From positions 6,648 to 70,647 of the forward strand of contig JAQTRU010000001.1 in assembly GCA_028711655.1 (NCBI GenBank): DNA of 64,000 nucleotides, written 5' to 3'. Positions within the stretch are counted from its first letter, which is position 1; each line of letters starts with the position of its first letter. Below the pieces are notes generated by a model. The model was not told where the DNA came from. It searched no databases and saw only the letters and a list, made by a program, of their open reading frames with translations. The stretch comes from Patescibacteria group bacterium (GTDB lineage Bacteria > Patescibacteriota > Patescibacteriia > Patescibacteriales > JAQTRU01). A program made the translations under genes and the position numbers. Of the stretch, positions 1-64,000 are shown piece by piece.

Positions 1-139
1 CTAAGCTCTAAATCCTAAACAAATTCTAAATTCAAATTATCAAAATTCAAAACTTCATATTTTGATAGCTGTTTGGGATATTTGGATTTTGGTAATTTGG
101 TATTGTTTAGGATTTAGAGTTTCGGATTTCGGATTTATA

Positions 140-2131
140 CTAAGGGCATTCGCTCCCCGCTGTTGGCGCGCCGGCGCAACAGGAAGGATTGCCGGCGCAG
201 CCCGGCCCCGAGCTCGGCTTAAAACAATTCTGATTTATGTCTTTTACCCCGGAACCGACTTGCGCCCGATACCTAGTTGAATCATTAAAGGTGGAGTGCC
301 TTATTTCCACCCTTGTCCCGTCCGGGTCGCCATCATCATTATTATCTATATTATTTTTCGCTATCCAATATCCCGGCAATTCCGGATCCGGTTCAGGAGG
401 AGAGAGGGTGGATTTTGCAGAAATTAGATTAATCAACTTATGTTCAATATCGTCTCTGCCATTATTTATTATTATACTGCCCGTTCTCAAGCTGGAAGAC
501 ATCATCGCTTTGTTAAAATCTATTAAAATCGGCTTGGCCAAATGAGCGCCGGTAGCCCCCTGACTAAGGAGCCGCTCTTCTCCGAACGAATTTTCCTGGG
601 AAGTGGCGGTAATTTCCGGCGGGCTTAAATCAACTATCTCACTAATGGAAAAAAGCCATTGATAATTATCGCCGGCAAGGGGATTGGGGCTGTTTTCATT
701 ATAAAAACTGGCTGGGCCGTCAGCATCTCCGTCTCGATTGCCATCCAGGGAATTGAAAGCCATGTCAGCCACCCCGGCCAGGGGAAGCAGGGATAGGGGA
801 TAATTCTTCCCCTCCCCATCCTGACAATGGCTGTTAGCGCATGTATTGTAAGGGCTGCGGCTGGCGCAATTATCAGCTCCGCAATCAGCCAAAACCGCCG
901 CTTTTATTTCTACTTTTATCTGGCTGTCTCCGGGCAGGCAGTAAATTTTTTCTCCGCAGCCGTTAACTCCGCATTGAATATCGCTTATAAACTCTATGGT
1001 TTTGTATTGATTGGAAATATTAAATTTCCCTTTAAGGCAGGTATCGGCTCCGCAGGAAAAATACCCATCGTTAGCCGGATTGCAATCAACTCCGCCTACG
1101 CATTTTACCGCTATCTGGCCGCTTACCTCTTCCGCGTTGCCGGAAACGGTTAAGGGGTTGATGGCTTCGTTAAAATTTATCTGAATAACAGAGTTTCTCG
1201 GCTTAGTACTGCCCGGCTTGGGCAAAATTCCCCCTTTATCCGCCGCTCTTACTTGCGGTGGGGTTAAATCAAGTTTTTCGCTCACTTTAAACTGCCACTC
1301 CAAATAGTCTCGGCTGCAAGAACTAAAAACATTGCCCCCGTCCGACTTTTTTATGTCATTGCTTAAATAAACCGTATACCAAACGCTTTCCGAAGGAGAA
1401 CCAAGATAAGCTTTCGGGGAAAAAACAAAAACCTTGTTGTCCTTTGTAATAACATTAATTCCGGTAATAATGCTGTTTGGATCGCTAGTTTTGAATAATT
1501 TGACATGGTTGTCCGAAGGGACGCTTTCTTTTTTAATCTCATCGCCGGCATCGCAAAAAACTCCGTTATTATTGGTGTCATCACAAATGGTTTTGGGGTC
1601 AATTTCTTCCCTGAAACTTACTATAATGGAAGTGTTTCTTGGCACCTCCTGCTGGCTGGGTTCAGGATAAACGCTTTCTACCGAGCAGGAGCCCAAAACG
1701 CCGATGCCGCCGCCAGCGCCCCCGCTCGGGCCGCCGCCAGCGCCCCCGCTCGGGCCGCCAAAAGTCGCTCCCATCAATCTGTTTAAAACAAAACTGGCAA
1801 TGGCAAAAGAGGACAAAATAATTACCAAACCGATAATAGCGTTTTTCAAAATATTCTTGGCTTTGGCAATTTTTTCTTCGTTGCCTTCGGAAACCATCCA
1901 CATCCAGCCGGCGTACATAATCAAACAAACCGCTATAATTCCCAAGAATCCCAAAGCCGCTTGAATAACCCGGGCGATTATAATGCGCGGGTCATCTCCG
2001 CTTAACCCGATTTGCTCTCCGTATTCCATTCCTAAATCGGCCTGGGCGTAAACAAAATCAGCTATCACAAAACTAGCTATAGCTAAAAACATTACTATAA
2101 TTATTAAATTTTTTTTGGATTTAAACACCAT
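140..2131 (-). CDS. Secreted/surface protein: signal peptide, two-TM TrbC/VirB2-pilin-like N-terminal module, tandem GGPSGGAGG linker, long Cys/Asp/Gly/Asn-rich extracellular C-terminal region
   Basis: 663-aa ORF. N-terminus MVFKSKKNLIIIVMFLAIASFVIADFVYA (signal peptide) then two hydrophobic helices separated by EGNEEKIAKAKN, which is the T4SS pilin-like fold. Exact 27-bp tandem duplicate at ~1700-1760 encodes GGPSGGAGG twice. More than 30 Cys in the C-terminal half. Confidence 0.6.
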   Translation of the reverse strand: MVFKSKKNLIIIVMFLAIASFVIADFVYAQADLGMEYGEQIGLSGDDPRIIIARVIQAALGFLGIIAVCLIMYAGWMWMVSEGNEEKIAKAKNILKNAIIGLVIILSSFAIASFVLNRLMGATFGGPSGGAGGGPSGGAGGGIGVLGSCSVESVYPEPSQQEVPRNTSIIVSFREEIDPKTICDDTNNNGVFCDAGDEIKKESVPSDNHVKLFKTSDPNSIITGINVITKDNKVFVFSPKAYLGSPSESVWYTVYLSNDIKKSDGGNVFSSCSRDYLEWQFKVSEKLDLTPPQVRAADKGGILPKPGSTKPRNSVIQINFNEAINPLTVSGNAEEVSGQIAVKCVGGVDCNPANDGYFSCGADTCLKGKFNISNQYKTIEFISDIQCGVNGCGEKIYCLPGDSQIKVEIKAAVLADCGADNCASRSPYNTCANSHCQDGEGKNYPLSLLPLAGVADMAFNSLDGNRDGDADGPASFYNENSPNPLAGDNYQWLFSISEIVDLSPPEITATSQENSFGEERLLSQGATGAHLAKPILIDFNKAMMSSSLRTGSIIINNGRDDIEHKLINLISAKSTLSPPEPDPELPGYWIAKNNIDNNDDGDPDGTRVEIRHSTFNDSTRYRAQVGSGVKDINQNCFKPSSGPGCAGNPSCCAGAPTAGSECP

Positions 2132-2529
2132 TTTGTAAAATTTCTAATTTCTCCCGCCACTTTATTATATTCATGGCGGACGGGATCCTCCGCCTCTGGC
2201 GGGGTGATAATTCACCCCGGTAGTAAAAACCTTGTTTCACTGCGGGGCAGACCTAATTTCTAAAAAATGTCTAATTCCTGAATTTCTAATGTCAAAAATG
2301 TTTCTAATTTGGAAATTAGACATTTGGACATTTGAATTTTTACCTGCCCGCTAGCCTACGGCAGCTAGGTAGGCGGGTTAGAAATTAGAAATTGGGTCAA
2401 TTAGGAATTTTTTATATTATCTTGTTATTTTATTATTTTATTATTTTATTATTTCCGCCGCGTTGACTATTCCCCTCTTTTGTTATTTAATACTATTATA
2501 ACATAAATAAAAGCCAGAGGGCAAACAAA

Positions 2530-3986
2530 ATGACAATTGAACAAATAGTAAAAAAAATTAAAGAAAATAATCCCAAAGCGGATACGGACATGCTGAAACT
2601 GGCATATGATTTTGCCATGAAGGCCCATGGCGAACAAAAAAGGAAGACGGGGGAACCATATATCCAGCACTGCCTGCATACAGCCTTTGTTTTGGCGCAA
2701 ATTAAGGCGGATTTAAATACAGTCATCGCCGGCATCCTCCATGATATTCCCGAGGATACCGATTATACTCTGGAGGATATAAAAAACAATTTCGGAGAAG
2801 AAACCGCTTATTTGGTTGAGGGAATCACCAAATTAAGCAAAATAAAATATCGCGGCATTGAAAGATACCGGGAAAGTTTAAGAAAAATGTTCCTATCCAT
2901 GGCAAGCGACTTAAGGATTATTATAATTAAATTTGCTGACCGTCTCCACAACTTAAGGACCTTGGAAGGGCTGCCGCCGGAAAAACGCCTGCGTATCGCC
3001 AAGGAAACCCTGGAAATTTACGCTCCCATTGCCGGACTTCTGGGAATCTGGAGTTTGAAATGGCAGATGGAAGACATTTGTTTTAAGCATCTTTACCCGG
3101 AAGAATATAAAAAAATAGAGTATAAATACGAAGTGGAAAAGAAGGTTGAACATACCCAATATATCCAAAGGATAAAAAATATTTTAAAGAAAAATTTTGA
3201 AGAAGCCGGCATTAAATATAAAATAGAAAGCCGATTTAAACACCTTTACAGTATTTACCAAAAAATGCAGAAAAAAGACAGGCAATTTAATGAAATTTAT
3301 GATGTTTTCGCCCTCCGGGTTATTGTGCCAAACGTTAATGATTGTTATAAAGTCTTGGGAATCATCCATACTCTTTGGAAGCCAAAAGCCAACCGCTTTA
3401 AGGATTATATCGCCTCGCCAAAACCTAATGGCTACAAAAGCCTGCACACCACCGTCTTTGGTCTGGAAGAAAAAGCCATTGAATTTCAAATCAGAACCAA
3501 AGAAATGAATGACGAAGCCCTTTACGGTCTCGCCGCCCATTGGTATTACAAACAAAAAAGGGGCGGCAAAGAGGAAAACCGCTTTATTGGTTCAGAGAAA
3601 TCTTAGATATCCAGCGGGAAGCTGAGGATACGAATGACTTCGTAAAAAAAATAAAATTTGACATCTTCGGCAACAGAATTTTCGTTTTTTCTCCCAAGGG
3701 CGATGTTTTTGAACTTCCGGAAGGATCTACGCCGATTGATTACGCTTACGCTGTCCACACCGAAATCGGCAATAAGGCAACCAGGGCCCTGGTTAACGAT
3801 AAAATAGCCGATTTGGATAAAGAATTAAAAAGCGGGGATCTGGTGGAAATTATCATAGATAAAAACCGCCCGGGACCAAACCGGGCCTGGCTAAAATTTG
3901 TTAAAACCGCCAACGCCCGCAACCGGATAAAACATTATTCCAAGACACCCATGGAAAACTTTAAAAATTTTTTTCCAAAATTTTAG
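2530..3986 (+). pseudogene. rel: RelA/SpoT-family (p)ppGpp synthetase/hydrolase (HD, synthetase, TGS), interrupted by a frameshift in an A6 run (~3554-3559)
   Basis: ORF 2530..3606 has the HD motif HDIPEDT and the synthetase domain. ORF 3540..3986 in another frame continues with a TGS domain (VFSPKGDVFELPEGSTPIDYAYAVHTEIG). The overlap contains the homopolymer caaaaaag. Confidence 0.7.
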
Positions 3987-3992
3987 AATGAC

Positions 3993-4026
3993 AAAAACCC
4001 CGCCCTTCACGAAGGGCGGGGTTTTA
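3993..4026. terminator. Bidirectional rho-independent terminator between convergent rel and yqeY
   Basis: aaaaaCCCCGCCCttcacgaaGGGCGGGGtttt, perfect GC stem flanked by A and T runs. Confidence 0.7.
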
Positions 4027-4037
4027 TTTTATACGAA

Positions 4038-4517
4038 TTATTTTTTGCTTTCAGCTAAAACTTTTTTAACCGCTTCGCTCGCTTTATTGCCATCGGCTTG
4101 GCCTTTAACCCTGGCCATAACCTGCCCCATAATTTTCCCAAAATCATTTTCGCTCGCTTCCTCCAAAGAATTTATGGTTTCTTTGACAATTTTCTCCAAT
4201 TCTTCATCGCTTATCTGGGGCGGCATGTATAATTCCAATATTTCTTCTTCCTTTTTTTCCTTGTCGGCTAAGTCTTGCCGGCCGCCGGCTTTATAGGCCT
4301 CAACTGAATCTTTGCGTTTTTTTATTTCGGATTTTACAACTTCGATAATCTGTTCATCAGCCAATTTTATTTCTTCGCCCTTGCGCAGGGATATTTCTTT
4401 GTTCCGAATAGCGCTAATAAGCATACGCAAAACGGAAACGGCTATCTCGTTTTTTTCCTGCATGGCCATTTTCAGGTCTCCGTTAATTTTTTCCGATAAA
4501 TTTGGCATAAAAATCAC
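4038..4517 (-). CDS. yqeY: GatB/YqeY domain protein
   Basis: 159 aa, Glu/Lys-rich helical protein with a YqeY-like sequence pattern. Confidence 0.6.
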   Translation of the reverse strand: MIFMPNLSEKINGDLKMAMQEKNEIAVSVLRMLISAIRNKEISLRKGEEIKLADEQIIEVVKSEIKKRKDSVEAYKAGGRQDLADKEKKEEEILELYMPPQISDEELEKIVKETINSLEEASENDFGKIMGQVMARVKGQADGNKASEAVKKVLAESKK

Positions 4518-4528
4518 GCTTAGATAAA

Positions 4529-4768
4529 CTATCGCTTTCTCTTGAAATTATCCTCAACCAGTTTTCCTGTTTTTCTCAAATATTCTTTTTCTTTCCTTAA
4601 GCGCAAACTCGTCAAAGCATACTCTTTCTGTTGCCTTTTGTTCTTCTTCGGTTCCCGATGTTGCTTCTGGCGAGCCACATAAAGCCTTCCGCTCTGTTTC
4701 AGGGCCTTATTGAATCTTCTTAAAAAACCCTCAAAACTTTCACCCTTTTTCCTTTTGAATTCAGCCAC
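4529..4768 (-). CDS. rpsU: 30S ribosomal protein S21
   Basis: VAEFKRKKGESFEGFLRRFNKALKQSGRLYVARQKQHREPKKNKRQQK matches S21. GTG start at 4768 with SD GGAGGTG. The annotated ORF extends upstream spuriously. Confidence 0.8.
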   Translation of the reverse strand: MAEFKRKKGESFEGFLRRFNKALKQSGRLYVARQKQHREPKKNKRQQKEYALTSLRLRKEKEYLRKTGKLVEDNFKRKR

Positions 4769-4787
4769 CTTACACCTCCGTTCTAGC

Positions 4788-4808
4788 CCCGCCTTCAAGA
4801 AGGGCGGG
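4788..4808. terminator. Terminator hairpin after hisS; sequence-related to the 3993-4026 hairpin
   Basis: CCCGCCttcaagaaGGGCGGG. Confidence 0.5.
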
Positions 4809-4891
4809 ATTAATATATTTAATATTATTATAGCGCTTGCGCCTTCCCGCTGTTTCAATTAGCTTCTAAAAAGAAGCGCAAGCAATGATTA

Positions 4892-6259
4892 TTATTTTTC
4901 TTTATTTAAATTCAACTTTTTTTCTATTTCTTCTTTTATTTTTTTCTGGGTGATAACCTCCTGAATCCCGGAATCCATATCCCTGAATAAAATGGTCCCG
5001 TCCATAACTTCTTTCTGCCCCAAAATAAGGCTAAATTTCGCCCCTATCCGATTAGCTTCTTCTAATTGGACTTTTAGGCTGTCCTTGGTGAAAGCTTGCC
5101 GAATTTTAAATCCGGCCCGGCGCAACTCTTCAAATAAAACAAAAGCTTTGCGCTTGGCCTGCTCCCCTAACTGGGCTAAAAATATTAGATCCCCTTCCTC
5201 GCTTTTCAGGGGGATATTTTTTTCCCTTATTCTGGTTATCGTTCTTTCTATCCCCACGGCAAATCCGCAAGCCGGTGTCGGCCGACCGCCCATATATTTT
5301 ACCAGGCCGTCATACCGACCGCCGCCGCCCAAGGCTAGTTTGCTCGGCATCGCCCCGCCTTCTTCAACCGCCCAAATTTCAAATACGGTCCGGTTATAAT
5401 AATCCAACCCCCTTACCAAATAAGGGTTCAGATTGTAATTAATATCCAATTCGTCCAAATATTCCAAAACTTTAATAAAATGCTCCCGGCAACTGTCGCA
5501 TAAATAATCCACTATCTGCGGAGCTTCTTCCCTGGCTTCCAAACATTTTTCTTCTTTGCAATCAAGGAGCCGCAAGGGATTTTTTATTATTCTCTTCTTG
5601 CAATCGCCGCACAATTTAGACCGTCGCCCCCTCTCTTTGTAAAATTCAAGGAGTTTGGCCAAATATTCTTTGCGGCATTCTTCGCACCCAATGCTATTAA
5701 TCTGAATTTGGGCGTTAATCTGCAGTTCGCAGAAAAAATTATAAGCCAGTAGAATTAATAAAACATCAGCTACCGGCGCCTCTTCGCCGAATATTTCCAA
5801 ATTAAATTGAAATGACTGCCGATACCGGCCGGCTTGCGGTTTCTCATGCCTGAAAATAGGACCCAGCCAAAACATCTTAACCGGCTGGGGCAGGTTAAAC
5901 ATGCCATGCTCAATATAAGACCTCACTAAAGAAGGGGTGGCTTCCGGGCGCAAAGAAATTTTTTCTCCGTTTTTGTCAACAAAGGTATACATCTCCTTGG
6001 TGACGATGTCGCTGCTTCTGCCGCTTGATCTTTCATATAATTTTGTGTTTTCCAAAACCGGAGTTTCAATTCTTTTGAAACCATAAGCTCGCGCCAATTC
6101 CGTCGCTTTCTTTGTCACCAAATCCCAGTATCTGTATTCGTCAAACAAAACATCTTTCATTCCTTTTAAGCGGGAAAATGCGAAACCGCCGCTTTTCTCT
6201 TTTTCTTTTACTCTCCTGATTTTTGGCTTTTGATTTTTTGTGTTTTTTCTTCTCAGCAT
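4892..6259 (-). CDS. hisS: Histidyl-tRNA synthetase (class II); start may be the internal Met at ~6160
   Basis: Motifs RGLDYYNRTVFEIW and GGGGRYDGL. The N-terminal 33 aa is Lys/Arg-rich and may not be translated. Confidence 0.85.
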   Translation of the reverse strand: MLRRKNTKNQKPKIRRVKEKEKSGGFAFSRLKGMKDVLFDEYRYWDLVTKKATELARAYGFKRIETPVLENTKLYERSSGRSSDIVTKEMYTFVDKNGEKISLRPEATPSLVRSYIEHGMFNLPQPVKMFWLGPIFRHEKPQAGRYRQSFQFNLEIFGEEAPVADVLLILLAYNFFCELQINAQIQINSIGCEECRKEYLAKLLEFYKERGRRSKLCGDCKKRIIKNPLRLLDCKEEKCLEAREEAPQIVDYLCDSCREHFIKVLEYLDELDINYNLNPYLVRGLDYYNRTVFEIWAVEEGGAMPSKLALGGGGRYDGLVKYMGGRPTPACGFAVGIERTITRIREKNIPLKSEEGDLIFLAQLGEQAKRKAFVLFEELRRAGFKIRQAFTKDSLKVQLEEANRIGAKFSLILGQKEVMDGTILFRDMDSGIQEVITQKKIKEEIEKKLNLNKEK

Positions 6260-6260
6260 A

Positions 6261-6824
6261 TTAATATTGGTATTCAGGCAATTTAAACAGGCTGATCCGG
6301 CTAAAAGGCCAGCCGCGGAGCAACACCCGCCCGGTTAAAAAACTTCGGTTGACCGGACCGAAACTGCGGGAATCTTTTGAGGAATTGCGATTATCTCCTA
6401 GAACAAAATATTCTTTCTCGCCCAAACTTACTATATCCTCTGATAAGCTATAGGTTTTGGTCCCGCTGGCCAAATACGGTTCGTCCAAAATAAAACTATT
6501 TAAATCGCTATCATTGGCAATATGAACCTGCCCGTCTTTTATCTGAATTTTTTCGCCGGGCAAAGCAACAATTCTTTTTATAAAATACTCCTGCGGATTT
6601 TTCGGATAACGGAAAACTATAATATCTCCCCGGGTAGGTTCTCTGAATCTATAACTAATTTCATCAATAATTAAATATTCATGATCATAAAAATTAGGCT
6701 CCATAGAAGCGCCTTTGACATAAAACGGCTGGACTAAAAAGTACCTGATTGGAATTATAATTACCAAAGATATAACGATGATTTTGACTAATTCAAAGAC
6801 AAAACTAAAAAAACTCCTTAACAT
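6261..6824 (-). CDS. lepB: Signal peptidase I (S26)
   Basis: GASMEPNF ... GDNRNSSKDSRSFGPV. Confidence 0.85.
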   Translation of the reverse strand: MLRSFFSFVFELVKIIVISLVIIIPIRYFLVQPFYVKGASMEPNFYDHEYLIIDEISYRFREPTRGDIIVFRYPKNPQEYFIKRIVALPGEKIQIKDGQVHIANDSDLNSFILDEPYLASGTKTYSLSEDIVSLGEKEYFVLGDNRNSSKDSRSFGPVNRSFLTGRVLLRGWPFSRISLFKLPEYQY

Positions 6825-6835
6825 TTAATTTAAAA

Positions 6836-6940
6836 ATAATAAAATAATAAAATAATATAAAAATTTAAGAGAAAAATCTATTATATAGATTTCTAGGTTA
6901 TTTTATTTCTATATTATTTTATTATTTTATTTCTACAACA
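6836..6940. repeat. Inverted arrays of the word aataaaat / attttatt flanking the lepB upstream region
   Basis: aataataaaataataaaataata ... tattattttattattttatttc. Confidence 0.7.
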
Positions 6941-6965
6941 ACTATAACACTAAGCGAAAAAAAAA

Positions 6966-8090
6966 TCAAATTTCGGGCCTACGCGGACTATCATAGATAA
7001 ACATCGCGTCTCCATAGCTATAAAACCGGTATTTCCTTTTTATGGCCTCACTATAAGCTTTATCAATATTTTTCTTTCCGGCCAAAGCGCAAACCAGCAT
7101 TAAAAGGGTGGATTTGGGCAGATGAAAATTGGTAATCAGGCCATCAACAATCTTAAATTTATAGCCAGGATAAATGAAAATATCCGTCCAACCGGAATAA
7201 TCGCGTATCGCATAACGCATATCGCATAACGAATTTGAAGTTTGTAATTTATTTGCGATATGCGATTTGCGACTAGCGATATGCGAAAAAATCGTTTCCA
7301 GCGCCCTCGCGCTCGTTGTCCCTACCGCTATCACTCTTCTGCCTTCAGATTTGGCCAAAAAAATTCTAGCGATAGTTTTTTTATCTACTTCCGCCCACTC
7401 CGCATGCATTTTGTGTTTTTTTATATTATTAACCTTAACGGGCGCAAAAGTTCCCAAGCCAACATGAAGAGTCACATATTCTATATGTACGCCTTTTTTC
7501 TCCAATTTCTTTAACAAGGCCGGGGTAAAATGAAAACCGGCGGTCGGGGCGGCTACGGATCCTGTTTTTTTTTCGCTGGCGTAAACCGTCTGATAATTCA
7601 TGTCGTCAGATTTCTGTTTTTTATCTCTTTTTATATAGGGAGGCAGGGGCATCAATCCGATTTTATTTACGATTTTTACAAATTCTTTTTTATTTTTATT
7701 AAATTTTAATTCCCAGGTTCCATTTTGATTATTTTTTATAATTTTAGCTTCCATTTTTTTCTTAAATTCAATTTCTAGACCGACTCTCGCTCCCCGCCCG
7801 CCGATCAAGCATTGCCAAATCGCCGACGAATTTTTTTTCAAAAGAAAAACCTCAATTTTTCCTCCCGTATCTTTTTTCCTTCCAAATAATCTCGCCGGCA
7901 TTACCTTGGAATTATTAAGGACGAGAACATCGCCTGGCCGAAAACAATCAACAATATTATAAAAATGGTCATGTTTTATTTCTCCTGTTTTTTTTGATAA
8001 TAAAAGAAGCCGCGAGCGGTCTCGCGGTTTAACAGGCTTTTGGGCAATTAAATTTTTCGGCAGAAGGTAGTCAAAATCTTTTAACTTCAT
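6966..8090 (-). CDS. queA: S-adenosylmethionine:tRNA ribosyltransferase-isomerase
   Basis: MKLKDFDYLLPKNLIAQKP ... GWTDIFIYPGYKFKIVDGLITNFHLPKSTLLML. Contains an in-frame palindromic insertion (see 7203-7290). Confidence 0.85.
   Translation of the reverse strand: MKLKDFDYLLPKNLIAQKPVKPRDRSRLLLLSKKTGEIKHDHFYNIVDCFRPGDVLVLNNSKVMPARLFGRKKDTGGKIEVFLLKKNSSAIWQCLIGGRGARVGLEIEFKKKMEAKIIKNNQNGTWELKFNKNKKEFVKIVNKIGLMPLPPYIKRDKKQKSDDMNYQTVYASEKKTGSVAAPTAGFHFTPALLKKLEKKGVHIEYVTLHVGLGTFAPVKVNNIKKHKMHAEWAEVDKKTIARIFLAKSEGRRVIAVGTTSARALETIFSHIASRKSHIANKLQTSNSLCDMRYAIRDYSGWTDIFIYPGYKFKIVDGLITNFHLPKSTLLMLVCALAGKKNIDKAYSEAIKRKYRFYSYGDAMFIYDSPRRPEI
7203..7290. repeat. Palindromic array of the cgcata word inside the queA coding sequence (in frame)
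   Basis: cgcgtatcgcataacgcatatcgcataacg-(loop)-gcgatatgcgatttgcgactagcgatatgcg, translated as ...SHIANKLQTSNSLCDMRYAIRD. Confidence 0.7.
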
Positions 8091-8091
8091 A

Positions 8092-8634
8092 TCAAATATG
8101 ATGAGCAACTTTACACTTTTCCACTAACTTAATAATAACATCCCTTACTTGATCCGGATTCGGAACCTCATGGAAAAAAAATCTTTCTTTAGCCCCGGCT
8201 GTTTGCACATAAACATTGCCGTATTTTAAAATAGTCGGGAAAAATCCCTTGGTTTCGCTGGTAACGTCCTGAACCCGGTCTAGTCTCTGTTCAGAAATTG
8301 TCCGGGCGAAAAACCCCTGTTGTTCTATATTAATAATTCTCTCGCTGGTTATTATCCAAATATCCAGATAATAATCAATAAAAGAAAAAAAGAAAAACAC
8401 CCAAAGAAATAGATAATAAAAGCTTACTATTAAAAGAAAAATGGGATGGGAAATCTGCCCATAAAGAATGTCCGGATAAATAGAAGTAACTACCAAATAA
8501 AAAAGTACCAAGGGCAGAACTAAGAGCAAAATAAAAAATAAAATTTTTTTTATAAGAATAAAAACATCCCGCCTTAGCACTTTTATAATTTTTTCATCGG
8601 GAAGTTTTCCCGGCAAACGGTAAAGTAAAAGCAT
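8092..8634 (-). CDS. Membrane protein with bacterial PH (bPH_2/YdbS-like) domain
   Basis: Two N-terminal TM helices, then a PH-like domain (ERIINIEQQGFFARTISEQRLDRVQDV). Confidence 0.55.
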   Translation of the reverse strand: MLLLYRLPGKLPDEKIIKVLRRDVFILIKKILFFILLLVLPLVLFYLVVTSIYPDILYGQISHPIFLLIVSFYYLFLWVFFFFSFIDYYLDIWIITSERIINIEQQGFFARTISEQRLDRVQDVTSETKGFFPTILKYGNVYVQTAGAKERFFFHEVPNPDQVRDVIIKLVEKCKVAHHI

Positions 8635-8641
8635 AGGCTAC

Positions 8642-8896
8642 TTAAAAAGAAAATTCTAAATCTAGCAAGTCCCCAAAAATAGTAACATTCATTTGCCAAT
8701 CAATTTGGCTCAAATATTTATAAGAAAATAAAAGCATAAGAATGGAAATGGCGATATAAATAAAAATCGTGAAAAAAGTGGTAAAATTTAAAAAGCCGTA
8801 TTTAAACATATGGTAAATCGCGATAAAACTAAATATCAGCCAGCCCAAAAGAAAGATAAGATAAATTATTAAAAAAATGTATAAAGGGAAAGTCAT
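8642..8896 (-). CDS. Small multi-TM membrane protein, hypothetical; likely start at MTFPLYIF
   Basis: The ORF N-terminus MKISNFITFNFITFNFITFN is a translation of the upstream tandem repeat. Confidence 0.4.
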   Translation of the reverse strand: MTFPLYIFLIIYLIFLLGWLIFSFIAIYHMFKYGFLNFTTFFTIFIYIAISILMLLFSYKYLSQIDWQMNVTIFGDLLDLEFSF

Positions 8897-8995
8897 ACGG
8901 GAGTTAAAAGTTATAAAGTTAAAAGTTATAAAGTTAAAAGTTATAAAGTTACTAATTTTCAAATACTTTATAACTTTATGGACTTTATAAACTTT
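8884..8995. repeat. Palindromic array of the word aagttataaagtt; same family as 36885-36962
   Basis: gttataaagttaaaag x3, then inverted ctttataactttatggactttataaacttt. Confidence 0.75.
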
Positions 8996-9023
8996 CCAAC
9001 TAATCTGCTAATTTAATATAACT

Positions 9024-10070
9024 CTAAATTTGTAAACTTACGGGATTATTTTCATCTCTATTCCGTTTTAAGTGCTTATAGCCGATGTCAGTAACGATCC
9101 GACCGCGCGGAGAACGGTCAATAAAACCCAACTGCATTAGATACGGCTCATAAATTTCTTCAATAGTCGCCATCTCCTCGCCGGTGGCCGCGGCAATAGC
9201 GTTTAGGCCTGCCGGCCCGCCGTTAAATTTATCAACTATCGTTTCTATAATTTTCCGGTCAATCCAGTCCAGGCCCAAATCATCAACGTCCAATATTTTA
9301 AAAGCTTCTTCGCAGATTCCATTCTCAACATCCCCGTTTCCTTTGACCTGGCAATAATCGCGGACTCTCTTTAATAACCGGTTGGCAATGCGGGGAGTGC
9401 GGCGAGAACGCCCGGCAATAACCTCCACCGCTTCCGGCTCTACTTTTACCCCCAGGATGTTGGCGCTCCGGCTGATAATTCTATTAATATCTTCCAGGCC
9501 GTAAAAATCAAGACGATAAGTAAGCCCGAAACGGTCGCGCAAAGGCGCGGATAATAAACTTACTTTAGTGGTGGCGCCGATTATGGTAAAACGCGGCAAG
9601 TCAATTCGCAAAGTCCTGGCGGACGGCCCTTTACCGATAATAATATCCAGAGCGTAGTCCTCCATGGCCGGATAAAGAATTTCTTCAATGGTTTTATTTA
9701 AACGGTGAATCTCGTCAATAAATAAAATGTCGCCTTCGCCCAAATTAGTTAAAATGGCAGCCAAATCGCCGCTTTTTTCAATGGCCGGCCCGGAAGTAAT
9801 TCTGATGTTGGCGCCCAACTCATTGGAAATCACATGCGCCAACGTTGTTTTTCCCAATCCGGCCGGGCCATGCAGGAGCACATGCTCAATCGGCTCTCCC
9901 CGGCCTTGCGCCGCGGCCATGGTAATTTTCAAGCTTTCCTTTATTTTATCCTGCCCCACATATTCGCCCAATCTTTTCGGCCGCAAAGTCAAATCCAGGG
10001 CATTATCATTGCCCAGTTCTTCTGGATTTATTATTCTATCATTTAAATTTTTAGTTTGTTTATCTGCCAT
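9024..10070 (-). CDS. ruvB: Holliday junction branch migration ATPase RuvB
   Basis: Walker A LLHGPAGLGKTTLA, Walker B IDEIHRL, and the RuvB C-terminal winged helix. Confidence 0.9.
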   Translation of the reverse strand: MADKQTKNLNDRIINPEELGNDNALDLTLRPKRLGEYVGQDKIKESLKITMAAAQGRGEPIEHVLLHGPAGLGKTTLAHVISNELGANIRITSGPAIEKSGDLAAILTNLGEGDILFIDEIHRLNKTIEEILYPAMEDYALDIIIGKGPSARTLRIDLPRFTIIGATTKVSLLSAPLRDRFGLTYRLDFYGLEDINRIISRSANILGVKVEPEAVEVIAGRSRRTPRIANRLLKRVRDYCQVKGNGDVENGICEEAFKILDVDDLGLDWIDRKIIETIVDKFNGGPAGLNAIAAATGEEMATIEEIYEPYLMQLGFIDRSPRGRIVTDIGYKHLKRNRDENNPVSLQI

Positions 10071-10073
10071 ATT

Positions 10074-10610
10074 TTATTTTTTAATCCTCGGAGATTTTTT
10101 TGCTTTTTTCACTATCTCCTTAATTAACTTTTCTTTCTTCGCTGTATAAATTTTTCTTGAGTTTTGATATTTTTTAGCTAATTTTTCTTTTAATTCGGAA
10201 TACTTTTCTGCTGCCCTCCTGTCTTCGCAAAGGTAATCTCTAAATAAAATCATATCTTCGATGTAACCACTGCCAACTTTCCCTATATGGAGATAGTGTG
10301 TCCGTTTCTTTTCCGGACCTTTTGTAAAAAATAATCTTTTTTTATTTGTATCGTCTTTCTTTATATTATACCCTATCTTTTTTAAGTTTTCCTCATAGCG
10401 CCCCACTTTGGTGATTGACGGAACAAGTAGAGCAATGTCAATTATTGGTTTGGCCACCATCCCCGGGACAGAAGTACTCCCAACATGTTGAATATCAAGC
10501 GCCTTTCTACTAAAAATCTTTTTTATCTTCTTTTTCTCGCGCTCAAAGCTTTGCGACCATTTTAAATTGTGAATAACTAATCTAACTGTTCCTCGTTTTA
10601 ACCCAATCAT
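10074..10610 (-). CDS. GrpB/UPF0157 family protein (nucleotidyltransferase-like)
   Basis: HVGSTSVPGMVAKPIIDI motif. Confidence 0.6.
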   Translation of the reverse strand: MIGLKRGTVRLVIHNLKWSQSFEREKKKIKKIFSRKALDIQHVGSTSVPGMVAKPIIDIALLVPSITKVGRYEENLKKIGYNIKKDDTNKKRLFFTKGPEKKRTHYLHIGKVGSGYIEDMILFRDYLCEDRRAAEKYSELKEKLAKKYQNSRKIYTAKKEKLIKEIVKKAKKSPRIKK

Positions 10611-10731
10611 AGATTTATTATTTTTTACATCTTGCCACGCCTTTTATACTTTAATCTTACCACTTTCTTTAAAATTCACAAATCTGCGTCATTCGCTATA
10701 TTCGCATAAATTCGCATCTATTAGCGTTATC

Positions 10732-11199
10732 TTAAAAATAAAACACTAAATACATAAACAGCAAAACCGCGTAGTTAAAAAGCATAAACCATTTATTTGA
10801 CCAGTTTATGCCGGAAAAATGGAAACGGGAAAATGGCCAAAGGATCGGGGTGGGGAAAAACTCCGAGGTATGGGTAAAAATATCTAAAAATATATGGAGC
10901 CCCCAGGCATAAAAAATAACCACGGCCAGATCTAAACCTAAAATTTTTAAAATTAAAAATATTGCCAGCCAAATTACTAAACTATGGGTAATGTCATAAA
11001 GTCTAAAAACATACTTCGGAATCCCTGATGGCATTGGCGCTTCAAAATGCAAGGTTCTCCTAAAAAAATTTCTAACGGTCATATAAGAAAAACTGATTAA
11101 ATCTGGGAACAACCCGAATAAAACCGCCACGCCCCTTTGCTCCATCGGCAGTTCTTTAAAAATTAAGTTTGTCCACAAAGCGTGGGAAAGTATATCCAT
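10732..11199 (-). CDS. Membrane-bound metal-dependent hydrolase (YdjM/DUF457-like); start at MDILSHALW
   Basis: MDILSHALWTNLIF ... HIFLDIFTHT. The first 38 codons of the ORF translate the attcgga repeat. Confidence 0.5.
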   Translation of the reverse strand: MDILSHALWTNLIFKELPMEQRGVAVLFGLFPDLISFSYMTVRNFFRRTLHFEAPMPSGIPKYVFRLYDITHSLVIWLAIFLILKILGLDLAVVIFYAWGLHIFLDIFTHTSEFFPTPILWPFSRFHFSGINWSNKWFMLFNYAVLLFMYLVFYF

Positions 11200-11214
11200 A
11201 AGATAATCCAAATC

Positions 11215-11290
11215 TACGAATTTATCCGAATGCCCCGAATGCTTTGATTTAGGAATTCGGAGCATTCGGATAAAATTCGGATTAATTCGG
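11215..11290. repeat. Palindromic array of the word attcgga/gaatgc
   Basis: ccgaatgctttgatttaggaattcggagcattcggataaaattcggattaattcggattacg; same word family as at 60530-60625. Confidence 0.7.
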
Positions 11291-11291
11291 A

Positions 11292-14200
11292 TTACGACTT
11301 CCTGAATTCGCAAATATCTTTAAAATCGCAAAACTGGCAAAGCGCGGAAGGCTTTGGCGGAAATTCGCCTTTTTTTATGGCGGCAATGGTGTTTATGATC
11401 TTTTCTTTTGTTTTGTCCAGCTCATCCTGGCTGCCCAGAAATTCAACTTCAGTATTGTTGTCCAAATAATAAAAGGCCAAAGAATCTACTTTTTGCCGAA
11501 AAAGCTCCTCGGCGGCCAACTGATAAATTAAAAGCTGATATTTTTCGTCAAGGCTTAATTTGTCTTTCGGGGTTCCGGTTTTATAGTCAATAATTTTTAT
11601 TTTGCCTGCCCCGTTGCTGCGGTGGCCGTTTATCTCATCAATCCTGTCCATTACCCCGCGCACGGTATAGAGCTCGTTGCCGACCCTGACCTTGGAATTA
11701 AATCCTTTTTCCAGAAAAATCACGTTCGGCCATGCATCTTGATGCTTTTCATAAAACTTCTTTAAAATTTCCTTGCCTTTCTTTTTATATTCCTCTTTCC
11801 GCGCCTTGGTCTCATACCAATCGTCAATCCAGCTCTGCTCGTATAATTTTAAAATTTCTTCCAAACTGATTTTAACATTTTTTTTGGCTGCTTGCGTTGA
11901 ACTTGCCGAAGCACCAAATAAATCCGTCTGCTCCCGCTTCTTTCTTTCCTCGATTAAACTGAATAATTTCTGCAAAGTAATGTGCAAGGTTTTGCCAAAA
12001 GAAAAAACATGTTTTCCCCGGACCGGAATTCTTAAAATATGGGCAAAACGGTATTGGTAAGGACAATTGGAAAACGCCGCCAATTGCGTATAAGAAAAAT
12101 AAGACGGCACCACCGACTTTACAACCTCTTTTGCCGGAACAGAAATTCTTGTCTTTAAAATATCGCCATCTTGTATTTTTGCCTGCCCCTCGAAGCCCTG
12201 GCGCAGTAGGGTGTTTTTGCCTGCCCCTCGAAGCCCTGGCGTAGCGGGGTATTTTTGTGTTTTTGTGTTTTCTTGAACAAACCCGCATTCCTCTAAAAAA
12301 CGAGAAGGTTTTTTGAGTCGAGCGCCGCCATAGTCAGCCGCCCAAGAAAAATATAAATCGTTTTTTGCCCGCGTCATGGCTACGTAAAACAATCTTCTTT
12401 CCTCTTCTAAATGGATATCGCCTTCCGGTAAAATTTCCTTGACTAAAGCGTCCGGAATGGCAATCTGCTCGCTTCTCTCAATCGTGGGAAAACGCTTATC
12501 AACTAAACCGGCAATAAAAACATACTTAAATTCCAATCCCTTGGCCCCGTGAACCGTCATTACTTTTATGGTTTCCGGACCGGCCTCCCAGTCAACCGGC
12601 ATCGCCCCTTCTTCCCCGGCGTCAATTTCCATCTGCAGTTGGGCCAAAAACGCTTTAACGCTTCTATCGTCACTGCCCTTTTCAAATTCCTCAACCCGCT
12701 TCATAAACTGGTTAAGACAGGAAGCCGCCTCCCGGCTTTTTTGCTCATCTTGGCTCATCAGATATTTCAAATAACCGCTGTCATTTAAAAAAACAAAAAT
12801 AATTTCACTGGCGTTTTTATCTCTGGCGAGGCCGGCATGCTTATCAATTAAAGATAAAACCGCGACCACTTTCTTCTGCAATTCCGGCCCCAGATTTAAA
12901 GCGGAGACATTGCGCAGAACTTCATAAAGCGACCAGGCTTTTTTATTGGCCCAATAATTAAAATTAACCAACTCGTTATAGGTAAACTTAAAAATCGGCA
13001 GGTTTAAAACGCGATAAGCCGCCGCGCTTTCATGGTAATCGTCCAATAATTTTAAATAAGCGATTATGTCCATTATTACCGGCTTGGCATAAAGGCCGCG
13101 GGAAGATAAAAATTGGTAGGGCAATTCGGCCGCGGCCAAAAATGAGCAAATTTCTTTCGCGCTTTCATTGGCTCTGACCAAAATCGCAAAATCGTCCCAA
13201 GTAGAATTTTTATCCTTAATTTTTAAATCCGCGATTTTCTCAATTACCATTCTTATCTCCTCATTCAAATCTTTGCCTTCTATAACTTCTATCACCCCCT
13301 CCCCCTTATTATCAGCTACCAGCTTTTTGCTTAATTCCGTTTTTGTGTTTCTGCTCGCCCCTCGAAGCTTTAGCGTAGTGGGGTGTTTTTGTGTTTTTGT
13401 GTTCAGTTGATACTCCAGCCGATTCGGGTCATTTTGCTTGATAAATTTATAAGACAAATTCAGAATATTCTGCTTATTGCGGTAATTATTGATTAAAAAA
13501 ATCTGCCCGGCCCGCGAATAATCTTTTTGAAACTGCAAAATATTAGATACCGAAGCCCCGCGAAATTTATAAATTGACTGGTCATCATCGCCAACGACCA
13601 CTAAGTTATTTTTCGGGGCGGCCAGCATTTTTATCAGCTCATACTGCGCCCAGTTAGTATCCTGAAATTCGTCCAGCAGTATATATTTAAATTTATCCCG
13701 ATATTTTTTTAAAATCGCCGGCCGGGCGCGGAATAATTTCAAGCAGTAGTTTATTAAATCTCCGAAATCCAAAGAGCTGCTGTCTAAAAGCAGTTGCTGG
13801 TAAACATGATAAGCGTTCGCCACTTCGTTTATCCTTGCCACTTCCTGACTTGCTATTTCTTTATTAAACTCACCTCTTTCTGTCATTGCGAGTCCCGAAG
13901 TCTCGGGACGAAGCAATCTCTGGTTAGACGCGCTTGACCGGAGATTGCCGCGTCGCTCGTTGCGCTTCGCTCCACTCGCTCCTCGCAATGACATATTAGG
14001 GGCTCCGCTCAACATATTGTCTAAATTTTCCTTCAACTCATTAGCGTATTCAAGATACTGGGCCGGATTTATATCCTCGTCTTTGGTCCGGGAAAAATGC
14101 TTTATCAAGGCGCGGATAAATTTCGTCGGATTGCCCATCGGCCGATAATAATCCAGATCAAGTTTATCCAAATTATTTTTTATTAGAGCATATTGTTCAA

Positions 14201-14567
14201 ACTCATTCAGCAATTTAAAATCATTAGGTAGCCCGATATCAAGGCCGTGTTCTTTCAAAATTCTTTCCCCAAAGCCGTGAAAAGTGGAAATCCATAAATC
14301 CAAATAGCCAATCGGCAACAACCGATCGACTCGTTCCTCCATTTCCCCGGCCGCTTTTTCCGTAAAAGTTAAAGCTAAAATTTCGTCTGATTTAGCCCAC
14401 CCCTGCTCTATCATATAGGCGATTCTTTGTGTAATAACCGTGGTTTTGCCAGTGCCAGCTCCGGCCACAATCAACAAAGGGCCGTCTTTATGTTGGACAG
14501 CCTGTAATTGTTCTTTATTCAAATTTTCCATCAAATTTTCCATATTATTATCATAGCTAATAATCAA
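11292..14567 (-). CDS. UvrD/PcrA-type helicase fused to a C-terminal Cas4/AddB-like PD-(D/E)xK nuclease with a Cys cluster
   Basis: N-terminus LLIVAGAGTGKTTVIT (Walker A), UvrD motifs, C-terminus ...CPYQYRF ... CQFCDFKDICEF. Four in-frame repeat insertions (see repeat features). Confidence 0.8.
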   Translation of the reverse strand: MIISYDNNMENLMENLNKEQLQAVQHKDGPLLIVAGAGTGKTTVITQRIAYMIEQGWAKSDEILALTFTEKAAGEMEERVDRLLPIGYLDLWISTFHGFGERILKEHGLDIGLPNDFKLLNEFEQYALIKNNLDKLDLDYYRPMGNPTKFIRALIKHFSRTKDEDINPAQYLEYANELKENLDNMLSGAPNMSLRGASGAKRNERRGNLRSSASNQRLLRPETSGLAMTERGEFNKEIASQEVARINEVANAYHVYQQLLLDSSSLDFGDLINYCLKLFRARPAILKKYRDKFKYILLDEFQDTNWAQYELIKMLAAPKNNLVVVGDDDQSIYKFRGASVSNILQFQKDYSRAGQIFLINNYRNKQNILNLSYKFIKQNDPNRLEYQLNTKTQKHPTTLKLRGASRNTKTELSKKLVADNKGEGVIEVIEGKDLNEEIRMVIEKIADLKIKDKNSTWDDFAILVRANESAKEICSFLAAAELPYQFLSSRGLYAKPVIMDIIAYLKLLDDYHESAAAYRVLNLPIFKFTYNELVNFNYWANKKAWSLYEVLRNVSALNLGPELQKKVVAVLSLIDKHAGLARDKNASEIIFVFLNDSGYLKYLMSQDEQKSREAASCLNQFMKRVEEFEKGSDDRSVKAFLAQLQMEIDAGEEGAMPVDWEAGPETIKVMTVHGAKGLEFKYVFIAGLVDKRFPTIERSEQIAIPDALVKEILPEGDIHLEEERRLFYVAMTRAKNDLYFSWAADYGGARLKKPSRFLEECGFVQENTKTQKYPATPGLRGAGKNTLLRQGFEGQAKIQDGDILKTRISVPAKEVVKSVVPSYFSYTQLAAFSNCPYQYRFAHILRIPVRGKHVFSFGKTLHITLQKLFSLIEERKKREQTDLFGASASSTQAAKKNVKISLEEILKLYEQSWIDDWYETKARKEEYKKKGKEILKKFYEKHQDAWPNVIFLEKGFNSKVRVGNELYTVRGVMDRIDEINGHRSNGAGKIKIIDYKTGTPKDKLSLDEKYQLLIYQLAAEELFRQKVDSLAFYYLDNNTEVEFLGSQDELDKTKEKIINTIAAIKKGEFPPKPSALCQFCDFKDICEFRKS
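12180..12268. repeat. Tandem duplicate of a ~44-bp GC-rich element inside the helicase CDS
   Basis: ttttgcctgcccctcgaagccctggcg(c/t)ag(t/c)gggt(g/a)ttttt x2. The two copies are read in different frames (KNTLLRQGFEGQAK vs KYPATPGLRGAGKNT). Confidence 0.75.
13340..13410. repeat. Third copy of the same element inside the helicase CDS
   Basis: ctcgcccctcgaagctttagcgtagtggggtgtttttgtgtttttgtgtt, encoding NTKTQKHPTTLKLRGASRNTKTE. Confidence 0.7.
13862..13992. repeat. GC-rich inverted-repeat insertion (gtcattgcgag...ctcgcaatgac) inside the helicase CDS
   Basis: The arms gtcattgcgag / ctcgcaatgac flank ~100 nt of GC-rich sequence with internal hairpin tcccgaagtctcggga. The 5' end resembles the element at 48194. 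Confidence 0.6.
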
Positions 14568-14599
14568 TAAATCGGCAAATCAAAAACCTGACTAATCAT

Positions 14600-14930
14600 C
14601 GCTTATTTTCTATTATAAAAATAATCCCTTGCCAAAGGGAAAAGCGCGCCAAGACTGACCGAAAAACATTTTTCGGAAAAAGTTTCCTCGGCGCAGGTGG
14701 AAAAACATCAAAAAGGAGTTTTCGCCATGAAACGCTCCTTTGCCACCAACAACTCGTCCTAAATGTGCCCGATGCCAGGCGACTTAGGTCTCGCGAGGTT
14801 CTCTCTACCTGAATCGCAACCCTTCGCCTAGGGTCAAAAATTGGTGGGGTAAAAACGAGAGAGGGACAAAAGAGTTGTTGGTTAAAAGAGGTAAACGGGA
14901 TGAATCCTTGTGGTTCATCCCTATTTTTTT
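14600..14930 (+). ncRNA. Candidate small transcript or structured RNA on the plus strand, with an 11-codon ORF (MKRSFATNNSS, 14727-14762) and intrinsic terminator 14897-14930
   Basis: GC-rich island between divergently oriented ackA and helicase. Several hairpins; AAAGGAG SD before the ATG; terminator gggatgaatccttgtggttcatccc+T7 on the plus strand. Confidence 0.3.
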
Positions 14931-14941
14931 ATAACAAAATA

Positions 14942-14967
14942 AAGGCGAGACTCGCTGATCTCGCCTT
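14942..14967 (-). terminator. ackA terminator
   Basis: aaggcgagactcgctgatctcgcctt, followed on the minus strand by T-rich sequence. Confidence 0.6.
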
Positions 14968-14981
14968 CTTTGTTTTAATTC

Positions 14982-16184
14982 TTATCCCTCCTGCCCGCTA
15001 ACCACCCTGACCGTCTCTCTGGCCACGATTATTTCCTCATTGGTTTCGAGGACAACGGCTTTGATGGACGAGCAAGGATCGCTTATAATCTGCTCATCTC
15101 TCATATTCGCTACATCGTCAAGGACAAAGCCGAGGAATCCGAGCGAACCAAGAACTTCAGCCCGAAGTGTCGGCTCTTTCTGCCCTATCCCGCCGGAAAA
15201 GCAAATTGCATCCACGCCGCCCATGAGAAGAATATAGGCGCCCATATAGAACTTGATGTCGTAGATGAGCTTAGCGCGGGCAAGTCGGCAGCGTTCGGCC
15301 AACGGGCCGCCTTTTTCTATCTCGTGGAGGATGTCCCGCATATCACCGGACGTTCCAGAAAGCCCTTTCAAGCCACCGTTGGTGGCAAGTTCGCGAAATA
15401 CTTCTTCCATTGAGAGGCCGGTTTTTCCCATAATAAATGGAATGGCAAAAGCGTCAATATCGCCAACTCGTGCCCCCTGGATAAGACCGGATTGCGGAGT
15501 CAGACCCATGGAAGTGTCAATGGAACGCCCGTCCTTATATGCGCAAACTGATGAAGAGCCGCCCAAATGGCAGGCAATGATTTTGTGAAATTTCTGATCA
15601 AGCCCGAGAATCTGAATGGTTTCGCCGGTCACGAACCGCAAGGAAGCGCCATGATAGCCGTATTTGAGAAGCCCGTACTTTTCGTACCATTCATAAGGAA
15701 CGCCATAAACACTGGCATACTCCGGCTTCCCGGTGTGAAACCCCGGCTCAAAAACTCCGACCCGCGGCGTATCCGGCAAAAGCTTGGCAAACATCCGAAT
15801 CGCTTGAAGGTACGGCGGATTGTGCGCCGGCGCCAAATCACTGTACTCTTCCATGGCGCAAAGAACATCATCGGTCAAAAACACTGACCCGTTCTTTTCT
15901 CCGGCCTGGACCGTCTTGAACCCAACAGCCTCAATCTCGGAAAGACCCGAGACTGCGCCTTCTAAGAAATCAAGGCAATTTTGGACAGCCTCACATTGAG
16001 TCGGAACATATTCCGATCTCTCAATTGCCGGCACTTTTCTATCGCCCCTGTAGAATTTTATCGTGGAGTCGCGATAACCAACCCGCTCAATGCCGCCCCG
16101 GGCAAGGACTTTTTCCCCGTTACCCATGTCAAGAAGCTGAAACTTGAACGACGTAGACCCGATGTTGCAGACTAAAACTTTCAT
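14982..16184 (-). CDS. ackA: Acetate kinase
   Basis: MKVLVCNIGSTSFKFQL with SD AAGGAG. Acetate/propionate kinase motifs. Higher GC than neighbouring genes. Confidence 0.85.
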   Translation of the reverse strand: MKVLVCNIGSTSFKFQLLDMGNGEKVLARGGIERVGYRDSTIKFYRGDRKVPAIERSEYVPTQCEAVQNCLDFLEGAVSGLSEIEAVGFKTVQAGEKNGSVFLTDDVLCAMEEYSDLAPAHNPPYLQAIRMFAKLLPDTPRVGVFEPGFHTGKPEYASVYGVPYEWYEKYGLLKYGYHGASLRFVTGETIQILGLDQKFHKIIACHLGGSSSVCAYKDGRSIDTSMGLTPQSGLIQGARVGDIDAFAIPFIMGKTGLSMEEVFRELATNGGLKGLSGTSGDMRDILHEIEKGGPLAERCRLARAKLIYDIKFYMGAYILLMGGVDAICFSGGIGQKEPTLRAEVLGSLGFLGFVLDDVANMRDEQIISDPCSSIKAVVLETNEEIIVARETVRVVSGQEG

Positions 16185-16314
16185 AGCTCTCTCCTTGTAA
16201 AATGTGATGTGAAATGTGCGAAAAAACAACTTTAAAAATAATATAACTAAATAGCGTTAATATCAATCAGTTAATGTCAATCTAATTCGTTCAATTTCGT
16301 CCCGTTCGTGTATG

Positions 16315-17577
16315 TTAAAACTTCAAAATCTTCTCAAACTTTTTTTTGTCTTTAAATGGTCCGATTATTGCTAAATTCAATTTATTATTTGTAAAAATTT
16401 CACCGGCCAATTTTTTCATGTCGCCTGCTTTCACCAAATCTATTTTTCTGAAAAAATCTTCAGGAGATAAAGTTTTTCCGCCTAAAATTAAATGCTCCAT
16501 ATACCAGCTGGCCATATCATCAGACGCTTCCAGTCTTATCACCGAACGGCCGCGAATCAAATCTTTGGTTCTTTTTAATTCTTGGCCGCCCACCAAAATC
16601 TTCGTTAGCTTTTTATATTCGGATAAAATTATTTTTATGGCCTCTTCAATTTTGTCAACCGGAACGCCGGCCTGCGTAGTCAGATAACCGCTATCGGTAT
16701 AAAATTCGGATTGAGTCCTTACATAATAAGCCAAACCCTTTTTCTCTCTTAATTCCGTAAATAAGCGAGAGCTCATGGAGCCGCCGAGAATCGTAGACAT
16801 TACTTTCAAAATAAATTCTTTTTTATGGCCGAACGGTAGCGCCCTCACTCCCAGGGAAATAGTCGCCTGGTTTGTTTTTTTGTAGTGGATTTTAATCTGC
16901 GGTTTTATCTGATTTTCTATTACTTTAACTTTATCCTGAAAGTCATTTTTTCTTAATCCGGAGAAATACCGGCTAACCGCTTTTTCCGAATTATTTTTTA
17001 TATTCCCAGCCAAACAAACAATCGCGCTCTCCGTGCCGTATTGGGAATTAAAATAATTGATAAAATCTTTTCGGGAAAAATTCAAAACATTTTCTTTGCG
17101 GCCGCTTACATACCAGCCGGCCGGCGCATCTCCGTAGAGGCATTCTTCAAAAACATCTTCAATATGAATCAAGGGGTTGTCGGTTCTCATATTTATTTCT
17201 TCCACAATTACGCCTTTCTCCCTCCCTATCTCTTTTGCGTCAAATTTGGAGTTAAGAAGCATGTCGCTTACAATATCAACCGCCAATTCTATTTTTGAAC
17301 TATCTACTTTCACGAAATAACCCGTATATTCTTTGGAAGTAAAGGCGTTAAATTCCGCGCCTATGCTGTCCAGTCCTCCCGCGATCGCCAAAGCTGTCGG
17401 CCTCTTCTTTGTGCCTTTAAAAAACATATGCTCCAAAAAATGAGAAATGCCGTTATTTTTTTTATTCTCATATTTCGAGCCGGTTTTAAGCATCACTAAA
17501 ATCGTTATGGTCTTTGTCCCGGTCATCGGCACGGTAATAAGTTTCAGCCCGTTTTTTAATTTTTTTTGTTTAAACAT
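16315..17577 (-). CDS. M16-family (insulinase/pitrilysin-like) zinc peptidase
   Basis: Inverted zinc motif HFLEH; start probably MFKQKKLKNGLKLITVP. Confidence 0.8.
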   Translation of the reverse strand: MFKQKKLKNGLKLITVPMTGTKTITILVMLKTGSKYENKKNNGISHFLEHMFFKGTKKRPTALAIAGGLDSIGAEFNAFTSKEYTGYFVKVDSSKIELAVDIVSDMLLNSKFDAKEIGREKGVIVEEINMRTDNPLIHIEDVFEECLYGDAPAGWYVSGRKENVLNFSRKDFINYFNSQYGTESAIVCLAGNIKNNSEKAVSRYFSGLRKNDFQDKVKVIENQIKPQIKIHYKKTNQATISLGVRALPFGHKKEFILKVMSTILGGSMSSRLFTELREKKGLAYYVRTQSEFYTDSGYLTTQAGVPVDKIEEAIKIILSEYKKLTKILVGGQELKRTKDLIRGRSVIRLEASDDMASWYMEHLILGGKTLSPEDFFRKIDLVKAGDMKKLAGEIFTNNKLNLAIIGPFKDKKKFEKILKF

Positions 17578-17584
17578 AATATTT

Positions 17585-17680
17585 CTTACCCACAAATCTA
17601 CAAACAATTTGACAAATGTACAAATATTATCCCTCCGTATTTGTAAATTTGTATTGGATTTGGAGATTTGTGGGAGCTAT
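17585..17680. repeat. Palindromic array of the acaaat / atttgt word directly upstream of the M16 peptidase start
   Basis: caaatctacaaacaatttgacaaatgtacaaatatta ... tttgtaaatttgtattggatttggagatttgtggg. Confidence 0.7.
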
Positions 17681-17691
17681 ACAACTAGCAT

Positions 17692-19065
17692 TTAGAAATC
17701 TTCTAAACCATCTCTCACCACCATACCAACAACAAACCAAGAAAACAAGACTCCAAAATGCAAACTCCAATACCAATGGTCAACCATCATTATTATAACT
17801 AAGCTAGCGAGAATAGACAAACCAAAATATTTTTTATTTTTTATTAAATTCCATCCCAAAAATCCTAAGAGTCCCAAAAATCCCAATAATCCTACCACCC
17901 CCACTTCCGCCCAAACCAATAAAAATACATTATGGACCGGCTGATAATTCCAGCTCTCCTGACCCGGTTTCATTTCCTTTAAAGCCAAGGTGTAATTTCC
18001 CATCCCGGCGCCAAATAACCAATTATTTTTTATTAACTCTTTAGCATCAACTAAAGACTCCTTTCTTTCCGTATTAGATTTAACTTCCAGTCTCGTATCT
18101 TTAGATAACCGCGTTAAAACTAAATTATTGTAAAAATTAAATAAAATAAAAACTAAAATCCCGGCCGCCAAAATTATTTTCAACAGTTCCCTCTGCTTTA
18201 AATAATCTTTCTTTATTAAAAATATAACCAGCATCAATAAAATTCCGACTATAACTCCGGCCCAAGCTCCGCGGGAAAAAGTGAAAAACAGCGCTAATAA
18301 AAATAATAAAATAATAAAATAATAAAATAACTTAAACCTTGTTTGAAAATTTAGAAATTTAAAATTGTTTGAAAATTGAAAATTGCCAGCCAGCGGCTGG
18401 TCCGCCTCTGGCGGAAAAATTGAAAATTTATTAACTAAAAAACAAATTACTATCAATACGCCCGCAACTAAAATCCCTCCCAAAACATTCGGATGATCCA
18501 ATCCCCCATAAGCCCGAAGCCACCTTTCGCCAATCCCATCAGCGCCAATTGTTTCCACAACCGAAACCCCGAGTTCAGCCGGATTATGCATCGCCATTCC
18601 CAACCACTTAGAGGCAAAACTTGATTGGGATAAAAATTGGTAAATCCCCAAACCGGCTTGAAAAAAAATTCCCGCCAACAAGCTCCACAACAATTTCATT
18701 CTGTTATAATTCGCGCTCGTCACGAGCCAAAACAATCCCACCCCCAATAAAAACCAACCGTATTTATACAAGGCCAGCCATTTGTCAGAAGCAGAAAATA
18801 TAGAAATAAAAATAAATAAATCCAAAACCGCTATCACCCACCAAATTTTTGAAAATTTAGAAATTGAAAATTGTTTGAAAATTGAAAATTGAAAATTGAA
18901 AATTACGAATAATAATAGGAGCGCCAGCAAAATTATATCTACCCCATACAAACTATACGTCGCATATTCCGTCTCTCCGGCCCTGATAATCCACCTCGTC
19001 TGCCAAGGCAGTAAGAAAATTAATAAATACAAACCATATTTAATTATTTTTTCCAGTATTGTCAT
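17692..19065 (-). CDS. O-antigen ligase/polymerase (Wzy_C-like) polytopic membrane protein
   Basis: More than 10 TM segments and a large periplasmic loop with WLRAYGGLDHPNVLGGILVAG. Carries two in-frame word-repeat insertions. Confidence 0.55.
   Translation of the reverse strand: MTILEKIIKYGLYLLIFLLPWQTRWIIRAGETEYATYSLYGVDIILLALLLLFVIFNFQFSIFKQFSISKFSKIWWVIAVLDLFIFISIFSASDKWLALYKYGWFLLGVGLFWLVTSANYNRMKLLWSLLAGIFFQAGLGIYQFLSQSSFASKWLGMAMHNPAELGVSVVETIGADGIGERWLRAYGGLDHPNVLGGILVAGVLIVICFLVNKFSIFPPEADQPLAGNFQFSNNFKFLNFQTRFKLFYYFIILLFLLALFFTFSRGAWAGVIVGILLMLVIFLIKKDYLKQRELLKIILAAGILVFILFNFYNNLVLTRLSKDTRLEVKSNTERKESLVDAKELIKNNWLFGAGMGNYTLALKEMKPGQESWNYQPVHNVFLLVWAEVGVVGLLGFLGLLGFLGWNLIKNKKYFGLSILASLVIIMMVDHWYWSLHFGVLFSWFVVGMVVRDGLEDF
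18290..18420. repeat. Intergenic-type cassette inside the CDS: aataaaat array, gaaaatt array and GATCCGCCTCTGGCGG hairpin
   Basis: aataataaaataataaaataataaaataa ... gtttgaaaatttagaaatttaaaattgtttgaaaattgaaaatt gccagccagcggctggtccgcctctggcgg. Confidence 0.7.
18838..18905. repeat. gaaaatt tandem array inside the CDS
   Basis: ttgaaaatttagaaattgaaaattgtttgaaaattgaaaattgaaaattgaaaattacg. Confidence 0.7.
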
Positions 19066-20033
19066 AAAGCAGTTTTTAGTTTTTCACTTTTCGCTTTTAG
19101 TTTTTCTTTGTATTCCTCTCTTCTGTCATTAACATGAAGTTTTATTATTCTGCCATCAACCACTACCCGGCTGTCTATATTCATAATATCTTTTATTTGT
19201 CTCGGCATTATTTCCAGTTGGATCTCTTTAATTCTTCTTTCCAGCCCGCCCAAAAGCATATCAGCCACGTTGCGGTAAAATCGAGAAAAACTTTTGCCGG
19301 CATCCCGCCTATAATTAATTCCCCCGGCTTCCCAATTAGACAAATAATTTTTTAGCCAGCCATTGGCTTTAATAAATTTATTATAAATATTATCTCTATT
19401 ATAAACCGGCGCTAATCCGGCCAGCCAATAGATAAAATAAATATCTCGCCCGCCCCCCAGCATTAATTTTTCCAGATTCATGGCTTCTTCGCTTATAAAA
19501 AAACTTAAGCAAATTTTATCTTTCATGTTTTTCGGTTTCGGCCGCAGGCCCAATATTTTTATAATTAAAACGCAAAAAAATCTCGTTAGCCAAACCCTCC
19601 CATCTTCCGTGATAATAAATAAATCAATATCGCTTTCCTTTTTTAGATTATGCGCCCCGATTATATTTCCAACCGCGATCATTTTTATCCAAGGAATAAA
19701 TTTGAAAATTTTAGCCAGCCAAACCGCCCGCTTGAATTTCTTATCCGTATAATTATATCTTGCCATCCTTTGCCTTATAATTTCTTCTCGGCCGGCTAAA
19801 AAATAAAAACGATTCTTTTCTCCTATGCCCAAAAGGGGTTCAACCCCCAATTTGGGGGTTGAACCCCTTCGCTCTACTAAAACTTCTAAAACTTCACTCA
19901 ACTCGCACTTTACACCCGTATATTTCCAAACCTCAAATCCGGTTAGCGGGTAAGAGAACAAGTCAAAAAAAGCAATTGTCTCCACAATTGCCTCCTCGAG
20001 TTCCGCTTGTTTTTTTGCGTAATCAATTCCCAT
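19062..20033 (-). CDS. Hypothetical protein, possible nucleotidyltransferase fold
   Basis: ESDIDLFIITEDG resembles an NTase hG[GS]...DxD motif. Contains the palindrome insertion at 19835-19867. Confidence 0.35.
   Translation of the reverse strand: MGIDYAKKQAELEEAIVETIAFFDLFSYPLTGFEVWKYTGVKCELSEVLEVLVERRGSTPKLGVEPLLGIGEKNRFYFLAGREEIIRQRMARYNYTDKKFKRAVWLAKIFKFIPWIKMIAVGNIIGAHNLKKESDIDLFIITEDGRVWLTRFFCVLIIKILGLRPKPKNMKDKICLSFFISEEAMNLEKLMLGGGRDIYFIYWLAGLAPVYNRDNIYNKFIKANGWLKNYLSNWEAGGINYRRDAGKSFSRFYRNVADMLLGGLERRIKEIQLEIMPRQIKDIMNIDSRVVVDGRIIKLHVNDRREEYKEKLKAKSEKLKTAL
19835..19867. repeat. Perfect 15-bp-arm palindrome inside the CDS
   Basis: GGGGTTCAACCCCCAATTTGGGGGTTGAACCCC, translated ...PKLGVEPLLGIGE. 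Confidence 0.8.
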
Positions 20034-20037
20034 ATCC

Positions 20038-21129
20038 TTATTCCATTTTGGGTTTATCTAGCGCCATCGGCTCAATTTTTGATTCGCCCTCGGTAATTTT
20101 TATCACGTCTTTATCCATTTTTTTAAATTCTTTGTAGGCATTATTATAATGATTAACAGTGGTGGACATGCTAATGCCCAATTTTTTCATAAAGTCATCA
20201 TAGCTTAAAAGGTGACGGCCCAATTTTTCCACGTTAATTTTGATCGCCTTGGCGCTTTCTTCAATCTGCAAAGCCCGCAAGCCCTGAAGAACAGTTTGCA
20301 GATAAGCTAAAAATGAAGTTGGAGAAACAATAATCACGTGTTTGTCGCGAAAAGCGTATTCTATCAAATCTCTGGTATTTACCTGAACAGCGCCGACTTT
20401 ATTTATAAGCAGATCATAATAAATCGCTTCGCTGGGAATAAACATAAAAGCAAAATCCATAGTTTTTTCCGCCGGCTTTACATATTTAGAAGTTTCATCA
20501 ATTCTATTTTTCAAATCTTGTTTGAATTGCTTTTCCAGTTTTTCTTTTGTGCCCGCATCAGAGCAATTTAATATTTTTTCATAATTTTCCAAAGAAAATT
20601 TGGAATCAACCGGAATAATTTTGTCTTTCACAAACACGACGGCGTCAACAATGCTCCCGTCTTTGAAAGGATATTGCATCTGATAAGAATTCGGGGGTAA
20701 AACATTTCTCAAAGTTTCTTCCAAAAAATATTCACCCAAAACTCCGCGCTGTTTCGGATTTTTTAAAATATCCTGCAGATTCTGAAGCTGGGCCGAAAAA
20801 TTTACTACTTGCTTATTGGTCTCATCCAATTTGGTCAATCTCTCGGTCACATCGCTAATCAGTTTGGCCGACTGCCCGGTTATGCCCTGAATAATTTTAG
20901 TGGCTTGGCCGAATTGCTCCTGCGTCGCCCGATGGGTTTCCGACAGCTTGCCGTCCATAGCTTGGCGCAATTCTTTGTTTTGCTCCGCTAGCTGGGACAG
21001 TTTTTCCATCATCGTAATCAGTTTCTCTCCATCTCCGTTTTCTGTTTTTTTCCGCAATAAAAGAAAGATAATGGCAATTACCCCGAGAATCAAAAGAATT
21101 AATAAAAATGTCATTAACTGGTTCGGCAT
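20038..21129 (-). CDS. rmuC: DNA recombination protein RmuC
   Basis: N-terminal TM helix, long coiled coil, and the RmuC C-terminal domain (DFAFMFIPSEAIYYDLL). Confidence 0.75.
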   Translation of the reverse strand: MPNQLMTFLLILLILGVIAIIFLLLRKKTENGDGEKLITMMEKLSQLAEQNKELRQAMDGKLSETHRATQEQFGQATKIIQGITGQSAKLISDVTERLTKLDETNKQVVNFSAQLQNLQDILKNPKQRGVLGEYFLEETLRNVLPPNSYQMQYPFKDGSIVDAVVFVKDKIIPVDSKFSLENYEKILNCSDAGTKEKLEKQFKQDLKNRIDETSKYVKPAEKTMDFAFMFIPSEAIYYDLLINKVGAVQVNTRDLIEYAFRDKHVIIVSPTSFLAYLQTVLQGLRALQIEESAKAIKINVEKLGRHLLSYDDFMKKLGISMSTTVNHYNNAYKEFKKMDKDVIKITEGESKIEPMALDKPKME

Positions 21130-21379
21130 CTTAAGTAAAAAGTTTAAAGTTTTAAAATTTATAAAGCAAAATAATGTAAAATATCGACCAAAATTGCCAA
21201 ATAGTATGCGATACGCATTATACGTTCCACGTTATGCGATAGTTTCATCTTATCAATATTATCTGGCTTCGGCAAGGGTGAAAAAAGGATATCGCAAACC
21301 CCTGCCCCCTTCGCCGAAGTGGCTACGGAGACCAAGCATGGATTTACGATATCCTAAAAAATTCGGCAATAAAAAAAGA

Positions 21380-21412
21380 CCCCGGATATTCTTTCTCAAG
21401 AATTATCCGGGG
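21380..21412 (-). terminator. Terminator of the 21434-22063 gene
   Basis: ccccggatattctttctcaagaattatccgggg with an adjacent A/T run. Confidence 0.55.
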
Positions 21413-21433
21413 TTATTGTATGTGTTTATTTTT

Positions 21434-22063
21434 TCAAATGTTCGGGACGATCTGGAGTATTTTCTCGAGATCGCGGACCGGGCGCATGACATTGTCGGTA
21501 AAAACCATTGAATATTTCAGGGAGTCTCCTGAAAGATCAACTTCGCAGGGAGTATTGTTAATCCGAAAATGAACTGTTTCTCCCTGTCTTTTGTCCGGAA
21601 AATTCACACGATAGTTGCGGCGTTCTGCTTTCCCCACTACTTCTTTTCGAATTTCGTTGAACATCTTGTTCAACTCGGCATCGCGGCGCGCTTTTTCCGG
21701 GCCCTGGCAAGCATGGGAAAGAGCTAATTCCAGAAGACCGTAATGGTACTCTTCCGAAAGCTGCGGATATTGCCTGGTATCCAGAGTGGCAGTAAACTTG
21801 CCGTCCGTCGTTTCGATGCCCACCGTAATACGATCAAACTCCTTTTCCTTCCCGTTCCAGTCAGCTATGAAAACTTCCTTGTTTATGGATATAGGCGTGG
21901 TGAGCGGGAGATGATGTCTCGTGAGCGCCGACTTGACGAGATAATTTTCGACCCTATTAAGGCCGTCAATCTTGACATTCAGGGTTTCCTCTTCAGCCTG
22001 GACGCTGGCGACGAGAACGGTGAGAATAGCGATGACGACGAACAGAGCTTTGAATGCTTTCAT
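21434..22063 (-). CDS. Secreted hypothetical protein (signal peptide); start at MKAFKALF
   Basis: MKAFKALFVVIAILTVLVASVQA signal peptide. Noticeably higher GC and GC3-rich codons than neighbouring genes. Confidence 0.5.
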   Translation of the reverse strand: MKAFKALFVVIAILTVLVASVQAEEETLNVKIDGLNRVENYLVKSALTRHHLPLTTPISINKEVFIADWNGKEKEFDRITVGIETTDGKFTATLDTRQYPQLSEEYHYGLLELALSHACQGPEKARRDAELNKMFNEIRKEVVGKAERRNYRVNFPDKRQGETVHFRINNTPCEVDLSGDSLKYSMVFTDNVMRPVRDLEKILQIVPNI

Positions 22064-22273
22064 AGCATCCTCCTTAAAAATGTGAGAAACGAAAACGACG
22101 AAAACGATAAATAACTTTATATATAATGTAAAGATCAATTAATATTATTAATAACCATTATCAAATAATTATAGCATACTTTAAAATATTTGTCAAGGAT
22201 TTTAACTGATTATTCACTTTTTTATTTAATATTAGATAAAAAAGGACTGCTTTATAACAGTCCTTTTGAAAAA

Positions 22274-22810
22274 TCAATTTCCGCTTGCGAAAATCTTAAA
22301 AGAATCTTTGGTAATTTTTCGGCCATAATTTTTTATTTCATCTATGGCGTAGTCCCCGAAAGGCGCCAAACCTTCGTGATATAACATTCCCTTCTCATCT
22401 TTTAGATTCATATTTTGCCGCTCAAATTCAACCGGCCAGACATAATAAATTTCTGAATTTAAACCGTATTCTTCGCCCACGCCCCACAAAATATTTCTGG
22501 TGACAAAATATAAATTGCCAAAAGCTGGTTTTATTTCTTTTCTGCGGGGAGCGAGAACAACGTAAATTGAATCAGATTCAACTAGAACCCTTAAAGCCTT
22601 TTCGCTATAAAAAGCAAAATAAAAATCGCCGTATTCTTCCCAGACCGCTTTTCCGTCCTTGAATTCGATTTCTTTAGAAGGTTTCCAGCCTTCGGAAATC
22701 TTAATTTTTGAAAGATCGGCTCTGACAACGATATTTATATCACCAAAAGCAAGGCAAACTCCCAAGGCCATAAAAATGGCCACAGACAATGCAACTGTTA
22801 CCGTTTTCAT
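22274..22810 (-). CDS. Secreted hypothetical protein
   Basis: MKTVTVALSVAIFMALGVCLAFG signal peptide. Confidence 0.5.
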   Translation of the reverse strand: MKTVTVALSVAIFMALGVCLAFGDINIVVRADLSKIKISEGWKPSKEIEFKDGKAVWEEYGDFYFAFYSEKALRVLVESDSIYVVLAPRRKEIKPAFGNLYFVTRNILWGVGEEYGLNSEIYYVWPVEFERQNMNLKDEKGMLYHEGLAPFGDYAIDEIKNYGRKITKDSFKIFASGN

Positions 22811-22819
22811 TCCAATCCT

Positions 22820-22880
22820 CCTTGTTTGTTATCTTAATTGTCCTAAAAATCTTAAAAATCCCAAGAGCCCCAAGAATCTC
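22820..22880. repeat. Copy of the dispersed cccaaaaatcccaagaatc element
   Basis: ctaaaaatcttaaaaatcccaagagccccaagaatc; related copies at 17848-17895 (inside a CDS) and 28766-28800. Confidence 0.6.
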
Positions 22881-22886
22881 ACCGTT

Positions 22887-25670
22887 CTACACCCAGGTCA
22901 CGCAGGCGACTTTATCGCTCGCTTCTTTAAAGCGCATCAATCTTACGCCCTGCGTATCCCGGCCCAATTGGTTAACTGACTTGAAAGGCAGTCTTATCAC
23001 CTGGCCCTTTTCTGAAATCACGATTAAATCTTTTTCCGCCATTGCCTCTATATTAACAATAAAGGCATTCACCAGTTTTCCGGTTTTACTTGTTACTTTA
23101 GCAGTTTTGATTCCGGATCCGCCCCGGCCCTGCAACTTATAAAAACCCAGAGCGGTCCGCTTGCCAAAGCCCTGCTCCATAATAATCATAACCTGATATT
23201 TTTTCATTTTTTCTTTATCGCCTTTGATAACTCCCATGCCAATCATAATATCGTCTTTTTTCAGCCGAATTCCCCGCACCCCGGCAGCATTGCGTCCCAT
23301 ATCGCGGACATCAGATTCCTTGAAGCGCACAGATTGGCCTCCGGCCGTAATCAACTGAATATGGTCATTGCCGCCGGTCGGCTTGGCCCAAATTAATTTA
23401 TCTTCGCCTTTTATTTTAATGGCAATAAGGCCTGACCGGCGGACATTGGCAAAGGCTTCCAGCTTGACTTTTTTCACCAACCCCTTTTCTGTCGCAAAAA
23501 ATAAAAACTTGCTGTTGGAAATTTTGTCTAAAGGCAAAACCGAAGTTATTTTCTCCCCGCCCAAAAGCTGCAAGAAATTAACAATCGGCGTGCCTTTGGC
23601 GGTCCGAGAGGCCTGCGGCACCTCGTAAGCTTTTAATTGAAATACCCGGCCGCGGGTAGTAAAAAATAAAATATCAGTATGGGTAAAAGTAGTAAACATA
23701 AATTCAACCGTATCTTCTTCCTTGGTGGACAGACCGATTACGCCCTTGCCGCCGCGCGCTTGTACTTTAAAAGTATCCGGGGCTAAACGCTTAATATAAC
23801 CGTCCCGCGTCATTACAATCATGGTTTCTTCGTTCGGCACCAAATCTTCAACGCTGAAATCTTTTACGCCGTGGGCGATAACCTCTGTCCTGCGCTTATC
23901 GCCGAATTTATCCGCCAAATCTTTAATTTCGTTTTTTATGATTCCCCTTATCTTTGCTTGGGATTTTAAAATTTCTTCCAAATCTTTTATAATCTTCTTT
24001 TTCTCCTTTAATTCCTCTTCTATTTTTAACCTCTCTAAATTAGCCAAATTCTGTAATCTCATTTCCAAAATAGCCGTTGCCTGCAAATCGCTAAGCTTGA
24101 ATTTTTTCATCAAATTCACCTTAGCCACTTCCTTGTCCCGCGACGCTTTAATCGTCTTGATGACTGCGTCAATGTTCTTCAAAGCAATCATCAAACCCTC
24201 TAAAATATGGGCTCGCGCCTTGGCTTTGTCCAAATCAAATTGGGTCCGGCGCCTTACTACTTCCTCGCGGTGCTTGATATATTCCTCCAAAATCATTTTC
24301 AAGGTAAGAACTTTCGGCTGAATCCCGTCCACTAAAGCCAGCATATTAATATGAAAAGTTTCCTGCAATTGGGTATGCTTATACAGGCTGTTCAAAATTT
24401 TCTTCGGATAGGTTTCTTTTTTTAATTCCACTACTATGCGCACCCCTTCTTTATCCGATTCGTCCCGCAAATCTTTTATGCCTTCTATTTTTTTGTCTTT
24501 CACCAAGTCGGCAATTTTTTCTACCAAAGTGGCCTTGTTAACCTGATAAGGGATCTCGGTAATAATAATATGAAAATTTCCCCCCTTGGTTTCTTCAATG
24601 TTGGCCCGACCGCGCATAACGACCCCACCCTTGCCGGTAGCATAAGCCTGAAGGATATCTTTATTATTATAAATAAATCCGCCAGTTGGGAAATCCGGGC
24701 CTTTGACGAATTCCATTAAATCTTCAACGGTTGCGGCCGGCTTGTCTATTAAATAAATTATGGCGCTGGTTAATTCCGATAAATTGTGGGGAGGAATATT
24801 GGTCGCCATGCCTACGGCGATGCCCATTGTGCCGTTAAGAAGAAGGTTGGGGAGTTTGGCCGGAACCACTCTCGGTTCTTTCTGCGAACCGTCAAAATTC
24901 GGAGTAAAGTCCACGGTATTTTTGTCAATATCAAAAAGCAATTCCTCGGTGATGGACGCCAACTTGGCTTCCGTATAACGCATAGCGGCCGCGTTGTCTC
25001 CGTCCATGGACCCGAAATTTCCCTGTCCGCGCACCAAAGGATAACGCATGGAAAAATCCTGGGCCATGCGGACCATTGAATCATAAACGGCCGAATCGCC
25101 ATGGGGATGATATTTGCCAAGAACTTCACCGACAACGGTTGCCGACTTTCTAAATTTAGCCCCGGCCCGAAGGCCGATGCTCCACATGGCGTATAAAATT
25201 CTCCTGTGCACCGGCTTTAAGCCGTCCCGGACATCAGGCAGAGCCCGGCTTACAATTACGCTCATGGCGTAATCCAGGTAAGAAACGCTCATCTCTTCCA
25301 CAATTGCCTGTGGCTCCACCAAACCATACTCTGTTCTTCTGCGGCTGTCTACCACTTGCGATTTTATGGTTTTATCGCCTTCTTTCCCCGCCGCCTCAAC
25401 AACTTCTTTGCCCGGCTGTTCTTTGTCTGTTTCACCTTCTTTCTCCGGCAATTTGGAAACAGATTTCTTAGTTTCTTCTTCCCCGGCTTTCTTCACAATT
25501 TTTTCCTTATCAACTTTTTTCGCCGCCTTAACCAACCTTTCGGATTTTACCTTCTCTTTCCGCTTAGGCAATTTGCTTTTTTGCTTGCCCCGCAAAGCTC
25601 CGCCTGCCGGCGAGGCAAGCTTGGCGTCGTGGGGTTTTTTTGCTTTTGCGCTTTTGTGCTTAACCGCCAT
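22887..25670 (-). CDS. gyrA: DNA gyrase subunit A with ~110-aa lysine-rich N-terminal extension
   Basis: [33 protein letters not shown], then the full GyrA and C-terminal beta-pinwheel. ATG at 25670; upstream [11 protein letters not shown]...[10 protein letters not shown] tail. Confidence 0.9.
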
Positions 25671-25680
25671 ATTCAAATCA

Positions 25681-26250
25681 TTATTTATTATTTTCTATCT
25701 CCTCCTCTAATTCTTTTAACCTGTTTTTTAATTCCTCAAGATTTTCCTCTTTTATTTCCGCCTCGGGCGAAGAAAAATCGGCATTTTTATTCGGCAATAA
25801 ATTGCTCTCATCTAAATTATTTTCAGTAGAAGTGGAAATATTATCTATAACGCTTACTTGTTTTAATTCTTCAAGCCCCTTTTTTATCTGCTCTATCGTC
25901 TGGCCAAAGTCGCCGGTAAGCTTATCCCATTCAAATTGCCGGTAATTGTTTCTCGCTTCCTTCGCCCCCCTAAAAACGCTTCTCATATTCAGAACCCAAC
26001 CGGCAAAAATTAAAACCATAAAAAAACTTACTCCCGCCCACATCATTAATTTTTTATCCCGTTCAATCTTTTCATCTTGGAAAAGACGGGGTTTTCCGAT
26101 TTCCCTTTTTACCGGCTTTTCCGATTTTTCTCTTGACTCAATTTTTTCTTGAGCGCGGCCGATTTCCCTTTCGGCTTTGGCTTTGGGAGTTTTTTGAACC
26201 TTTACTTTTAACTTAATTTTTTTTACCCTATCCGCCATATAACAAAACAA
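25681..26250 (-). CDS. Lys/Glu-rich single-TM coiled-coil protein, hypothetical; stop 10 nt before gyrA
   Basis: Basic N-terminus, one TM ([19 protein letters not shown]), acidic coiled-coil C-terminus. Confidence 0.45.
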
Positions 26251-26470
26251 TAAAAACCACTCGACTGCAGAGTGAAATTATGCTTCTATTGTAGCAAGAA
26301 TAATAAAAAAAGTAAACCCCGCAGAAATGAACATTAATGCGAAATTAACTCAAAAATATAATTATAACTTAATAAAATAAGGGGCGGTTTTCTTGGCGGG
26401 GCAAACCTCTTGGCAAGTTTACACTAAAAATTAAAATTTACTAAATAAAAATAAAAAAACTCAAGGTTTT

Positions 26471-26499
26471 TTGCTAAATAAAAAAGCTGTTGATATTAT
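26471..26499 (+). promoter_or_regulatory. Candidate rRNA promoter P1
   Basis: TTGCTA-17 nt-TATTAT. Confidence 0.45.
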
Positions 26500-26513
26500 G
26501 TTTATAAAGGCCC

Positions 26514-26542
26514 TTGACATTAAATAAATAATAGTTTACTAT
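26514..26542 (+). promoter_or_regulatory. Candidate rRNA promoter P2
   Basis: TTGACA-17 nt-TACTAT. Confidence 0.5.
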
Positions 26543-26706
26543 TAAAGATACGAAAAATACAAAAGAATAGCAGGCAGGAGGCAAGGAAACAGTAATATTA
26601 ATTTAAATTTAATATTCCTGTTTTTTTGCTGCTTGCCCGGTAATAATTCCGGGGAGAAGGAATGCCCTTTAACAATTTATTAAATTTTGGTGAACAAAAA
26701 AATTTT

Positions 26707-26722
26707 TGGCGCTAGCAGGCGC
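26707..26722 (+). promoter_or_regulatory. 16S leader half of the long-range processing stem (pairs with trailer 28678-28690)
   Basis: Leader GCTAGCAGGCGCC is exactly complementary to trailer GGCGCCTGCTAGC; RNase III-type stem enclosing the 16S. Confidence 0.6.
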
Positions 26723-26989
26723 CGATTTAATCCTGTCGTCCTCGGACGACGGGGCAAGGATAACGAAATTTACCCGGGGCAACCCGGGTCTCAAATAGAA
26801 GTTAAAAGCTTCAACAGGGAAGAAAACCTGTTTAAAAACTTTCTCTTGGATAGTAAACCAAGTAAAAAACTTTAAGAGAGTTTTCAGCCAGAGGCTGATC
26901 CGCCTTTGGCGGAGATCCTGGCCTGCCCGCAAGGGCAGGTTAAAACTGGAGTACTGAAAACTTTCCTTGGATAGTAAACCAAGTAAAAA

Positions 26990-28603
<1,614 letters not shown>

Positions 28604-28718
28604 TCTAGGGAGATATTCGGTGAAAAAAACGAATGTGTCGACCTACTTAAATTTTTATAAAATCTAGGTGGGAAATTGGCGCCTGCTAGCTTTGAAATTT
28701 TGATCATCAAATAAAAAA

Positions 28719-28746
28719 ATACGCGAGTTGATCGCGTATTTTTTGT
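28719..28746 (+). terminator. Terminator downstream of 16S
   Basis: atacgcgagttgatcgcgtattttttg. Confidence 0.65.
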
Positions 28747-28808
28747 TGTAAAAATTTTAAAATAAATTCCCAAAAATCCCAAGAATCATTATGATCCCAG
28801 GGATCCCG

Positions 28809-29804
28809 CTAATTAATCCCCATTCTCTCTTTTACTCTTCTTAAAGTTTCATCCGCAATCGGCTTAACTTTCTTTGCCCCGTCTTCCATGATTTTTTTCG
28901 CTTCTTTATCACTAATTATTTTATACCTTTCCTGGAAATCTGCCAAGAACTTCTTTACCACTTCGGCCAAATCTTTTTTAAAGTCGCCGTATCCCTTGCC
29001 CCGGTATTTAGCTTCCAGTTTTTTTATTGGCTCATCAGAGAGTAAAGAATAAATAGTCAACAGATTAGAAATTGCCGGCTTGCTTTTTGGGTCATATTTA
29101 ATTTCCGAACCGGAATCAGTTACGGCCTTCATAATTTTTTTAGCCGCCGCTTCCGGATTATCCGTTAAGCCAATAAAATTATATTCGCTTTCTGCGCTCT
29201 TGCTCATTTTCTTGCTCGGGTCGTCCAGGCCCATAATCCGCGCTCCTTCTTTTCTAATAACCACTTCCGGAATTTTAAACGTTTCACCGAATTGCGAATT
29301 AAACCTACGCCCTAAAGTCCGACAAAGTTCAACATGCTGGGCCTGGTCTTCTCCAACCGGCACGGCATCGGTATTATAAAGTAAAATATCCGAAGCCATT
29401 AAAACCGGGTAATCAAAAAGGCCGATCCCAACATTTTCCTGTCCTTCTCCGGCCTTATCTTTAAACTGGGTCATTTTATTTAAATCGGAAATCCGGGCTA
29501 CGCAATTTAAGATCCAAGTTAATTCCGTGTGCGCGCTAATATCAGACTGCTGGAAAATAATTGATTTTTTCGGGTCAATGCCGGACGCTAAATAAATTTT
29601 AGCCACTTCTATAATTTTTTTCTTTAGCGCTTCTGGGTCCTGCTTAACCGTAATGGCGTGATAATCAACCACGCAAAAAATGCATTGATTTTTCTCCTGC
29701 ATTACCACCCACTGGGCAATCGCGCCCAGATAATTGCCAAGATGCAGATTGCCGCTGGGTTGGACCCCGGAAAAGACTATAGGTTTATTAAGCATAATTA
29801 TCAA
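28809..29804 (-). CDS. trpS: Tryptophanyl-tRNA synthetase
   Basis: GNLHLGNYLGA (HIGH region) and KMSKS. Confidence 0.9.
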   Translation of the reverse strand: MIIMLNKPIVFSGVQPSGNLHLGNYLGAIAQWVVMQEKNQCIFCVVDYHAITVKQDPEALKKKIIEVAKIYLASGIDPKKSIIFQQSDISAHTELTWILNCVARISDLNKMTQFKDKAGEGQENVGIGLFDYPVLMASDILLYNTDAVPVGEDQAQHVELCRTLGRRFNSQFGETFKIPEVVIRKEGARIMGLDDPSKKMSKSAESEYNFIGLTDNPEAAAKKIMKAVTDSGSEIKYDPKSKPAISNLLTIYSLLSDEPIKKLEAKYRGKGYGDFKKDLAEVVKKFLADFQERYKIISDKEAKKIMEDGAKKVKPIADETLRRVKERMGIN

Positions 29805-29807
29805 ATT

Positions 29808-29852
29808 ATATAGTATTCGTATATTCGTAAATAATTCGTAATTCGTAGGAAT
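29808..29852. repeat. attcgta element copy upstream of trpS, ~36-nt near-identical to 37806-37843
   Basis: tattcgtatattcgtaaataattcgtaattcgtagg. Confidence 0.75.
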
Positions 29853-29894
29853 ATACTATTATTGTAATTTAATTATTGGTTTTAAGCAAGAAAA

Positions 29895-29930
29895 AGGTGG
29901 AGACAAGACGGCATCTCGTCTCCACCTAAA
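29895..29930 (-). terminator. Terminator of the small zinc-ribbon gene pair
   Basis: GGTGGAGACaagacggcatctcGTCTCCACC followed by T5 on the minus strand. Confidence 0.6.
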
Positions 29931-29934
29931 ACCA

Positions 29935-30072
29935 TTACTGCCTGCCGTTCCGTTTTTGGAACTGGCTCTTTCTAGCGCTTTTGTCGCATTTCGGACAACG
30001 CTTTACGGTTTTGCCGCCGGGCAAATAGAACGTTTGAATTCTTTCACCATGAACACTGCATTTCTTAGCCAT
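29935..30072 (-). CDS. Small zinc-ribbon protein (45 aa), not in the ORF track
   Basis: MAKKCSVHGERIQTFYLPGGKTVKRCPKCDKSARKSQFQKRNGRQ with SD GGAGAAGG. Coordinates +/-1. Confidence 0.5.
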   Translation of the reverse strand: MAKKCSVHGERIQTFYLPGGKTVKRCPKCDKSARKSQFQKRNGRQ

Positions 30073-30087
30073 AAATCCTTCTCCTAA

Positions 30088-30291
30088 TTACCCATTACAA
30101 AAACCACCTGATGGTGAAGAACCAGACTCCCCGCTTGTACCACCTACAGGAGTGGTAAATCCGAAACCAACGGAATTACGCGGTTTATCTCTTCCTGTAC
30201 TTGTCTCTTTCTTTTGCCCGCATACCAAACAAACGCCGTCAATGACTCTACCGCCGCAACCAGGTTTAGAACAAATTAATTCTTCAGCCAT
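30088..30291 (-). CDS. Small zinc-ribbon protein with Gly/Ser-rich tail (start at MAEEL)
   Basis: MAEELICSKPGCGGRVIDGVCLVCGQKK... with SD GGAGG. Confidence 0.5.
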   Translation of the reverse strand: MAEELICSKPGCGGRVIDGVCLVCGQKKETSTGRDKPRNSVGFGFTTPVGGTSGESGSSPSGGFCNG

Positions 30292-30369
30292 GATAGGCCT
30301 CCATGTTAAGAATGAACAATTAAATATACAATGAATGAACAATTCCTTTCCGCATTAGTCCGCATCAGT

Positions 30370-30690
30370 CTGTATTAGTCCGTGAAAAGAAAAAAGCTTC
30401 CCATCTCTTAAGCATAACTAAATCATGCTCAAGGGACGAAAAGCTTTTGCTTTACGCGGTACCACCCCTTTTCCCGCCAAACTTTTGCGAACAAAACTTA
30501 GGCGGGCACTTTTACTGACTCTGACCCCTCTCGACAAGCTCAGGGCGACATCAGTTAGCCCATGATTACGGAGGCAACCGGGTCTTCACTCTCGCAAAAA
30601 CCACCCTTCCGCCAATTGACGGATAATTCAGGCCCAACCCCCTGCAAAAAAGCAGAGGACCTGAATAGGTTTTATTGTTTTTAAACTACT
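30370..30690 (-). ncRNA. Candidate structured RNA or long structured 5' leader upstream of the zinc-ribbon genes; identity unresolved
   Basis: ~300-nt GC-rich island with no ORF and multiple stems (CCTCTGC-T6-GCAGGGG; GGCGGGAAAAGGGGTGGTACCGCG...). A P4-like GAAGACCCGGTTGCC / GGCAACCGGGTCTTC segment is ambiguous for RNase P. Confidence 0.3.
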
Positions 30691-30743
30691 AAATACAGAA
30701 TAACATAATAAAAAATTCTATCAAATAACTGGGTTTATTTATC

Positions 30744-31331
30744 CTATTTTGCCTCCTCTAATTGATACCACTTAACATGATAATGAATTTTCTCTTCCTG
30801 GCCGTCCGGAATTTTATTTATATTAGGAATTCTAGAATCCGGACTATTTTCTCGATACACTACCTTAAGACTATTACCGATAGTTCCTTCAACTACCAAC
30901 AACATAGATTTCTCTATCCATCTACTAAATTTTTTTTCGTCTTCTTCTAAATCCTGTCTTGCTTTCTTCAGTCCATCTTCACCTAATCCCCCTCCATATT
31001 TTTTCTCAACATCAATTAAAGTTGGCCTTTGCTTTTTTTCTCTATCTTCTCGCGGAAACACTACTAATTTGTCAAGTTCTCCCATGTCTTTAAAAAAACC
31101 AAAAAACCGAACTTCTGTCTCGGGGTCTATTTTTTCAGACGCTGAAGGAATTACCTTTAAACCTCCTTCGGGATCAATCTTAGCCCTATCTACTTTACCG
31201 TCAGATATAATAAACGCGCCCTCCCTCCCGGGTATTTCAAATAAAGCCTCGGAATAATTAGGAATATCCTTTATTTTATATTTTTTGCCAACTTCCAATG
31301 GCGCGGGCATTTGGTTTGGTTGTTCTTTCAT
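30744..31331 (-). CDS. Hypothetical cytoplasmic protein, Lys/Glu-rich
   Basis: 195-aa ORF with no recognisable motif. Confidence 0.4.
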   Translation of the reverse strand: MKEQPNQMPAPLEVGKKYKIKDIPNYSEALFEIPGREGAFIISDGKVDRAKIDPEGGLKVIPSASEKIDPETEVRFFGFFKDMGELDKLVVFPREDREKKQRPTLIDVEKKYGGGLGEDGLKKARQDLEEDEKKFSRWIEKSMLLVVEGTIGNSLKVVYRENSPDSRIPNINKIPDGQEEKIHYHVKWYQLEEAK

Positions 31332-31515
31332 AATTTTTAACTTTCAAGTACACAATAGCATAATAAAAAAAATTTTGTCAATCACGGCTCGCTCACAATC
31401 CCCTTTAGCAGAGCCGTAGTCCCCCAACCCCGCCGCTGGCGGGGTTAACGGGAGACCATGATTGAACCAATCCTTTTAGAGAAGGCCCTGCCAGAGCGAA
31501 AAGAATAAAAATTTA

Positions 31516-32583
31516 TCACCCGCGCACACAACGAACATAGAGGTTGTAGATTTTGCCGGTGTAGTCCACGAGGCCGTAGCCGAAACTCACGCCCCAGGCG
31601 CTGGTGGTATTGTGAACAACGGTAGTAGAAGACCAATAATAAGTGTTGCTGCCGGGGTTGGTATTAGGGAAATAAGTGGTATTGATGGCTGGCAGAGAAT
31701 TCTGATAATTCACGATGCTCATTAGCTCTTTTACATTTGGCAATCTCCAATTATTATAACCACCAAAAATCAAATTTTGGCATTGGCTTAGAGCATTTTC
31801 CCAGTTAACATTATTGACGTATCCGGCGCAGTTGGTTGTTGAAGTATCCGGCTCCGTGCATTTCTTCCACATCAAACCCGTGCAGTTATCAGTTATAGTA
31901 CCGTTGCCATTGTCTGTGAAAGAAGGATTGCAGGTGGAAGGACTGTTGGCAGAGGTATAATCATTATCTTCGCCATAAGTTGCGGTATAGCTTGAAGTCT
32001 GACCGGTATCAGGAAGAGTTTTAATCCCTGTATAAATCCCTGCCAGGCCAAATATGGTAACTCCGCTTTTAATATTGCCGGCGGCTAAGTCAGTATCTAA
32101 GGCGCTCTTGCTAGTTTGGTTAATAAAGCATTTTCCGCCATTGTTATCAGTACAATCGGTCAGGGTATTACTAGCCAAATCAACTAGATTATTCCAGTTA
32201 GCTTCGGTTAAGGTATCACTAGAAGCTGTAGCTCCGGTAGCCTCGGTATCGCAGTTGCTGCCGCATTTATTGTGAATTTCATTAACAAAAGTATTCCAAT
32301 TACTTTGGCTAAGCTGGCCTGAATCATTAGTTTTAGCGTCATTCCAGGCTGCGTAGACATAAGTAGCGCCAATGGCTAGGAATATTCCGAAAATTAGATA
32401 AATCAGCCGGGAAGAAATAAATCCCGCACCTTTCAGCAGAGCATCAAACCTCGCCGAAAGAATTTTGCCTAAATCCTTCATCCCCGCAACAAAGCTACGA
32501 AATATTAAGGAAAGGTGCGGGATAAATTTTAATGTTTTTTTAAAAATGTTTTTCATATTTTTATTGAGATCGTAGTACCCCAA
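31516..32583 (-). CDS. Secreted/anchored Cys-rich protein with C-terminal DUF1566 (Lcl/C-type-lectin-like) domain
   Basis: N-terminal TM anchor, then WRLPNVKELMSI...YWSSTT...AWGVSFGYG...VRCVRG. The last ~45 aa are N/T/Y/S-rich. Confidence 0.6.
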   Translation of the reverse strand: MGYYDLNKNMKNIFKKTLKFIPHLSLIFRSFVAGMKDLGKILSARFDALLKGAGFISSRLIYLIFGIFLAIGATYVYAAWNDAKTNDSGQLSQSNWNTFVNEIHNKCGSNCDTEATGATASSDTLTEANWNNLVDLASNTLTDCTDNNGGKCFINQTSKSALDTDLAAGNIKSGVTIFGLAGIYTGIKTLPDTGQTSSYTATYGEDNDYTSANSPSTCNPSFTDNGNGTITDNCTGLMWKKCTEPDTSTTNCAGYVNNVNWENALSQCQNLIFGGYNNWRLPNVKELMSIVNYQNSLPAINTTYFPNTNPGSNTYYWSSTTVVHNTTSAWGVSFGYGLVDYTGKIYNLYVRCVRG

Positions 32584-32609
32584 TGGGAGACTGCGACTGA
32601 GTTAAATTT

Positions 32610-33458
32610 TTAATAAATATAACACACGCATGTTGCCCATGATTCATAATTATTTCTGTAACAACCAACACGATTATCTCCGCCACCAGTATATACTGTG
32701 AAATCGTTTCCACCAGTATTACATGTGTTGCTACAAACAGTCCCAACAGTGCATGAATAATCTGAAGTACAATCACTGGGATAGCATTTAACTCCTGTAG
32801 ATGCTAAAGTACCAGCAACCCCAAAAATAGTTACTCCACTTTTTATATTTCCAACAGCCAAATCACTATCCATAGCGGAAAAAGTGGAAGTGTTCATATA
32901 GCAATAACCATTATTGCTAGCGGCCGAACAGGCATTGGCATTAACGTATTTAGCCGTATCATCAACATAACAATTAGTTTTGGTGGTCGTAGTTGAATCA
33001 GCGCATTCCGAGCCAAAAGCATAATAGCTGTTGTCAGTCGGAACAAAACATTGGTTTTCTTTAGCTTCATTACATAAATCAGTCGTCAGATAGCGGGCAG
33101 TAGTATCAACATAGCAGTTTGTTTGGGTGGTGGTAGTTGATTCTCCGCATTCCGTAGAATACCACTCTCCGGCCGTAGTCATCCGATTGGTAATATATTC
33201 CAGCCGTTCTACGATAGAGCCATCTTTATTGGTTGCCACCAAGGACGAGTCAAAATCATTATTCGCGTTGTTGGCGCCCAAAATATTCTGGGTAAAATCC
33301 TGGTCCGAATCCGTTGGCCCGGCGCTTGGTTCAACAAAAGCGGCGTAAACATAAACGGTAACAACCGCGGTTAAGGTTAAAATAACCGTAGTAATTATGC
33401 GCCAGCCAATTCTTCCTAGATAGTCATTCAGTTTGGTTTTTAAGATTTGGTTATCCAT
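32610..33458 (-). CDS. Paralogous secreted Cys-rich protein (shares the TM/SAGPTDSDQDF N-module and the DLAxGNIKSGVTIFG motif)
   Basis: MDSDLAVGNIKSGVTIFGVAG vs LDTDLAAGNIKSGVTIFGLAG in the neighbour; more than 25 Cys. Confidence 0.55.
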   Translation of the reverse strand: MDNQILKTKLNDYLGRIGWRIITTVILTLTAVVTVYVYAAFVEPSAGPTDSDQDFTQNILGANNANNDFDSSLVATNKDGSIVERLEYITNRMTTAGEWYSTECGESTTTTQTNCYVDTTARYLTTDLCNEAKENQCFVPTDNSYYAFGSECADSTTTTKTNCYVDDTAKYVNANACSAASNNGYCYMNTSTFSAMDSDLAVGNIKSGVTIFGVAGTLASTGVKCYPSDCTSDYSCTVGTVCSNTCNTGGNDFTVYTGGGDNRVGCYRNNYESWATCVCYIY

Positions 33459-33464
33459 CCAAGT

Positions 33465-33600
33465 TTTAAATTATCAATTATCAATTTTCTAATTTTCAAT
33501 CAATTACCAATTAACAAATTTTCAATTGATAATTTAATTATTGAAAATTCATTAATAATTGAGACTTGAAAATTGAAAATTTTATCTCGTCCTTATCCAT
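33465..33600. repeat. Palindromic array of the tcaatt / gaaaatt words between the paralogs
   Basis: ttatcaattatcaattttctaattttcaatcaattaccaatt ... ttgaaaattcattaataattgagacttgaaaattgaaaatttta. Confidence 0.7.
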
Positions 33601-33617
33601 TTTCGCTTTTTGCTTCT

Positions 33618-33908
33618 TCAACGGCTGTCCAAATAATCAATAACATATTCTAACCTCTCAATAATGCTACCGTCATTATTGACCACCACCAAAGACGAGT
33701 CAAAATCATTATTCGCGTTGTTGGCGCCCAAGATATTTTGGGTAAAATCCTGGTCAGAATCAGCCGGCCCGGCCGAGGGTTCGATAAAAGCGACGTAAAC
33801 ATAAACGGTAACAACCGCGGTTAAGGTTAGAATAATAACCACAATGGCCTTTTTGCCTAATTCTTTTAGATTTAAGAAATTTATTATTTTTTTAACAAAA
33901 TTTTTCAT
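33618..33908 (-). CDS. Truncated duplicate (N-terminal 96 aa) of the 32610-33458 paralog
   Basis: ~190-bp near-identical DNA (33655-33840 vs 33225-33400). Confidence 0.45.
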   Translation of the reverse strand: MKNFVKKIINFLNLKELGKKAIVVIILTLTAVVTVYVYVAFIEPSAGPADSDQDFTQNILGANNANNDFDSSLVVVNNDGSIIERLEYVIDYLDSR

Positions 33909-34018
33909 ATTTAGATTGCCTATAGCAAAAAATAATCAGAAAAACTACTTTGGTTATCTGAACTTATTTTATCATTATTTTAAAATAATCTCAATATTAA
34001 AAACGCGCTCCGCAAACA

Positions 34019-34047
34019 TTGACAATTAGATTAATCTCCCCTATAAT
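34019..34047 (+). promoter_or_regulatory. clpP promoter (sigma-70 consensus)
   Basis: TTGACA-17 nt-TATAAT. Confidence 0.7.
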
Positions 34048-34098
34048 CTAAACATAAAAAATAAATAATTTTTTATTTTTGATTTCTAATTTTTAATT

Positions 34099-34686
34099 TT
34101 GAAAGATATGCCTTTAATTCCAACAGTTATAGAAAAAGACGGACATGTGGAACGGGCTTATGATATCTATTCCCGGCTTTTAAAAGACCGGATTATATTT
34201 TTAGGCGAGCCTATCACCGACCATGTCGCCAATATCATTATCGCCCAATTTCTGTTTTTGGACGCCGAGAATAAGGACCGGGACATAAAATTTTATATCA
34301 ACTCTCCGGGCGGATCAGTCACGGCCGGTATGGCGATCTATGACACCATGCAATATGTCAAATCCGATGTCTCCACAATTTGTGTCGGCATGGCCGCTTC
34401 TATGGGCGCCACCTTGCTCGCTGCCGGAGCCAAAGGAAAAAGGTTCGCTTTGCCCAATTCGGAAATTATGATCCACCAGATTATGGGCGGAGCCGAAGGC
34501 CAAGCTGTTGACATAAAAATCAGGGCCGAACATATCCTGAAGATAAAAGACAAAATGAATAAAATCCTGGCTTTCCATACCGGGCAAAAAATCTCCGCAA
34601 TTGAAAAAGACACTGACCGCGACCGCTTTATGGATGTGGAAGAAGCGAAAAAGTACGGCATCATTGATAAAATAATTACGAGGTAA
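34099..34686 (+). CDS. clpP: ATP-dependent Clp protease proteolytic subunit
   Basis: [20 protein letters not shown] (Ser) ... MIHQ (His). Confidence 0.9.
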
Positions 34687-34703
34687 TTTTCATTTTCTTG
34701 TTG

Positions 34704-34742
34704 GGAGCTCAACTCCGGGGCCTCGGAGTTGAGCTCTTTTTA
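34704..34742 (+). terminator. clpP terminator
   Basis: ggagctcaactccggggcctcggagttgagctcttttt. Confidence 0.7.
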
Positions 34743-34837
34743 GTTTATTGCCAGATGCCGTTTTCTTGTTTCACCGCTTCAAGCATGATATAATATGATT
34801 ATCGGCCAATAATGGCTGAAAAAACAAGGAGGTTAAT

Positions 34838-34930
34838 GTGAGACCCAAAATCGGCGTAGTCTTTCTTCCTGAAGCGCAAGGCAAAGCCAACGAGAGTCTG
34901 TCGCAGAATTTCCCGAATCCGTTCAACTGA
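34838..34930 (+). CDS. Candidate 30-codon small ORF with strong SD, own -10 element and terminator
   Basis: -10 TATAAT at ~34781; SD AAGGAGG; GTG start; VRPKIGVVFLPEAQGKANESLSQNFPNPFN; terminator 34947-34987 (gggtagacttgctaaacgcgagtctaccc+T7). Confidence 0.3.
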   Translation: MRPKIGVVFLPEAQGKANESLSQNFPNPFN

Positions 34931-35005
34931 TGGCTGTTCCGGTGCAACAAGGGGTAGACTTGCTAAACGCGAGTCTACCCTCTTTTTTTATTTTATTGAA
35001 TAAGT

Positions 35006-35040
35006 TTAGGGACTTAGTCGCCACAGAGGCGACTAAGTCC
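35006..35040. repeat. REP-like palindrome R2, second copy at 55389-55423
   Basis: AGGGACTTAGTCGCCacagaGGCGACTAAGTCCCT. Confidence 0.8.
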
Positions 35041-35365
35041 CTATATTTCAGAATGTGATGATTCTTTTTCCCCATTCAATCTTGATTTTCCAAGCTCTTT
35101 ACAAACCTTAAATCTTATGCTAAGATAATTTTACAAACTTAAATTAAATTAATAACGAATAGTGTTGTTAGGAAAAGGAATAATTTTTTAAAGATTTTTC
35201 CAATATCATCGGACAAACCCAATAAATTTGTGAAAATAACTAATTACTCTAGAATATTCTCTGGAACAAAAATCAAAAAATCGTTTGTCGGCCTTAATAA
35301 TTTAGGGCTTATTGTATTGCGAAAAAACAATTAAATTCAACCTCCTGACAACAGAAATAAATTCT

Positions 35366-36880
35366 ATGGAATATGCGATCTACCTTATTCTGGCTGTGGG
35401 CGGTTTTTTTATTGGCTACTGGTTAAGAAAAAGAAAAGCTTTAAGCGAAATTAACAGCGCCGAGGCTCGCGCCGAAAAAATTCTAAACGACACCAAGGTT
35501 AAACAAAAAGAGTTGCTGCTCGTTGCCCAGGATAAAGCTTTGAAAATCATTGAGGAAGCAAAAAAAGAGGAGGGACAAAGGCGAAAAGAAATAAATAACC
35601 TGCAAACCAGACTGGAAAAAAGGGAAACCGCTTTTTCCCAAAAATTATTGGAATTGCAGGAAAAGCAACAGCAGCTTTTTGACAAAGTCAACAGAGTGGA
35701 GGAAGTAAAGGAAAAAATAAAACAAATCAAAGAGGAGCAGATGGTAAAACTGGAAAAAATCGCCAAGATGACAAAAGACGAGGCCAAAGAAGTTTTGTTA
35801 AAAAATGTCGAAGAAAAAGTAAAAGAGGATCTGCTTGTCCGCATTAATAAGTTGGAAAAAGAAGCTACGGAGACTATAGATGAAAAAGCCAAAGACCTGA
35901 TGACCGGGGCTATGCAACGCCTGGTTTCTTCCTACACTCCGGAAATAACAACGACCACGGTTGATTTGCCAAACGATGAAATGAAGGGCCGGATTATCGG
36001 CCGGGAAGGCCGCAACATTAAAGCGATTGAACAAATAACCGGCGTGGAAATTATCGTGGATGACACGCCGAACGCCATTACCATCTCCGGCTTCTCACCC
36101 ATAAGGCGACACATTGCCAAAAGGGCTTTGGATTATTTAATTAAAGACGGACGGATCCATCCGACCAAAATTGAAGAAGCGATTGAAGAAGCGAAAAAAG
36201 AACTGGCTTTGGATATTAAAAAAGCCGGGGAAGAAGCCATGTATGAAATCGGTGTGGCCGGCCTTGACCCGAAATTAGTCCAGATTATCGGCCGCTTGAA
36301 ATACCGCTCCAGCTACGGGCAAAACGCCCTTGGCCATTCCATAGAAGTGGCCCATCTTTCCGCTCTTTTAGCCGAGGAATTAAAAGCCGATGTGACCTTA
36401 GCTAAAAAAGCCGGTTTGCTTCATGATATTGGAAAAGCCGTTGACCATGAAGTGCAAGGGACTCATCCGGAAATCGGCCGCGATATCGCCAAAAAATTCA
36501 ATTTGCCCCAAGAAGTTATTGATCCGATTGAAACTCATCACGACGACCATCCGCGCGGCCTGACTGCCGTAATCGTTAAAGTGGCAGACGCGATTTCCGC
36601 GGCCCGTCCAGGAGCCCGTTATGACACTTATGAACGTTATATCCAGCGCCTGGAAGAACTGGAAAAAATCGCCACTTCTTTCCCGGGAGTGGAAAAATCT
36701 TACGCGATTCAGGCCGGACGCGAAGTAAGGGTTTTTGTCATGCCAGAAGAAATTGACGATTTGAAATCTCATGATTTGGCCCGCGACATAGCGAAAAAAA
36801 TAGAAGAAGAGTTGAAATATCCGGGAGAAATAAAAGTTAATGTTATCAGGGAAATGCGGGTAACGGAATATGCGCGCTAA
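35366..36880 (+). CDS. rny: Ribonuclease Y (TM anchor, KH, HD)
   Basis: MEYAIYLILAVGGFFIGYWL, KH GRIIGREGRNI, HD LLHDIGKA. The ORF track starts 18 codons earlier. Confidence 0.9.
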   Translation: MEYAIYLILAVGGFFIGYWLRKRKALSEINSAEARAEKILNDTKVKQKELLLVAQDKALKIIEEAKKEEGQRRKEINNLQTRLEKRETAFSQKLLELQEKQQQLFDKVNRVEEVKEKIKQIKEEQMVKLEKIAKMTKDEAKEVLLKNVEEKVKEDLLVRINKLEKEATETIDEKAKDLMTGAMQRLVSSYTPEITTTTVDLPNDEMKGRIIGREGRNIKAIEQITGVEIIVDDTPNAITISGFSPIRRHIAKRALDYLIKDGRIHPTKIEEAIEEAKKELALDIKKAGEEAMYEIGVAGLDPKLVQIIGRLKYRSSYGQNALGHSIEVAHLSALLAEELKADVTLAKKAGLLHDIGKAVDHEVQGTHPEIGRDIAKKFNLPQEVIDPIETHHDDHPRGLTAVIVKVADAISAARPGARYDTYERYIQRLEELEKIATSFPGVEKSYAIQAGREVRVFVMPEEIDDLKSHDLARDIAKKIEEELKYPGEIKVNVIREMRVTEYAR

Positions 36881-36884
36881 CGCG

Positions 36885-36962
36885 CTAGTAGAAAGTTATA
36901 AAGTTGAAAGTTATAAAGTCTTACTTTCAACTTTATAAACTTTATAACTTTATGAACTTATT
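36885..36962. repeat. aagttataaagtt palindromic element between rny and ymdB
   Basis: gaaagttataaagttgaaagttataaagtcttactttcaactttataaactttataactttatg overlapping the ymdB start. Confidence 0.75.
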
Positions 36963-37743
36963 ATTTCTCGGCGACATTAACGGCAAAATCGGCCGGCAAG
37001 CCGTGGCTAAAATTTTACCCAAACTAAAAAAGTCTAAAAAAATAGACCTCGTTTTTGCCAATGCGGAAAATATCGCCCACGGCACCGGCGTAACCGAAGA
37101 TACCTTGAAAGAATTAAAAGAGGCCGGCGTGGATTATTTTACCGCCGGCGACCACGCTTTTGATAAAATAAAACAGATTGATTGCTATGAAAAATTTCCG
37201 ATTATCCGGCCGGCCAATTTTCCGAACGGAGCGCCGGGGCAGGGTTATGCGGTTTTGGAAAAAGGAAAATATAAAATATTGCTAATTAATCTTATTGGCC
37301 GGGTATTTATGGCCCAAGATTACGACTGCCCTTTTAGGGAAGTGGATAAAATTCTGGCTAAGTTTGCAAAAAAAAGCGTATCTGCTATAATTATTGATAT
37401 ACATGCCGAAGCGACTTCGGAAAAAATTGCCTTAAAACATTATTTGAACGGACGAGCCAGCGCCATTGTCGGAACTCATACGCATGTTATGACTGCGGAC
37501 GCGGAAGTTTCCAAGGAAGGAACAGCTTATATAACGGACATCGGCATGGTTGGTTTTGCTGACGGCTGCATCGGGGTCGATAAAGAAGGTATTATAAAAA
37601 CTTTCTTAACCCAGATGAAACAACCGCACTTCATACCGGAAAACGGACGGACAATCTTTAATGCCGTTTTAGCCGAAATTAATCCTAAAAATGGAAAAAC
37701 CAAAAGCATAAAACCGATAATTAAAACTACTAATATAGAATAA
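36952..37743 (+). CDS. ymdB: YmdB-like 2',3'-cyclic-nucleotide phosphodiesterase (calcineurin-like metallophosphoesterase)
   Basis: MNLLFLGDINGKIGR; conserved rny-ymdB synteny. Confidence 0.75.
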   Translation: MNLLFLGDINGKIGRQAVAKILPKLKKSKKIDLVFANAENIAHGTGVTEDTLKELKEAGVDYFTAGDHAFDKIKQIDCYEKFPIIRPANFPNGAPGQGYAVLEKGKYKILLINLIGRVFMAQDYDCPFREVDKILAKFAKKSVSAIIIDIHAEATSEKIALKHYLNGRASAIVGTHTHVMTADAEVSKEGTAYITDIGMVGFADGCIGVDKEGIIKTFLTQMKQPHFIPENGRTIFNAVLAEINPKNGKTKSIKPIIKTTNIE

Positions 37744-37845
37744 CCCTACGAATTACGAATATATACGAATGTACGAATTCCCCAATAAACGCCTTAATTT
37801 AATATTCGTATATTCGTAACGAATTCGTAATTCGTAGAATAAAAA
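37744..37845. repeat. attcgta palindromic element upstream of hup
   Basis: cctacgaattacgaatatatacgaatgtacgaattcc ... tattcgtatattcgtaacgaattcgtaattcgtag. Confidence 0.75.
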
Positions 37846-37846
37846 T

Positions 37847-38131
37847 ATGAATAAGGCAGGATTAATTGAAAAAATAGCCGAAGCCGCGGCCGTAACGAAA
37901 AAACAGGCTGAGGACATGATTGAAACTTTGGTAAAAACCATTGTCTCCGAATTAAAATCCGGGGGCGAGGTGACCATTGCCGGTTTTGGCACGTTTCTGG
38001 CCAGAACCCGCCACGCCCGGGGCGGTGTTAATCCGCAGAAACCGACGGAAAGAATTAAAATCCCTGAAGTAAAAGTGGCAAAATTCAAAACCGGAAAAAA
38101 TTTAAAGGACGCTTTAAAAGGCAAAATATAA
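37847..38131 (+). CDS. hup: HU-family DNA-binding protein
   Basis: MNKAGLIEKIAE ... GFGTFLARTRHARGGVNPQ. Confidence 0.9.
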   Translation: MNKAGLIEKIAEAAAVTKKQAEDMIETLVKTIVSELKSGGEVTIAGFGTFLARTRHARGGVNPQKPTERIKIPEVKVAKFKTGKNLKDALKGKI

Positions 38132-38154
38132 TTTTTTACAGGTTAAAATAAAAA

Positions 38155-38188
38155 AACAACCCGTTTGTTTTAAGGGGTTGTTTTTTAT
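38155..38188 (+). terminator. hup terminator
   Basis: aacaacccgtttgttttaaggggttgtttttt. Confidence 0.7.
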
Positions 38189-38245
38189 TGAAAAAAATAG
38201 GGTTATGCCGCTCTAGACATAACCCTCGAAGATAAATCAAAACTA

Positions 38246-39190
38246 TTAAAGATACAGCTGACGAAAATCTCTTATGATTTGTCTGGCGGTTTCCGAATTC
38301 TTTGGATCAAAAGGAATTTCCAGACAAATTATTTCCATTGTCCGGAGAGCTTCCTTAACCGCCGGAGAAAAATTGGCAAGGTGATCATGGGTGTCAATCA
38401 ATATTCCCTCGGGGGGTATGCCGGAGAAATGGCAAACCGGACTATGCGGCAAGGCAAGATAATCAGCAACGGCCTGATTAATATCTTTCCATTTCTCGGG
38501 GATTGCCATAAAACCCTTTTTTGCTTGGTTAACCATTACAGCCAAATGGGTAAAGTCAATCAGGCATTTCCAGCCCAACCCCAAAGATCCAAATAAATGT
38601 TCCATATCTTCCGGAGTGCCGCCAAACCCCCAGTAGCTGCTCCGGCTCCATGGGCTTGTGTCCTCATCTGGTGGATAAAAAGATTTACCAACGATCGGAG
38701 GAACGTTTTCCAGTAAAATATTATTCCCGGAAAACGCGGCCAGAGAGGAAACAACCCTTGAAAAAGATATATAATCCGCCTTGCTTTCCCCATAGCCAGG
38801 ATGAACTACTATCCCTCTTGCATTATATCCGAGTTCTTGAGTTTCTTTAGCTATCCTTAGCGACCAGCGCAAGGTCTCAAAATTCCAGTTCTCCCAAGTA
38901 TAAAAAGAAGAATGACGACCAAATACGCCGAGCTCATCAAAATTTTCACCGAAGTCAACGCCAATATTTTCCGCCCCGCAATGGATAACCACTTCTTTGC
39001 CCGGCAACCTTGATAAAATTTTCCTTAACCAAGATTTATCATCCGCCAGGCCGGGCGTAAAACAAGGGTGCGCCACTCGCAACTGGATACCCTGGATAAA
39101 ACCGGCTCTAAAAAGCCCTTGCTGGAGAGTAAAATATTCGTCTCCGGAAACAAGATTTTCCCAAAAAAGACCGCCAAAAATTTGAGGCAT
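38246..39190 (-). CDS. Hypothetical protein (possible TIM-barrel/sugar-phosphate isomerase-like), higher GC than neighbours
   Basis: 314-aa ORF with HCGAEN, VHPGYGE and THDHL motifs. Confidence 0.4.
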   Translation of the reverse strand: MPQIFGGLFWENLVSGDEYFTLQQGLFRAGFIQGIQLRVAHPCFTPGLADDKSWLRKILSRLPGKEVVIHCGAENIGVDFGENFDELGVFGRHSSFYTWENWNFETLRWSLRIAKETQELGYNARGIVVHPGYGESKADYISFSRVVSSLAAFSGNNILLENVPPIVGKSFYPPDEDTSPWSRSSYWGFGGTPEDMEHLFGSLGLGWKCLIDFTHLAVMVNQAKKGFMAIPEKWKDINQAVADYLALPHSPVCHFSGIPPEGILIDTHDHLANFSPAVKEALRTMEIICLEIPFDPKNSETARQIIRDFRQLYL

Positions 39191-39420
39191 GCCAGACCCA
39201 CCTTTCTGATTTTGTCTTTATTTGTTGATATTTTTAAAGGACCATTAAAATTATATCACTCTATCATATTTTCACTATTCAGTCAATCTAAAAATAATTC
39301 CAAAGGATAGGGGGGTTGTTTTTTATTGAAAAATATGCTAATATAATCTTGAACTCCCCTGGGAGTTCTTTAAATTAGCGCTCGTAGCTTCCGCCTTCGT
39401 CCTTCGATAAACTCAGGACT

Positions 39421-39450
39421 GCGGCGGGTAAGCGACTGGATAGAGCGCGT
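39421..39450 (+). other. tRNA-like 5' fragment (acceptor/D-arm-like), pseudo-tRNA
   Basis: gcggcgggtaagcgactggatagagcgcgtg shares ggatagagcgc with the tRNA-Arg D-arm. Confidence 0.3.
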
Positions 39451-39465
39451 GTTTTCCCTGCCTGC

Positions 39466-39487
39466 CGGCAGGCAGGGGACCAATTAT
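39466..39487. repeat. REP-like palindrome R1 copy
   Basis: cCCTGCCTGCCGGCAGGCAGGg. Confidence 0.85.
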
Positions 39488-39554
39488 TTTTTTGCCGTTT
39501 TGCTCCTGTGGTGAAATGGATATCACGCTTGGCGGAGTTTATCCCGCTTAAAGC

Positions 39555-39627
39555 GTACCCGTAGCTCAATGGATAGAGCGCTTGGCTTCGGACCAAGAGG
39601 TTGTGGGTTCGACTCCTGCCGGGTACG
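39555..39627 (+). tRNA. tRNA-Arg (anticodon TCG)
   Basis: Acceptor GTACCCG/CGGGTAC, D-stem GCTC/GAGC, anticodon loop CTTCGGA, T-loop TTCGACT. T-stem has two G-U pairs. Confidence 0.7.
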
Positions 39628-39654
39628 CTTTGTGCGGGAGACCAAGAATTTCGG

Positions 39655-39712
39655 GCCTGCCCCGCACCGCAAAGGGTGCGGGGTTCGAATCCTGACGGGA
39701 GCACACCTGGTA
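39655..39712 (+). other. tRNA-like 3' fragment (T-arm GGTTCGAATCC), pseudo-tRNA
   Basis: gcaccgcaaagggtgcggggttcgaatcctgacgggagca; no complete cloverleaf could be folded. Confidence 0.3.
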
Positions 39713-39745
39713 AAACAAAAATTCTAAGAATTACTTTTTCGACTC

Positions 39746-39765
39746 CCTGCCTACCGGCAGGCAGG
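39746..39765. repeat. REP-like palindrome R1 copy (variant)
   Basis: CCTGCCTACCGGCAGGCAGG, followed by ctgccgggcgcgctttgcgcgggagact, a near-repeat of the tRNA-Arg 3' end plus flank. Confidence 0.8.
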
Positions 39766-39818
39766 CTGCCGGGCGCGCTTTGCGCGGGAGACTGGGAACC
39801 AAAAATAAATCAATAGCT

Positions 39819-40085
39819 ATGGATTATCATCTTATTATTTATTTTTTAGCTGGCGTTCTGCAAGACTTCTTACTAACCCTTAATTGGCGATTTATAGCTA
39901 AAGAGAAAGCTATTTCTGCGGCCGTTCTTTCTTTCGCCGTAACTATAGTAACAATGCTTGTGCTTTATAATATTTTAACCCAACTTGATAAGCAACGGAG
40001 TCTAATCGCAATTATAGTTTATGCTTTAGGCATAAGCGCGGGCACAATTTTGGGAATAAAAACAAAAATTACTTCTAAAAATTAA
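39819..40085 (+). CDS. Small 2-3-TM membrane protein, hypothetical
   Basis: MDYHLIIYFLAGVLQDFLLTLNW... Confidence 0.4.
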   Translation: MDYHLIIYFLAGVLQDFLLTLNWRFIAKEKAISAAVLSFAVTIVTMLVLYNILTQLDKQRSLIAIIVYALGISAGTILGIKTKITSKN

Positions 40086-40147
40086 AAATTGTCGCAATAG
40101 CGACACCTAAATTTTACATTTTAAATTTTACATTTTAATTTATTTAT

Positions 40148-40221
40148 GGCTGGGTAGCTCAGTTGGTTAGAGCGTAGCACTCATAACGCTAAGGTCGAGG
40201 GTCCGATCCCCTCCCCAGCCA
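40148..40221 (+). tRNA. tRNA-Met (anticodon CAT; could be initiator, elongator or Ile2)
   Basis: GGCTGGG/CCCAGCC acceptor, anticodon loop CTCATAA, T-arm GAGGG-TCCGATC-CCCTC (C55 unusual). Confidence 0.65.
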
Positions 40222-40278
40222 CAAAGAATTTCAGATTTATGATTTTAGATTTTAGATTTAAATCTGAAATCGGCAATC

Positions 40279-40298
40279 CCTGCCTGCCGGCAGGCAGG
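40279..40298. repeat. REP-like palindrome R1 copy
   Basis: CCTGCCTGCCGGCAGGCAGG. Confidence 0.85.
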
Positions 40299-40317
40299 TT
40301 AAATCAAAAATCAAGGG

Positions 40318-40390
40318 GCACCGTTAGCTCAATTGGTAGAGCAGATCCCTCTTAAGGATAAGGTTGCAGGTTCGATTCCTGCACGGTGCA
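40318..40390 (+). tRNA. tRNA-Lys (anticodon CTT)
   Basis: GCACCGT/ACGGTGC acceptor, anticodon loop CTCTTAA, T-arm GCAGG-TTCGATT-CCTGC. Confidence 0.8.
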
Positions 40391-40397
40391 CAAAAAA

Positions 40398-40437
40398 ATC
40401 GTAGAGGTGAAAAGTTTTTTACCTCTACGATTTTTTT
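40398..40437 (+). terminator. Terminator after the tRNA cluster
   Basis: atcgtagaggtgaaaagttttttacctctacgattttttt. Confidence 0.75.
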
Positions 40438-40452
40438 GTACTATAATCCTAT

Positions 40453-41793
40453 TTAAAGATTCTTTTCCAAAAATTCTCTTACCTCTTTTTCTTTTTCCTC
40501 GGCGATTTCTTTCGTTTCCCCCTCAATCGTAATCCTAAGCAATGGCTCGGTATTGGACGGCCGAATATTAATCCACCAATCTTTATATTCAACGGTTAAG
40601 CCGTCCAATTCATCCTGCGCCCCGTCTTTAAATCTTTCCCGAGCGGCCGCTATTATTTCTTCGGTTTTTTCAGTTTTCATATTGATTTCGTCCAAACGGT
40701 AATAAGGATTAAGCCCGCTTACAATTTCTGATAATTTTTTTTCCTCTTTGGAAATCAGGGCCAGGAGGATAACAAAAGCAATAAAGCCGGAGTCGGCGTA
40801 ATAATTGTCCCGAAAACAGTAATGCGCCGAAACTTCTCCCCCCATAATTCCGCCATTGTCTTTCATGGCTTTGGCCACATTGACAAACCCGACGGCGGCG
40901 CGCAAAGGCCGGCCGCCCCAGTCTTTTACTTTTTCCCGAACCGCCCGGCTGCAAATCGCGTTATAGGCGATACCGGCGCCCGGTTCTTTTTTTAAAAAAT
41001 ATTTTGCTAAAATCAACAGGGTGGTGTCAGCTTGAATAAATTCTCCTTTTTCATCAGTAAAAAACAAACGATCGGTATCCCCATCCATTATTATGCCAAA
41101 ATTCGCATTTTCTTCCCTTACTTTTTCCGAAATCTGTACCTTTGATTCGGGCAGCAAAGGATTGGAAGGGTGGGCGGGGAAATTTCCATCAAGCTCAAAA
41201 TTCAAAGGAATTAGCCGGCAGGGCAATTTGGCAAAAAGCAAGGGCATAACTTTTCCGGCCATGCCATTGCCGGCATCAACCACAATTTTAAAAGGTTTGA
41301 TTTCCCCCATATCGGCGAAAGATAAAACATGCTTTAAATAATCGAAAATTACATCTCTCTCTTTAATTTCACCCCTTGGCTCTTTGGAAGCAAAATTTTT
41401 GCCGCGCAAAAATTCATATAATTGGTTTCCCCGTATCATCTCTATGCCGTTATCTCTCACCACCATCTTAAAGCCGTTATATTCTTTCGGGTTATGCGAA
41501 GCCGTCACCATTATTCCGCCGTCATATTTATAATGGCCGACAGAAAAATAAACCGCATCAATCGGCACCTGGCCCAAATCGTCAACATTAACCCCCTGGT
41601 CAGCCAAACCGGCGGCAAATCTTTCCCCGAGACTGTCAGAGCCGATTCTCATATCCCGGCCGATTGCCACCTTTTTCACGCCGGTTAAGTTGGCATAGGC
41701 CTGACCGGCTAAAAAAGCGGTGGCTTCATTCAGCTCATCCGGATAAATTCCCCGGATATCGTAAGATTTGAATATTTTTGGATTTAGAGTCAT
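40453..41793 (-). CDS. glmM: Phosphohexomutase (phosphoglucosamine mutase / phosphomannomutase family)
   Basis: Active-site TASHNPKEYNGFK; metal-binding DGDTDR. Confidence 0.8.
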   Translation of the reverse strand: MTLNPKIFKSYDIRGIYPDELNEATAFLAGQAYANLTGVKKVAIGRDMRIGSDSLGERFAAGLADQGVNVDDLGQVPIDAVYFSVGHYKYDGGIMVTASHNPKEYNGFKMVVRDNGIEMIRGNQLYEFLRGKNFASKEPRGEIKERDVIFDYLKHVLSFADMGEIKPFKIVVDAGNGMAGKVMPLLFAKLPCRLIPLNFELDGNFPAHPSNPLLPESKVQISEKVREENANFGIIMDGDTDRLFFTDEKGEFIQADTTLLILAKYFLKKEPGAGIAYNAICSRAVREKVKDWGGRPLRAAVGFVNVAKAMKDNGGIMGGEVSAHYCFRDNYYADSGFIAFVILLALISKEEKKLSEIVSGLNPYYRLDEINMKTEKTEEIIAAARERFKDGAQDELDGLTVEYKDWWINIRPSNTEPLLRITIEGETKEIAEEKEKEVREFLEKNL

Positions 41794-41797
41794 AAAT

Positions 41798-42522
41798 TTA
41801 TTTTTTAGCAATTTTCCAAAAAGTCCGGAAATATTGCAGATAACCTAAAGCCACTTCTTTATTAATTATTTCAATTAAAATAAGCGGAGTCGTATATATC
41901 TGGATAAAAACCCTGTCTTTAAAAATTTCCGTATTGGCTGGGACTAAATACTTTTCCGGCAGATACTTAGTCGTCCGGGCAAAACTGCTTTGATGCTCTT
42001 CTATCTCTTTTCTCTGCCAGGAAAAAGCGATCATACTTAAAACAATTTTTTTTTCTTTCAAAAAATTCTCATAGCTTAAAAATAAATTTCCCATGGCTTC
42101 TACCCATTTATCGCCCCCGGCGCCGATTGTATAAACTTTATCTCCCCTTTTTAAATCTTTCATAACTCGGCGGTACGCCGTCTGCCAGCCTTCTTTTCCT
42201 TCATAAATATTAACCTGCGGGGCTTTAAAACGGCTTTTAGTCCTTATTTCGCAAGCGACCTTTACCGCCAGATCAAATTGGTCCCTAGCCTGATTACTTA
42301 AAACTTCGGGGTTGCCTACTTTAAAATATTTCTTTCCTTTTTTTATCGTTTCCTTAACCAAATCTCTTTTTTTAAGATTATCAAGGCTCTCATAAACAAT
42401 ATTCCGGTGTTTGCCAGTTTTTTTATTATTTCTCCCGAAGGCGTTTCCCCGCTTTCAAGCAAAGCGCAAAAAACCAAAGATTCATTCGGGGATAAACCTA
42501 ATTTTATCAGTTCTTCCCGCAT
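41798..42522 (-). pseudogene. TrmB-family winged-helix transcriptional regulator, frameshifted at an A7 (T7 on plus) run 42418-42424
   Basis: The frame from ATG ~42522 gives MREELIKLGLSPNESLVFCALLESGETPSGEIIKK. The wHTH continues (TGKHRNIVYESLDNLKKRDLVKE...) only in the frame of ORF 41798..42361; one extra A would restore it. Confidence 0.6.
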
Positions 42523-42585
42523 ATGGATAATTTTACCCTATTTTTAGTAAAAAAACAAGTTTAAATAACTATCATCATAAAAGTA

Positions 42586-42614
42586 TTGACATATTATATA
42601 AACTATGCTATATT
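42586..42614 (+). promoter_or_regulatory. Promoter of the 42661 gene
   Basis: TTGACA-17 nt-TATATT. Confidence 0.55.
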
Positions 42615-42660
42615 AATATATTAAAAATGTTCCTTTTATTTCAACCCTTTATCAGGAGGT

Positions 42661-43260
42661 ATGGCCATGAAAAAGCTGCTGATCACCCTCGTTCTGTCTG
42701 CCCTGCTTTTCGCCAGCTCGGCTTCAGGCCAACATCTGTTTGATACCCGCTTTTTGCTCGGAAATTCAGCTTCGCTGAAATTTGATCATTTTCACGACTG
42801 GCAGAATTGGACCAGCTTTGTGGAAATTTCGCCGACCGGACAATACGCTCTGCTTGAGTTCGGGCCGAAATTCAACCTGCCGATCGGCGCCTTAAAACTG
42901 CGAGCCGGCTTCAACATAACTTCAACTTCAGCCGGGGCTGAATATATCGACCAGCAGGCTCTAGTATTTCTCGGCCACTGGGGTAACCTGACCCTGCTCT
43001 CCGTTAATGAAATAGAAGATATAACCAGAGGCGATCCTTTCCATTGGTCAGCTGACCAATATTATTATGAGCATGATCTAAAATACGGCTGGCTGGGGAT
43101 TCATGCTGAAGCGGTCTGGTGGGAGAAAAATTACAAACCCTTTACCGGACCGACTTTTTCCTTCCCGGTCGGCCAAGGCCATTTGGTTGTCTGGCCGGGC
43201 TGGCAAATAGGCGAAGGAAAAAGAACTCTGGCGGTTGAATACAATCTTTTCTTTAAATGA
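42661..43260 (+). CDS. Secreted beta-rich protein (outer-membrane beta-barrel-like), GC-rich codon usage
   Basis: MKKLLITLVLSALLFASSASGQ signal peptide, alternating hydrophobic strands, aromatic C-terminus; CTG/CTC/GCC-rich unlike flanking genes. Confidence 0.5.
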   Translation: MAMKKLLITLVLSALLFASSASGQHLFDTRFLLGNSASLKFDHFHDWQNWTSFVEISPTGQYALLEFGPKFNLPIGALKLRAGFNITSTSAGAEYIDQQALVFLGHWGNLTLLSVNEIEDITRGDPFHWSADQYYYEHDLKYGWLGIHAEAVWWEKNYKPFTGPTFSFPVGQGHLVVWPGWQIGEGKRTLAVEYNLFFK

Positions 43261-43324
43261 TTTATAAGGAAAATACAAAGCGGACTTCTTAAGACAAGAA
43301 ATCCGCTTTTTTATATCAAGCCCT

Positions 43325-44494
43325 CTAAGCTTTTCGGAAAGCCAGCCAAATTCCTCCAAGCCCCCACCAAAGCGCGACTAAAGCTAAAATCCAGCCGACA
43401 AAAGGGATGGAAAAAATAAACCAGCAGATGACAATGCCGACAATCATGGCCCAAATTAAAGAATCTTTTTTATTTTTCCAAAATTTCTCCAAAAGATTTC
43501 GCCCAATCATAATACCGGTTAAAATTTTGGCCGCAAAAAGAGCAATTGCCCAAACGCCGAGCAAAAGCAAGGCCAACGGAATACCAATAAAGGTAAATAA
43601 CAATAGAATTGAAATAATTGGAGTTAAAAACATGATTACCGCGCCCCAACCAATAGAAGCCCCAACCTTCTCAAGCATTCTGTCGGTCAGTTCCACAATC
43701 TGTTTGCGCCATAGGCTGATTAAAACCAAACCAATTACCAGGGCGGCAAAAATTGAATATAATCTTCCCCAAAACCAACCGACAAACCTGAATTCCCCTC
43801 CCTTTTCCGCTTTTGGCAAATTATGTTTAATCTCGCCAACCACAAAAGATTTTTCAGAAATATCCGCCTCGTTACTTCCGGTATAAGTTAAATTCCTCCC
43901 GATTTTAGCATTATCGGCAATAATCAAAAGTTCATTTTTGTCGTGATAGCTAATTCCTTTATTTTCCGCGCGTATTTTATCTCTAAGCTTTATTCTTACA
44001 TCCCTGCCTATTTCTCCGGCAATGGTAACTTTAGGACTGGCGCCATATAAATCCTGGCCGACTTTCCCTCTCGCTTCCATTGTGGCTCCGGCAAAAAGCA
44101 TGCTCCAGCCCACCTCCGCATTTTTGTCCAAAATAATAGAAGCGCCAAAAGCATTAACGTTGCGGGCAATCTTACCGCCCAAATTAATAGAATTTCCCGC
44201 CACTCTTAAATTCCCGCCTATTTCGCCCGAGATATTGATTGACTGACCGGCGCAGATAACATCGCCCTCTACTTTCCCGTTGATATTGATTGACTGACCG
44301 GCGCAGATAACATCGCCCTTAATAGTACCGTCAATTGTAATATTGGTCGCAACCGAATATAAACTTCCTTCTATGGTTTCATCTTCCGCAATATAAACTG
44401 AATCGCCGGTTTTAATTGAAAAAGCTTTTACGGCCAAAGGCGAAACCAAAAAGAAAATAAGAGAAAAAATAATAATTAATCTTGTTTTTGTCAT
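43325..44494 (-). CDS. Signal peptide, beta-helix repeat (bactofilin/DUF4097-like) domain and C-terminal polytopic membrane domain
   Basis: Repeats GDVICAGQSININGKVE x2, GEIGGNLRVAGNSINLGGKI... then ~6 TM helices. Confidence 0.5.
   Translation of the reverse strand: MTKTRLIIIFSLIFFLVSPLAVKAFSIKTGDSVYIAEDETIEGSLYSVATNITIDGTIKGDVICAGQSININGKVEGDVICAGQSINISGEIGGNLRVAGNSINLGGKIARNVNAFGASIILDKNAEVGWSMLFAGATMEARGKVGQDLYGASPKVTIAGEIGRDVRIKLRDKIRAENKGISYHDKNELLIIADNAKIGRNLTYTGSNEADISEKSFVVGEIKHNLPKAEKGGEFRFVGWFWGRLYSIFAALVIGLVLISLWRKQIVELTDRMLEKVGASIGWGAVIMFLTPIISILLLFTFIGIPLALLLLGVWAIALFAAKILTGIMIGRNLLEKFWKNKKDSLIWAMIVGIVICWFIFSIPFVGWILALVALWWGLGGIWLAFRKA
44230..44318. repeat. Recent 51-bp tandem duplication inside the beta-helix CDS
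   Basis: gatattgattgactgaccggcgcagataacatcgccct occurs twice, 51 nt apart. Confidence 0.8.
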
Positions 44495-44551
44495 AATTTT
44501 ATGGTTAAGTGTATAAGTGCTAATATTATATCAAATTTATTATACCAAATT

Positions 44552-46150
44552 CACATGCCAGAAGCAATAAAAGAATTACTAAAATCAAATATAAAATCAA
44601 GGGACGAATTAACCGCGGCCAAGAGAAAGGCGGCGAAGCAGTTTAAGATTGGCATTTTTCTTAATTCTGATATTTTAAAGGGATATAAAAGATTAATTAA
44701 GCAGGGAAAAATTAAACCAAAACCGGCCTTGGAAAAAATCCTGCGGAAGAGAACTGTCAGAACTTTATCCGGAATCGCCCCGGTCGCGGTTTTGATAAAG
44801 CCCTACCCTTGCCCGGGCAAATGCGTTTATTGCCCTTCGGAAAAAGGCGTGCCCCAAAGCTATTTATCTAATGAACCGGCCGTCATGCGGGCTATCCGTT
44901 GCAATTACGATCCATACAAACAAGTCCAGTTTCGCTTGCGCGCTTTGGAGGCCAACGGACATGAGCCGAATAAAATTGAATTAATCGTTATTGGCGCCAC
45001 TTGGTCAGTTGTGCCGGAAAAATATAAATACTGGTTTATAGGGGAATGCTTTCGGGCAGCAAATGAATATAATAAAAATAAAAAATTAAAAATAAAAAAT
45101 AAAAAACTGATATCTAATATTAAAATTCTAAAAAAAGAATTAGCTAAAGAACAAAGTAAAAATGAAAAAACTGAATACAGAATTATTGGCATCACTCTAG
45201 AAACCCGGCCGGATTATATTAGCCAAAAAGAACTGTGGCAGATGCGGGAATTGGGTTGTACGCGAGTGGAATTGGGCGCGCAGGCGCTTGATGATAAAAT
45301 TCTAAAATTAAATAAACGGGGCCATGGCGTAGCCGAAACTGTCCAAGCCACAAAGCTTTTAAAAAATTTTGGCTTTAAGGTCACTTACCATATTATGCCC
45401 GGACTGCCTGGCTCCACTCCGAGCAAAGATTTTTTAATGTTTAAGCAACTTTTTTCTGATAAGCGCTTTCAGCCGGACCAGATTAAATTTTATCCTACGG
45501 TCGTCACCCGCGGCAGTCTATTATATAAATGGTGGAAAACGAAAAAATATAAACCTTATACTGATAAACAGCTGCAAAATCTAATTATAAAATGCAAAAA
45601 AATTATTCCGCCTTATGTCCGCATCATCAGGCTAATCCGCGATATTCCGCAGGAATCAATTATCGCCGGCAATCTGATTACCAACTTGCGCCAAATCATG
45701 AAGGACCGGGGCGTGAAATGCGGGTGCATCCGCTGCCGGGAAGCGGGGAATAAGCAATTCAAAATCAAAAATGCAAAATTAACAATTAAAAAATATAAGG
45801 CCTCCGGAGGACAAGAATATTTTATTAGTTACGAAAGTAAAAACAAAAAAACCTTATACGGCTTTTGCAGACTAAGGTTGCCAAATACCGTAAAGACGCA
45901 AGATTTTGCGTCTTTACAAAATTCCGCCCTTATCCGCGAACTGCACGTTTACGGCGAATTGGTTCCGGTTGGAAAAGATAAAATTATCCAGCATGCCGGC
46001 TTGGGCAAAAAATTAATGAAAGAGGCGGAAAAAATCGCCAAGGGTTGCGGATTTAAAAAAATTATTGTAATATCGGGAATAGGAGTTCGGGAATATTACA
46101 AAAAACTTGGCTACAAGTTGGAAAATACCTACATGGTAAAAACTCTTTAA
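44552..46150 (+). CDS. elp3: Elp3-family radical-SAM/GNAT tRNA-modification enzyme (ELP3/KAT9-like)
   Basis: Radical SAM CPGKCVYCPS, Elp3 core, C-terminal GNAT (HVYGELVPVG...LGKKLMKEAEKIA); Lys-rich insertion NKNKKLKIKNKKL. Confidence 0.75.
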   Translation, partial: HMPEAIKELLKSNIKSRDELTAAKRKAAKQFKIGIFLNSDILKGYKRLIKQGKIKPKPALEKILRKRTVRTLSGIAPVAVLIKPYPCPGKCVYCPSEKGVPQSYLSNEPAVMRAIRCNYDPYKQVQFRLRALEANGHEPNKIELIVIGATWSVVPEKYKYWFIGECFRAANEYNKNKKLKIKNKKLISNIKILKKELAKEQSKNEKTEYRIIGITLETRPDYISQKELWQMRELGCTRVELGAQALDDKILKLNKRGHGVAETVQATKLLKNFGFKVTYHIMPGLPGSTPSKDFLMFKQLFSDKRFQPDQIKFYPTVVTRGSLLYKWWKTKKYKPYTDKQLQNLIIKCKKIIPPYVRIIRLIRDIPQESIIAGNLITNLRQIMKDRGVKCGCIRCREAGNKQFKIKNAKLTIKKYKASGGQEYFISYESKNKKTLYGFCRLRLPNTVKTQDFASLQNSALIRELHVYGELVPVGKDKIIQHAGLGKKLMKEAEKIAKGCGFKKIIVISGIGVREYYKKLGYKLENTYMVKTL

Positions 46151-46324
46151 GGGGAGTGAAAACAATGAAAAAAATTCTCGAAATCATTGGTAAATGCCTG
46201 TACGCAGTTGTTCTTTTCTTCGTTTTAACCTTCAAGGTCTTTATTTGCCCTGAAATTTAATTTCCGGGCAAAAAATTCCAGGCGTCCTGTCCGCAGATCG
46301 GACGCCTTTTTCGTTAAAAATAAT

Positions 46325-46353
46325 TTGACATAAAAAAGCCTAAGTGATAATTT
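46325..46353 (+). promoter_or_regulatory. Promoter of the 46420 gene
   Basis: TTGACA-17 nt-TAATTT. Confidence 0.5.
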
Positions 46354-46419
46354 AATATATCAACCTGAAATTATTTCGTCCTTTAAAATAAACTATTCTT
46401 TTAATGAGGGAAAACCACG

Positions 46420-47484
46420 ATGGTTATTCAGAACAGTTTCGTAGTGCTGGGCGGGACCGGCAACCATGATTTAGATAAAGGCATTCTTGCCGTAGTCAAC
46501 GACCTGGCAAGAACGCGCCTATCCTTTCTCCACCTGAACATGGATGATTTTTCCGACGGTGAAGACGATTTCCGAATAACCCATCCGGAAAAAATCGCCG
46601 GTAAGCACGTAATCCTGTTCCAAAGCCTGCATAGCGATTCCCGGCAAAACCTGGAAAGGCAATTTCTTACCCTGGCCTGGGCGGCGAAATTCCAATACGG
46701 GGCAAAGTCCATTGTCGCTGTTGTGCCCTTTATGAGCTATCGGCGCCAGGACCATCCGGAAAAAACGGATGAAATCCACCGCAATCTCTGGCTCTTACAT
46801 AACATGAAAGCTAACGGCGTTGACAAGTTGATTCTCTGTGATATTCATTCCTGTGTCACCCTGGAGAACTGTAAAAAGGTCGGCATTGAAGCCTGGAATG
46901 TTGACCCTTCTGCGGCTTTTGCCGAAATTTTAAAACCGAGGGTTGACCTTTCCCGATCCAGAAGCCAGCCGTTTTTCGTTTATTCTCCCGATAAGGGGTC
47001 AATAAGAAGGGCGGTTTCCCTGGCTAGAGAGTTCGGGGTGCCGGTAATAGTCAGCTTGAAAAATCGCCTTCATGATTGCTCCGTGGCTGCGGAAGAAAAC
47101 CCGGAGAAATTGACGACGATAGAAGTTGAATTGGCTGAACTGCAAGAAAAATTCGGCGTGCCGATCTCTCTGGCCGAAGAAAGCTTGAATGGTGCCAGTA
47201 TTTGTATCCGAGAAGACGAATTGTCCACCGGGGCTACGGCCGTATTGACCGGAAAATCCCTTAAGCAGGCCGGAGCCAAAGAAATTTTCTTCTGCGCCAC
47301 CCATCCGGTTTGCACCAAGGGCTGGAAAAGAAAAATCATTGATAACAACCCTTTTGACGCCATTATTTTGGGCGACACTGTTCCCCGCCCCTACCGCAAA
47401 GAAACCGGCGGCGAAGTAATTACGGTTTCAATGGCGCGAGTTATCGCCAACCAGCTGTTCGTAATAATTATGGACAGCATCTGA
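46420..47484 (+). CDS. Divergent ribose-phosphate pyrophosphokinase (PRPP synthetase)-like protein, GC-rich
   Basis: FMSYRRQDHPEK resembles the Prs YARQDRK loop; PRTase-type C-terminal half; GC visibly above the local average. Confidence 0.45.
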   Translation: MVIQNSFVVLGGTGNHDLDKGILAVVNDLARTRLSFLHLNMDDFSDGEDDFRITHPEKIAGKHVILFQSLHSDSRQNLERQFLTLAWAAKFQYGAKSIVAVVPFMSYRRQDHPEKTDEIHRNLWLLHNMKANGVDKLILCDIHSCVTLENCKKVGIEAWNVDPSAAFAEILKPRVDLSRSRSQPFFVYSPDKGSIRRAVSLAREFGVPVIVSLKNRLHDCSVAAEENPEKLTTIEVELAELQEKFGVPISLAEESLNGASICIREDELSTGATAVLTGKSLKQAGAKEIFFCATHPVCTKGWKRKIIDNNPFDAIILGDTVPRPYRKETGGEVITVSMARVIANQLFVIIMDSI

Positions 47485-47526
47485 TCTTTTTAAAAAAGGC
47501 ATCTCTACCCGGGTGCCTTTTTTCTT

Positions 47527-47555
47527 TTGACAAATTGGGTAGAAATGATAAAGTA
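47527..47555 (+). promoter_or_regulatory. Possible promoter (TTGACA with extended -10 TGaTAAAGT)
   Basis: TTGACAaattgggtagaaaTGaTAAAGT. Confidence 0.35.
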
Positions 47556-47578
47556 AAGACAGGAATTAACTTAAAAAT

Positions 47579-48172
47579 ATGCCTATCAAAAATATCGTTA
47601 ATTTTATCTTTGAATTAAACCAATTAAAACGCCAAAGGCGAAGCGGCTTTCAGTTGGCAGGAATAAAAAATCCGGATACGGTAGCCGAACACGTGATGCG
47701 GGCCGCGCAAATCGGCTACATTTTAGCGGTGATGGAAGGAGACGCTAATCCGGAAAAAGTGGCCGCCATGATTTTGGTTCATGACAATGGCGAAGCTCGA
47801 ATTGGCGACCAAAATAAAGTAAGCGCCCGGTATTTTGACAATAGCCAAGCCGAGCAAGATGCTTTTTGCGATCAGGTAAAAAATCTGGGCGGACAGATTG
47901 AAAAAAAGTGGAAAAAATATTTTTCCGAATTTGAAAACAGAAACACGAAAGAAGGCATTGTCGCCAAAGATGCTGATTGGCTAGAGGTTGCTTTCCAGGC
48001 TAAGGAATACCTTGATTTGGGTTGCCCGTCAGTAGATAACTGGATTAGTAATGTGGAAAAAGCCTTAGAAACAAAATCGGCCAAGGCTTTAATAAAAGAA
48101 ATGAAAAAAACAAAATTCACTGACTGGTGGAAGGGCTTAAAAAAAATGACTTACAAGAAACTTTATAAATAA
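47579..48172 (+). CDS. HD-domain phosphohydrolase (YfbR-like)
   Basis: HVMRAAQIGYILAVMEG ... ILVHDNGEARIGD. Confidence 0.7.
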   Translation: MPIKNIVNFIFELNQLKRQRRSGFQLAGIKNPDTVAEHVMRAAQIGYILAVMEGDANPEKVAAMILVHDNGEARIGDQNKVSARYFDNSQAEQDAFCDQVKNLGGQIEKKWKKYFSEFENRNTKEGIVAKDADWLEVAFQAKEYLDLGCPSVDNWISNVEKALETKSAKALIKEMKKTKFTDWWKGLKKMTYKKLYK

Positions 48173-48189
48173 AAAATAAAACTGTCATT

Positions 48190-48470
48190 GCAAACAACAA
48201 ATTTGTTTCTGTCATTCCCGCGAAAGCGGGAATCCAGCCTGCCTGCCGGTAGGCAGGAATTAGTCCGCAGGAAGTTCGGTTTGTTAAAATTGTGATAAAA
48301 TAAATGTCCTTACCTCTTAACCCTAGATCCTCTGGTCACCGGCCAGCTCCCCCGCCAAGCTTCGCATAGCGGGGCGTGGCGCTAGCGGGGCAGGCAAGCC
48401 CGAAGATGACAAGAGATGAACGGAAGGGAAAAAGCCACAATGACAAATAAGGGGTCTTTCGGCCTTCTTT
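48190..48470 (+). ncRNA. GC-rich non-coding island (candidate sRNA or structured element) containing an R1 REP copy and ending in a T-run
   Basis: gtcattcccgcgaaagcgggaatc hairpin; R1 at 48238-48257; repeated tagcggggc; ends aaggggtctttcggccttcttttttt immediately before the glyA promoter. Confidence 0.3.
48238..48257. repeat. REP-like palindrome R1 copy (variant)
   Basis: CCTGCCTGCCGGTAGGCAGG. Confidence 0.8.
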
Positions 48471-48472
48471 TT

Positions 48473-48501
48473 TTGACAAAATAAGCTATTGGGCTTATCA
48501 T
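48473..48501 (+). promoter_or_regulatory. glyA promoter
   Basis: TTGACA-17 nt-TATCAT. Confidence 0.55.
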
Positions 48502-48531
48502 AAAATTACTAACTATTATACTTTAACCTGC

Positions 48532-48560
48532 GTAAGAACAGGGTATTACCCTGTTCTTAC
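48532..48560 (+). promoter_or_regulatory. Perfect 12-bp hairpin in the glyA 5' UTR, 13 nt before the ATG
   Basis: GTAAGAACAGGGtattaCCCTGTTCTTAC. Confidence 0.6.
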
Positions 48561-48573
48561 CTAATATAAACCT

Positions 48574-49821
48574 ATGCTATCTTATAAAAATTTATCAAAA
48601 AATGATCCGGAAATATTTTCCGCGGTGAAAAAGGAAATGAAAAGGCAAAGCGAGGAAATGGAATTAATCGCCTCGGAAAATTATGTTTCCAAAGCGGTCC
48701 TGGAAACCATGGGCACGGTCCTAACCAATAAATACAGCGAAGGCTACCCGGGCCACCGCTATTATGGCGGCAACCAGATTATTGACGAGGTAGAAACCCT
48801 TGCTATTGAGCGGGCGAAAAAATTATTTTCCGCCGAGCATGCCAATGTCCAGCCCCTTTCCGGCTCCCCGGCTAACGCCGCCGTTTATTTCGCTTTTATA
48901 AAACCCGGAGATAAAGTTTTGGGCTTAAGGCTTGACCACGGAGGTCATCTTTCTCACGGCCACCCCATAAATTTTTCCGGCATGCTCTATAATTTCGTCC
49001 AATACGAGGTGGACGCCGAAACCGGACGCCTGGATATGGAAAAAGTCAGGGAAGTGGCTTTACGGGAAAAACCAAAAATGATTGTGGCTGGCTACAGCGC
49101 TTACTCGCGAGAAATCGACTGGCAAAAATTTAAGGAAATCGCTGACGAAGTCGGGGCTTTTACTTTTGCCGATATTGCCCATACCGCCGGTTTAATCGCG
49201 GCCGGTTTGATGAACAATCCGGTGCCGATTTTTGATGTTGTCACCACCACCATCCACAAAACTTTGCGCGGCCCCAGGGGCGCCATGATAATGTGCAAGG
49301 AAAAATACGCCAAGCAGGTTAACCGGGCGGTTTTCCCCGGCATGCAGGGCGGTCCCCATGACCATATTCAGGCCGCCAAGGCGGTCGCCTTTGGCGAGGC
49401 CTTAAAGCCGGAATTTAAAGAATACGCTATGCAGGTTATGATGAACGCGAGGATCCTGGCCCGGGAATTCCTAAACATGGGGTATGAAATAGTTTCTGGA
49501 GGCACGGATAACCACCTGATGGTCGTAGACATGACCTCAAAAGGCTTAAATGGAAAAGAAGCCGAAGATATTTTAAATGAAGTCGGAATTTCTGTAAGCC
49601 GCTCTACAATTCCCAATGATCCCAACCCGCCCATGAAGCCGTCCGGCGTCAGATTCGGCACCCCGGCCATTACCACTCGCGGCATGAAAGAAAAAGAAGT
49701 GAAACAAATTGCCGCCTGGGTTAATGAAACATTAGACAATAGAAATGACGAAAAAATTTTGGATAAAATAAAAAAGGAAGTGAGAAAAATGTGCTTAAAT
49801 TTTCCCATCCCAAGCATCTAA
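48574..49821 (+). CDS. glyA: Serine hydroxymethyltransferase
   Basis: HLSHGHPINFSG ... VTTTIHKTLRGPRGA (PLP-Lys). Confidence 0.9.
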   Translation: MLSYKNLSKNDPEIFSAVKKEMKRQSEEMELIASENYVSKAVLETMGTVLTNKYSEGYPGHRYYGGNQIIDEVETLAIERAKKLFSAEHANVQPLSGSPANAAVYFAFIKPGDKVLGLRLDHGGHLSHGHPINFSGMLYNFVQYEVDAETGRLDMEKVREVALREKPKMIVAGYSAYSREIDWQKFKEIADEVGAFTFADIAHTAGLIAAGLMNNPVPIFDVVTTTIHKTLRGPRGAMIMCKEKYAKQVNRAVFPGMQGGPHDHIQAAKAVAFGEALKPEFKEYAMQVMMNARILAREFLNMGYEIVSGGTDNHLMVVDMTSKGLNGKEAEDILNEVGISVSRSTIPNDPNPPMKPSGVRFGTPAITTRGMKEKEVKQIAAWVNETLDNRNDEKILDKIKKEVRKMCLNFPIPSI

Positions 49822-49825
49822 ATAT

Positions 49826-49930
49826 ATTTATTACAAATACACAAATATTATCACAAATAACACAAATAAAAAAAGATGCTGTATAAAATTTGTGAATTTG
49901 CGTTTTGATTTGTGAATTTGTAATTATATT
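49826..49930. repeat. acaaata / tttgtga palindromic array ending 3 nt before the folD ATG
   Basis: ttacaaatacacaaatattatcacaaataacacaaataaa ... tttgtgaatttgcgttttgatttgtgaatttgtaatt. Confidence 0.75.
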
Positions 49931-49932
49931 TT

Positions 49933-50802
49933 ATGCCCGCAAAAATAATTGACGGCCAGATCCTGGCGAAAAAAATTAAAGACCAGCTCGTAAAAGAAAT
50001 CCTTAAACTTAATGATAACAAGCCGGATTGCCAAAAACGTCCCAATCTGGCAATTATTTTAGTTGGGGACCGGGAGGATTCAAAACTTTATGTTGGCCTG
50101 AAAGAAAGAGAAGCAAAAAAAGTTGGAATTGATACTCATATTTACAGATGCCCGGATAACACAGAAGAAAAAAAAATTTTAGAAACCATAGAATGCTTAA
50201 ATAAAGATAAATTAATTGACGGAATTTTAGTCCAGCTCCCCCTGCCTGTTGGTTTTGACACTAATAAAATCATAAAAACGATAAATCCGGAAAAGGATGT
50301 GGATTGCTTCCATCCGGAAAATTTAAAGATAATTTTAGGAAGCTGCCGCCATAATCATATTTTATCACCTGTTTTTTCGGCCGTTCTGGAAATGTTAAAA
50401 AACATTAATTGCCAGTTAAAAGGCAAGCAAGTTTGTATTATAGCCAACTCGGATATCTTTGGTAAAAGTTTAGCTAAAATTCTTGAGTGCCAAGGAGCAA
50501 AAGTGAAAATCGCCAAGGCCAACGACCAGAACCTGGCCAGCAAGACAAGCCAAGCCGATGTTTTAATTACGGCGATCGGCAAGCCAAGGTTTATAAAAAA
50601 AAATATGGTAAAAAAAGAAGTGGTGGTGATTGATATAGGCATAACAAAAGAAGGTGAAAAAGTTTGCGGCGATGTTGACTTTGCCGAAGTTAAAAATAAA
50701 GCTGGTTATATTACGCCTGTGCCGGGCGGTGTTGGGCCCTTGACTATAGCCATGCTATTTAGAAATACTCTAGAGTTATACAAGAATAAAATAACAAAAT
50801 AG
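49933..50802 (+). CDS. folD: Methylene-THF dehydrogenase / methenyl-THF cyclohydrolase
   Basis: VQLPLP ... PVPGGVGPLTIAML. Confidence 0.85.
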   Translation: MPAKIIDGQILAKKIKDQLVKEILKLNDNKPDCQKRPNLAIILVGDREDSKLYVGLKEREAKKVGIDTHIYRCPDNTEEKKILETIECLNKDKLIDGILVQLPLPVGFDTNKIIKTINPEKDVDCFHPENLKIILGSCRHNHILSPVFSAVLEMLKNINCQLKGKQVCIIANSDIFGKSLAKILECQGAKVKIAKANDQNLASKTSQADVLITAIGKPRFIKKNMVKKEVVVIDIGITKEGEKVCGDVDFAEVKNKAGYITPVPGGVGPLTIAMLFRNTLELYKNKITK

Positions 50803-50903
50803 CTTAAATAATAAAATATTAAAATAATATGAAAATAAAATAAAAAGATAAGAAGTGCTATTTTTAAATTATTTTATTATTTTTTTATTTTATTTTTAAA
50901 ACC

Positions 50904-52181
50904 ATGAACCAATACGAACAATGCTTGGAACAGCTTGATAGAATCTGCGCCATTATAAAAAAAATGGAAAATGCCAGCGAAGCGGCGGAACTTACTTCCC
51001 GAGAAGCGGAAATTTTAAAGCATCCCAACCGAGTAACCGAAGTTTCCATTCCGGTTAAAATGGATAACGGGGATTTAAAAATTTTTACCGGCTACCGCGT
51101 CCAACATTCAAACGCCCGCGGTCCTTATAAGGGCGGAATCCGTTTTCATCCCCAGGTTGACTTGAATGAAGTTAAATCTCTGGCTTTCTGGATGACGATA
51201 AAATGCGCCGCTGCGGATATCCCCTACGGCGGAGCTAAGGGCGGCATAACCGTCGACTCAAAAAATTTAAGTGCAGGAGAACTGGAAAGATTAACCAGGG
51301 GATATGTCCGGGCCATTGCCAATATTGTCGGACCGGATATTGATATCCCGGCTCCGGACGTTTACACTAATCCGCAGATTATGGCTTGGTTTATGGATGA
51401 ATACAGCCGAATCCAAGGCAGAAACATGCCGGCCGTGGTTACGGGCAAACCGGTTGAAGTCGGCGGCTCCTTAGGCCGGGACAACGCCACGGGTCAGGGC
51501 GGATTTTATGTTTTAGAAGAGGTCTTAAAAAAAATCCAAAATTTTTCCGGCGGGGGAAATAAAAAAGATATCACCATTGCTGTCCAAGGTTTTGGCAATG
51601 TCGGTTTGAATTTTGCCAAAATAGCCCATGACGCCGGTTACCGGGTCGTAGCTGTTTCCGATTCAAAAGGCGGAATCTATAATGAAGAAGGCCTTGATAT
51701 TGAAAAAGTCATAGAGCATAAAAACGCCAACGGCTCGGTTCTTGACTTCCCCGGCGCCAAAAATATTTCCAACGAAGAAATTCTAACTTTGCCCGTGACA
51801 ATTTTAGCCCCAGCCGCTTTTGAAAATGTTATTACTATGGAAATGGTTAATGATATAAAAGCCAAAATCATCCTAGAACTAGCCAACGGCCCGATGAAAA
51901 TAGAAGTAAGCGAAGCTTTGGCGGAAAAAGATATTTTAATTATCCCGGATGTTTTAGCCAATGCCGGCGGCGTAATTGTTTCTTATTTTGAATGGGTGCA
52001 GAATCTCCGGCAGTATTACTGGGAATTGGAAAAAGTGCAAAGCCGGTTAAAAGAAAAAATAACCCAAGCCACCAGTTTAATTTGGGAAACTAAAGAAAGA
52101 TATGGGGTGGATATGCGCACCGCCGCCTATATCGTAGCGGTGGAAAGATTGCGGAAAGCCATAAAGATGAGAGGCATCTAG
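50904..52181 (+). CDS. gdhA: Glutamate dehydrogenase
   Basis: GYRVQHSNARGPYKGGIRFHP ... GFGNVG. Confidence 0.85.
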   Translation: MNQYEQCLEQLDRICAIIKKMENASEAAELTSREAEILKHPNRVTEVSIPVKMDNGDLKIFTGYRVQHSNARGPYKGGIRFHPQVDLNEVKSLAFWMTIKCAAADIPYGGAKGGITVDSKNLSAGELERLTRGYVRAIANIVGPDIDIPAPDVYTNPQIMAWFMDEYSRIQGRNMPAVVTGKPVEVGGSLGRDNATGQGGFYVLEEVLKKIQNFSGGGNKKDITIAVQGFGNVGLNFAKIAHDAGYRVVAVSDSKGGIYNEEGLDIEKVIEHKNANGSVLDFPGAKNISNEEILTLPVTILAPAAFENVITMEMVNDIKAKIILELANGPMKIEVSEALAEKDILIIPDVLANAGGVIVSYFEWVQNLRQYYWELEKVQSRLKEKITQATSLIWETKERYGVDMRTAAYIVAVERLRKAIKMRGI

Positions 52182-52240
52182 CCACGGACTTATGCGGACT
52201 GACGCGGACTCAAGCGGAAATTAAAATAAAAAAGCCCGGC

Positions 52241-53146
52241 CTAAACGGCTGGGCTTTGCGTTTTTAAAAAACTCCTTACAATTTTTTGCGGACGAAGGGG
52301 ATAACAGAAAAAAACACTCACGAAGACGGTTGCGTCTGCTCCGGCATCAAAAAATTCTTGGCAATCATCCGCGGTATAAATTCCGCCTCCTCCGAATATC
52401 GGAATGCAGATTTGCGGCCGGACTTTTCTAATAACCTCCAAAGCGATTGGCTTGATAGCGCGTCCGGAAAGCCCGCATTCGCCGAAACCGAGTACAAATT
52501 GAGGAACGGTATTTATCAGGCTGACGGCGTTAAACCCGCACTTTTCCGCAATTATCACTCTTTCAATAATATCTCCGGTCGGACCGAATTTGGCGATAAG
52601 CGGATGTTGGCTGAATTTCCTGGCTTCTCTCATAAAATCTTCTATTATCCGCAAATCATCTCGGGATAATATTTTGACATGCGGACAAGAGAAATTAATT
52701 TCAATCGCCAAGATATTAAGAGGGTTCAGCATTTCCAACATCCACAACAAGCTTTTGATATCTTTTAAATCAAAAACACCGATTGAAACTACTAGGTTTT
52801 TCAGCCCGATTCCGGGATAAAGAGAAATGAATTTATCAAGGCCGAAATTATTCCAGCCGAACCGGTTTAGCCATCCATTCTCCGCCGGACGCAAAACTTC
52901 CCACGGTTTCCACCAGCGATAATTCCCCTTCCATGGAGGCAAGGTGAGGGTTTTCGTAATTACTGCTCCGAAAATTTCCCAATTCATCAAATGAAAAAAA
53001 CATAATAAAAAACTTAACGGATTTTCATACAGCTCGTATCCCAAGCCATACTTAGCCGGTCCGGAACCGACAATAAAACGATTCTTCATTTTTATGCCGT
53101 TCAAATCTATCATGTCGCCCTCTCTTTTTTTTGTAAAAAGAACCAA
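52241..53146 (-). CDS. pyrD: Dihydroorotate dehydrogenase-like flavoprotein (PyrD family, class 1-like)
   Basis: NRFIVGSGP ... EINFSCPH ... IFGGGGI..GADAT. Confidence 0.6.
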   Translation of the reverse strand: MVLFTKKREGDMIDLNGIKMKNRFIVGSGPAKYGLGYELYENPLSFLLCFFHLMNWEIFGAVITKTLTLPPWKGNYRWWKPWEVLRPAENGWLNRFGWNNFGLDKFISLYPGIGLKNLVVSIGVFDLKDIKSLLWMLEMLNPLNILAIEINFSCPHVKILSRDDLRIIEDFMREARKFSQHPLIAKFGPTGDIIERVIIAEKCGFNAVSLINTVPQFVLGFGECGLSGRAIKPIALEVIRKVRPQICIPIFGGGGIYTADDCQEFFDAGADATVFVSVFFCYPLRPQKIVRSFLKTQSPAV

Positions 53147-53200
53147 AATTGCCTCCTCTTTCCTAATCTGCTAATATTAAGTTAGTTTAATAGAAAAATT

Positions 53201-53229
53201 TTGTCAACAGGAGAATGGCTAAGTATAAT
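53201..53229 (+). promoter_or_regulatory. recQ promoter
   Basis: TTGTCA-17 nt-TATAAT. Confidence 0.6.
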
Positions 53230-53259
53230 TTGTAAATTTGTAAAAGATTTGTAATTTGT

Positions 53260-55374
53260 ATGAATATAAAAAAACAACAACTTCTGGAACTCCTTGAAAT
53301 CCATTATGGTTTTAAAAATTTCTGGCCGGGCCAGGAAAAAGCCATTGATAATATTTTAGCCGGTTTAAGTTCGGTCGTTATTATGCCGACCGGCGGGGGC
53401 AAATCTTTAATTTACCAACTCCCGGCTCTAATCTTGGACGGAGTCACGATTGTTATTTCTCCTTTAATCGCTTTAATGAAAGACCAGGTGGACAATTTGA
53501 AAAAAGTCGGCATCCCGGCCAATTTTGTCAATTCTTCAATTTCTCCCGATGAGACTTATGAACGGCTGGAAGAGGTGAAAAAAAATCAGTATAAGCTTCT
53601 TTTTATTGCCCCGGAAAGATTTTATAATCAGGAATTCGTAAAAACCCTAACGGACATCAAAGTAAGTTTATTTGCCATAGACGAAGCTCATTGCATCAGC
53701 CAATGGGGACATGATTTCCGTCCCAGTTATTTAAAGTTAAAGAACGCCCTTGACCTAATTGGCAATCCGCCGGTGGTGGCTTTAACCGCGACCGCCACGC
53801 CGGAAGTCCGGGAAGATATTGTAAAGCAGCTTAATTTAAAAAACCCGGAACTGATAATAACCGGCTTTGCCCGGCCAAACCTCCAATTCGGAGTTATTCA
53901 AGCCAGTGACGCGCAAAAACCCAGTCTGGTTTTGGATGCTTTAAAATCTACCGAAGGATCCGGAATTGTTTATGTGGGCACCCGAGCCAAAGCCGATGAC
54001 TTGGCCCGGACTTTGCTGGAAGAAGATATTCCGGCCGTGGTCTATCATGCCGGCATGGATCCTTCTGACAGAACCTGGGTGCAGGAAAATTTTATGGCGG
54101 GAAAAGTAAAGGTAATTGTGGCCACTAACGCTTTTGGCTTGGGAATTGATAAAAAAGATATCCGCTTTGTCATCCATTATGACATGCCCGGAACGATCGA
54201 AGCTTATTATCAGGAAGCGGGCCGGGCGGGGCGGGACGGCAAACCCAGCTTTTGCCTCCTTCTTTACTCTCCCCGCGACCGTTATTTGCGCGAATTCTTT
54301 ATCAAAGGCGATAACCCTCCGCCTAATATCATCTTGGAAATCTACAAAATTTTAACTGACTACGAGTCAGATACGGTTTTAATCACTTATGCCGACTTGG
54401 CCGAAATGCTTTCAGACAACGTCCCGGAAATGGCTATCGGCACCTCTTTAAAAATCCTGGAACGGGAAGGATATATCAGCCGGCCCAACGAAAAAACCGC
54501 TAATGCTTTTTTAAAGCTAAGCAAGGATTTTGCCTCTGTTCTAGACTCCTTTGGCAGCCGGGCTAAAACCAAAATTGATATATTCCACAAGCTCTATGAC
54601 CGCTTCGGGCAAGATTTAGAAGCTGGCTGGAATTTTTCTTTTGAAGAAGCCGCCGGCATGATTAAAGTAAAAAAGGAGTCTTTTGTCCGTTTAGCGCGCC
54701 ATCTGGCGGAAAATAATTTAGCCGAATATCAACCGCCGTTTCGGGGAACAGAAATTAACATTTTAAAAAGGGTTGATCCGGGCGAACTAAAAATTGATTT
54801 CACCGCCTTAAAAGAAAAATTAAAAAGAGCTTATGCCAAGTTGGACAAAATGGAAGACTATATTTATTATTTTGGCTGTCGGCAGGAATATATTTTGAAA
54901 TATTTCGGGGACGCCAATGCCAAAACCTGCGGAAAATGCGATAACTGCTTAACTGCCGGCGGCTACGAAAGGAAGCGCCAACAGCCGCGGGGAAAAAATC
55001 GTGAGGAAAAAATTTCTAAAAATAATTTGGATGACATGGTGGAAAAACCGAGTTCCAAACCGGCCTTGAGCACGAAATTAACCCAGCTGGAAACTTTTGA
55101 CTTATACAATAAAGGCCTGGCGATTGAGGCTATTGCCGAGGAGCGGAAATTAACCGTTGGCACAATTGTCGGGCATCTTATTTTTTTAATGGAAAAGAAA
55201 CTAATTAGATTTGAAGAGATTAATAAATTAGTTGACAATAATAAGCAAAAAAAAATAAAAGCCGCTATAGCCAAAGTCGGCGCGGAAAAATTAAACCCAA
55301 TAAAGGAAATCGTCGGGGAAGAAATCAGCTACGAAGAAATAAAATTAGTTTTAGCAAAAAAGAAAAATTCTTAA
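53260..55374 (+). CDS. recQ: ATP-dependent DNA helicase RecQ
   Basis: [14 protein letters not shown], Zn-binding Cys cluster [12 protein letters not shown]...CGKCDNC, and HRDC-like C-terminus. Confidence 0.9.
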
Positions 55375-55388
55375 TTTTTTAGAAATTT

Positions 55389-55423
55389 AGGGACTTAGTC
55401 GCCACAAAGGCGACTAAGTCCCT
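55389..55423. repeat. REP-like palindrome R2 copy
   Basis: AGGGACTTAGTCGCCacaaaGGCGACTAAGTCCCT. Confidence 0.8.
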
Positions 55424-55436
55424 TATAAATTCAAAC

Positions 55437-55465
55437 TTGACTTTCTGCCAAAATTAACCTAAAAT
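55437..55465 (+). promoter_or_regulatory. purM promoter
   Basis: TTGACT-17 nt-TAAAAT. Confidence 0.5.
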
Positions 55466-55544
55466 ACTATCAGATAACCAAGGGGGATTTATTAATCGCT
55501 CTTTTTATTTTTGCTTAAATCTAAAAACAGAAAAGAGGTGAGCC

Positions 55545-56762
55545 ATGCCAAGGGATGCTTACAAGAATGAAGTGATTGACCCGGGTGACCAGGCTTCGCA
55601 ATTGGCGAAAGAAGTATGCTTTGAGAGCCATAAAAATTGTCCGGCCGTTAGAATTATTGCCCATCAGCCAGGAAATTTCAGGGGGCCGGTTGGTTTTAAC
55701 TGGCAGCCGCATATCCTAAGAGCGATGGCCGAAGGAACGGAAATTTCCTGGAAACTGCTTGAGGAAATAGAAACTGACGGCGCTGGCGGCAAACCGCAAT
55801 TTTTCGCTCTTATCGGCACCCCTGAAGTCTTCCACGGTCTGGGGTGGGAAATTATTTGCATGACCGCCGATGATTTCACCCGGTCCGGAAGATTCCCGAC
55901 TATCATGAATAACACCATTGACACCAAGAGGGTAGTAGAAAAAAATTTCCATCTAGTAAAGGCCTTGTTCGAAGGCTTTGGGGAAGCTTTGCGAATAGCC
56001 GGTTTAGTTAATATTACCGGTGAATTCGCTATTATGAAACACAGTGTGACCGCTTTTTGCGACACCGACGAAGATGGCCAGTTAATCCTTAACTGGAGCG
56101 CGTCTTGCTTGGGCCTCTGCCATCATGACAGACTTATAGACGGCTCTAAAATCAAACCGGGTATGCCGATTATCGGGTTTGAAGAAAATGGCTATCGGTG
56201 CAACGGCGGTACTTTTTTCACTAATCTTATCCTCGCCCATTGGGGCCCGGATATAAAAAAAATTTTGGGAAACCAAACCGCCATTGAGTTTACCCGGAAA
56301 CTGACTGTTCCTTCGGTCTATTACGGGAAAACCTTAATAAGGGTGAATGGTTGGAATCCCGACGGCAGTATCGCAGATCCGATCGTAAACATGGCTGGTA
56401 TTGCCCACATCACCGGCGGAGGAATTTGGGGCAAATTCCGGGAACTTTTGCCGGAAGGTGTTGGGGCGAATCTGAACACAATGCCAAAACCTCCGGAAAT
56501 TTTGCGGGAAGCGCAAGAGCTGTCGTTGAGTCATAAGGGATTAGAGTTATCCGATCTTCAGGCCCATGGCACTTTTCACGGCGGTTGCGGAATGATCGTG
56601 GTTTGCGCCTCGGAAAAGGACGCTGACACTCTCATCGAAGAGGCCGCCAAAGACGGAATTCGAGCCAACAGAATTGGCGAAACTACTGAGTCGCCAATGC
56701 GAGAAGTTATAATCAACTCACAATTCAAAGAAGGCCGAATTCTTTCATCAAACGAACTGTAA
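55545..56762 (+). CDS. purM: AIR-synthetase-family protein (PurM-like), unusually long
   Basis: GEALRIAGLVNITGEFAIM ... AHITGGGIWGKFRELLPEG. Confidence 0.6.
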   Translation: MPRDAYKNEVIDPGDQASQLAKEVCFESHKNCPAVRIIAHQPGNFRGPVGFNWQPHILRAMAEGTEISWKLLEEIETDGAGGKPQFFALIGTPEVFHGLGWEIICMTADDFTRSGRFPTIMNNTIDTKRVVEKNFHLVKALFEGFGEALRIAGLVNITGEFAIMKHSVTAFCDTDEDGQLILNWSASCLGLCHHDRLIDGSKIKPGMPIIGFEENGYRCNGGTFFTNLILAHWGPDIKKILGNQTAIEFTRKLTVPSVYYGKTLIRVNGWNPDGSIADPIVNMAGIAHITGGGIWGKFRELLPEGVGANLNTMPKPPEILREAQELSLSHKGLELSDLQAHGTFHGGCGMIVVCASEKDADTLIEEAAKDGIRANRIGETTESPMREVIINSQFKEGRILSSNEL

Positions 56763-56777
56763 TTTACGGAACAAAAA

Positions 56778-56810
56778 AGAGGGCGGACTTGTTTTTCCGC
56801 CCTTTTCTTT
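56778..56810 (+). terminator. Terminator after purM
   Basis: agagggcggacttgtttttccgcccttttcttttt. Confidence 0.7.
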
Positions 56811-56916
56811 TTACCTGAAAAATGATAGTTTTAAATCAGACAACTTTTATTAATCTCCCGATTTACGCGTTCTTTCGCGCTGGTCCGTATAAGTCCGCGA
56901 AAATTCGCATAAGTCA

Positions 56917-57633
56917 ATGTCCGATATGGATAAGCAAACCCAAAAAAATCTGCTAAATCTGGTCAAAGCTAACTACGAGGAAATTTCTGGCCAATTTAAC
57001 CAAACCCGAAAAAAATATTTATGGCCGGAACTAATTAAGTTAACGGAAAAAATTAAAACCGGGGATAAAATTTTAGATGTGGGTTGCGGCAACGGCCGCT
57101 TGCTGGAAGCGTTTAAAAATAAAAGGATTGACTACTTGGGGATTGACTCTAGTGAAAATCTTATAGAACACGCCAAAAAACTTCATCCTAAAAATAAATT
57201 TATTGTCGGTGATATTTTGGATTTAGGCAAAATCCCGGAAATAAACTTTGATTATGTTTTCTCCATTGCCCTTTTTCATCATCTCCCCGGTGATGATTTA
57301 CGGATCGCCGCCTTAAGGCAGTTGAAAAATAAAGTGGGCGAAGAGGGAAAAATAATCATTGCGGTCTGGAATCTATGGAGCCAGGCGAAATTCAGAAAAT
57401 TAATTTTTAAATTCACTTTGCTCAAAATAATTAAAAAAAATCTGCCCGCGGGCAGAATGGATTTTGGCGATATTTTGTTTGACTGGAAAAGTCCGGATGG
57501 CAAGGCCCAAAGCCGACGCTACTACCATGCTTTCACAAAAATGGAATTAAGAAAAATCATAAAAAAAGCTGGTTTAAAAATTGAAAAACTATACAAAGAT
57601 AAATATAATTATTACGCGATTTTAAAAAAATAA
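56917..57633 (+). CDS. Class I SAM-dependent methyltransferase
   Basis: Motif I ILDVGCGNGRL. Confidence 0.7.
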   Translation: MSDMDKQTQKNLLNLVKANYEEISGQFNQTRKKYLWPELIKLTEKIKTGDKILDVGCGNGRLLEAFKNKRIDYLGIDSSENLIEHAKKLHPKNKFIVGDILDLGKIPEINFDYVFSIALFHHLPGDDLRIAALRQLKNKVGEEGKIIIAVWNLWSQAKFRKLIFKFTLLKIIKKNLPAGRMDFGDILFDWKSPDGKAQSRRYYHAFTKMELRKIIKKAGLKIEKLYKDKYNYYAILKK

Positions 57634-57671
57634 TTTAATTTAATGGCTCTTTCAACAACGGGAGGTATAAT

Positions 57672-58970
57672 ATGAAAGTTTTGGTCATCGGTTTAGGCGG
57701 GAGAGAAAGCTCTTTGGCACGGGAAATTCGTAAATCAAGTTTGGTGGACAGAATTTTCTGCGCTCCGGGGAATGCTGGCACCGGCCAAATAGCCAGAAAT
57801 GTTGCTATTGGAGCAAACGAAATCCAAAAACTGGCAGAATTCGCCCAAGCAGAGGCAATTGATTTAACAATTGTCGGCCCGGAAGTGCCTTTAGTCAACG
57901 GCATTGTGGACAAATTTACGGCCGCGGGTTTACTGATTTTTGGACCATCAAAAAAAGCGGCCCGGCTGGAAAGCTCAAAAGTTTTTACTAAACAGCTCCT
58001 TAGAGAGATTGGGGTGCCGACAGCGGAATTTGAGGTATTTACCGATGCTAGCATGGCCGCTAGCAGGATTGGCCGTTGTTTAAGAAACTTCGGATTGCCA
58101 ATAGTAATAAAAGTTGATGGTTTAGCCGCCGGCAAAGGGGCGATGGTATGTCATACTGCAGAAGAAGTCTCTGCGGTTTTGGTTAGGATCAAGGGAGGAG
58201 AATTTGGCCCAGCTGGAAAAAAATTCCTGATAGAAAAATTTCTCCCCGGCGAAGAGATTTCCTACATTGTCTTGGTTGACAAAAATGGGCATATTCTCCC
58301 GCTCGCCACATCGCAAGACCACAAAACTATTTTTGATCATGATAGCGGAATATTCCCAAATCCCAATACCGGGGGCATGGGAGCTATTTCACCATCTCCG
58401 ATTGTAACTCCGGAACTGGAAAAACTAATTCTCGCCGAAATTATCAGACCCACCATTGAAGCCATGGCGAAAAAAGGCATCCCTTTTACCGGCGTGCTTT
58501 ATGCCGGTCTGATGATTGATGAGGCGGGCAATCCGAGTGTTTTGGAGTTTAATTGCCGTTTTGGCGACCCGGAAACCCAGCCAATTTTGGCCCGGATGAG
58601 ATCTGATCTAATTGACGTTATCTTAAAAGCTCTAGAAGGTAATTTGGATAAAGTCAAAATAGATTGGGACCCCAGACCGGCAGTTTGCGTAGTAATGGCT
58701 TCCGACGGTTACCCCGGTACCTACGAAAAGGGTTACCTAATTTCCGGCCTTAAAGAAGCGGCAAAAACCGGATCTATAATTGACCACGCCGGAACAGCTT
58801 TAGACCGCCACGGCAGAATCATAACTGCCGGCGGAAGAGTCCTTGGAGTAACAGCCCTGGGAGACGATTTTCAGCAAGCGCGAACAAACGCTTACCAGGC
58901 GGTAAAAAAAATATCTTGGCCCGGATGTCACTTCCGGCAAGATATCGGCTGGCAAGGGTTTGAAAAATAA
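57672..58970 (+). CDS. purD: Phosphoribosylamine--glycine ligase
   Basis: MKVLVIGLGGRESSLA, ATP-grasp, C-terminus RVLGVTALG. Confidence 0.9.
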   Translation: MKVLVIGLGGRESSLAREIRKSSLVDRIFCAPGNAGTGQIARNVAIGANEIQKLAEFAQAEAIDLTIVGPEVPLVNGIVDKFTAAGLLIFGPSKKAARLESSKVFTKQLLREIGVPTAEFEVFTDASMAASRIGRCLRNFGLPIVIKVDGLAAGKGAMVCHTAEEVSAVLVRIKGGEFGPAGKKFLIEKFLPGEEISYIVLVDKNGHILPLATSQDHKTIFDHDSGIFPNPNTGGMGAISPSPIVTPELEKLILAEIIRPTIEAMAKKGIPFTGVLYAGLMIDEAGNPSVLEFNCRFGDPETQPILARMRSDLIDVILKALEGNLDKVKIDWDPRPAVCVVMASDGYPGTYEKGYLISGLKEAAKTGSIIDHAGTALDRHGRIITAGGRVLGVTALGDDFQQARTNAYQAVKKISWPGCHFRQDIGWQGFEK

Positions 58971-59032
58971 TAAGTTTTTTCAGAAAACAAAAAGCAGCCC
59001 TTAATAGCCATAGGCTGCTTTTTTTAATTTTT

Positions 59033-59329
59033 TTAGTTTCTCAACTCCCCTAAAACTTCCTTTATATCTTTTAAATCCCCTTCTGTTAAGCCCAGTTTTA
59101 ACCGATTCTGATAAAGCCGGTATGATTCATTCCTTAAATTAACGGAAGAAATGCCAATTCCCTTCCTTAAGTAAGACTTATATTTTTTCACTAAATCCAA
59201 AATAATTTTTCTATTGGCGCTTCCTAAATTTCTGTAACGATAATTATTTCTTACCAGCTCATTCAATTTCCTTTCAAATTCATAATCTTTTAAATTTTTG
59301 GCGTTAGCCATTAAATCTTTTATATCCAT
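59033..59329 (-). CDS. Hypothetical 98-aa protein
   Basis: ORF with a 35-bp perfect palindrome abutting its start codon. Confidence 0.4.
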   Translation of the reverse strand: MDIKDLMANAKNLKDYEFERKLNELVRNNYRYRNLGSANRKIILDLVKKYKSYLRKGIGISSVNLRNESYRLYQNRLKLGLTEGDLKDIKEVLGELRN

Positions 59330-59331
59330 AA

Positions 59332-59391
59332 TGCGACAATTGACAATTAACTATTAACAATTAATAGTTAATTGTCAAGTGTCAATTGTCG
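59332..59391. promoter_or_regulatory. Operator-like perfect palindrome touching the start codon of 59033..59329
   Basis: GACAATTAACTATTAAcaaTTAATAGTTAATTGTC flanked by gacaattgacaatt / gtcaagtgtcaattgtc. Confidence 0.55.
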
Positions 59392-59519
59392 TTATGAGCG
59401 GGTAATCCCGCAAAGTTCGCTATCGCTCACTACGGGACGGGCGGGAATTGAAAAGAATTCTTCAAAAAATTCTGAAATCTAAAATCTGAAATCTAAAATC
59501 TGAAATTAACAGGGAGCGG

Positions 59520-59592
59520 GTAGGGGGAATCGAACCCCCATCTTCAGCTTGGAAGGCTAACATAATAAACCATTATACGATACCCGCAGAAA
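59520..59592 (-). tRNA. tRNA-Gly (anticodon TCC)
   Basis: rc: GCGGGTA...TTAGC-CTTCCAA-GCTGA...GGGGG-TTCGATT-CCCCC-TACCCGC-T. Confidence 0.75.
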
Positions 59593-59633
59593 TCAATTTT
59601 CAATTTTAAATTTTCAATTTTAAATTACCTAAA

Positions 59634-60458
59634 CTATCCAATCTTTTTATCTTTTTTAATCTTATAGACTAAAAGAACAAAAGTCAATAAGATGATAATC
59701 AAGCTGGCAATCTGGGGAAATCTTAAATTCCAGATAACCGGGGTTTCGTCTATCCTGATAAATTCTAAACTGAAACGCAAAACAGAATACGTTATTAGAT
59801 AAAAAATAAAAAATAAAAAATAAAAAAAAATTTTAAACTGCCCTTTTTTTATAACCCAAACATGGAAAGAAATTAAAATTAGAAAAATTAAAAAATTGCC
59901 GATTGATTCATACAAAAATGTCGGGTGAAAAAAATCCGAGGAAATATATTCAAGCGGCCGCCCCATAATATCAATCGGAATGCCCCAGTCTAAATTAGTC
60001 GGCTTGCCAAAAAGCTCCCTATTAAAATAATTACCCCACCGGCCAATGGCCTGCGCCAAAGCCAGCCCCGGCGCTATCACGGCGGCCAAAAGCCAAAAAT
60101 TTAAATTGCGCTTTCGGGCGAAAAACCAGATTACAAATAAACCGGCAATAATCGCCCCGTGGATTGCCAGCCCACCCTGCCAGACCTTAAAAATATCCAA
60201 AGGATATTGCCAGTAATAAGGCAACTCCAAAAAAATATGATAAATTCGGGCGCCGATTATCCCCCCGAGAATCAGCCAAAAAGCCAAATCAACAATAGTT
60301 TCTTTTTTTAGGCCGTAATAGGAAGAAATCTTTAAGGCCGTAGCTATAGCGGCCAAAGACCCCAAAACAATAAAAAAACCATACCAATAAATATGGATAG
60401 GGCCGAAAGAAACTAAAATCGGATCAGGATTGAAGGTATGAAAAAAATTCATGTTCAA
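59634..60458 (-). CDS. lgt: Prolipoprotein diacylglyceryl transferase
   Basis: GGIIGARIYHIF ... RWGNYFNRELFGKPT. Confidence 0.85.
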   Translation of the reverse strand: MNMNFFHTFNPDPILVSFGPIHIYWYGFFIVLGSLAAIATALKISSYYGLKKETIVDLAFWLILGGIIGARIYHIFLELPYYWQYPLDIFKVWQGGLAIHGAIIAGLFVIWFFARKRNLNFWLLAAVIAPGLALAQAIGRWGNYFNRELFGKPTNLDWGIPIDIMGRPLEYISSDFFHPTFLYESIGNFLIFLILISFHVWVIKKGQFKIFFYFLFFIFYLITYSVLRFSLEFIRIDETPVIWNLRFPQIASLIIILLTFVLLVYKIKKDKKIG

Positions 60459-60529
60459 GACGTCAATTTATTTTTAAACCTTTAGATGAACCATTGATCC
60501 GAATTCTACTGTGCTTATCTTCACGAACT

Positions 60530-60625
60530 TTGAATTAATCCGAATGCCACGAATTAGTATTCGGAGCATTCGGATTATGGCAGGAAGATTTAAGTCCATA
60601 GGCAGAATTCGGATTAAAGGATTAT
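60530..60625. repeat. attcgga/gaatgc word palindromic array (same family as 11215-11290)
   Basis: tccgaatgccacgaattagtattcggagcattcggattatgg ... ggcagaattcggattaaagg. Confidence 0.7.
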
Positions 60626-60726
60626 CTAGGGGTTTAGAGCCGAAAAAATTTCTTCTACTTAGTATTATATAATAAAAAACCCAAATGAAAAAGCCGGAGA
60701 GTATTTTTTCCCCGGCTTTTTTGTGT

Positions 60727-60963
60727 TTATTGAAAAAATTTTTCTTCTTTGCTCCGATCGAAATCAGTAAATGCCGCCCAGTAAAAAACCAGGGCGCCCA
60801 CACACATCAGAGCTAAATACTGGACGTTAGCCCATTGCTGCTGCGGGTAAGGAAAGACCGGGGCATTAACCACTTTCAAAAAACAAAAAATAGTTATCGC
60901 AAGACCGAAAATGGAAACAGATATTCTTGCGACCATTCTCTTTGTGAGTGTTTTCTCCGCCAT
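60727..60963 (-). CDS. Small 2-TM membrane protein (start at MAEKTLTKR)
   Basis: Hydrophobic helices; downstream terminator aaaaagccggagagtattttttccccggcttttttg. Confidence 0.4.
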   Translation of the reverse strand: MAEKTLTKRMVARISVSIFGLAITIFCFLKVVNAPVFPYPQQQWANVQYLALMCVGALVFYWAAFTDFDRSKEEKFFQ

Positions 60964-61108
60964 TGCATCCTCCTTTGGCTTTTGGAAAAAACTACTCACC
61001 CCCATGAGATATTTATATCATATCATATTTATCAAAATATGTCAATATAAGAAAAAAAGCCCGAATATTAAATAAAATTCAGGCTTTTTAATTTTTTCTT
61101 TTGACTTG

Positions 61109-61198
61109 TTAGCCACGGCTGCAAATTAACAAAAAAGCTACAACGGTCGCCAAAATAAGCGCCGCTTCCGGCCAATGTCTCTTAAAAAATTCTTTCAT
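61109..61198 (-). CDS. Candidate 29-aa single-TM peptide, not in the ORF track
   Basis: SD GAGGAG 6 nt upstream; MKEFFKRHWPEAALILATVVAFLLICSRG. Confidence 0.3.
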   Translation of the reverse strand: MKEFFKRHWPEAALILATVVAFLLICSRG

Positions 61199-61283
61199 CG
61201 CGCACTCCTCTTTTTTAAGGTTACATTGCCAAGATACCATTCTTAATTCTTAAATCTTAATTCCCCTACGGTGGGGATAGAGA

Positions 61284-61305
61284 CCTGCCTGCCGCGGCAG
61301 GCAGG
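61284..61305. repeat. REP-like palindrome R1 copy (extended variant)
   Basis: CCTGCCTGCCGCGGCAGGCAGG. Confidence 0.8.
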
Positions 61306-61326
61306 GACTCGTCCCGCACGGGTTGC

Positions 61327-61354
61327 CCCACATGCTCCTAAGGCATGCGTGCCC
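61327..61354. other. Duplicated fragment of tRNA-Leu (D-stem 3' side + anticodon arm) ~100 nt from the gene
   Basis: cacatgctcctaaggcatgcgtg is identical to 61432-61454 inside the tRNA gene. Confidence 0.6.
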
Positions 61355-61393
61355 CGCCTCATTTTAAAAAAATTTAACTATGAATACCACTGC

Positions 61394-61478
61394 TGGTGGG
61401 CAAGAAAGGACTCGAACCTTCACGCCTTTCGGCACATGCTCCTAAGGCATGCGTGTATACCAATTTCACCACTTGCCC
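61394..61478 (-). tRNA. tRNA-Leu (anticodon TAG), long variable arm, CCA encoded
   Basis: rc: GGGCAAG-TG-GTG-AAATTGGTATA-CAC-G-CATGC-CTTAGGA-GCATG-TGCCGAAAGGCGT-GAAGG-TTCGAGT-CCTTT-CTTGCCC-A-CCA. Confidence 0.8.
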
Positions 61479-61724
61479 ATATTTTATACTAAAAATGAGG
61501 CGGGGTAAATATACCAAACTGTCCCGTCCCTTTTAAAGGCGCGGGGTTTCACTATATCCCCCTTGCTCCTTTATTCTTAAACCAATTTGTATTTTATGTC
61601 AATGTTTTTATTATAGCAAAAATTGTGTTATGATAATAATATCCATAAATAATTAATTATCGCGTTCTTCCGCGTGAGTCCGCGTTAGTCAGTATAAGTC
61701 CGCGTGAGTCCGCAACAAAAAAAT

Positions 61725-62054
61725 ATGGCTAAACAAGAAAGTAAAAAAAATTCTGCCAATCCTGACGTAAAAACCAACAAAAACATTGCCGCCCTGTCTT
61801 ATGTCTGGATTCTCTGTTTAGTGCCGCTTTTAGGGAAAAAGGATTCTGAATTCGCCCAATTTCACGCCAAGCAAGGTTTGGTTTTGTTTGTCATAGAATT
61901 GGTGGCCGGATTATTTATCTGGTTCCCATTTTTCGGGCAACTTCTGATGCTGGCCCTGATTGTTGTTTCGGTGATGGGAATTGTCAAAACTTATAACGGA
62001 GAATGGTGGGAAATTCCCTTTATTTACGAATGGAGCAAAAAAATTAATTTATAA
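61725..62054 (+). CDS. DUF4870-like small membrane protein (start at MAKQESKK)
   Basis: IAALSYVWILCLVPLLGKKDSEFAQFHAKQGLVL; the GTG-initiated N-terminus of the ORF translates the agtccgc repeat. Confidence 0.5.
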   Translation: MAKQESKKNSANPDVKTNKNIAALSYVWILCLVPLLGKKDSEFAQFHAKQGLVLFVIELVAGLFIWFPFFGQLLMLALIVVSVMGIVKTYNGEWWEIPFIYEWSKKINL

Positions 62055-62160
62055 AAGTTACGAATTACAAATCTTATACAAATATTACAAATAATTAAAA
62101 AACGATTATTTTGGTATTTGTAAAATTTGTAATGAATTTGTAATTTGTAACTAAGACAAC
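62055..62160. repeat. acaaata / atttgtaa palindromic array ending 13 nt before the ppsA ATG
   Basis: gttacgaattacaaatcttatacaaatattacaaataatt ... ggtatttgtaaaatttgtaatgaatttgtaatttgtaac. Confidence 0.75.
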
Positions 62161-64000
62161 ATGCCCAAATCTAATAAATTCATAAAATTTTTCAACCAAT
62201 TAACAATAAAAGATGTGCCGTCGGTCGGGGGTAAAAACGCCTCTCTGGGAGAAATGTACCGAAAACTTTCGGGAAGGGGCGTTAATGTTCCCAACGGCTT
62301 TGCCACGACCGCTTCCGCTTATAATTATTTTTTGGAAAAAACCGGAGAAAAAAAAGAAATAAAAAAAATTCTTAAAGGCCTTAATACCCATAATGTAATG
62401 GACCTGATGCGCCGCGGAGCCGCTGTACGCAAATTAATAACCAATACGCCTCTCCCGGAAGATTTTGAGAAAGAAATCATTGGCGCTTACAAAAAACTTT
62501 CGGCTGAATACGGGGTTAAAAACCTATCCGTAGCCGTCCGCTCTTCGGCCACAGCCGAAGATTTGCCGGACGCTTCTTTCGCCGGACAGCAGGACACTTA
62601 TTTAAATATCAGCGGAGAAAAAGAATTGCTTCTGGCCGTAAGAAAATGCATTGCTTCCTTGTTTACTAACCGGGCGATTTCCTATCGCGTTGACAAAAAA
62701 TTTGTCCATTTCAAAATCGCCCTTTCCGTCGGCGTGCAAAAAATGATCCGAGCCGATTTGGCCGCTTCCGGCGTAATATTTACGATTGACACCGAATCCG
62801 GATTTCCCAACGCTGTCCTGATTAACTCCATTTACGGGCTGGGAGAAAATATTGTTCAGGGCAAAGTTAACCCGGACGAATTTTATTTCTTCAAGCCTAC
62901 CGGCGCCATAATTTCCCGTTCTATCGGATGCAAAAAGTTAAAAATGGTTTACAACAATGACCCGAAACAACCGACTAAAAATGTAAGGCTTAAGCCAAAA
63001 GAGCAGGTTAAACAATCAATTACCGACGAACAGATAAAAAAATTGGGCCAGTGGGCCATGATTATTGAAAAGCATTATGGTCGGCCCATGGACATTGAAT
63101 GGGCCTTGGACGGACAGGACAAAAAACTATACATAATTCAGGCCCGGCCGGAAACCGTGCAAAGCCTTAGAAATTACAACATATTGGAGGAATATAAATT
63201 AGAAAAAAGAGGGAAAATTATAACTCGCGGCCAAAGCGTCGGCAACAAAATCGGCATGGGAGTGGCTAACCGAATTATGGAAGTGGGCGGCATTAAAAAC
63301 TTTAAACCCGGGCAAGTCTTGGTGACAGACATGACCGATCCAGACTGGGAACCGATTATGAAAATCGCTTCGGCGATTGTTACTGACAAGGGGGGCCGCA
63401 CCTGCCACGCCGCCATTGTCTCCCGCGAGCTTGGCATTCCTTGTATTGTCGGCACCAATAATGTCTCTTATCGGGTTAAAACCGGAAAAAAGGTGACTAT
63501 AAGCTGCGCCGAAGGAGAAGAGGGCTACGTTTATGAAGGCATCCTGCCTTTTAAGGTCAAAAAAACCAATGTTAAAAAATTAAAAAGGCCGAAAACCAAA
63601 ATTATGATGAATATCGGCGAACCGGACATGGCTTTTTCCACCTCCTTTATTCCCAATGACGGCGTGGGGCTGGCCAGATTAGAATTCATAATAAACAATT
63701 ACATCAAAATTCACCCCCTGGCTTTAATTAATTACGATAAGATAAAAGACAAAAATGTTAAAAAGAAAATAGATAATTTGACTGTGGGTTACGAAAACAA
63801 AAAGCAGTTCTTTGTTGATAAGTTAGCCGAAGGAGTGGCCATGATTGCCGCGGCTTTTTATCCCAAAGACGTGATTATCCGGCTTTCCGATTTTAAAACC
63901 AATGAGTATGCTAACCTGGTTGGCGGGGCCAAATATGAGCCGATTGAATCCAATCCGATGATCGGCTGGCGCGGCGCTTCCCGCTATTACTCGCCTAAAT
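62161..64000 (+). CDS. ppsA: Phosphoenolpyruvate synthase / pyruvate,water dikinase (5' portion; runs off the window)
   Basis: MPKSNKFIKFFNQL..VPSVGGKNASLGEM (ATP-grasp), phosphohistidine domain GGRTCHAAIVSRELGIPCIVG. Confidence 0.85.
   Translation, partial: MPKSNKFIKFFNQLTIKDVPSVGGKNASLGEMYRKLSGRGVNVPNGFATTASAYNYFLEKTGEKKEIKKILKGLNTHNVMDLMRRGAAVRKLITNTPLPEDFEKEIIGAYKKLSAEYGVKNLSVAVRSSATAEDLPDASFAGQQDTYLNISGEKELLLAVRKCIASLFTNRAISYRVDKKFVHFKIALSVGVQKMIRADLAASGVIFTIDTESGFPNAVLINSIYGLGENIVQGKVNPDEFYFFKPTGAIISRSIGCKKLKMVYNNDPKQPTKNVRLKPKEQVKQSITDEQIKKLGQWAMIIEKHYGRPMDIEWALDGQDKKLYIIQARPETVQSLRNYNILEEYKLEKRGKIITRGQSVGNKIGMGVANRIMEVGGIKNFKPGQVLVTDMTDPDWEPIMKIASAIVTDKGGRTCHAAIVSRELGIPCIVGTNNVSYRVKTGKKVTISCAEGEEGYVYEGILPFKVKKTNVKKLKRPKTKIMMNIGEPDMAFSTSFIPNDGVGLARLEFIINNYIKIHPLALINYDKIKDKNVKKKIDNLTVGYENKKQFFVDKLAEGVAMIAAAFYPKDVIIRLSDFKTNEYANLVGGAKYEPIESNPMIGWRGASRYYSPK

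Follow-up and report, generated by a model that had tools for sequence, protein, structure and literature searches.

The question raised by this locus is how repeat and palindromic DNA can lie inside protein-coding genes and leave them readable, and what kind of DNA this is. The window (the whole stretch of DNA analysed, 64 kb) comes from a Patescibacteria/CPR bacterium with a tiny genome, and the analysis confirms that short repeat and hairpin DNA lies in frame within four intact genes and is read through as floppy loops. The segments probably reflect REP/MITE-like selfish DNA combined with replication slippage, filtered by an open frame and a tolerant loop.

Results

The host genes are:

6966 to 8090, minus strand: queA, 374 aa counted from the ATG (Pfam Queuosine_synth 1-322/322, E 2e-136)
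11292 to 14543, minus strand: UvrD-type helicase fused to a PD-(D/E)XK nuclease, 1083 aa (Pfam UvrD-helicase, UvrD_C and PDDEXK_1)
17692 to 19065, minus strand: Wzy_C / O-antigen-ligase-like membrane protein, 457 aa (Pfam Wzy_C)
19062 to 20033, minus strand: uncharacterised gene, 323 aa, with an L001 ortholog 78% identical

All four ORFs are uninterrupted across every listed repeat, as the earlier note had claimed. The product of 19062-20033 matched no Pfam family in a profile search, so its earlier label of "NTase-like" is unverified. Comparison was with 107-120 orthologs per gene plus one syntenic relative (L001); the window helicase, which matches a protein from a Patescibacteria MAG at NCBI at 100%, was also aligned with PcrA, and the Wzy_C orthologs are single ORFs of ~450 aa. 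At least five element types were distinguished, namely a 113-bp element with terminal inverted repeats, a 30-bp double hairpin, a 35-bp palindrome, a 38-bp GC-rich unit, and AT-rich arrays of 7-9-bp words that gain or lose whole words. They are positioned as follows:

7197 to 7286, minus strand: word palindrome within queA, arms 7200-7226 / 7254-7280, TRF period 7/14
12173 to 12271, minus strand: hotspot C, helicase-nuclease linker, tandem units 12173-12210 and 12211-12248, then gtgttttt words
13345 to 13410, minus strand: hotspot B, where the 2B domain begins, third GC-rich unit lying between aacacaaa words
13881 to 13993, minus strand: hotspot A, domain 1B, MITE-like element of 113 bp, terminal inverted repeats of 12 bp (TGTCATTGCGAG / CTCGCAATGACA), hairpins inside
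17853 to 17892, minus strand: ATCCCAAAA word array, in frame, peptide GLLGFLGLLGFLG
18343 to 18430, minus strand: gaaaatt word array carrying the 30-bp core, read as NFQFS..., the array shared with L001 and P0241
18386 to 18415, minus strand: 30-bp double hairpin core, gene strand TCCGCCAGAGGCGGA CCAGCCGCTGGCTGG, peptide PPEADQPLAG
18843 to 18904, minus strand: second gaaaatt array, reading VIFNFQFSIFKQFSISKF, a hotspot between transmembrane segments
19833 to 19869, minus strand: perfect palindrome (the 35-bp palindrome), 18+1+18, AAGGGGTTCAACCCCCAA-A-TTGGGGGTTGAACCCCTT, encoding RGSTPKLGVEPL
26885 to 26914, plus strand: intergenic 30-bp double hairpin in reverse orientation, upstream of the 16S rRNA gene and near-identical to the Wzy_C copy

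The cgcata palindrome reported earlier in queA (7203-7290) was recovered as an inverted repeat whose arms are 81% complementary, the left arm made of 7-bp words of the atcgcaa/atcgcat type and the right arm of their complement. It folds with z = -3.3 (0/200 shuffles folded as well) and codes for ~22-27 added residues (aa 269-295) where T. maritima QueA has a 5-residue loop, with PDB QueA structures 1vky/1yy3 aligning on either side. AF2 pLDDT across the insert is 55-72, and its loop is a hotspot among 120 orthologs. Arm complementarity is lost in one ortholog, L123, where one arm has changed word in all its copies, indicating concerted evolution.

Long stretches of AF2 pLDDT<50 in the helicase occur only at aa 180-223 (A), 376-404 (B) and 760-807 (C). 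An earlier description of a ~44-bp helicase element holds as to its three copies, which start at 12173, 12211 and 13345 (3 matches to a 19-nt core versus 0.02 expected), the tandem pair being spaced 38 bp apart. The unit is not in itself a significant hairpin, folding with z of about 0 to -1.4 against shuffles. Because 38 mod 3 = 2, the tandem units are indeed read in different frames, as had been claimed, giving KYPATPGLRGAGKNT versus LLRQGFEGQAK, and the third unit is read in the frame of copy 2. In the syntenic relative, hotspot C retains only a 20-bp remnant of the unit, and hotspot B has the same [word]n-core-[word] arrangement but with aagtcaaa words.

What had been called a 130-bp inverted-repeat island (13862-13992) is an element bounded by terminal inverted repeats, its extent now revised to 113 bp at 13881-13993, with peptide MSLRGASGAKRNERRGNLR...SGLAMT and a DNA fold z = -4.8. 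It is 84-85% identical between genomes versus 65-66% for the helicase genes; substitutions are even across codon positions and concentrated in hairpin loops, while stems, and with them the type of structure, are conserved. In the helicase of L127 a copy of the inverted-repeat element is read in another frame, and L001 and L127 also have intergenic copies. Hotspot A is occupied by insertions in most orthologs; when each helicase is paired with its nearest neighbour by core alignment, the two share a site-A class in only 38/109 cases versus 21.6 expected by chance, and turnover is therefore fast.

In the Wzy_C gene the 30-bp core (fold z = -3.8, open in all six frames) is a precise 30-bp insertion in a common caatttt array, and the empty site is seen in two relatives, L001 (DNA) and P0241 (protein). 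The cassette proposed earlier at 18290-18420 stands as a hairpin insertion with an intergenic copy, but its 18291-18330 part, a TAATAAAA array, is not an insertion because the transmembrane helix that it codes is also in orthologs. At least 120 contigs across many phyla carry the core, and in other genomes it is found in either orientation and in several frames within genes such as MiaA, DnaJ, TopA, TsaD, HisRS and RNase R. Its positions 16 and 30 covary (T-A 90, C-G 33, T-G 3, other combinations 0). Read the other way round, the second gaaaatt array, noted earlier at 18838-18905, has a stop in each of the three frames, and the ATCCCAAAA array exceeds that of the syntenic relative by 18 bp (two words). 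As a separate observation, the hairpin pair as such is conserved across many phyla.

The perfect palindrome placed earlier at 19835-19867 extends over 19833-19869 and folds with z = -6.5. L001 lacks it at this site. The palindrome recurs, symmetrically altered (T>C / A>G), in the queA loop of the relative L129, and several further queA orthologs show it at the peptide level.

Across the genes the segments are lineage-specific and sit in few hotspots predicted as disordered loops. The ortholog alignments gave no homologous peptides at the insert positions; at helicase sites A, B and C, the queA loop and two Wzy sites, different orthologs have unrelated repeat-derived peptides, and minimal orthologs have short, K-rich loops. 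Different relatives hold different repeat families at identical hotspots. Read in the non-coding orientation, AT-rich arrays contain stops whichever frame is used, whereas GC cores are open in 5-6 frames; differences in array length are whole words summing to multiples of 3 (18 and 21 bp). Beyond these genes, copies are dispersed in intergenic DNA, rRNA and other genes, the intergenic examples being the 30-bp core at 26885-26914 and the inverted-repeat element of L001 and L127. Within the 64-kb window no second dispersed locus was found for the 113-bp element, the 35-bp palindrome or the 38-bp unit, all three copies of which lie inside the helicase, so the repeat status of these elements rests on relatives. 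In the 16S gene of the window a word hairpin of 97 nt sits at the helix 6 tip, and in relatives PF05635 genes are nested in inverted word arrays.

Discussion

The earlier core reading, that REP/MITE-like DNA is tolerated in ORFs, is supported by the empty site for the 30-bp core and by the intergenic and other-frame copies. We suggest that the segments consist of non-autonomous selfish DNA, of which two sorts interact. GC-rich hairpin modules (113-bp, 30-bp, 35-bp and 38-bp) would behave as REP/MITE elements copied to new sites, by a mechanism that we infer; an IS200/RAYT-type transposase acting on single-strand hairpins would be compatible with the clean insertion, the lack of target duplication and the T-rich 5′ flank. 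AT-rich arrays of 7-9-bp words would form and change length in place through replication slippage, and may often act as, or accompany, landing sites for the GC modules. Insertion would occur everywhere, the genic survivors being those that keep the frame, have no stop in the frame used and fall in a loop or linker tolerating disordered residues, where they would be transcribed and translated as passenger loops and probably be present in the mature protein. Such a survival filter would explain why there are few hotspots per protein, and would allow one DNA unit to be read in different frames with the peptide itself unconstrained. Several results count against selfish DNA: no transposase or other mobilising gene was seen in the window or loci, no target-site duplication was found, and three of the GC modules lack a second dispersed locus in the window.

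Conservation tracks hairpin structure rather than codons. The earlier suggestion that constraint acts on DNA or RNA and not on peptide fits the 113-bp element, with its kept stems and even codon positions, but strict selection for a hairpin is contradicted by L123. Conservation of the 113-bp element above its host gene could alternatively mean function, and such elements might be processed by RNase III or another enzyme, pause translation while domains fold, terminate antisense transcription or bind a conserved protein. The strict base-pair covariation and cross-phyla conservation of the 30-bp core, the location of helicase hotspots between folded domains, the related inverted word arrays on either side of PF05635 genes, an arrangement shared with classical rRNA intervening sequences, and the presence of such a hairpin in the 16S gene would all be in keeping with this. 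We nonetheless consider it unlikely, since presence is erratic, the closest relatives carrying other elements or none at a given site, the queA hairpin is lost in L123, two element types fold no better than shuffles, and an Rfam search matched the inserts to no intron or RNA family. A purely local origin, in which every segment would be an immobile low-complexity tract formed where replication slips or switches template within A/T-rich loops coding for Lys and Asn, also seems unlikely. Template switching is able to create and perfect palindromes, and symmetric palindrome changes may come from template-switch correction with neither selection nor mobility; the whole-word variation of arrays among relatives, the word change in all copies of one L123 arm and the K-rich loops of minimal orthologs also fit. 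Local events would not, however, account for complex, non-repetitive GC-rich modules near-identical at unrelated loci, genes and genomes. At least 120 contigs carry the 30-bp core, for example, two genes share the 35-bp palindrome, and the 113-bp element is found both within genes and between them. For the 30-bp core there is moreover a clean presence/absence difference, and many dispersed copies with insertion polymorphism are already partly shown.

It is very improbable that the inserts are adaptive linkers, i.e. flexible or charged spacers selected as protein with the DNA repetitiveness incidental. They are always in loops or linkers and most orthologs have one at site A, but the same DNA in different frames gives unrelated peptides, substitutions show no third-codon-position bias, some orthologs have no insert at all, and non-coding DNA and rRNA contain these sequences too. 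Equally hard to credit are the earlier alternatives of splicing or excision (removal before or during translation as mini-introns or by bypassing) and assembly artefact. Nothing specific was found in their favour beyond the general point that CPR rRNA genes have many introns and intervening sequences (PMC11270868), and every insert is in frame and stop-free, AT-rich arrays use the open orientation only, and no intron model matched. The repeats are shorter than one sequencing read, hundreds of assemblies made independently show the same classes of insertion, and L001 and L002, which come from different pipelines, each encode an identical helicase with matching neighbouring gene calls.

Selfish DNA with slippage, the preferred reading, has several known parallels. 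The 113-bp element is like MITEs (reviewed in PMC10969869) in its terminal inverted repeats, lack of its own coding capacity, dispersed copies and in-frame fusions, but it is without target-site duplication, no matching autonomous insertion sequence was found, and the related inverted-repeat shell in relatives encloses a gene for a PF05635 four-helix bundle, not a known transposase. Intervening sequences of rRNA, including those of CPR, are hairpin insertions at helix tips, some with a 23S_rRNA_IVP (PF05635) ORF (PMC11270868), and the 16S word hairpin and the PF05635 genes in inverted word arrays resemble them; those, however, are described from rRNA genes, with RNase III cutting them out, whereas the present inserts are in protein-coding genes and must be translated. 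PARCELs, compared by description, are likewise coding repeats with DNA dyad symmetry that apparently spread horizontally, but they are 25-residue tandem domains in surface proteins as opposed to short inserts in housekeeping enzymes.

Intragenic REPs are GC-rich hairpins of 20-40 bp tagged by GTAG/CGTC, single or as dimers, in ORFs that include UvrD/Rep helicases, uvrA/B, recB, tRNA synthetases and tRNA-modifying enzymes, and related species sometimes share the site (Di Nocera et al. 2013, PMC3733652). The GC-rich hairpins of the window similarly lie inside ORFs, a UvrD helicase among them; no GTAG/CGTC tag was recognised on the 30-bp core or palindrome and no RAYT gene was seen, and the 30-bp pair consists of two tandem non-identical hairpins across many phyla, whereas REPs form a species-specific family. 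Rickettsia palindromic elements (RPEs), in the accounts drawn on here, are short palindromic selfish repeats lying in frame in many unrelated housekeeping genes, compatible with the fold, and also non-coding (Ogata et al. 2000, summarised in PMC10969869). The likeness lies in palindromic repeats in frame in unrelated genes, translated, and found in non-coding DNA as well. The differences are that the sequences and the phylum (Patescibacteria) are others, one gene mixes several families, units are translated in more than one frame, GC modules come together with AT-rich word arrays, and one hotspot holds different families across relatives. The earlier description of such tolerance as unusual was overstated, in-frame RPEs in Rickettsia and intragenic REPs having already been published (PMC10969869, PMC3733652). 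By analogy, this case is best explained as the CPR counterpart of both; the phenomenon itself is known from Rickettsia and REP elements, and what is new is an unusually rich example of it.

Results

Repeat DNA inside open reading frames

Four minus-strand genes stay open through every repeat that the earlier note had listed within them, in agreement with its claim that such DNA sits in the reading frames without breaking them.

6966-8090, minus strand, queA
7197-7286, word palindrome within queA
11292-14543, minus strand, UvrD-PD-(D/E)XK helicase gene
12173, 12211 and 13345, starts of the 38-bp GC-rich units within the helicase gene
13881-13993, 113-bp element within the helicase gene
17692-19065, minus strand, Wzy_C gene
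18386-18415, 30-bp core within the Wzy_C gene
19062-20033, minus strand, uncharacterized gene
19833-19869, 35-bp palindrome within the uncharacterized gene

The listed repeats (queA palindrome, three GC-rich helicase units, inverted-repeat island, Wzy cassette, gaaaatt array and perfect palindrome) were all recovered at or near the positions reported for them, far beyond chance. Pfam scans, which covered selected ORFs of the window, recognized a full-length queA product, a protein with UvrD-helicase, UvrD_C and PDDEXK_1 domains, and a Wzy_C protein; the label "NTase-like" for the fourth gene could not be verified because no Pfam family supports it. The tandem helicase units are indeed read in two frames, since their starts lie 38 bp apart. 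When folds were compared with those of shuffled sequences, hairpins were predicted for the queA palindrome (z = -3.3), the 113-bp element (z = -4.8), the 30-bp core (z = -3.8) and the 35-bp palindrome (z = -6.5), but not for the gaaaatt array or the 38-bp unit (first described as about 44 bp), which folds no better than shuffles. The Wzy "cassette" was only partly an insertion, in that its TAATAAAA array at 18291-18330 codes for a transmembrane helix that orthologs also have.

The window belongs to a Patescibacteria (CPR) metagenome-assembled genome; its GC content was approximately 0.31-0.53, and the nearest relatives were Falkowbacteria-like. The best match of the Wzy protein in the protein collection was 78%, compared with 100% for helicase and QueA, and in the source record this gene may have been called or flagged in another way. 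Outside the coordinates of the earlier note, in-frame repeat DNA was also present in an ELP3-like radical SAM/GNAT gene (44501-46150; arrays at 45074-45106 and 45755-45831). It consists of AAAAATA words in an array (NKNKKLKIKNKK...) together with the GC palindrome ggcctccggagg, and the Radical_SAM match of the gene covers 205 residues for about 150 profile positions. A T4SS-pilin/Big_5 surface protein (ORF 140-2131) has an in-frame 24-bp perfect tandem duplication at 1706-1759, read as GGPSGGAG GGPSGGAG.

Insertion hotspots in QueA and the helicase

Ortholog alignment (queA, n = 120; helicase, n = 109; and Wzy) showed the segments to be lineage-specific insertions at loop hotspots, as the earlier note had expected, and PDB alignments placed the queA and helicase inserts in loops. 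Residues 269-295 of the window QueA stand where solved QueA structures have a 5-residue loop, with AlphaFold2 pLDDT of 55-72, and across the 120 orthologs the same loop ranged from a few to more than 40 residues and held many unrelated repeat-derived peptides. The queA inserts differ between the window and the syntenic relative L001, and L001 has a further insert, of 54 bp, at another place. For the queA hairpin, compensatory evolution was considered and rejected: the arms are complementary in the window and in two other loci (L124, L125), but in a third, L123, one arm alone has changed its word in every copy and the fold is gone, so hairpin conservation is not absolute and strict structural selection can be dismissed.

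Helicase insertions among the 109 orthologs fell at three sites, A (domain 1B), B (where 2B begins) and C (the linker to the nuclease), and minimal orthologs have short, often Lys-rich loops at these sites. In the AlphaFold2 model the only long low-confidence coils (pLDDT <50) are residues 180-223, 376-404 and 760-807, which correspond to sites A, B and C. Peptide families at these sites included SLRGA..RRGNL..LAMT, NFQFSISNFQ, KSQKSKVKS, NTKTQKHKNTKT, NSKSQIPNPKQI and PPEADQPLAE, while VIPAKAGIQ, CHSRENGNPE and SFPRRRESR appear, judging from the peptides, to be alternative frames of one DNA element. Nearest neighbors in the helicase alignment had a common site-A class in 38 of 109 cases, against 21.6 expected by chance, so that turnover of site content is much faster than that of the gene. 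Approximately 10 helicase orthologs (P0003, P0019, P0020, P0036 and others) are about 1400 aa long and have intein domains (PF14890, PF01079), so that the same helicase is also a true-intein target in some lineages.

Comparison with a syntenic relative, and word arrays

Two relatives, L001 and L002, have the same gene order as the window, with 72-84% amino-acid identity over the four proteins; DNA was compared site by site against L001. Helicase site A is occupied by the 113-bp inverted-repeat element in the window and by a different one in L001; at site B both have a [word]n-core-[word] arrangement, with aacacaaa words in the window and aagtcaaa in L001; and at site C L001 retains just a 20-bp remnant of the GC-rich unit. 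At the second Wzy site L001 has the same caatttt array without exactly 30 bp, TCCGCCAGAGGCGGACCAGCCGCTGGCTGG, and P0241, the 78% identical Wzy protein, also lacks the core. Both Wzy sites are variable hotspots, like those in queA and the helicase gene. Word arrays differed in length between relatives by whole words and multiples of three, i.e. 18 bp (2 x 9) or 21 bp (3 x 7), and they alone among the elements resemble coding minisatellites in varying in tandem unit number among close relatives.

Arrays of 7-10-bp words and word palindromes are also found in a large share of the spacers between long ORFs, each with its own word (ttataaag, attcgga, tttgtaa, gaaaatt, aataaaat and others).

Examples of spacer arrays and palindromes
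10-136, 2276-2454, 6826-6935, 8902-8995, 11221-11294, 17590-17680
33464-33581, 36887-36959, 49828-49931, 50771-50900, 59334-59391, 62056-62152

In the 16S rRNA (gene 26991-28604) the helix 6 tip (V1; window 27070-27170) is 97 nt long instead of the 3 nt of the bacterial consensus, and this insert is a word hairpin (gcggactaat x2.5 / tccgtataag x3.4), DNA of the same kind as in genes and spacers. An acetate kinase gene at 14982-16229 (GC 0.52 versus about 0.40 in its surroundings) and 400 bp of non-coding DNA with GC-rich pairings at 14570-14980, the latter without an Rfam match at gathering score, are both missing from L001 and from another syntenic locus, L129; the region 14570-16229 may be a recent acquisition.

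The 113-bp element and the 35-bp palindrome

The 113-bp element has 12-bp perfect terminal inverted repeats, and no target-site duplication was found around it. It occupies the same helicase site in three other loci (L126, L127, L128), has a copy at site B of the L127 helicase that is read in a second frame, and is intergenic in L001 and L127; other phyla have a simpler canonical form as well as nested ones. Within the related inverted-repeat shells of L126 and L128 the only cargo was a PF05635 gene, with no transposase seen there. These genes, for a 23S rRNA intervening-sequence protein (four-helix bundle), lie between an M16 peptidase and the helicase (L126 2045-2500; L128 5300-6115), nested in inverted word arrays and in L128 also in outer inverted repeats GTCATTGCGGGCTTGACCCGCAATCC, an rRNA-IVS-like architecture outside rRNA.

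In L129 the queA loop contains the 35-bp palindrome again, altered symmetrically (T>C / A>G), and several further QueA orthologs have it as peptide. Symmetric changes in DNA palindromes can also be produced by template-switch correction, and for that reason this one is not taken as proof of function.

The 30-bp double hairpin across phyla

The 30-bp core is a double hairpin, TCCGCC-nnA-GGCGGA and YCAGCC-nnT-GGCTGR, that is stop-free in all six frames. A second window copy (26885-26914) lies in intergenic DNA upstream of the 16S gene. The core is also present almost unchanged in at least 120 other contigs from many phyla (L003-L122, also L130-L134). Hosts among the matches listed were Patescibacteria, Ignavibacteria, Bacteroidota, Omnitrophota, Planctomycetota, Elusimicrobia, Lentisphaerae, Leptospira, Bdellovibrionota and uncultured Gammaproteobacteria. 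In the same listed matches the core lies inside bona fide MiaA, DnaJ, TopA, TsaD, HisRS, FAD-oxidase, CCG and RNase R genes, where both orientations and several different frames are represented; positions 16 and 30 covary (T-A 90, C-G 33, T-G 3, nothing else); and in the flanks T at -2 and a purine at +2 are conserved. One subfamily has the right extension AGATATT.

Flanks with a common direct repeat of at least 7 nt were found for 33% of listed copies versus 4.4% in re-paired controls, and with a common inverted repeat for 14% versus 6%. No target-site duplication was seen at the core, which is a clean insertion relative to L001, the adjacent direct repeats being pre-existing word arrays. GC modules are strongly associated with word arrays, and the settings of the core include direct-repeat arrays, the loops of other hairpins and sites next to tRNA genes. 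In the last setting the 5' end of the tRNA is often partly duplicated, with the core inside this copy at the D-loop position (L058, L084, L093, L096, L105, L113 and others). Splitting of tRNA genes by the core was rejected, ARAGORN calling the adjacent tRNAs intact with partial duplications in addition, and these duplications look like side products of insertion or of template switching. Viral carriage was also considered, but a set of 2.9 million viral contigs gave only 5 matches, so phages are not where the core mainly resides. Genes of the PF05635 family were next to or near the core at only 5 of the 120 loci among the matches listed, and the window has no such gene; this link is a lead rather than a finding.

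Discussion

Patterns detected here are best explained by two processes. GC-rich hairpin modules would be copied in a REP/MITE-like manner, AT-rich word arrays would be born, grown and homogenized by slippage, and purifying selection would then retain only in-frame, stop-free insertions in disordered loops. Clean insertion without duplication is compatible with hairpin-recognizing single-strand transposases, a step that we infer because no enzyme was identified. The proposal in the earlier note that REP/MITE-like DNA lies in these genes under constraint on nucleic acid rather than on peptide is supported by the sequence comparisons. An alternative explanation could be that the inserts are adaptive protein linkers, in keeping with their in-frame position in loops, but this is disfavored. 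Between the window and L126/L127, identity is 65-66% for the helicase genes but 84-85% for the 113-bp element; the differences in the element are spread over codon positions (5:5:7, 9:9:8, 7:6:10), and they gather in predicted loops, with stems kept or compensated.

The earlier note also offered splicing or excision and assembly artifact, and both are disfavored. A group I or II intron, intein or other excised element would leave the reading frame free, but frame and orientation are constrained: read in the opposite orientation, AT-rich arrays in genes have stops in all three frames, and only the open orientation is used, as expected of translated rather than spliced-out inserts, and 7 of 25 selected intergenic arrays and palindromes have stop codons in all six frames. 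No Rfam family matched any element in a gathering-threshold scan of the window or a permissive scan of 7000-20200, the only match near the elements being conserved helicase coding sequence, and the window helicase has no Hint/intein Pfam domain. As to artifact, L001 and L002 are independent assemblies whose genes translate to the same helicase protein, and their neighboring gene calls match.

A bolder reading is that the 30-bp double hairpin is an undescribed, phylum-spanning mobile module with dedicated conserved machinery, possibly linked to PF05635 "intervening-sequence" proteins, aimed at hairpin tips and AT-rich tracts in protein- or rRNA-coding DNA alike. We consider this unlikely; if true, CPR genomes would be shaped by nested "hairpin-in-hairpin" insertion, which would also account for rRNA intervening sequences. 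No literature specific to the 30-bp motif, the characteristic peptides or CPR repeats was found. The cross-phylum pair may merit separate study, as a tractable route to how REP-like elements copy and spread horizontally.

The case is of moderate interest for its scale and hotspot turnover, together with this hairpin pair. Tiny CPR genomes tolerate and continually exchange selfish repeats in essential genes, including a repair helicase, tRNA-modification enzymes and a cell-envelope enzyme. The hotspots amount to natural insertion mutagenesis, marking loops where 20-60 residues can be added while the gene is retained, and repeat-derived peptides (SLRGA...LAMT, NFQFS, PPEADQPLA, VIPAKAGIQ) lengthen proteins, seed spurious homology and yield false "hypothetical proteins".

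Compared with known systems, the elements resemble intragenic selfish palindromic repeats (RPEs or intragenic REPs). The queA palindrome, 113-bp element, 30-bp core and 35-bp palindrome have the hairpin; the insertions are in-frame and lineage-specific with host ORF and domains intact; they lie in surface or tolerant loops according to predicted structures and PDB alignments; and the 113-bp element, 30-bp core and 35-bp palindrome recur at other loci, the first two also in non-coding DNA, with only the 30-bp core and word arrays having more than one locus inside the 64-kb window. REPs sensu stricto differ in the GTAG/CGTC tag at the palindrome end, absent from the 30-bp core and 35-bp palindrome; GTAG is present in the 38-bp unit but away from the stem foot. 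MITEs have terminal inverted repeats like those of the 113-bp element, but also a target-site duplication, which is absent here. The earlier view that tolerance of such insertions is unusual must be toned down, since a review covers intragenic MITEs, including the in-frame palindromic elements of Rickettsia (PMC10969869), and intragenic REPs are reported in UvrD/Rep helicases, uvrA/B, recB, tRNA synthetases and tRNA-modifying enzymes, with different REPs at about the same site in recB of two Xanthomonas species (Di Nocera et al., PMC3733652). Insertion sequences are known from the rRNA genes of CPR, among them PF05635 ORFs and short insertions that resemble intervening sequences (PMC11270868), and no paper was found on such elements in CPR protein-coding genes. 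The elements described here are therefore a very rich further case of a published phenomenon rather than a separate one.

Follow-up and report, generated by a model that had tools for sequence, protein, structure and literature searches.

Tandem sets of heptamers close to genes have been described in several bacterial groups. Direct repeats of the heptamer TAACTGA are found in marine Beggiatoaceae, in Cyanobacteria and in some Bacteroidetes, and in the Beggiatoaceae they form arrays just upstream of start codons, for which a translational role has been proposed; the Beggiatoa genome contains one inverted repeat among 170 heptamer sets (MacGregor 2015, PMC4679880). Contiguous heptamer repeats are also present in Nostoc (bioRxiv 10.1101/2022.06.06.494920). 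The arrays described here, found in a stretch of 64,000 nucleotides from a Patescibacteria group bacterium (the window), resemble both kinds of repeat in being small intergenic sets of a 7-nt unit (two to six units there, four per arm here), in running mostly forward a few nucleotides from a start codon where a canonical ribosome-binding site is usually absent, in preceding functionally unrelated genes, ribosomal protein genes among them, and in their patchy distribution across phyla, with a post-transcriptional role proposed. The copy at trpS is an exception to the forward orientation because it is antisense. Unlike the contiguous TAACTGA repeats, the unit here is ATTYGTR with an irregular but conserved spacing (8/11/7); at least 72% of the arrays, among the matches listed and in the window, belong to inverted pairs forming predicted hairpins with a conserved internal loop, and the hosts, among the matches listed, are mainly Patescibacteria.

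Dispersed extragenic palindromes such as the REP/BIME/REPIN, ERIC and Correia elements are transcribed into hairpins, some of which affect mRNA stability or, in the case of Correia, are cut by RNase III. The ATTYGTR pairs share with them a length of about 100 nt and a frequent position between co-transcribed genes; however, their arms are tandem heptads and not unique sequence, copies have only the heptads in common, the pairs lack target-site duplications, and about 850 kb around the arrays showed no transposase associated with them. Furthermore, the unit is common to distant lineages and thus, unlike REP/REPIN, not species-specific. The RNase III signals of phage T7 (e.g. R1.1) are intercistronic hairpins with an upper stem, an unpaired internal loop and a lower stem. 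The intercistronic ATTYGTR hairpin likewise keeps an internal loop unpaired between two stems, and a cut there would yield an upstream RNA carrying a hairpin and a downstream RNA with a short leader; in contrast to the T7 signals, the ATTYGTR stems comprise 15 bp each of repeated heptads, single arms exist and the hairpin is a predicted one. The operators of omega of pSM19035 (WATCACW heptads) and of MetJ (metboxes) consist of 7-8-bp units, direct or inverted, near gene starts, as do the ATTYGTR arrays; theirs, however, are contiguous and found at few promoters of one regulon, whereas the present arrays have irregular spacing, unrelated genes and covarying arms. Finally, integron attC sites, which lie between co-directional ORFs, fold from an imperfect palindrome in which boxes pair, the central spacer stays unpaired and the terminal loop varies. 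The ATTYGTR pair is similar in architecture only, since it is flanked by syntenic housekeeping genes instead of cassettes, lacks the R-box consensus GTTRRRY and has no integrase nearby.

Arrays at trpS and hup

An earlier note on the window had pointed to near-identical elements in the promoter regions of trpS and hup, the latter with a reverse-complement partner completing a large palindrome. A count in the sequence confirmed both elements with slightly corrected array coordinates (Table 1); the hup copy, previously placed at 37806-37843, exists but had its boundaries off by a few bases. The gene names agree with Pfam and with the names of homologues, and the palindrome is made up of arms B and C with their loop. 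As for the promoter regions, the location upstream of both genes holds, but the hup pair occupies the intercistronic gap between the ymdB stop codon (37743) and the hup start codon, so that this copy is not demonstrably a promoter.

The window contains ATTCGTA 20 times, where 8.47 ± 3.2 would be expected (20 were reached in 0 of 100 shuffles), and arrays A, B and C account for 12 of these occurrences. Each holds four heptamers with a start-to-start spacing of 8/11/7 nt (8/10/7 in C). Arrays A and B are identical at 31 of 33 positions, differing solely in two bases of the 4-nt spacer, and also share a T in front and G(G)AATA behind; array B is followed by GAATAAAAAT and then by the hup ATG. Array C, which reads TACGAAT four times on the plus strand, starts 3 nt past the ymdB stop codon. 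The trpS ATG (29795) is 19 nt from the 5' end of array A, and inspection of the sequence around this array by eye revealed no inverted partner or nearby reverse-complement units. Being on the strand opposite trpS, array A would appear in the trpS mRNA as four copies of UACGAAU.

Table 1. Coordinates of the arrays and neighbouring features in the window.
Feature	Position	Strand	Composition or context
Array A, trpS	29815-29847	+	ATTCGTA T ATTCGTA AATA ATTCGTA ATTCGTA; single four-heptad array
Array B, 3' arm of hup hairpin	37804-37836	+	ATTCGTA T ATTCGTA ACGA ATTCGTA ATTCGTA
Array C, 5' arm of hup hairpin	37747-37778	-	minus-strand reading ATTCGTA C ATTCGTA TAT ATTCGTA ATTCGTA
Loop of hup hairpin	37779-37803	+	25 nt, between arms C and B
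trpS	28809-29795	-	class I Trp/Tyr tRNA synthetase (Pfam); homologues named tryptophan--tRNA ligase
hup	37847-38131	+	HU-type protein, PF00216
Sigma-70-like promoter candidate	29861-29889	-	TTGCTT-N17-TACAAT, upstream of trpS array; read from sequence
Inverted pair, ATTTGTR arrays	17591-17672		arms ~17591-17625 (-) and 17639-17672 (+); fold z = -4.4
Inverted pair, ATTTGTG/ATTTGTA arrays	49832-49922		glyA stop 49821 to folD ATG 49933; z = -2.8
Single array	53228-53260	+	ATTTGTA-A-ATTTGTA-AAAG-ATTTGTA-ATTTGTA; adjoins ATG of RecQ-like helicase gene
Inverted pair	62059-62149		three ATTTGTA and one ATTCGTA facing four ATTTGTA; z = -7.7

The promoter candidate upstream of array A lies within a block that an alignment showed to be invariant in four relatives, while the stretch from this block to the trpS ATG differs throughout. 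Judged by reading the sequence, several single arrays of other genomes also have -10-like boxes in front. In the window, TTGTCA-N17-TATAAT stands directly 5' of the array at 53228, which would thus make up most of the 5' UTR; canonical TTGACA-17-TATAAT promoters occur elsewhere in the window.

A family of four-heptad arrays

The possibility that the trpS and hup copies were a coincidence of two, allowed for in the earlier note, does not hold, as a search for additional copies identified a dispersed repeat with many of them. The ATTYGTR design is represented in the window by ten arrays spread over six loci, the seven beyond A, B and C being built from ATTTGTR, and the pattern ATTYGTR-N-ATTYGTR-N4-ATTYGTR-ATTYGTR matched at least 120 stretches in GTDB genomes. 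The trpS and hup copies are members of a large family of four-heptamer arrays, apparently undescribed. Its hosts among the matches listed, named as in the database entries, belong almost entirely to Patescibacteria and in a few cases to Bacteroidota or Omnitrophota, and the same unit recurs in Moran-, Falkow-, Parcu-, Berkel-, Buchanan- and Roizmanbacteria as well as in Bacteroidota and Omnitrophota. No Rfam 15 family reached its gathering score at the arrays; with E-value thresholds, only a sub-threshold likeness to eukaryotic miRNA precursor hairpins was found.

A looser scan of the matches listed and the window yielded 215 arrays, on which the following pair counts are based. The polarity of the pairs is strict, 51 being divergent and none convergent, and even among the apparent singles 53 of 113 have at least three reverse-complement units on the 5' side, compared with one array that has them on the 3' side. 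Placement is similarly regular. Pairs lie between co-directional genes in 35 of 51 cases; among the matches listed, the 3' arm ends mostly 4-14 nt before the ORF start (full spread -1 to 20 nt), and for 23 of 27 the distance from a stop codon to the other arm is 2-10 nt. In the window, the pair at 17591-17672 is bordered by the end of an O-antigen-ligase-like ORF and by an M16 peptidase gene that starts at 17577 (ATG, minus strand). The pair at 62059-62149 follows a DUF4870 gene (stop codon at 62054) and precedes a gene for a PEP-utilising enzyme (ATG at 62161). The heptamers are constant across copies; spacers and loops vary. The genes 3' of the arrays are unrelated housekeeping genes (groEL, rplK, rplN, rpsG, ychF, gap, polA, hup, folD), and by extrapolation a genome would carry arrays at about a hundred unrelated genes. 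A Shine-Dalgarno-like motif was present at 1 of 12 gene starts with an array in the window versus 13 of 41 without one.

Predicted hairpin and covariation of the arms

As RNA, the hup pair with its loop has a predicted folding energy of -37.4 kcal/mol (z = -8.8), and the three other ATTYGTR pairs of the window also gave low z-scores (-2.8 to -7.7). Covariation was assessed in 26 canonical pairs taken from the matches listed and the window. The 1-nt spacer is paired in 26 of 26, by three pair types, and so is the base just outside the array, by four; the covariation score of the arms was 0.159, against 0.099 ± 0.008 in shuffles, none of 500 of which reached it. The 4-nt spacers, on the other hand, avoid complementarity, with 0.41 pairable positions versus 1.35 ± 0.17 (0 of 5000 shuffles), and columns 19-56 and 20-55 pair in only 3 and 1 of the 26. 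Symmetrisation of palindromes at the DNA level could be a partial source of the arm covariation. A test for the strand gave a weak signal, 26 transition mismatches being compatible with G-U pairing in the sense transcript and 14 in the antisense alone (p = 0.08).

Turnover at orthologous sites

The element turns over at orthologous sites. In the relative L129, whose YmdB is 81% identical, all 4+4 units and their spacing are kept, 2 of the 56 unit positions having changed, while 6 of the 25 loop bases differ. In L127, arms of a different unit, spaced perfectly at 7/7/7, surround a loop still recognisably homologous to that of hup, which indicates a change in place and not an insertion. The ymdB-hup gap thus has four states, with the same ATTCGTA pair in L129, a reduced one in L135, a replaced one in L127 and none in L131-L134; since the spacer of 28 nt is empty in two groups (L131; L132-134), the element is dispensable there. 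The rny-ymdB site carries five different elements across close relatives, and their trpS orthologues have other inserts or none.

A proposed structured leader element and its alternatives

The best reading, to which we assign a probability of roughly 45%, is that the element is transcribed, adopts a structure and acts in cis on the gene that follows. The unit of four ATTYGTR heptads, start-to-start 8/11/7 nt, would be a lineage-wide cis-element, its complete form consisting of YACRAAT x4, a variable loop and ATTYGTR x4 fitted closely into the gap that separates one gene's stop codon from the start codon after it. Transcription would produce a hairpin of about 30 bp, broken by the conserved 4x4 internal loop, whose 3' arm (AUUYGUR x4) would end 4-14 nt ahead of the start codon and whose action on the downstream gene would be post-transcriptional. 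The heptad arm may function as a Shine-Dalgarno-independent leader beside the ribosome-binding region, and the complementary arm may mask it or create a double-stranded site for processing or stability; the heptads would be read by a conserved factor or by the ribosome. An arm that stands alone, as at trpS, may be a half-element, being a 5' UTR array or what is left of a pair. Architecture, polarity, placement, covariation of the arms, broad distribution and turnover are observed, while both the element's role and RNA, instead of DNA, as its active form are what we infer. Several observations count against this reading: 33 single arrays, among the matches listed and in the window, have no partner unit at all and cannot form a hairpin; a minority of single arrays, trpS included, are antisense to the adjoining gene; facing and non-facing arms showed no clear compositional difference when compared; and at the two substituted unit positions of L129 the sense RNA would have A-C mismatches, the antisense RNA G-U pairs. 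The weak strand signal, the possible symmetrisation at the DNA level and the empty ymdB-hup spacers weigh in the same direction.

The first alternative is a double-stranded DNA site, where a conserved DNA-binding protein or RNA polymerase would use each arm as an operator or as part of a core promoter directed outward, a pair then being a symmetric or bidirectional site. The shared regulator-binding site of the earlier note belongs here and survives in a loose sense only: constant heptamers, variable spacers and a fixed geometry and orientation, with arms aimed at genes, agree with it, but the functionally incoherent genes 3' of the arrays and the other or missing inserts at trpS orthologues speak against a classical trpS/hup co-regulon. 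Operators made of heptads or octads are used by ribbon-helix-helix repressors such as the two mentioned above, and four pairs among the matches listed lie between divergent genes with both arms toward start codons. Promoter-like readings can also be made from the sequence: the junction of units 1 and 2 (TA-N-ATT) is -10-like, TTYGTA-N17-TAATTY fits the -35/-10 spacing, a promoter scan flagged TTATCA-16-TATATT at 29798-29825, and TAGAAT-N6-ATG is found at hup; the in-array matches to the sigma-70 hexamers are, however, weak. Independent binding to a duplex does not predict covariation, so the covarying arms speak against a regulator site, and the avoidance of complementarity by the 4-nt spacers is likewise left unpredicted. 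Moreover, non-facing arms serving no gene are also conserved, no conserved motif lies upstream of the arrays and the distance from array to ATG varies among the matches listed, the unit family is swapped or the site empty at orthologous positions, and offsets of 0/8/19/26 bp would not fall on one face of B-DNA. Such a site is considered unlikely.

Equally to be weighed is a neutral by-product, in which slipped-strand duplication of 7-8-nt units and hairpin-templated (quasi-palindrome) repair continually generate palindromes with tandem-repeat arms at any site that tolerates them and the ATTCGTA copies are neutral or selfish. Heptanucleotides are, as Mrazek (2007) is cited in PMC4679880, the commonest long simple-repeat unit, which is put down to slippage. 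In 23 regions of the window, representing many unit families, one 7-mer is present three or more times, against 0.67 such regions expected, and a repeat-armed hairpin inside 16S rRNA V1 is missing from relatives; the differing elements at rny-ymdB and ymdB-hup and the perfect arms in L127 also fit this explanation. It is nevertheless improbable, since the unit with its irregular spacing recurs in more than 100 genome stretches of many lineages (among the matches listed), copy number and spacing are the same in the window and L129 despite the diverged loop, the polarity is 51:0, and a copying mechanism alone would not keep the 4x4 loop unpaired and its neighbours paired.

Compared with jumping DNA, tuning of downstream gene expression by a leader element is the more likely function. 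A MITE- or REPIN-like palindrome moved by a transposase, the mobile element of the earlier note, is very unlikely, although the arms are inverted, dispersed and intergenic and both filled and empty orthologous sites exist, because the loops of the four window pairs are unrelated, arm spacers differ even within one pair, arms are swapped in place around a homologous loop, the unit is constant across lineages, gene families, transposases included, show no enrichment around the loci listed, and no copies occur in the 2.9 million viral contigs of IMG/VR. Transposition forming target-site duplications is largely refuted: in 51 pairs (matches listed and window) the flanking direct repeats were absent in 29, 1 nt long in 14, 2 nt in 5, and 3, 5 and 7 nt in one each, a length distribution equal to that of the shuffled-flank control, the two longest being TTTAT in L031 and TATATTT at 49832-49922. 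In favour of a REP-like element, 46 of 49 pairs among the matches listed have CTAC...GTAG at their outer ends, which presumably recalls the GTAG head of REP elements.

Repeat arrays upstream of trpS and hup

The near-identical 36-nt element that the earlier note had placed upstream of trpS and of hup, together with its reverse-complement partner at hup, is borne out by the sequence, the hup coordinates being off by a few bases (Table). The window contains 20 copies of ATTCGTA where 8.5 ± 3.2 are expected, and 12 of the 20 lie inside the trpS copy (array A) and the two arms of the hup hairpin (arrays B and C). Array A lies on the opposite strand to trpS, and the hup pair occupies the gap between the hup ATG and the preceding gene, which encodes a YmdB-type metallophosphoesterase and stops at 37743. 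Inside ymdB, about 450 nt before hup, a strong sigma-70-like match (TTTGCA-17-TATAAT with upstream TG, 37363-37391, + strand, 10/12 positions) could be an internal promoter for hup.

Table. ATTYGTR arrays of the window and the genes trpS and hup
Feature	Position	Strand	Units and spacers
Array A	29815-29847	+	ATTCGTA T ATTCGTA AATA ATTCGTA ATTCGTA
hup 5' arm (array C)	37747-37778	reverse complement of ATTCGTA array	spacers C, TAT, none
hup 3' arm (array B)	37804-37836	+	ATTCGTA T ATTCGTA ACGA ATTCGTA ATTCGTA
ATTTGTA/ATTTGTG inverted pair	17591-17625/17639-17672		four-unit design, T replacing C
ATTTGTA/ATTTGTG inverted pair	49832-49867/49888-49922		four-unit design, T replacing C
ATTTGTA single array	53228-53260		four-unit design, T replacing C
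ATTTGTA/ATTTGTG inverted pair	62059-62092/62116-62149		four-unit design, T replacing C
Trp-type class I tRNA synthetase gene (trpS)	28809-29795	-	
HU protein gene (hup)	37847-38131	+	

Distribution of the ATTYGTR family

Further copies were found at other loci of the window and in at least 120 stretches of GTDB species genomes that match ATTYGTR-N-ATTYGTR-N4-ATTYGTR-ATTYGTR, and a metagenome scan with the hup 5' end returned two loci only. By record title, which for some MAGs is an automatic label ("Gammaproteobacteria", "Bdellovibrionales"), the hosts among the matches listed are mostly Moran-, Falkow-, Parcu-, Berkel-, Buchanan- and Roizmanbacteria and unclassified Patescibacteria, with a few matches in Bacteroidota and Omnitrophota. 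One Bacteroidota copy precedes a GldC-like gene, which argues that the copies outside Patescibacteria are not mis-binned contigs. The 137 strict arrays among the matches listed tend toward uniform units (76 all-C, 19 all-T), and the 42 mixed arrays indicate that C and T units work together within one array. Extrapolation from six loci in 64 kb would put the element before roughly one gene in ten, the genes behind it including those for ribosomal proteins, chaperones and glycolysis.

No Rfam family matches the arrays, and no description was found in the literature searched on promoters or repeats of Patescibacteria or CPR or on the array sequences. The nearest described system is that of the TAACTGA arrays of Beggiatoaceae, cyanobacteria and Bacteroidetes, which lie in forward orientation just upstream of the start codons of unrelated genes, without an RBS, and for which S1, Csp or CsrA has been proposed as the reader (PMC4679880); Nostoc has heptamer repeats of a similar kind (bioRxiv 10.1101/2022.06.06.494920). 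The ATTYGTR family differs from the TAACTGA arrays in its unit, in its irregular conserved spacing, in forming mostly a hairpin with a maintained internal loop, and in its host range.

Array anatomy and predicted hairpin

A looser scan of the listed GTDB stretches and the window, allowing at most one mismatch per unit and flexible spacers, gave 215 arrays, 102 of which form 51 inverted pairs. The reverse-complement arm precedes the forward arm in all 51 pairs, the opposite order being absent, and of the 113 apparent singles 53 carry at least three reverse-complement units on their 5' side, against a single array that does so on its 3' side; at least 72% of the 215 arrays are thus paired. Loops measure 0-70 nt, with a mode near 24. 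Among the 215 arrays the first spacer is T in 59%; the second ends in a purine and in 82% is 4 nt long. Arms that face a gene and arms that do not show no clear difference in their spacers. Arrays are usually followed by G and then A, on either arm, so that GAGA belongs to the element itself and is more than a Shine-Dalgarno sequence.

The RNA of the hup pair is predicted to fold with -37.4 kcal/mol (z = -8.8), and the other three ATTYGTR pairs of the window likewise give strong predicted hairpins (z = -2.8 to -7.7). Across 26 canonical pairs the 1-nt spacer is paired in every case (A-U 20, U-A 5, C-G 1), as is the first base outside the array, with four pair types, and the covariation score is 0.159 against 0.099 ± 0.008 (0 of 500 shuffles). 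In the 4-nt spacers, by contrast, complementary positions average 0.41 per pair where 1.35 ± 0.17 would be expected (0 of 5000 shuffles), and those of their positions that adjoin the upper stem pair in 3/26 and 1/26. Folds, covariation and unpaired spacers together point to a 4x4 internal loop that is maintained between a lower stem of at least 15 bp and an upper stem of 15 bp, the latter capped by a free loop.

Placement relative to genes

The forward arm ends -1 to 20 nt ahead of an ORF start, mostly 4-14 nt; exactly one arm faces a start codon in 34 of the 51 pairs, both do in 4 and none in 13. Where an ORF runs in from the other side, the non-facing arm lies 2-10 nt past its stop codon in 23/27 cases, 35 of the 51 pairs stand between co-directional genes, and the pair is essentially the whole intergenic spacer. 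The genes downstream are unrelated, both in the window (M16 peptidase, hup, folD after glyA, RecQ-like helicase, PEP-utilising enzyme) and in other genomes (GroEL, L11, L14, S7, YchF, GAPDH, PolA and others).

In the window an SD-like motif precedes 1/12 array-bearing starts against 13/41 of the others. Over all window starts 14/53 have such a motif within 18 nt, though the 16S rRNA 3' end has CCUCC. Pairing of the heptad itself with 16S rRNA was considered, and the single 6-nt match, ACGAAU at 27528-27533 in the helix 17-equivalent region, which complements the first six bases of AUUCGUA, is about what chance gives. A leaderless promoter was also rejected: TAGAAT-N6-ATG fits hup, but in other genomes the ATG lies anywhere from -1 to 20 nt from the array, and GAGA, the usual sequence after an array, is present on non-facing arms too. 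Only 1/22 tRNAs in the loci has an upstream ATTYGTR array, at 37 nt, which is too few to test a promoter role. Canonical TTGACA-17-TATAAT promoters occur in several long intergenic regions of the window, e.g. 34020-34050 and 42560-42600.

Comparison of orthologous sites

Upstream of trpS, the block TTGCYTAAAAnCnATAATTAAATTACAATA, with the sigma-70 match TTGCTT-17-TACAAT, is invariant in four relatives, and the interval from this block to the ATG differs among them. It holds the TACGAAT x4 arm in the window, an inverted pair of CAGATT units in L121 (TrpS 91% identical), a GC-rich hairpin in L124, and in L126 an extra ORF starting 8 nt past TACAAT. About 600 nt upstream of trpS lies a T-box-leader-like RNA (30429-30628, - strand) that is conserved in relatives and whose full-length match, at 41.7 bits (E = 1.3e-7), is below the gathering score of 93; between it and trpS are zinc-ribbon-type small ORFs (30291-30088, 30072-29935) and a terminator-like hairpin (29927-29895).

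At ymdB-hup, L129 (YmdB 81% identical) keeps the ATTCGTA 4+4 pair with 2/56 changes in the units and 6/25 in the loop, and GAATAAAAAT-ATG is identical to that of the window. L135 (78%) has a reduced 2+2 version with unchanged flank, in L127 (82%) TAATTAC units (7/7/7) make up the arms and the loop between them remains homologous (CCAGCTA...CCTAATT), and L131 and L132-134 (85%) have an empty 28-nt spacer. The rny-ymdB gap carries five different hairpin or array elements in five relatives. Some sites have thus kept their element for long, and at others it has been exchanged in situ; the case in which both arms were replaced and the loop was retained clearly exemplifies concerted evolution of a palindrome.

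Proposed role and alternative explanations

The best-supported reading, to which we give a probability of about 45%, is that the ATTYGTR element is transcribed, takes on a structure and acts in cis on the gene downstream of it. A transcribed context is suggested by the conserved promoter-like block that precedes the trpS array, by the TTGTCA-17-TATAAT match directly before the array at 53228, by -10-like boxes just 5' of several single arrays, and by the intercistronic position of most pairs. The 51:0 polarity would follow from the forward arm, AUUYGUR x4, adjoining the start codon, since the complementary arm can then only be upstream. The hairpin may mask the ribosome-binding region, a block that a ribosome terminating 2-10 nt upstream would lift, giving translational coupling; or it may be a processing or stability site of the T7 RNase III type, with the internal loop kept open. 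In that case the downstream mRNA would, after cleavage, retain two heptads as its leader. Both options fit the geometry and neither is preferred.

Four observations weaken this RNA-level reading: a sense versus antisense G-U test gave 26 vs 14 (p = 0.08), a trend only; unit substitutions in L129 favour the antisense strand; some arms are truly single, and a number of these are antisense, as at trpS; and the empty orthologous sites show that the element is dispensable. An operator or promoter acting as DNA is unlikely, since proteins binding each duplex arm independently would not yield the covariation between arms or the unpaired loop. It is equally doubtful that the arrays are a non-functional by-product of slippage or palindrome formation, since pure copying would not keep the 4x4 loop unpaired. 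The MITE-like mobility proposed in the earlier note is very improbable, as candidate target-site duplications (TAGAATAA around the hup pair, with shifted boundaries, and TATATTT at 49832-49922) are not general, flanking direct repeats of the 51 pairs not exceeding those of shuffled flanks in length, different copies have unrelated loops and spacers, the genes near the arrays are common ones with no family enriched among them (OmpR-type response regulators are present in 7 loci), and viral contigs (IMG/VR) gave no array match.

A large part of bacterial diversity falls within Patescibacteria, whose genomes are tiny and have few recognisable regulators; to our knowledge, almost nothing is known of how their gene expression starts or is tuned. 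The ATTYGTR element, being conserved and easily recognised, offers a concrete handle on the prediction of operon processing and translation signals, on start-codon calling, on the factor that reads the heptad, and on comparison with the heptamer arrays of Beggiatoaceae and cyanobacteria. Far more speculatively, and in our judgement improbably as a whole, the hairpins may belong to an unrecognised post-transcriptional control system that is Patescibacteria-wide and reaches Bacteroidota and Omnitrophota. The start-adjacent AUUYGUR x4 would then load or bind the ribosome, or a conserved RNA-binding factor, in a sequence-specific and SD-independent way; the complementary arm, whose 4x4 loop would be obligatory, would tie expression to upstream translation or endonucleolytic processing; and the other unit families of these genomes would be able to take the place of ATTYGTR in the same role.

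Other repeats in the window

Almost every intergenic region of the window has short arrays of directly repeated units other than ATTYGTR, often arranged in inverted pairs, and triplets of exact 7-mers are found in 23 regions against 0.67 expected; these unit families recur in other Patescibacteria. Units of 7-14 nt (AAGTTATAAAGTT, ATTCGGA, AATTTTC, AAATAAT, CAATTGACA and others) form arrays in most of these regions, for example 6825-6965, 8897-9023, 11200-11300, 33459-33617, 36881-36951, 50803-50903 and 59330-59395, many as inverted pairs abutting start codons, and several units fit the frame ATTnnnA. Arrays of GAAAATT type and a GC hairpin (18343-18385, 18849-18901) lie within an uninterrupted 457-aa ORF (17692-19065, - strand) whose C-terminal part is an O-antigen-ligase (Wzy_C) domain, which reflects either in-frame repeat insertion or a mis-joined ORF.

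The V1 helix of the 16S rRNA (26991-28604, + strand) carries about 100 extra nt at 27061-27169, which form a hairpin of -79 kcal/mol (z = -12.6) with arms of three 11-nt GCGGACT / AGTCCG repeats; relatives with 90-96% identical 16S rRNA have a 14-nt hairpin instead. AGTCCGC arrays are also present at about 30340-30380, 52186-52222, 56880-56916 and 61669-61713. A 35-nt palindrome, AGGGACTTAGTCGCCACARAGGCGACTAAGTCCCT, occurs twice in long intergenic regions (35008-35042 and 55389-55423), the first site holding different GC-rich hairpins in relatives. The 20-nt GC-rich palindrome CCTGCCTNCCGGNAGGCAGG has four copies (39457, 39746, 40279 and 48238, + strand; 0 expected), three of them beside tRNA genes. 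Arrays of the TTTCAGATTTTAGATT family lie directly 3' of tRNA-Met and tRNA-Gly (40223-40270, 59470-59512), and on the other side of both tRNAs further arrays stop 7-10 nt short of the 5' end.

Follow-up and report, generated by a model that had tools for sequence, protein, structure and literature searches.

A probable tRNA-Trp-specific transcriptional T-box riboswitch with a short, platform-less Stem I upstream of two zinc-ribbon genes in a Patescibacteria genome

Organization of the locus

Two small zinc-ribbon genes lie in tandem on the minus strand of the window, the whole 64-kb stretch of DNA that was analysed. They are followed by an intrinsic terminator and by trpS, and are directly preceded by a GC-rich island (Table 1). 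Both ORFs have good Shine–Dalgarno (SD) sequences, and neither matches a Pfam or NCBIfam family. The 195-aa ORF on the upstream side of the island likewise found nothing above threshold in Pfam/NCBIfam. ORF1 has only three homologues among 5.8 billion proteins, all of them unnamed, with identities that include 76% (over 67% of the query) and 51%. The gene of the 76%-identical homologue has the same leader upstream (loci L201–L206), and ORF2 is 68% identical to a 46-aa gene at the matching position in L201.

The order T-box, first zinc-ribbon gene, second zinc-ribbon gene, terminator and trpS is repeated in L201–L206 behind a different upstream neighbour. At the place of the terminator that closes the zinc-ribbon unit, L201 carries a different hairpin. 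A promoter-like stretch upstream of trpS, TTGC(T/C)T-17-TACAAT, is kept in L201 and in L069.

The initial annotation described the island as rich in GC, free of ORFs, endowed with multiple stems, and situated on the minus strand just upstream of the zinc-ribbon pair. All of these properties are borne out. The GC fraction is 0.49–0.55 over 30400–30649 and 0.27–0.39 in either flank (150-nt windows), and the overlapping ORFs are all mechanical, with lengths of 30–46 aa. The minus strand folds with an energy of −121.8 kcal/mol, compared with −93.2 ± 5.4 kcal/mol for dinucleotide shuffles (z = −5.3), and none of 100 shuffles equals it. The plus-strand fold is weaker (−88.6 kcal/mol, z = −4.1). The annotation had further stated that no T-run occurs before the downstream genes. 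This is not the case for the relevant strand. On the minus strand, the interval contains a 22-bp hairpin and, immediately after it, a U tract, UUUUUUCUUUU (30395..30385), which together form the riboswitch terminator.

Table 1. Features of the leader and of the neighbouring genes, in the order of transcription
Feature	Coordinates	Strand	Description
Upstream ORF	30744..31331	−	195 aa
Promoter-like site	30697..30724	−	TTGATA-16-TATTCT with TG extension; consensus scan, 9/12 matches
Short Stem I	30626..30666	−	about 41 nt; read from the sequence
Stem I lower helix	30666..30660 with 30632..30626	−	AUUCAGG with CCUGAAU
Stem I 5′ unpaired nucleotide	30659	−	single U
Stem I upper helix	30658..30639	−	CCUCUGC/GCAGGGG, 7 bp, U6 loop
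Stem I 3′ bulge	30638..30633	−	GUUGGG
Specifier codon	30634..30636	−	UGG (Trp), then invariant G at 30633
Hairpin B (optional)	30609..30622	−	CCGUC-AAUU-GGCGG, between Stem I and Stem II
Stem II	30581..30602	−	GGUUUU/AAGACC around a conserved UGC...GUG loop (internal or terminal)
Stem IIA/B pseudoknot	30558..30580	−	contains F-box-like CCGUAA
Stem IIA	30580..30578 with 30571..30569	−	CGG with CCG
Stem IIB	30575..30572 with 30561..30558	−	GCCU with GGGC
Hairpin X	30514..30555	−	between the pseudoknot and Stem III; tip CCCUGAGCUUGUCGAGAGG, 30545..30527
Stem III 5′ purine flank	30511..30507	−	AAGUG
Stem III	30473..30506	−	from Rfam alignment and RNAfold
Stem III 3′ purine flank	30472..30469	−	AAAA
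Antiterminator	30432..30468	−	helix A1 GGGG/CCCU; helix A2 GCGUA...UUCGU
T-box bulge	30464..30458	−	UGGUACC, 7 nt, between A1 and A2; UGGN-ACC type
Riboswitch intrinsic terminator	30385..30446	−	22-bp hairpin 30446..30394, then UUUUUUCUUUU (U6CU4) to 30385
Zinc-ribbon gene 1 (ORF1)	30088..30291	−	MAEEL...; 67 aa, Cys4; SD GGAGG 30302..30298
Zinc-ribbon gene 2 (ORF2)	29935..30072	−	MAKKCSVHGE...; 45 aa
Intrinsic terminator of the zinc-ribbon unit	29895..29927	−	15-bp stem, then UUUUUCUU
trpS	28809..29795	−	third gene after the switch; Pfam tRNA-synt_1b, 5.5e-79

Assignment of the island to the T-box family

Rfam was searched at gathering thresholds over the entire window and permissively (E ≤ 10) over 30200–30800. 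At gathering thresholds, the window yields one 16S gene and five tRNAs only. The permissive scan gave a single significant match (E = 7.5e-8, 41.7 bits), to the T-box leader RF00230, which spans 30628..30429 of the minus strand. The alignment contains a near-perfect T-box core, AAAAGGGGUGGUACCGCG...UUCGUCCC, and also covers Stem III and the Stem II/IIA region, and 10 nt stand in for 88 Stem I positions of the model. The window contains a single T-box core, and it is located on the strand shared with the downstream genes and trpS.

The score of the window leader does not reach the gathering score of the family (93), and neither does that of any of 20 relatives, because the 88-position Stem I block of the model is almost absent. 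Given an E-value of 7.5e-8, the low score is attributable to the missing Stem I and does not speak against T-box homology. As the class scores below the gathering threshold, T-box regulation in these reduced genomes goes unreported there. Within the limits of the searchable literature, no report linking T-boxes to CPR/Patescibacteria, including Parcubacteria and Saccharibacteria, was found.

No match to RNase P, tmRNA, SRP, 6S or an r-protein leader was obtained at gathering thresholds or at E ≤ 10 (the latter over 30200–30800), and ARAGORN found no tmRNA. These were the RNA families put forward in the initial annotation, and they drop out. The more general parts of its proposal stand, namely a structured RNA, its minus-strand orientation, and its possible role as a leader of the zinc-ribbon genes. 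The annotation would have given up its candidate if Rfam gave no hit and relatives showed no conservation. Neither outcome was observed, since Rfam gave the sub-threshold T-box match and the homologous leaders covary strongly. The comparison of these leaders makes the T-box assignment firm.

Homologous leaders in relatives

Eighty loci with a related TrpRS, from Patescibacteria, Falkowbacteria, and Parcubacteria MAGs, were compared. A T-box core is present upstream of trpS and on the same strand in 10 of them, which belong to 10 Patescibacteria genomes. An nhmmer search with the window leader matched the same ten loci (E = 2.6e-49 for L069, the lowest, and 5e-15 for L062) and gave a partial match in L042. 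In a metagenome scan with the Stem IIA motif pattern CCGGNNNNCTCCGTAAYCA, a T-box core was found downstream in 21 of 120 among the matches listed and was absent from the other 99. Loci L201–L206, located via the ORF1 homologue P0002, also carry the leader. With 10 of 80 trpS loci, the window, L201–L206, and at least 21 metagenome loci, the leader class appears to be widespread.

The window leader was compared with about 27 homologues taken from genomes and metagenomes of Patescibacteria, and a coherent class emerged. The class is sequentially composed of a short Stem I with an invariant UGG in its 3′ bulge and no tRNA-elbow platform, Stem II, a Stem IIA/B pseudoknot, an extra hairpin, Stem III, a UGGN T-box bulge, and a strong intrinsic terminator. 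The same short Stem I hairpin is present in every full-length leader, and the UGG occupies the 3′ bulge in all but L156, where it is found in the apical loop rather than a side bulge.

Trp-related genes are found downstream of these leaders. The leader is followed by trpB and then trpS in L056–L059, L062, and L064, by trpB2 in L013, L108, and L142, by trpA with trpB2 in L082, and by a DAHP synthase gene in L176. A small zinc-ribbon gene and then trpS follow in L069, L006, L095, L200, and L201. In at least nine loci, Trp T-boxes of the class are followed by small zinc-ribbon ORFs, which belong to two or more families.

Structure of the leader

A promoter-like site is located at a suitable distance upstream of Stem I, and transcription is predicted from it to start near 30690. 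L201 contains a comparable TTGACA/TATTAT site at an equal distance upstream of Stem I.

Stem I is composed of a lower helix, a specifier-containing 3′ bulge opposite a single unpaired nucleotide, and an upper helix, and all homologous leaders share this architecture. The 7-bp upper helix closed by a U6 loop leaves no room for a distal double T-loop platform in the window leader. In the relatives, the upper helix is freely variable in length and is missing in L156. The lower helix is flanked by no candidate tandem G·A pairs in the window (AACCU/AUUCAGG...CCUGAAU/UAUCC), so no K-turn is evident. In those members of the class that lack hairpin B, a GAUGAG stretch could give rise to a K-turn.

The pairing of hairpin B is kept despite changed sequence, as CCCGC/GCGGG in L069, UUCCAG/CUGGAA in L201, GACCG/CGGUC in L062, and in others. 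About one-third of the class, including L082, L108, L117, and L142, lacks the hairpin. The Rfam alignment places the base of Stem I at hairpin B (30622..30609). This placement was rejected in view of that absence, and also because L069 and L201, although the closest relatives, do not keep the UUGG of hairpin B. Unlike hairpin B, the hairpin with the UGG bulge is universal in the class.

Stem II is aligned by Rfam to Stem II of the model. Its conserved UGC...GUG loop makes it a candidate site for an S-turn. In the adjoining Stem IIA/B pseudoknot, CCGUAA takes the place of the F-box sequence CCGUCA/CCGUUA. The segment GGAGGCAACCGGGTCTTC (plus strand, 30570–30587), which the initial annotation quoted as resembling the P4 strands of RNase P, is indeed present. 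The resemblance to RNase P is not supported. On the minus strand the segment reads GAAGACCCGGUUGCCUCC (30587..30570), and it corresponds to the 3′ strand of Stem II plus Stem IIA.

Hairpin X is an insertion relative to the RF00230 model. In 28 of 28 leaders, RNAfold places a hairpin here, and its basal helix covaries (ACUGA/UCAGU, AGUGU/ACACU, GACCU/AGGUU, and GGCGU/GCGCU). Stem III is found in all 28 leaders except L156. Its purine-rich flanks in the window fit the RRRxG–Stem III–AA motif of T-boxes (PMC7583486).

Covariation of the helices

Covariation was measured in an alignment of 26 distinct sequences and 31 pairs. The leaders were pruned to the helix ends for equal row length, variable loops and distal extensions were swapped for AAAA, and pairing was anchored on the invariant motifs U-CC, UGGG, UGC/GUG, CGG-N6-CCG, and CG[UC]CC.

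Standard pairs occupy 98.0% of cells, compared with 83.7% in column shuffles and 35–60% when the partners are slid by 1–3 columns; the percentage paired is somewhat inflated, because a few anchors (Stem I 5′ strand, Stem II 5′ strand/TGC site, and IIB offset) were chosen partly by pairing. The double changes are unaffected by this choice. Of the 31 pairs, 18 are changed on both sides, compared with 11.7 in shuffles, and the IIA/B pseudoknot is among them. The covariation score is 0.51 compared with 0.21 in shuffles. None of these measures is reached by any of 500 shuffles.

The compensatory changes are distributed along the leader. In Stem I, they involve all six pairs of the lower helix and two of three pairs at the base of the upper helix. 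Stem II contributes five of six pairs, with 98.7% of cells paired, and IIB two of four, with all cells paired. Helix IIB exists as GCCU/GGGC in the window, GCCU/AGGC in L201, UCCU/AGGA in most leaders, and AGCU/AGCU in L058. In the antiterminator, compensatory changes are found in one of four pairs of A1 and two of five pairs of A2, and 100% and 95% of cells, respectively, are paired.

Tryptophan specificity

The UGG codon and the G that follows it are constant in 26 aligned leaders, whereas the preceding bases vary (GU-, A-U-, G-, and GC-). The Stem I bulge occurs as GUUGGG, AUUGGG, GUGGG, and GCUGGG. The frames GUU and UUG were rejected, as they are lost in the GUGGG and GCUGGG variants. The frame GGG was rejected because a pyrimidine would come next and because it would not fit the Trp gene context. 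The invariant UGG together with the Trp-related genes downstream in relatives fixes the specificity for tRNA-Trp. We infer that the ligand sensed is uncharged tRNA-Trp and not the downstream proteins.

The UGGU of the T-box bulge implies a G·U wobble with the usual G73 of tRNA-Trp. Such a pairing is directly visible on the contig of L122, which carries both a tRNA-Trp(CCA) with G73 and a T-box with UGGU. The UGGU/G73 wobble is present in 46% of the Trp T-boxes in TBDB (PMC7778990). No tRNA-Trp gene is located within the 64-kb window.

Antiterminator, terminator and proposed switching

The antiterminator agrees with the T-box consensus, GGGUGGUACCGCG...CGUCCC (Rfam). The terminator reuses CGUCCC, which is the 3′ strand of the antiterminator, and the two helices are mutually exclusive. 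In the window, the terminator has an energy of −28.9 kcal/mol and the antiterminator folded alone −10.0 kcal/mol. That the terminator is far more stable is the usual asymmetry of T-boxes, in which the tRNA is needed to tip the balance. An equivalent terminator hairpin of −24 to −37 kcal/mol is present in 28 of 28 leaders. It overlaps the 3′ strand of the antiterminator, and a run of at least four U comes after it.

The observed sequence elements, mutually exclusive and covarying helices, and Trp-related context in relatives can be combined into a switching mechanism modelled on the established one of T-boxes (reviewed in PMC7583486), from which the binding of the tRNA, the response to its charging state, and read-through are taken. 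RNA polymerase would start near 30690. The CCA anticodon of tRNA-Trp would pair with the UGG specifier displayed in the 3′ bulge of the short Stem I. The resulting codon–anticodon helix would be the docking site of Stem II and the IIA/B pseudoknot. The 3′ GCCA of an uncharged tRNA would then pair with the UGGU of the T-box bulge and stabilize the weak antiterminator, allowing RNA polymerase to read through into both zinc-ribbon genes. When tRNA-Trp is charged, the more stable terminator (30446..30394 and the U tract) would form and transcription would end.

Control by the switch seems to be reserved for the two mini-proteins. Read-through into trpS would be at most partial, because the zinc-ribbon unit is closed by a strong terminator and trpS has a promoter-like stretch of its own.

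We conclude with high confidence that the island is a 5′ leader of about 305 nt on the minus strand (about 30690..30385) and constitutes a transcription-attenuating T-box riboswitch specific for tRNA-Trp. The leader is an unusual platform-less transcriptional T-box and not a new RNA class.

Alternative readings of the island

A T-box may also act on translation by sequestering the SD, as in actinobacterial ileS, and a platform-less short Stem I is so far known mainly from translational T-boxes (PMC7583486). Such an action is nevertheless very improbable for this leader. The helix competing with the antiterminator is a 22-bp hairpin followed by U6CU4, in an arrangement that is the same in 28 of 28 leaders. 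In addition, the SD of ORF1 is part of neither alternative helix. As it lies about 85 nt beyond the terminator, control is transcriptional rather than translational.

Even less likely is autoregulation of the kind seen with r-protein leaders, in which the downstream zinc-ribbon proteins would bind the island, an idea raised in the initial annotation. The island does adjoin two small, basic, Cys-rich proteins, but these match no ribosomal or RNA-binding family. The same leader class is also present before trpB, trpB2, trpS, and DAHP synthase genes with no zinc-ribbon gene in between, and the conserved RNA therefore cannot be a binding site specific for these two proteins. Its conservation is explained by the T-box core and the UGG specifier.

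About 80 nt separate the stop codon of the upstream ORF from the hairpin read here as Stem I (30666..30626), and on the plus strand a T-rich run comes after this hairpin. The hairpin might thus be merely the terminator of that gene, which would reduce the T-box to a decaying relic without Stem I. This is extremely improbable, since the hairpin is followed on the minus strand by UAUCCG and not by a U tract, and a promoter-like site separates it from the upstream gene. The hairpin with its UGG bulge is moreover kept, with covariation, beside other neighbours, such as clpP on the opposite strand in L201 and tRNA genes in L056–L062.

A trans-acting housekeeping or other ncRNA (RNase P RNA, tmRNA, SRP RNA, or 6S RNA), for which the GC-rich, well-folded character of the region and a segment, GAAGACCCGGUUGCC, that loosely resembles the 3′ strand of RNase P P4 might speak, can be dismissed almost with certainty, because none of these families matches at E ≤ 10 over 30200–30800, the covarying T-box elements account for every conserved block, and the RNA terminates in an attenuator that immediately precedes genes of the same orientation.

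Comparison with known T-box systems

The leader shares most elements with canonical transcriptional T-boxes (RF00230; B. subtilis tyrS, trpS, and glyQS). Both contain a specifier in a side bulge of Stem I with a purine after it, Stem II, a IIA/B pseudoknot, an F-box or F-box-like sequence (CCGUAA in the window), a purine-flanked Stem III, a UGGN-ACC bulge, and competing antiterminator and intrinsic terminator helices. Genes for aminoacyl-tRNA synthetases or amino-acid biosynthesis follow in both cases, as seen for the relatives of the window leader.

However, several differences are apparent. The canonical Stem I is about 90–100 nt in length, and the Stem I block of the Rfam model has 88 positions, whereas Stem I of the window has about 41 nt. 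The distal double T-loop platform is absent, no K-turn is evident in the window leader, the 5′ side of the specifier loop is a single nucleotide, and the codon is followed by G instead of A. Two hairpins, B and X, are added.

The distal platform and the Stem I K-turn are considered near-universal in transcriptional T-boxes, and the platform is deemed essential there (PMC7583486). A long, platform-bearing Stem I is generally required, and short or ultrashort Stems I belong to translational, mostly actinobacterial, T-boxes (PMC7583486). According to current structural and kinetic studies, transcriptional T-boxes depend on the long Stem I platform for fast capture of the tRNA, and translational T-boxes alone dispense with it (PMC7583486; PMC11297988). 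The Patescibacteria class, in which a short Stem I is joined to an intrinsic terminator, departs from this canon and mixes features of the transcriptional and translational types. Leaders of the class are therefore natural test cases for the platform rule of transcriptional T-boxes.

The translational ileS T-boxes of actinobacteria (M. tuberculosis and N. farcinica; PDB 6UFG and 6UFM, per PMC7583486) resemble the class in having a Stem I without an elbow platform and a Stem II with a IIA/B module, presumably needed to hold the anticodon. With its UGG in the apical loop, L156 is similar to the ultrashort ileS type. The ileS T-boxes sequester the SD and respond to tRNA-Ile. In contrast, the Patescibacteria class has a strong intrinsic terminator, is specific for tRNA-Trp, and usually presents the codon in a side bulge.

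The class might represent a third T-box archetype, co-transcriptional and platform-less, in which hairpin X and/or B or unusually slow transcription may compensate for the lost contact with the tRNA elbow, and the lineage of the window might have been rewired to an output of zinc-ribbon proteins only. We regard this proposal as tentative and rather unlikely. If it is true, the zinc-ribbon pair could be dedicated effectors of tryptophan starvation, analogous to Bacillus anti-TRAP and unrelated to it. The significance of the class lies in its unusual architecture, its score under the annotation threshold, and a regulon of uncharacterised mini-proteins. It points to these zinc-ribbon families as part of the response to tryptophan limitation, in organisms mostly unable to make tryptophan.

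In the at operon of B. subtilis (rtpA-ycbK), a T-box that senses tRNA-Trp controls anti-TRAP, a zinc-binding protein of 53 aa. With anti-TRAP and TRAP sequences as queries, blastp and tblastn revealed only chance-level similarity between anti-TRAP and the zinc-ribbon proteins, and no homologue of TRAP (MtrB) was found in the 64-kb window or the collected loci. The two systems nevertheless have a similar layout, in which the direct target of a Trp-specific T-box is not an enzyme but a Cys4 zinc-binding protein of about 50–70 aa. By this analogy, the at operon would be the closest functional parallel to a zinc-binding mini-protein placed under the control of a Trp T-box.

Variation in the architecture of tRNA-Trp T-box leaders

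The motif CCCUGAGC-N3-4-GUCGARRGG caps differing T-box helices, depending on the genome. It is present in a single copy in the window, at the tip of hairpin X, the extra hairpin between the IIA/B pseudoknot and Stem III. Among the loci from related genomes and metagenomes (L-numbers), it occupies hairpin X in L200 and L201 and the tip of Stem I in L177, L181, and L017. Because it is found on different T-box helices in different genomes, the motif is suggestive of a small module that inserts into helix tips. The hairpin may contain tandem sheared G.A pairs.

A second variation lies in the Stem III region, where L006, L095, L138, L176, and L201 share an insertion that includes AUCCG...CGGAU followed by U7. 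The insertion resembles a terminator hairpin or a pausing hairpin inside the leader.

Two leaders are divergent or reduced. The L042 leader (~1375-1560), located upstream of trpB, retains Stem I with the UGG specifier, Stem II, and the IIA/B element of the tRNA-Trp class. It has no T-box core that can be recognised, and in place of the core stand a different GC-rich hairpin and then a U tract. The switch in this leader may have degenerated or been rewired. The L156 leader (minus strand, ~510-712) is the most reduced form among the class members seen. It lacks the upper Stem I helix and Stem III and carries UGG within the apical loop of GCGGG-UAGUUGGG-CCCGC.

Genes and repeats flanking the leader

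Cys-rich zinc-ribbon ORFs of 41-90 residues repeatedly adjoin tRNA-Trp T-boxes on the downstream side (L082, L142, L148, and L157; L095, L200, L013, L006, and L069; and 29935-30291 in the window). Two or more families are represented, of which one carries a G[WF]G tail and another HNFCP...C-x-[EK]-C-K, and none of the ORFs at these loci has a family assignment. On the upstream side in the window, two adjacent ORFs share the motif NIKSGVTIFG[LV]AG, and a homologue of the 282-residue ORF is located upstream of the T-box in L069.

Features of the window around the T-box leader
Feature	Position	Strand	Location or property
16S rRNA gene	26991-28604	+	convergent with trpS
TACGAAT, four consecutive copies	29820-29846	-	trpS 5' region
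TTGC(T/C)TAAAACCAATAATTAAATTACAATAATA stretch	29858-29895	-	3' of zinc-ribbon terminator
CCCUGAGC-N3-4-GUCGARRGG	30527-30545	-	hairpin X tip
Adjacent ORFs, 355 and 282 aa	31516-32583 and 32610-33458	-	hydrophobic N-terminal segment in each
TACGAAT, four direct and four inverted copies	37746-37840		immediately upstream of HU-like gene 37847..38131 (+)

The TTGC(T/C)TAAAACCAATAATTAAATTACAATAATA stretch is nearly identical in the window, L201 (~2905-2950), and L069 (~2880-2925), loci that have diverged elsewhere. It reads as TTGCYT-17-TACAAT and is likely an independent promoter for trpS. The 16S rRNA gene is solitary, with no 23S or 5S gene within the 64 kb window, and the 16S-trpS arrangement is kept in L056, L058, L059, L062, and L069.

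The TACGAAT array at trpS is absent from L069 and identical to that of the window in L201-L206. The TACGAAT arrays could be operators, RNA-protein binding arrays, or lineage-specific repeats.
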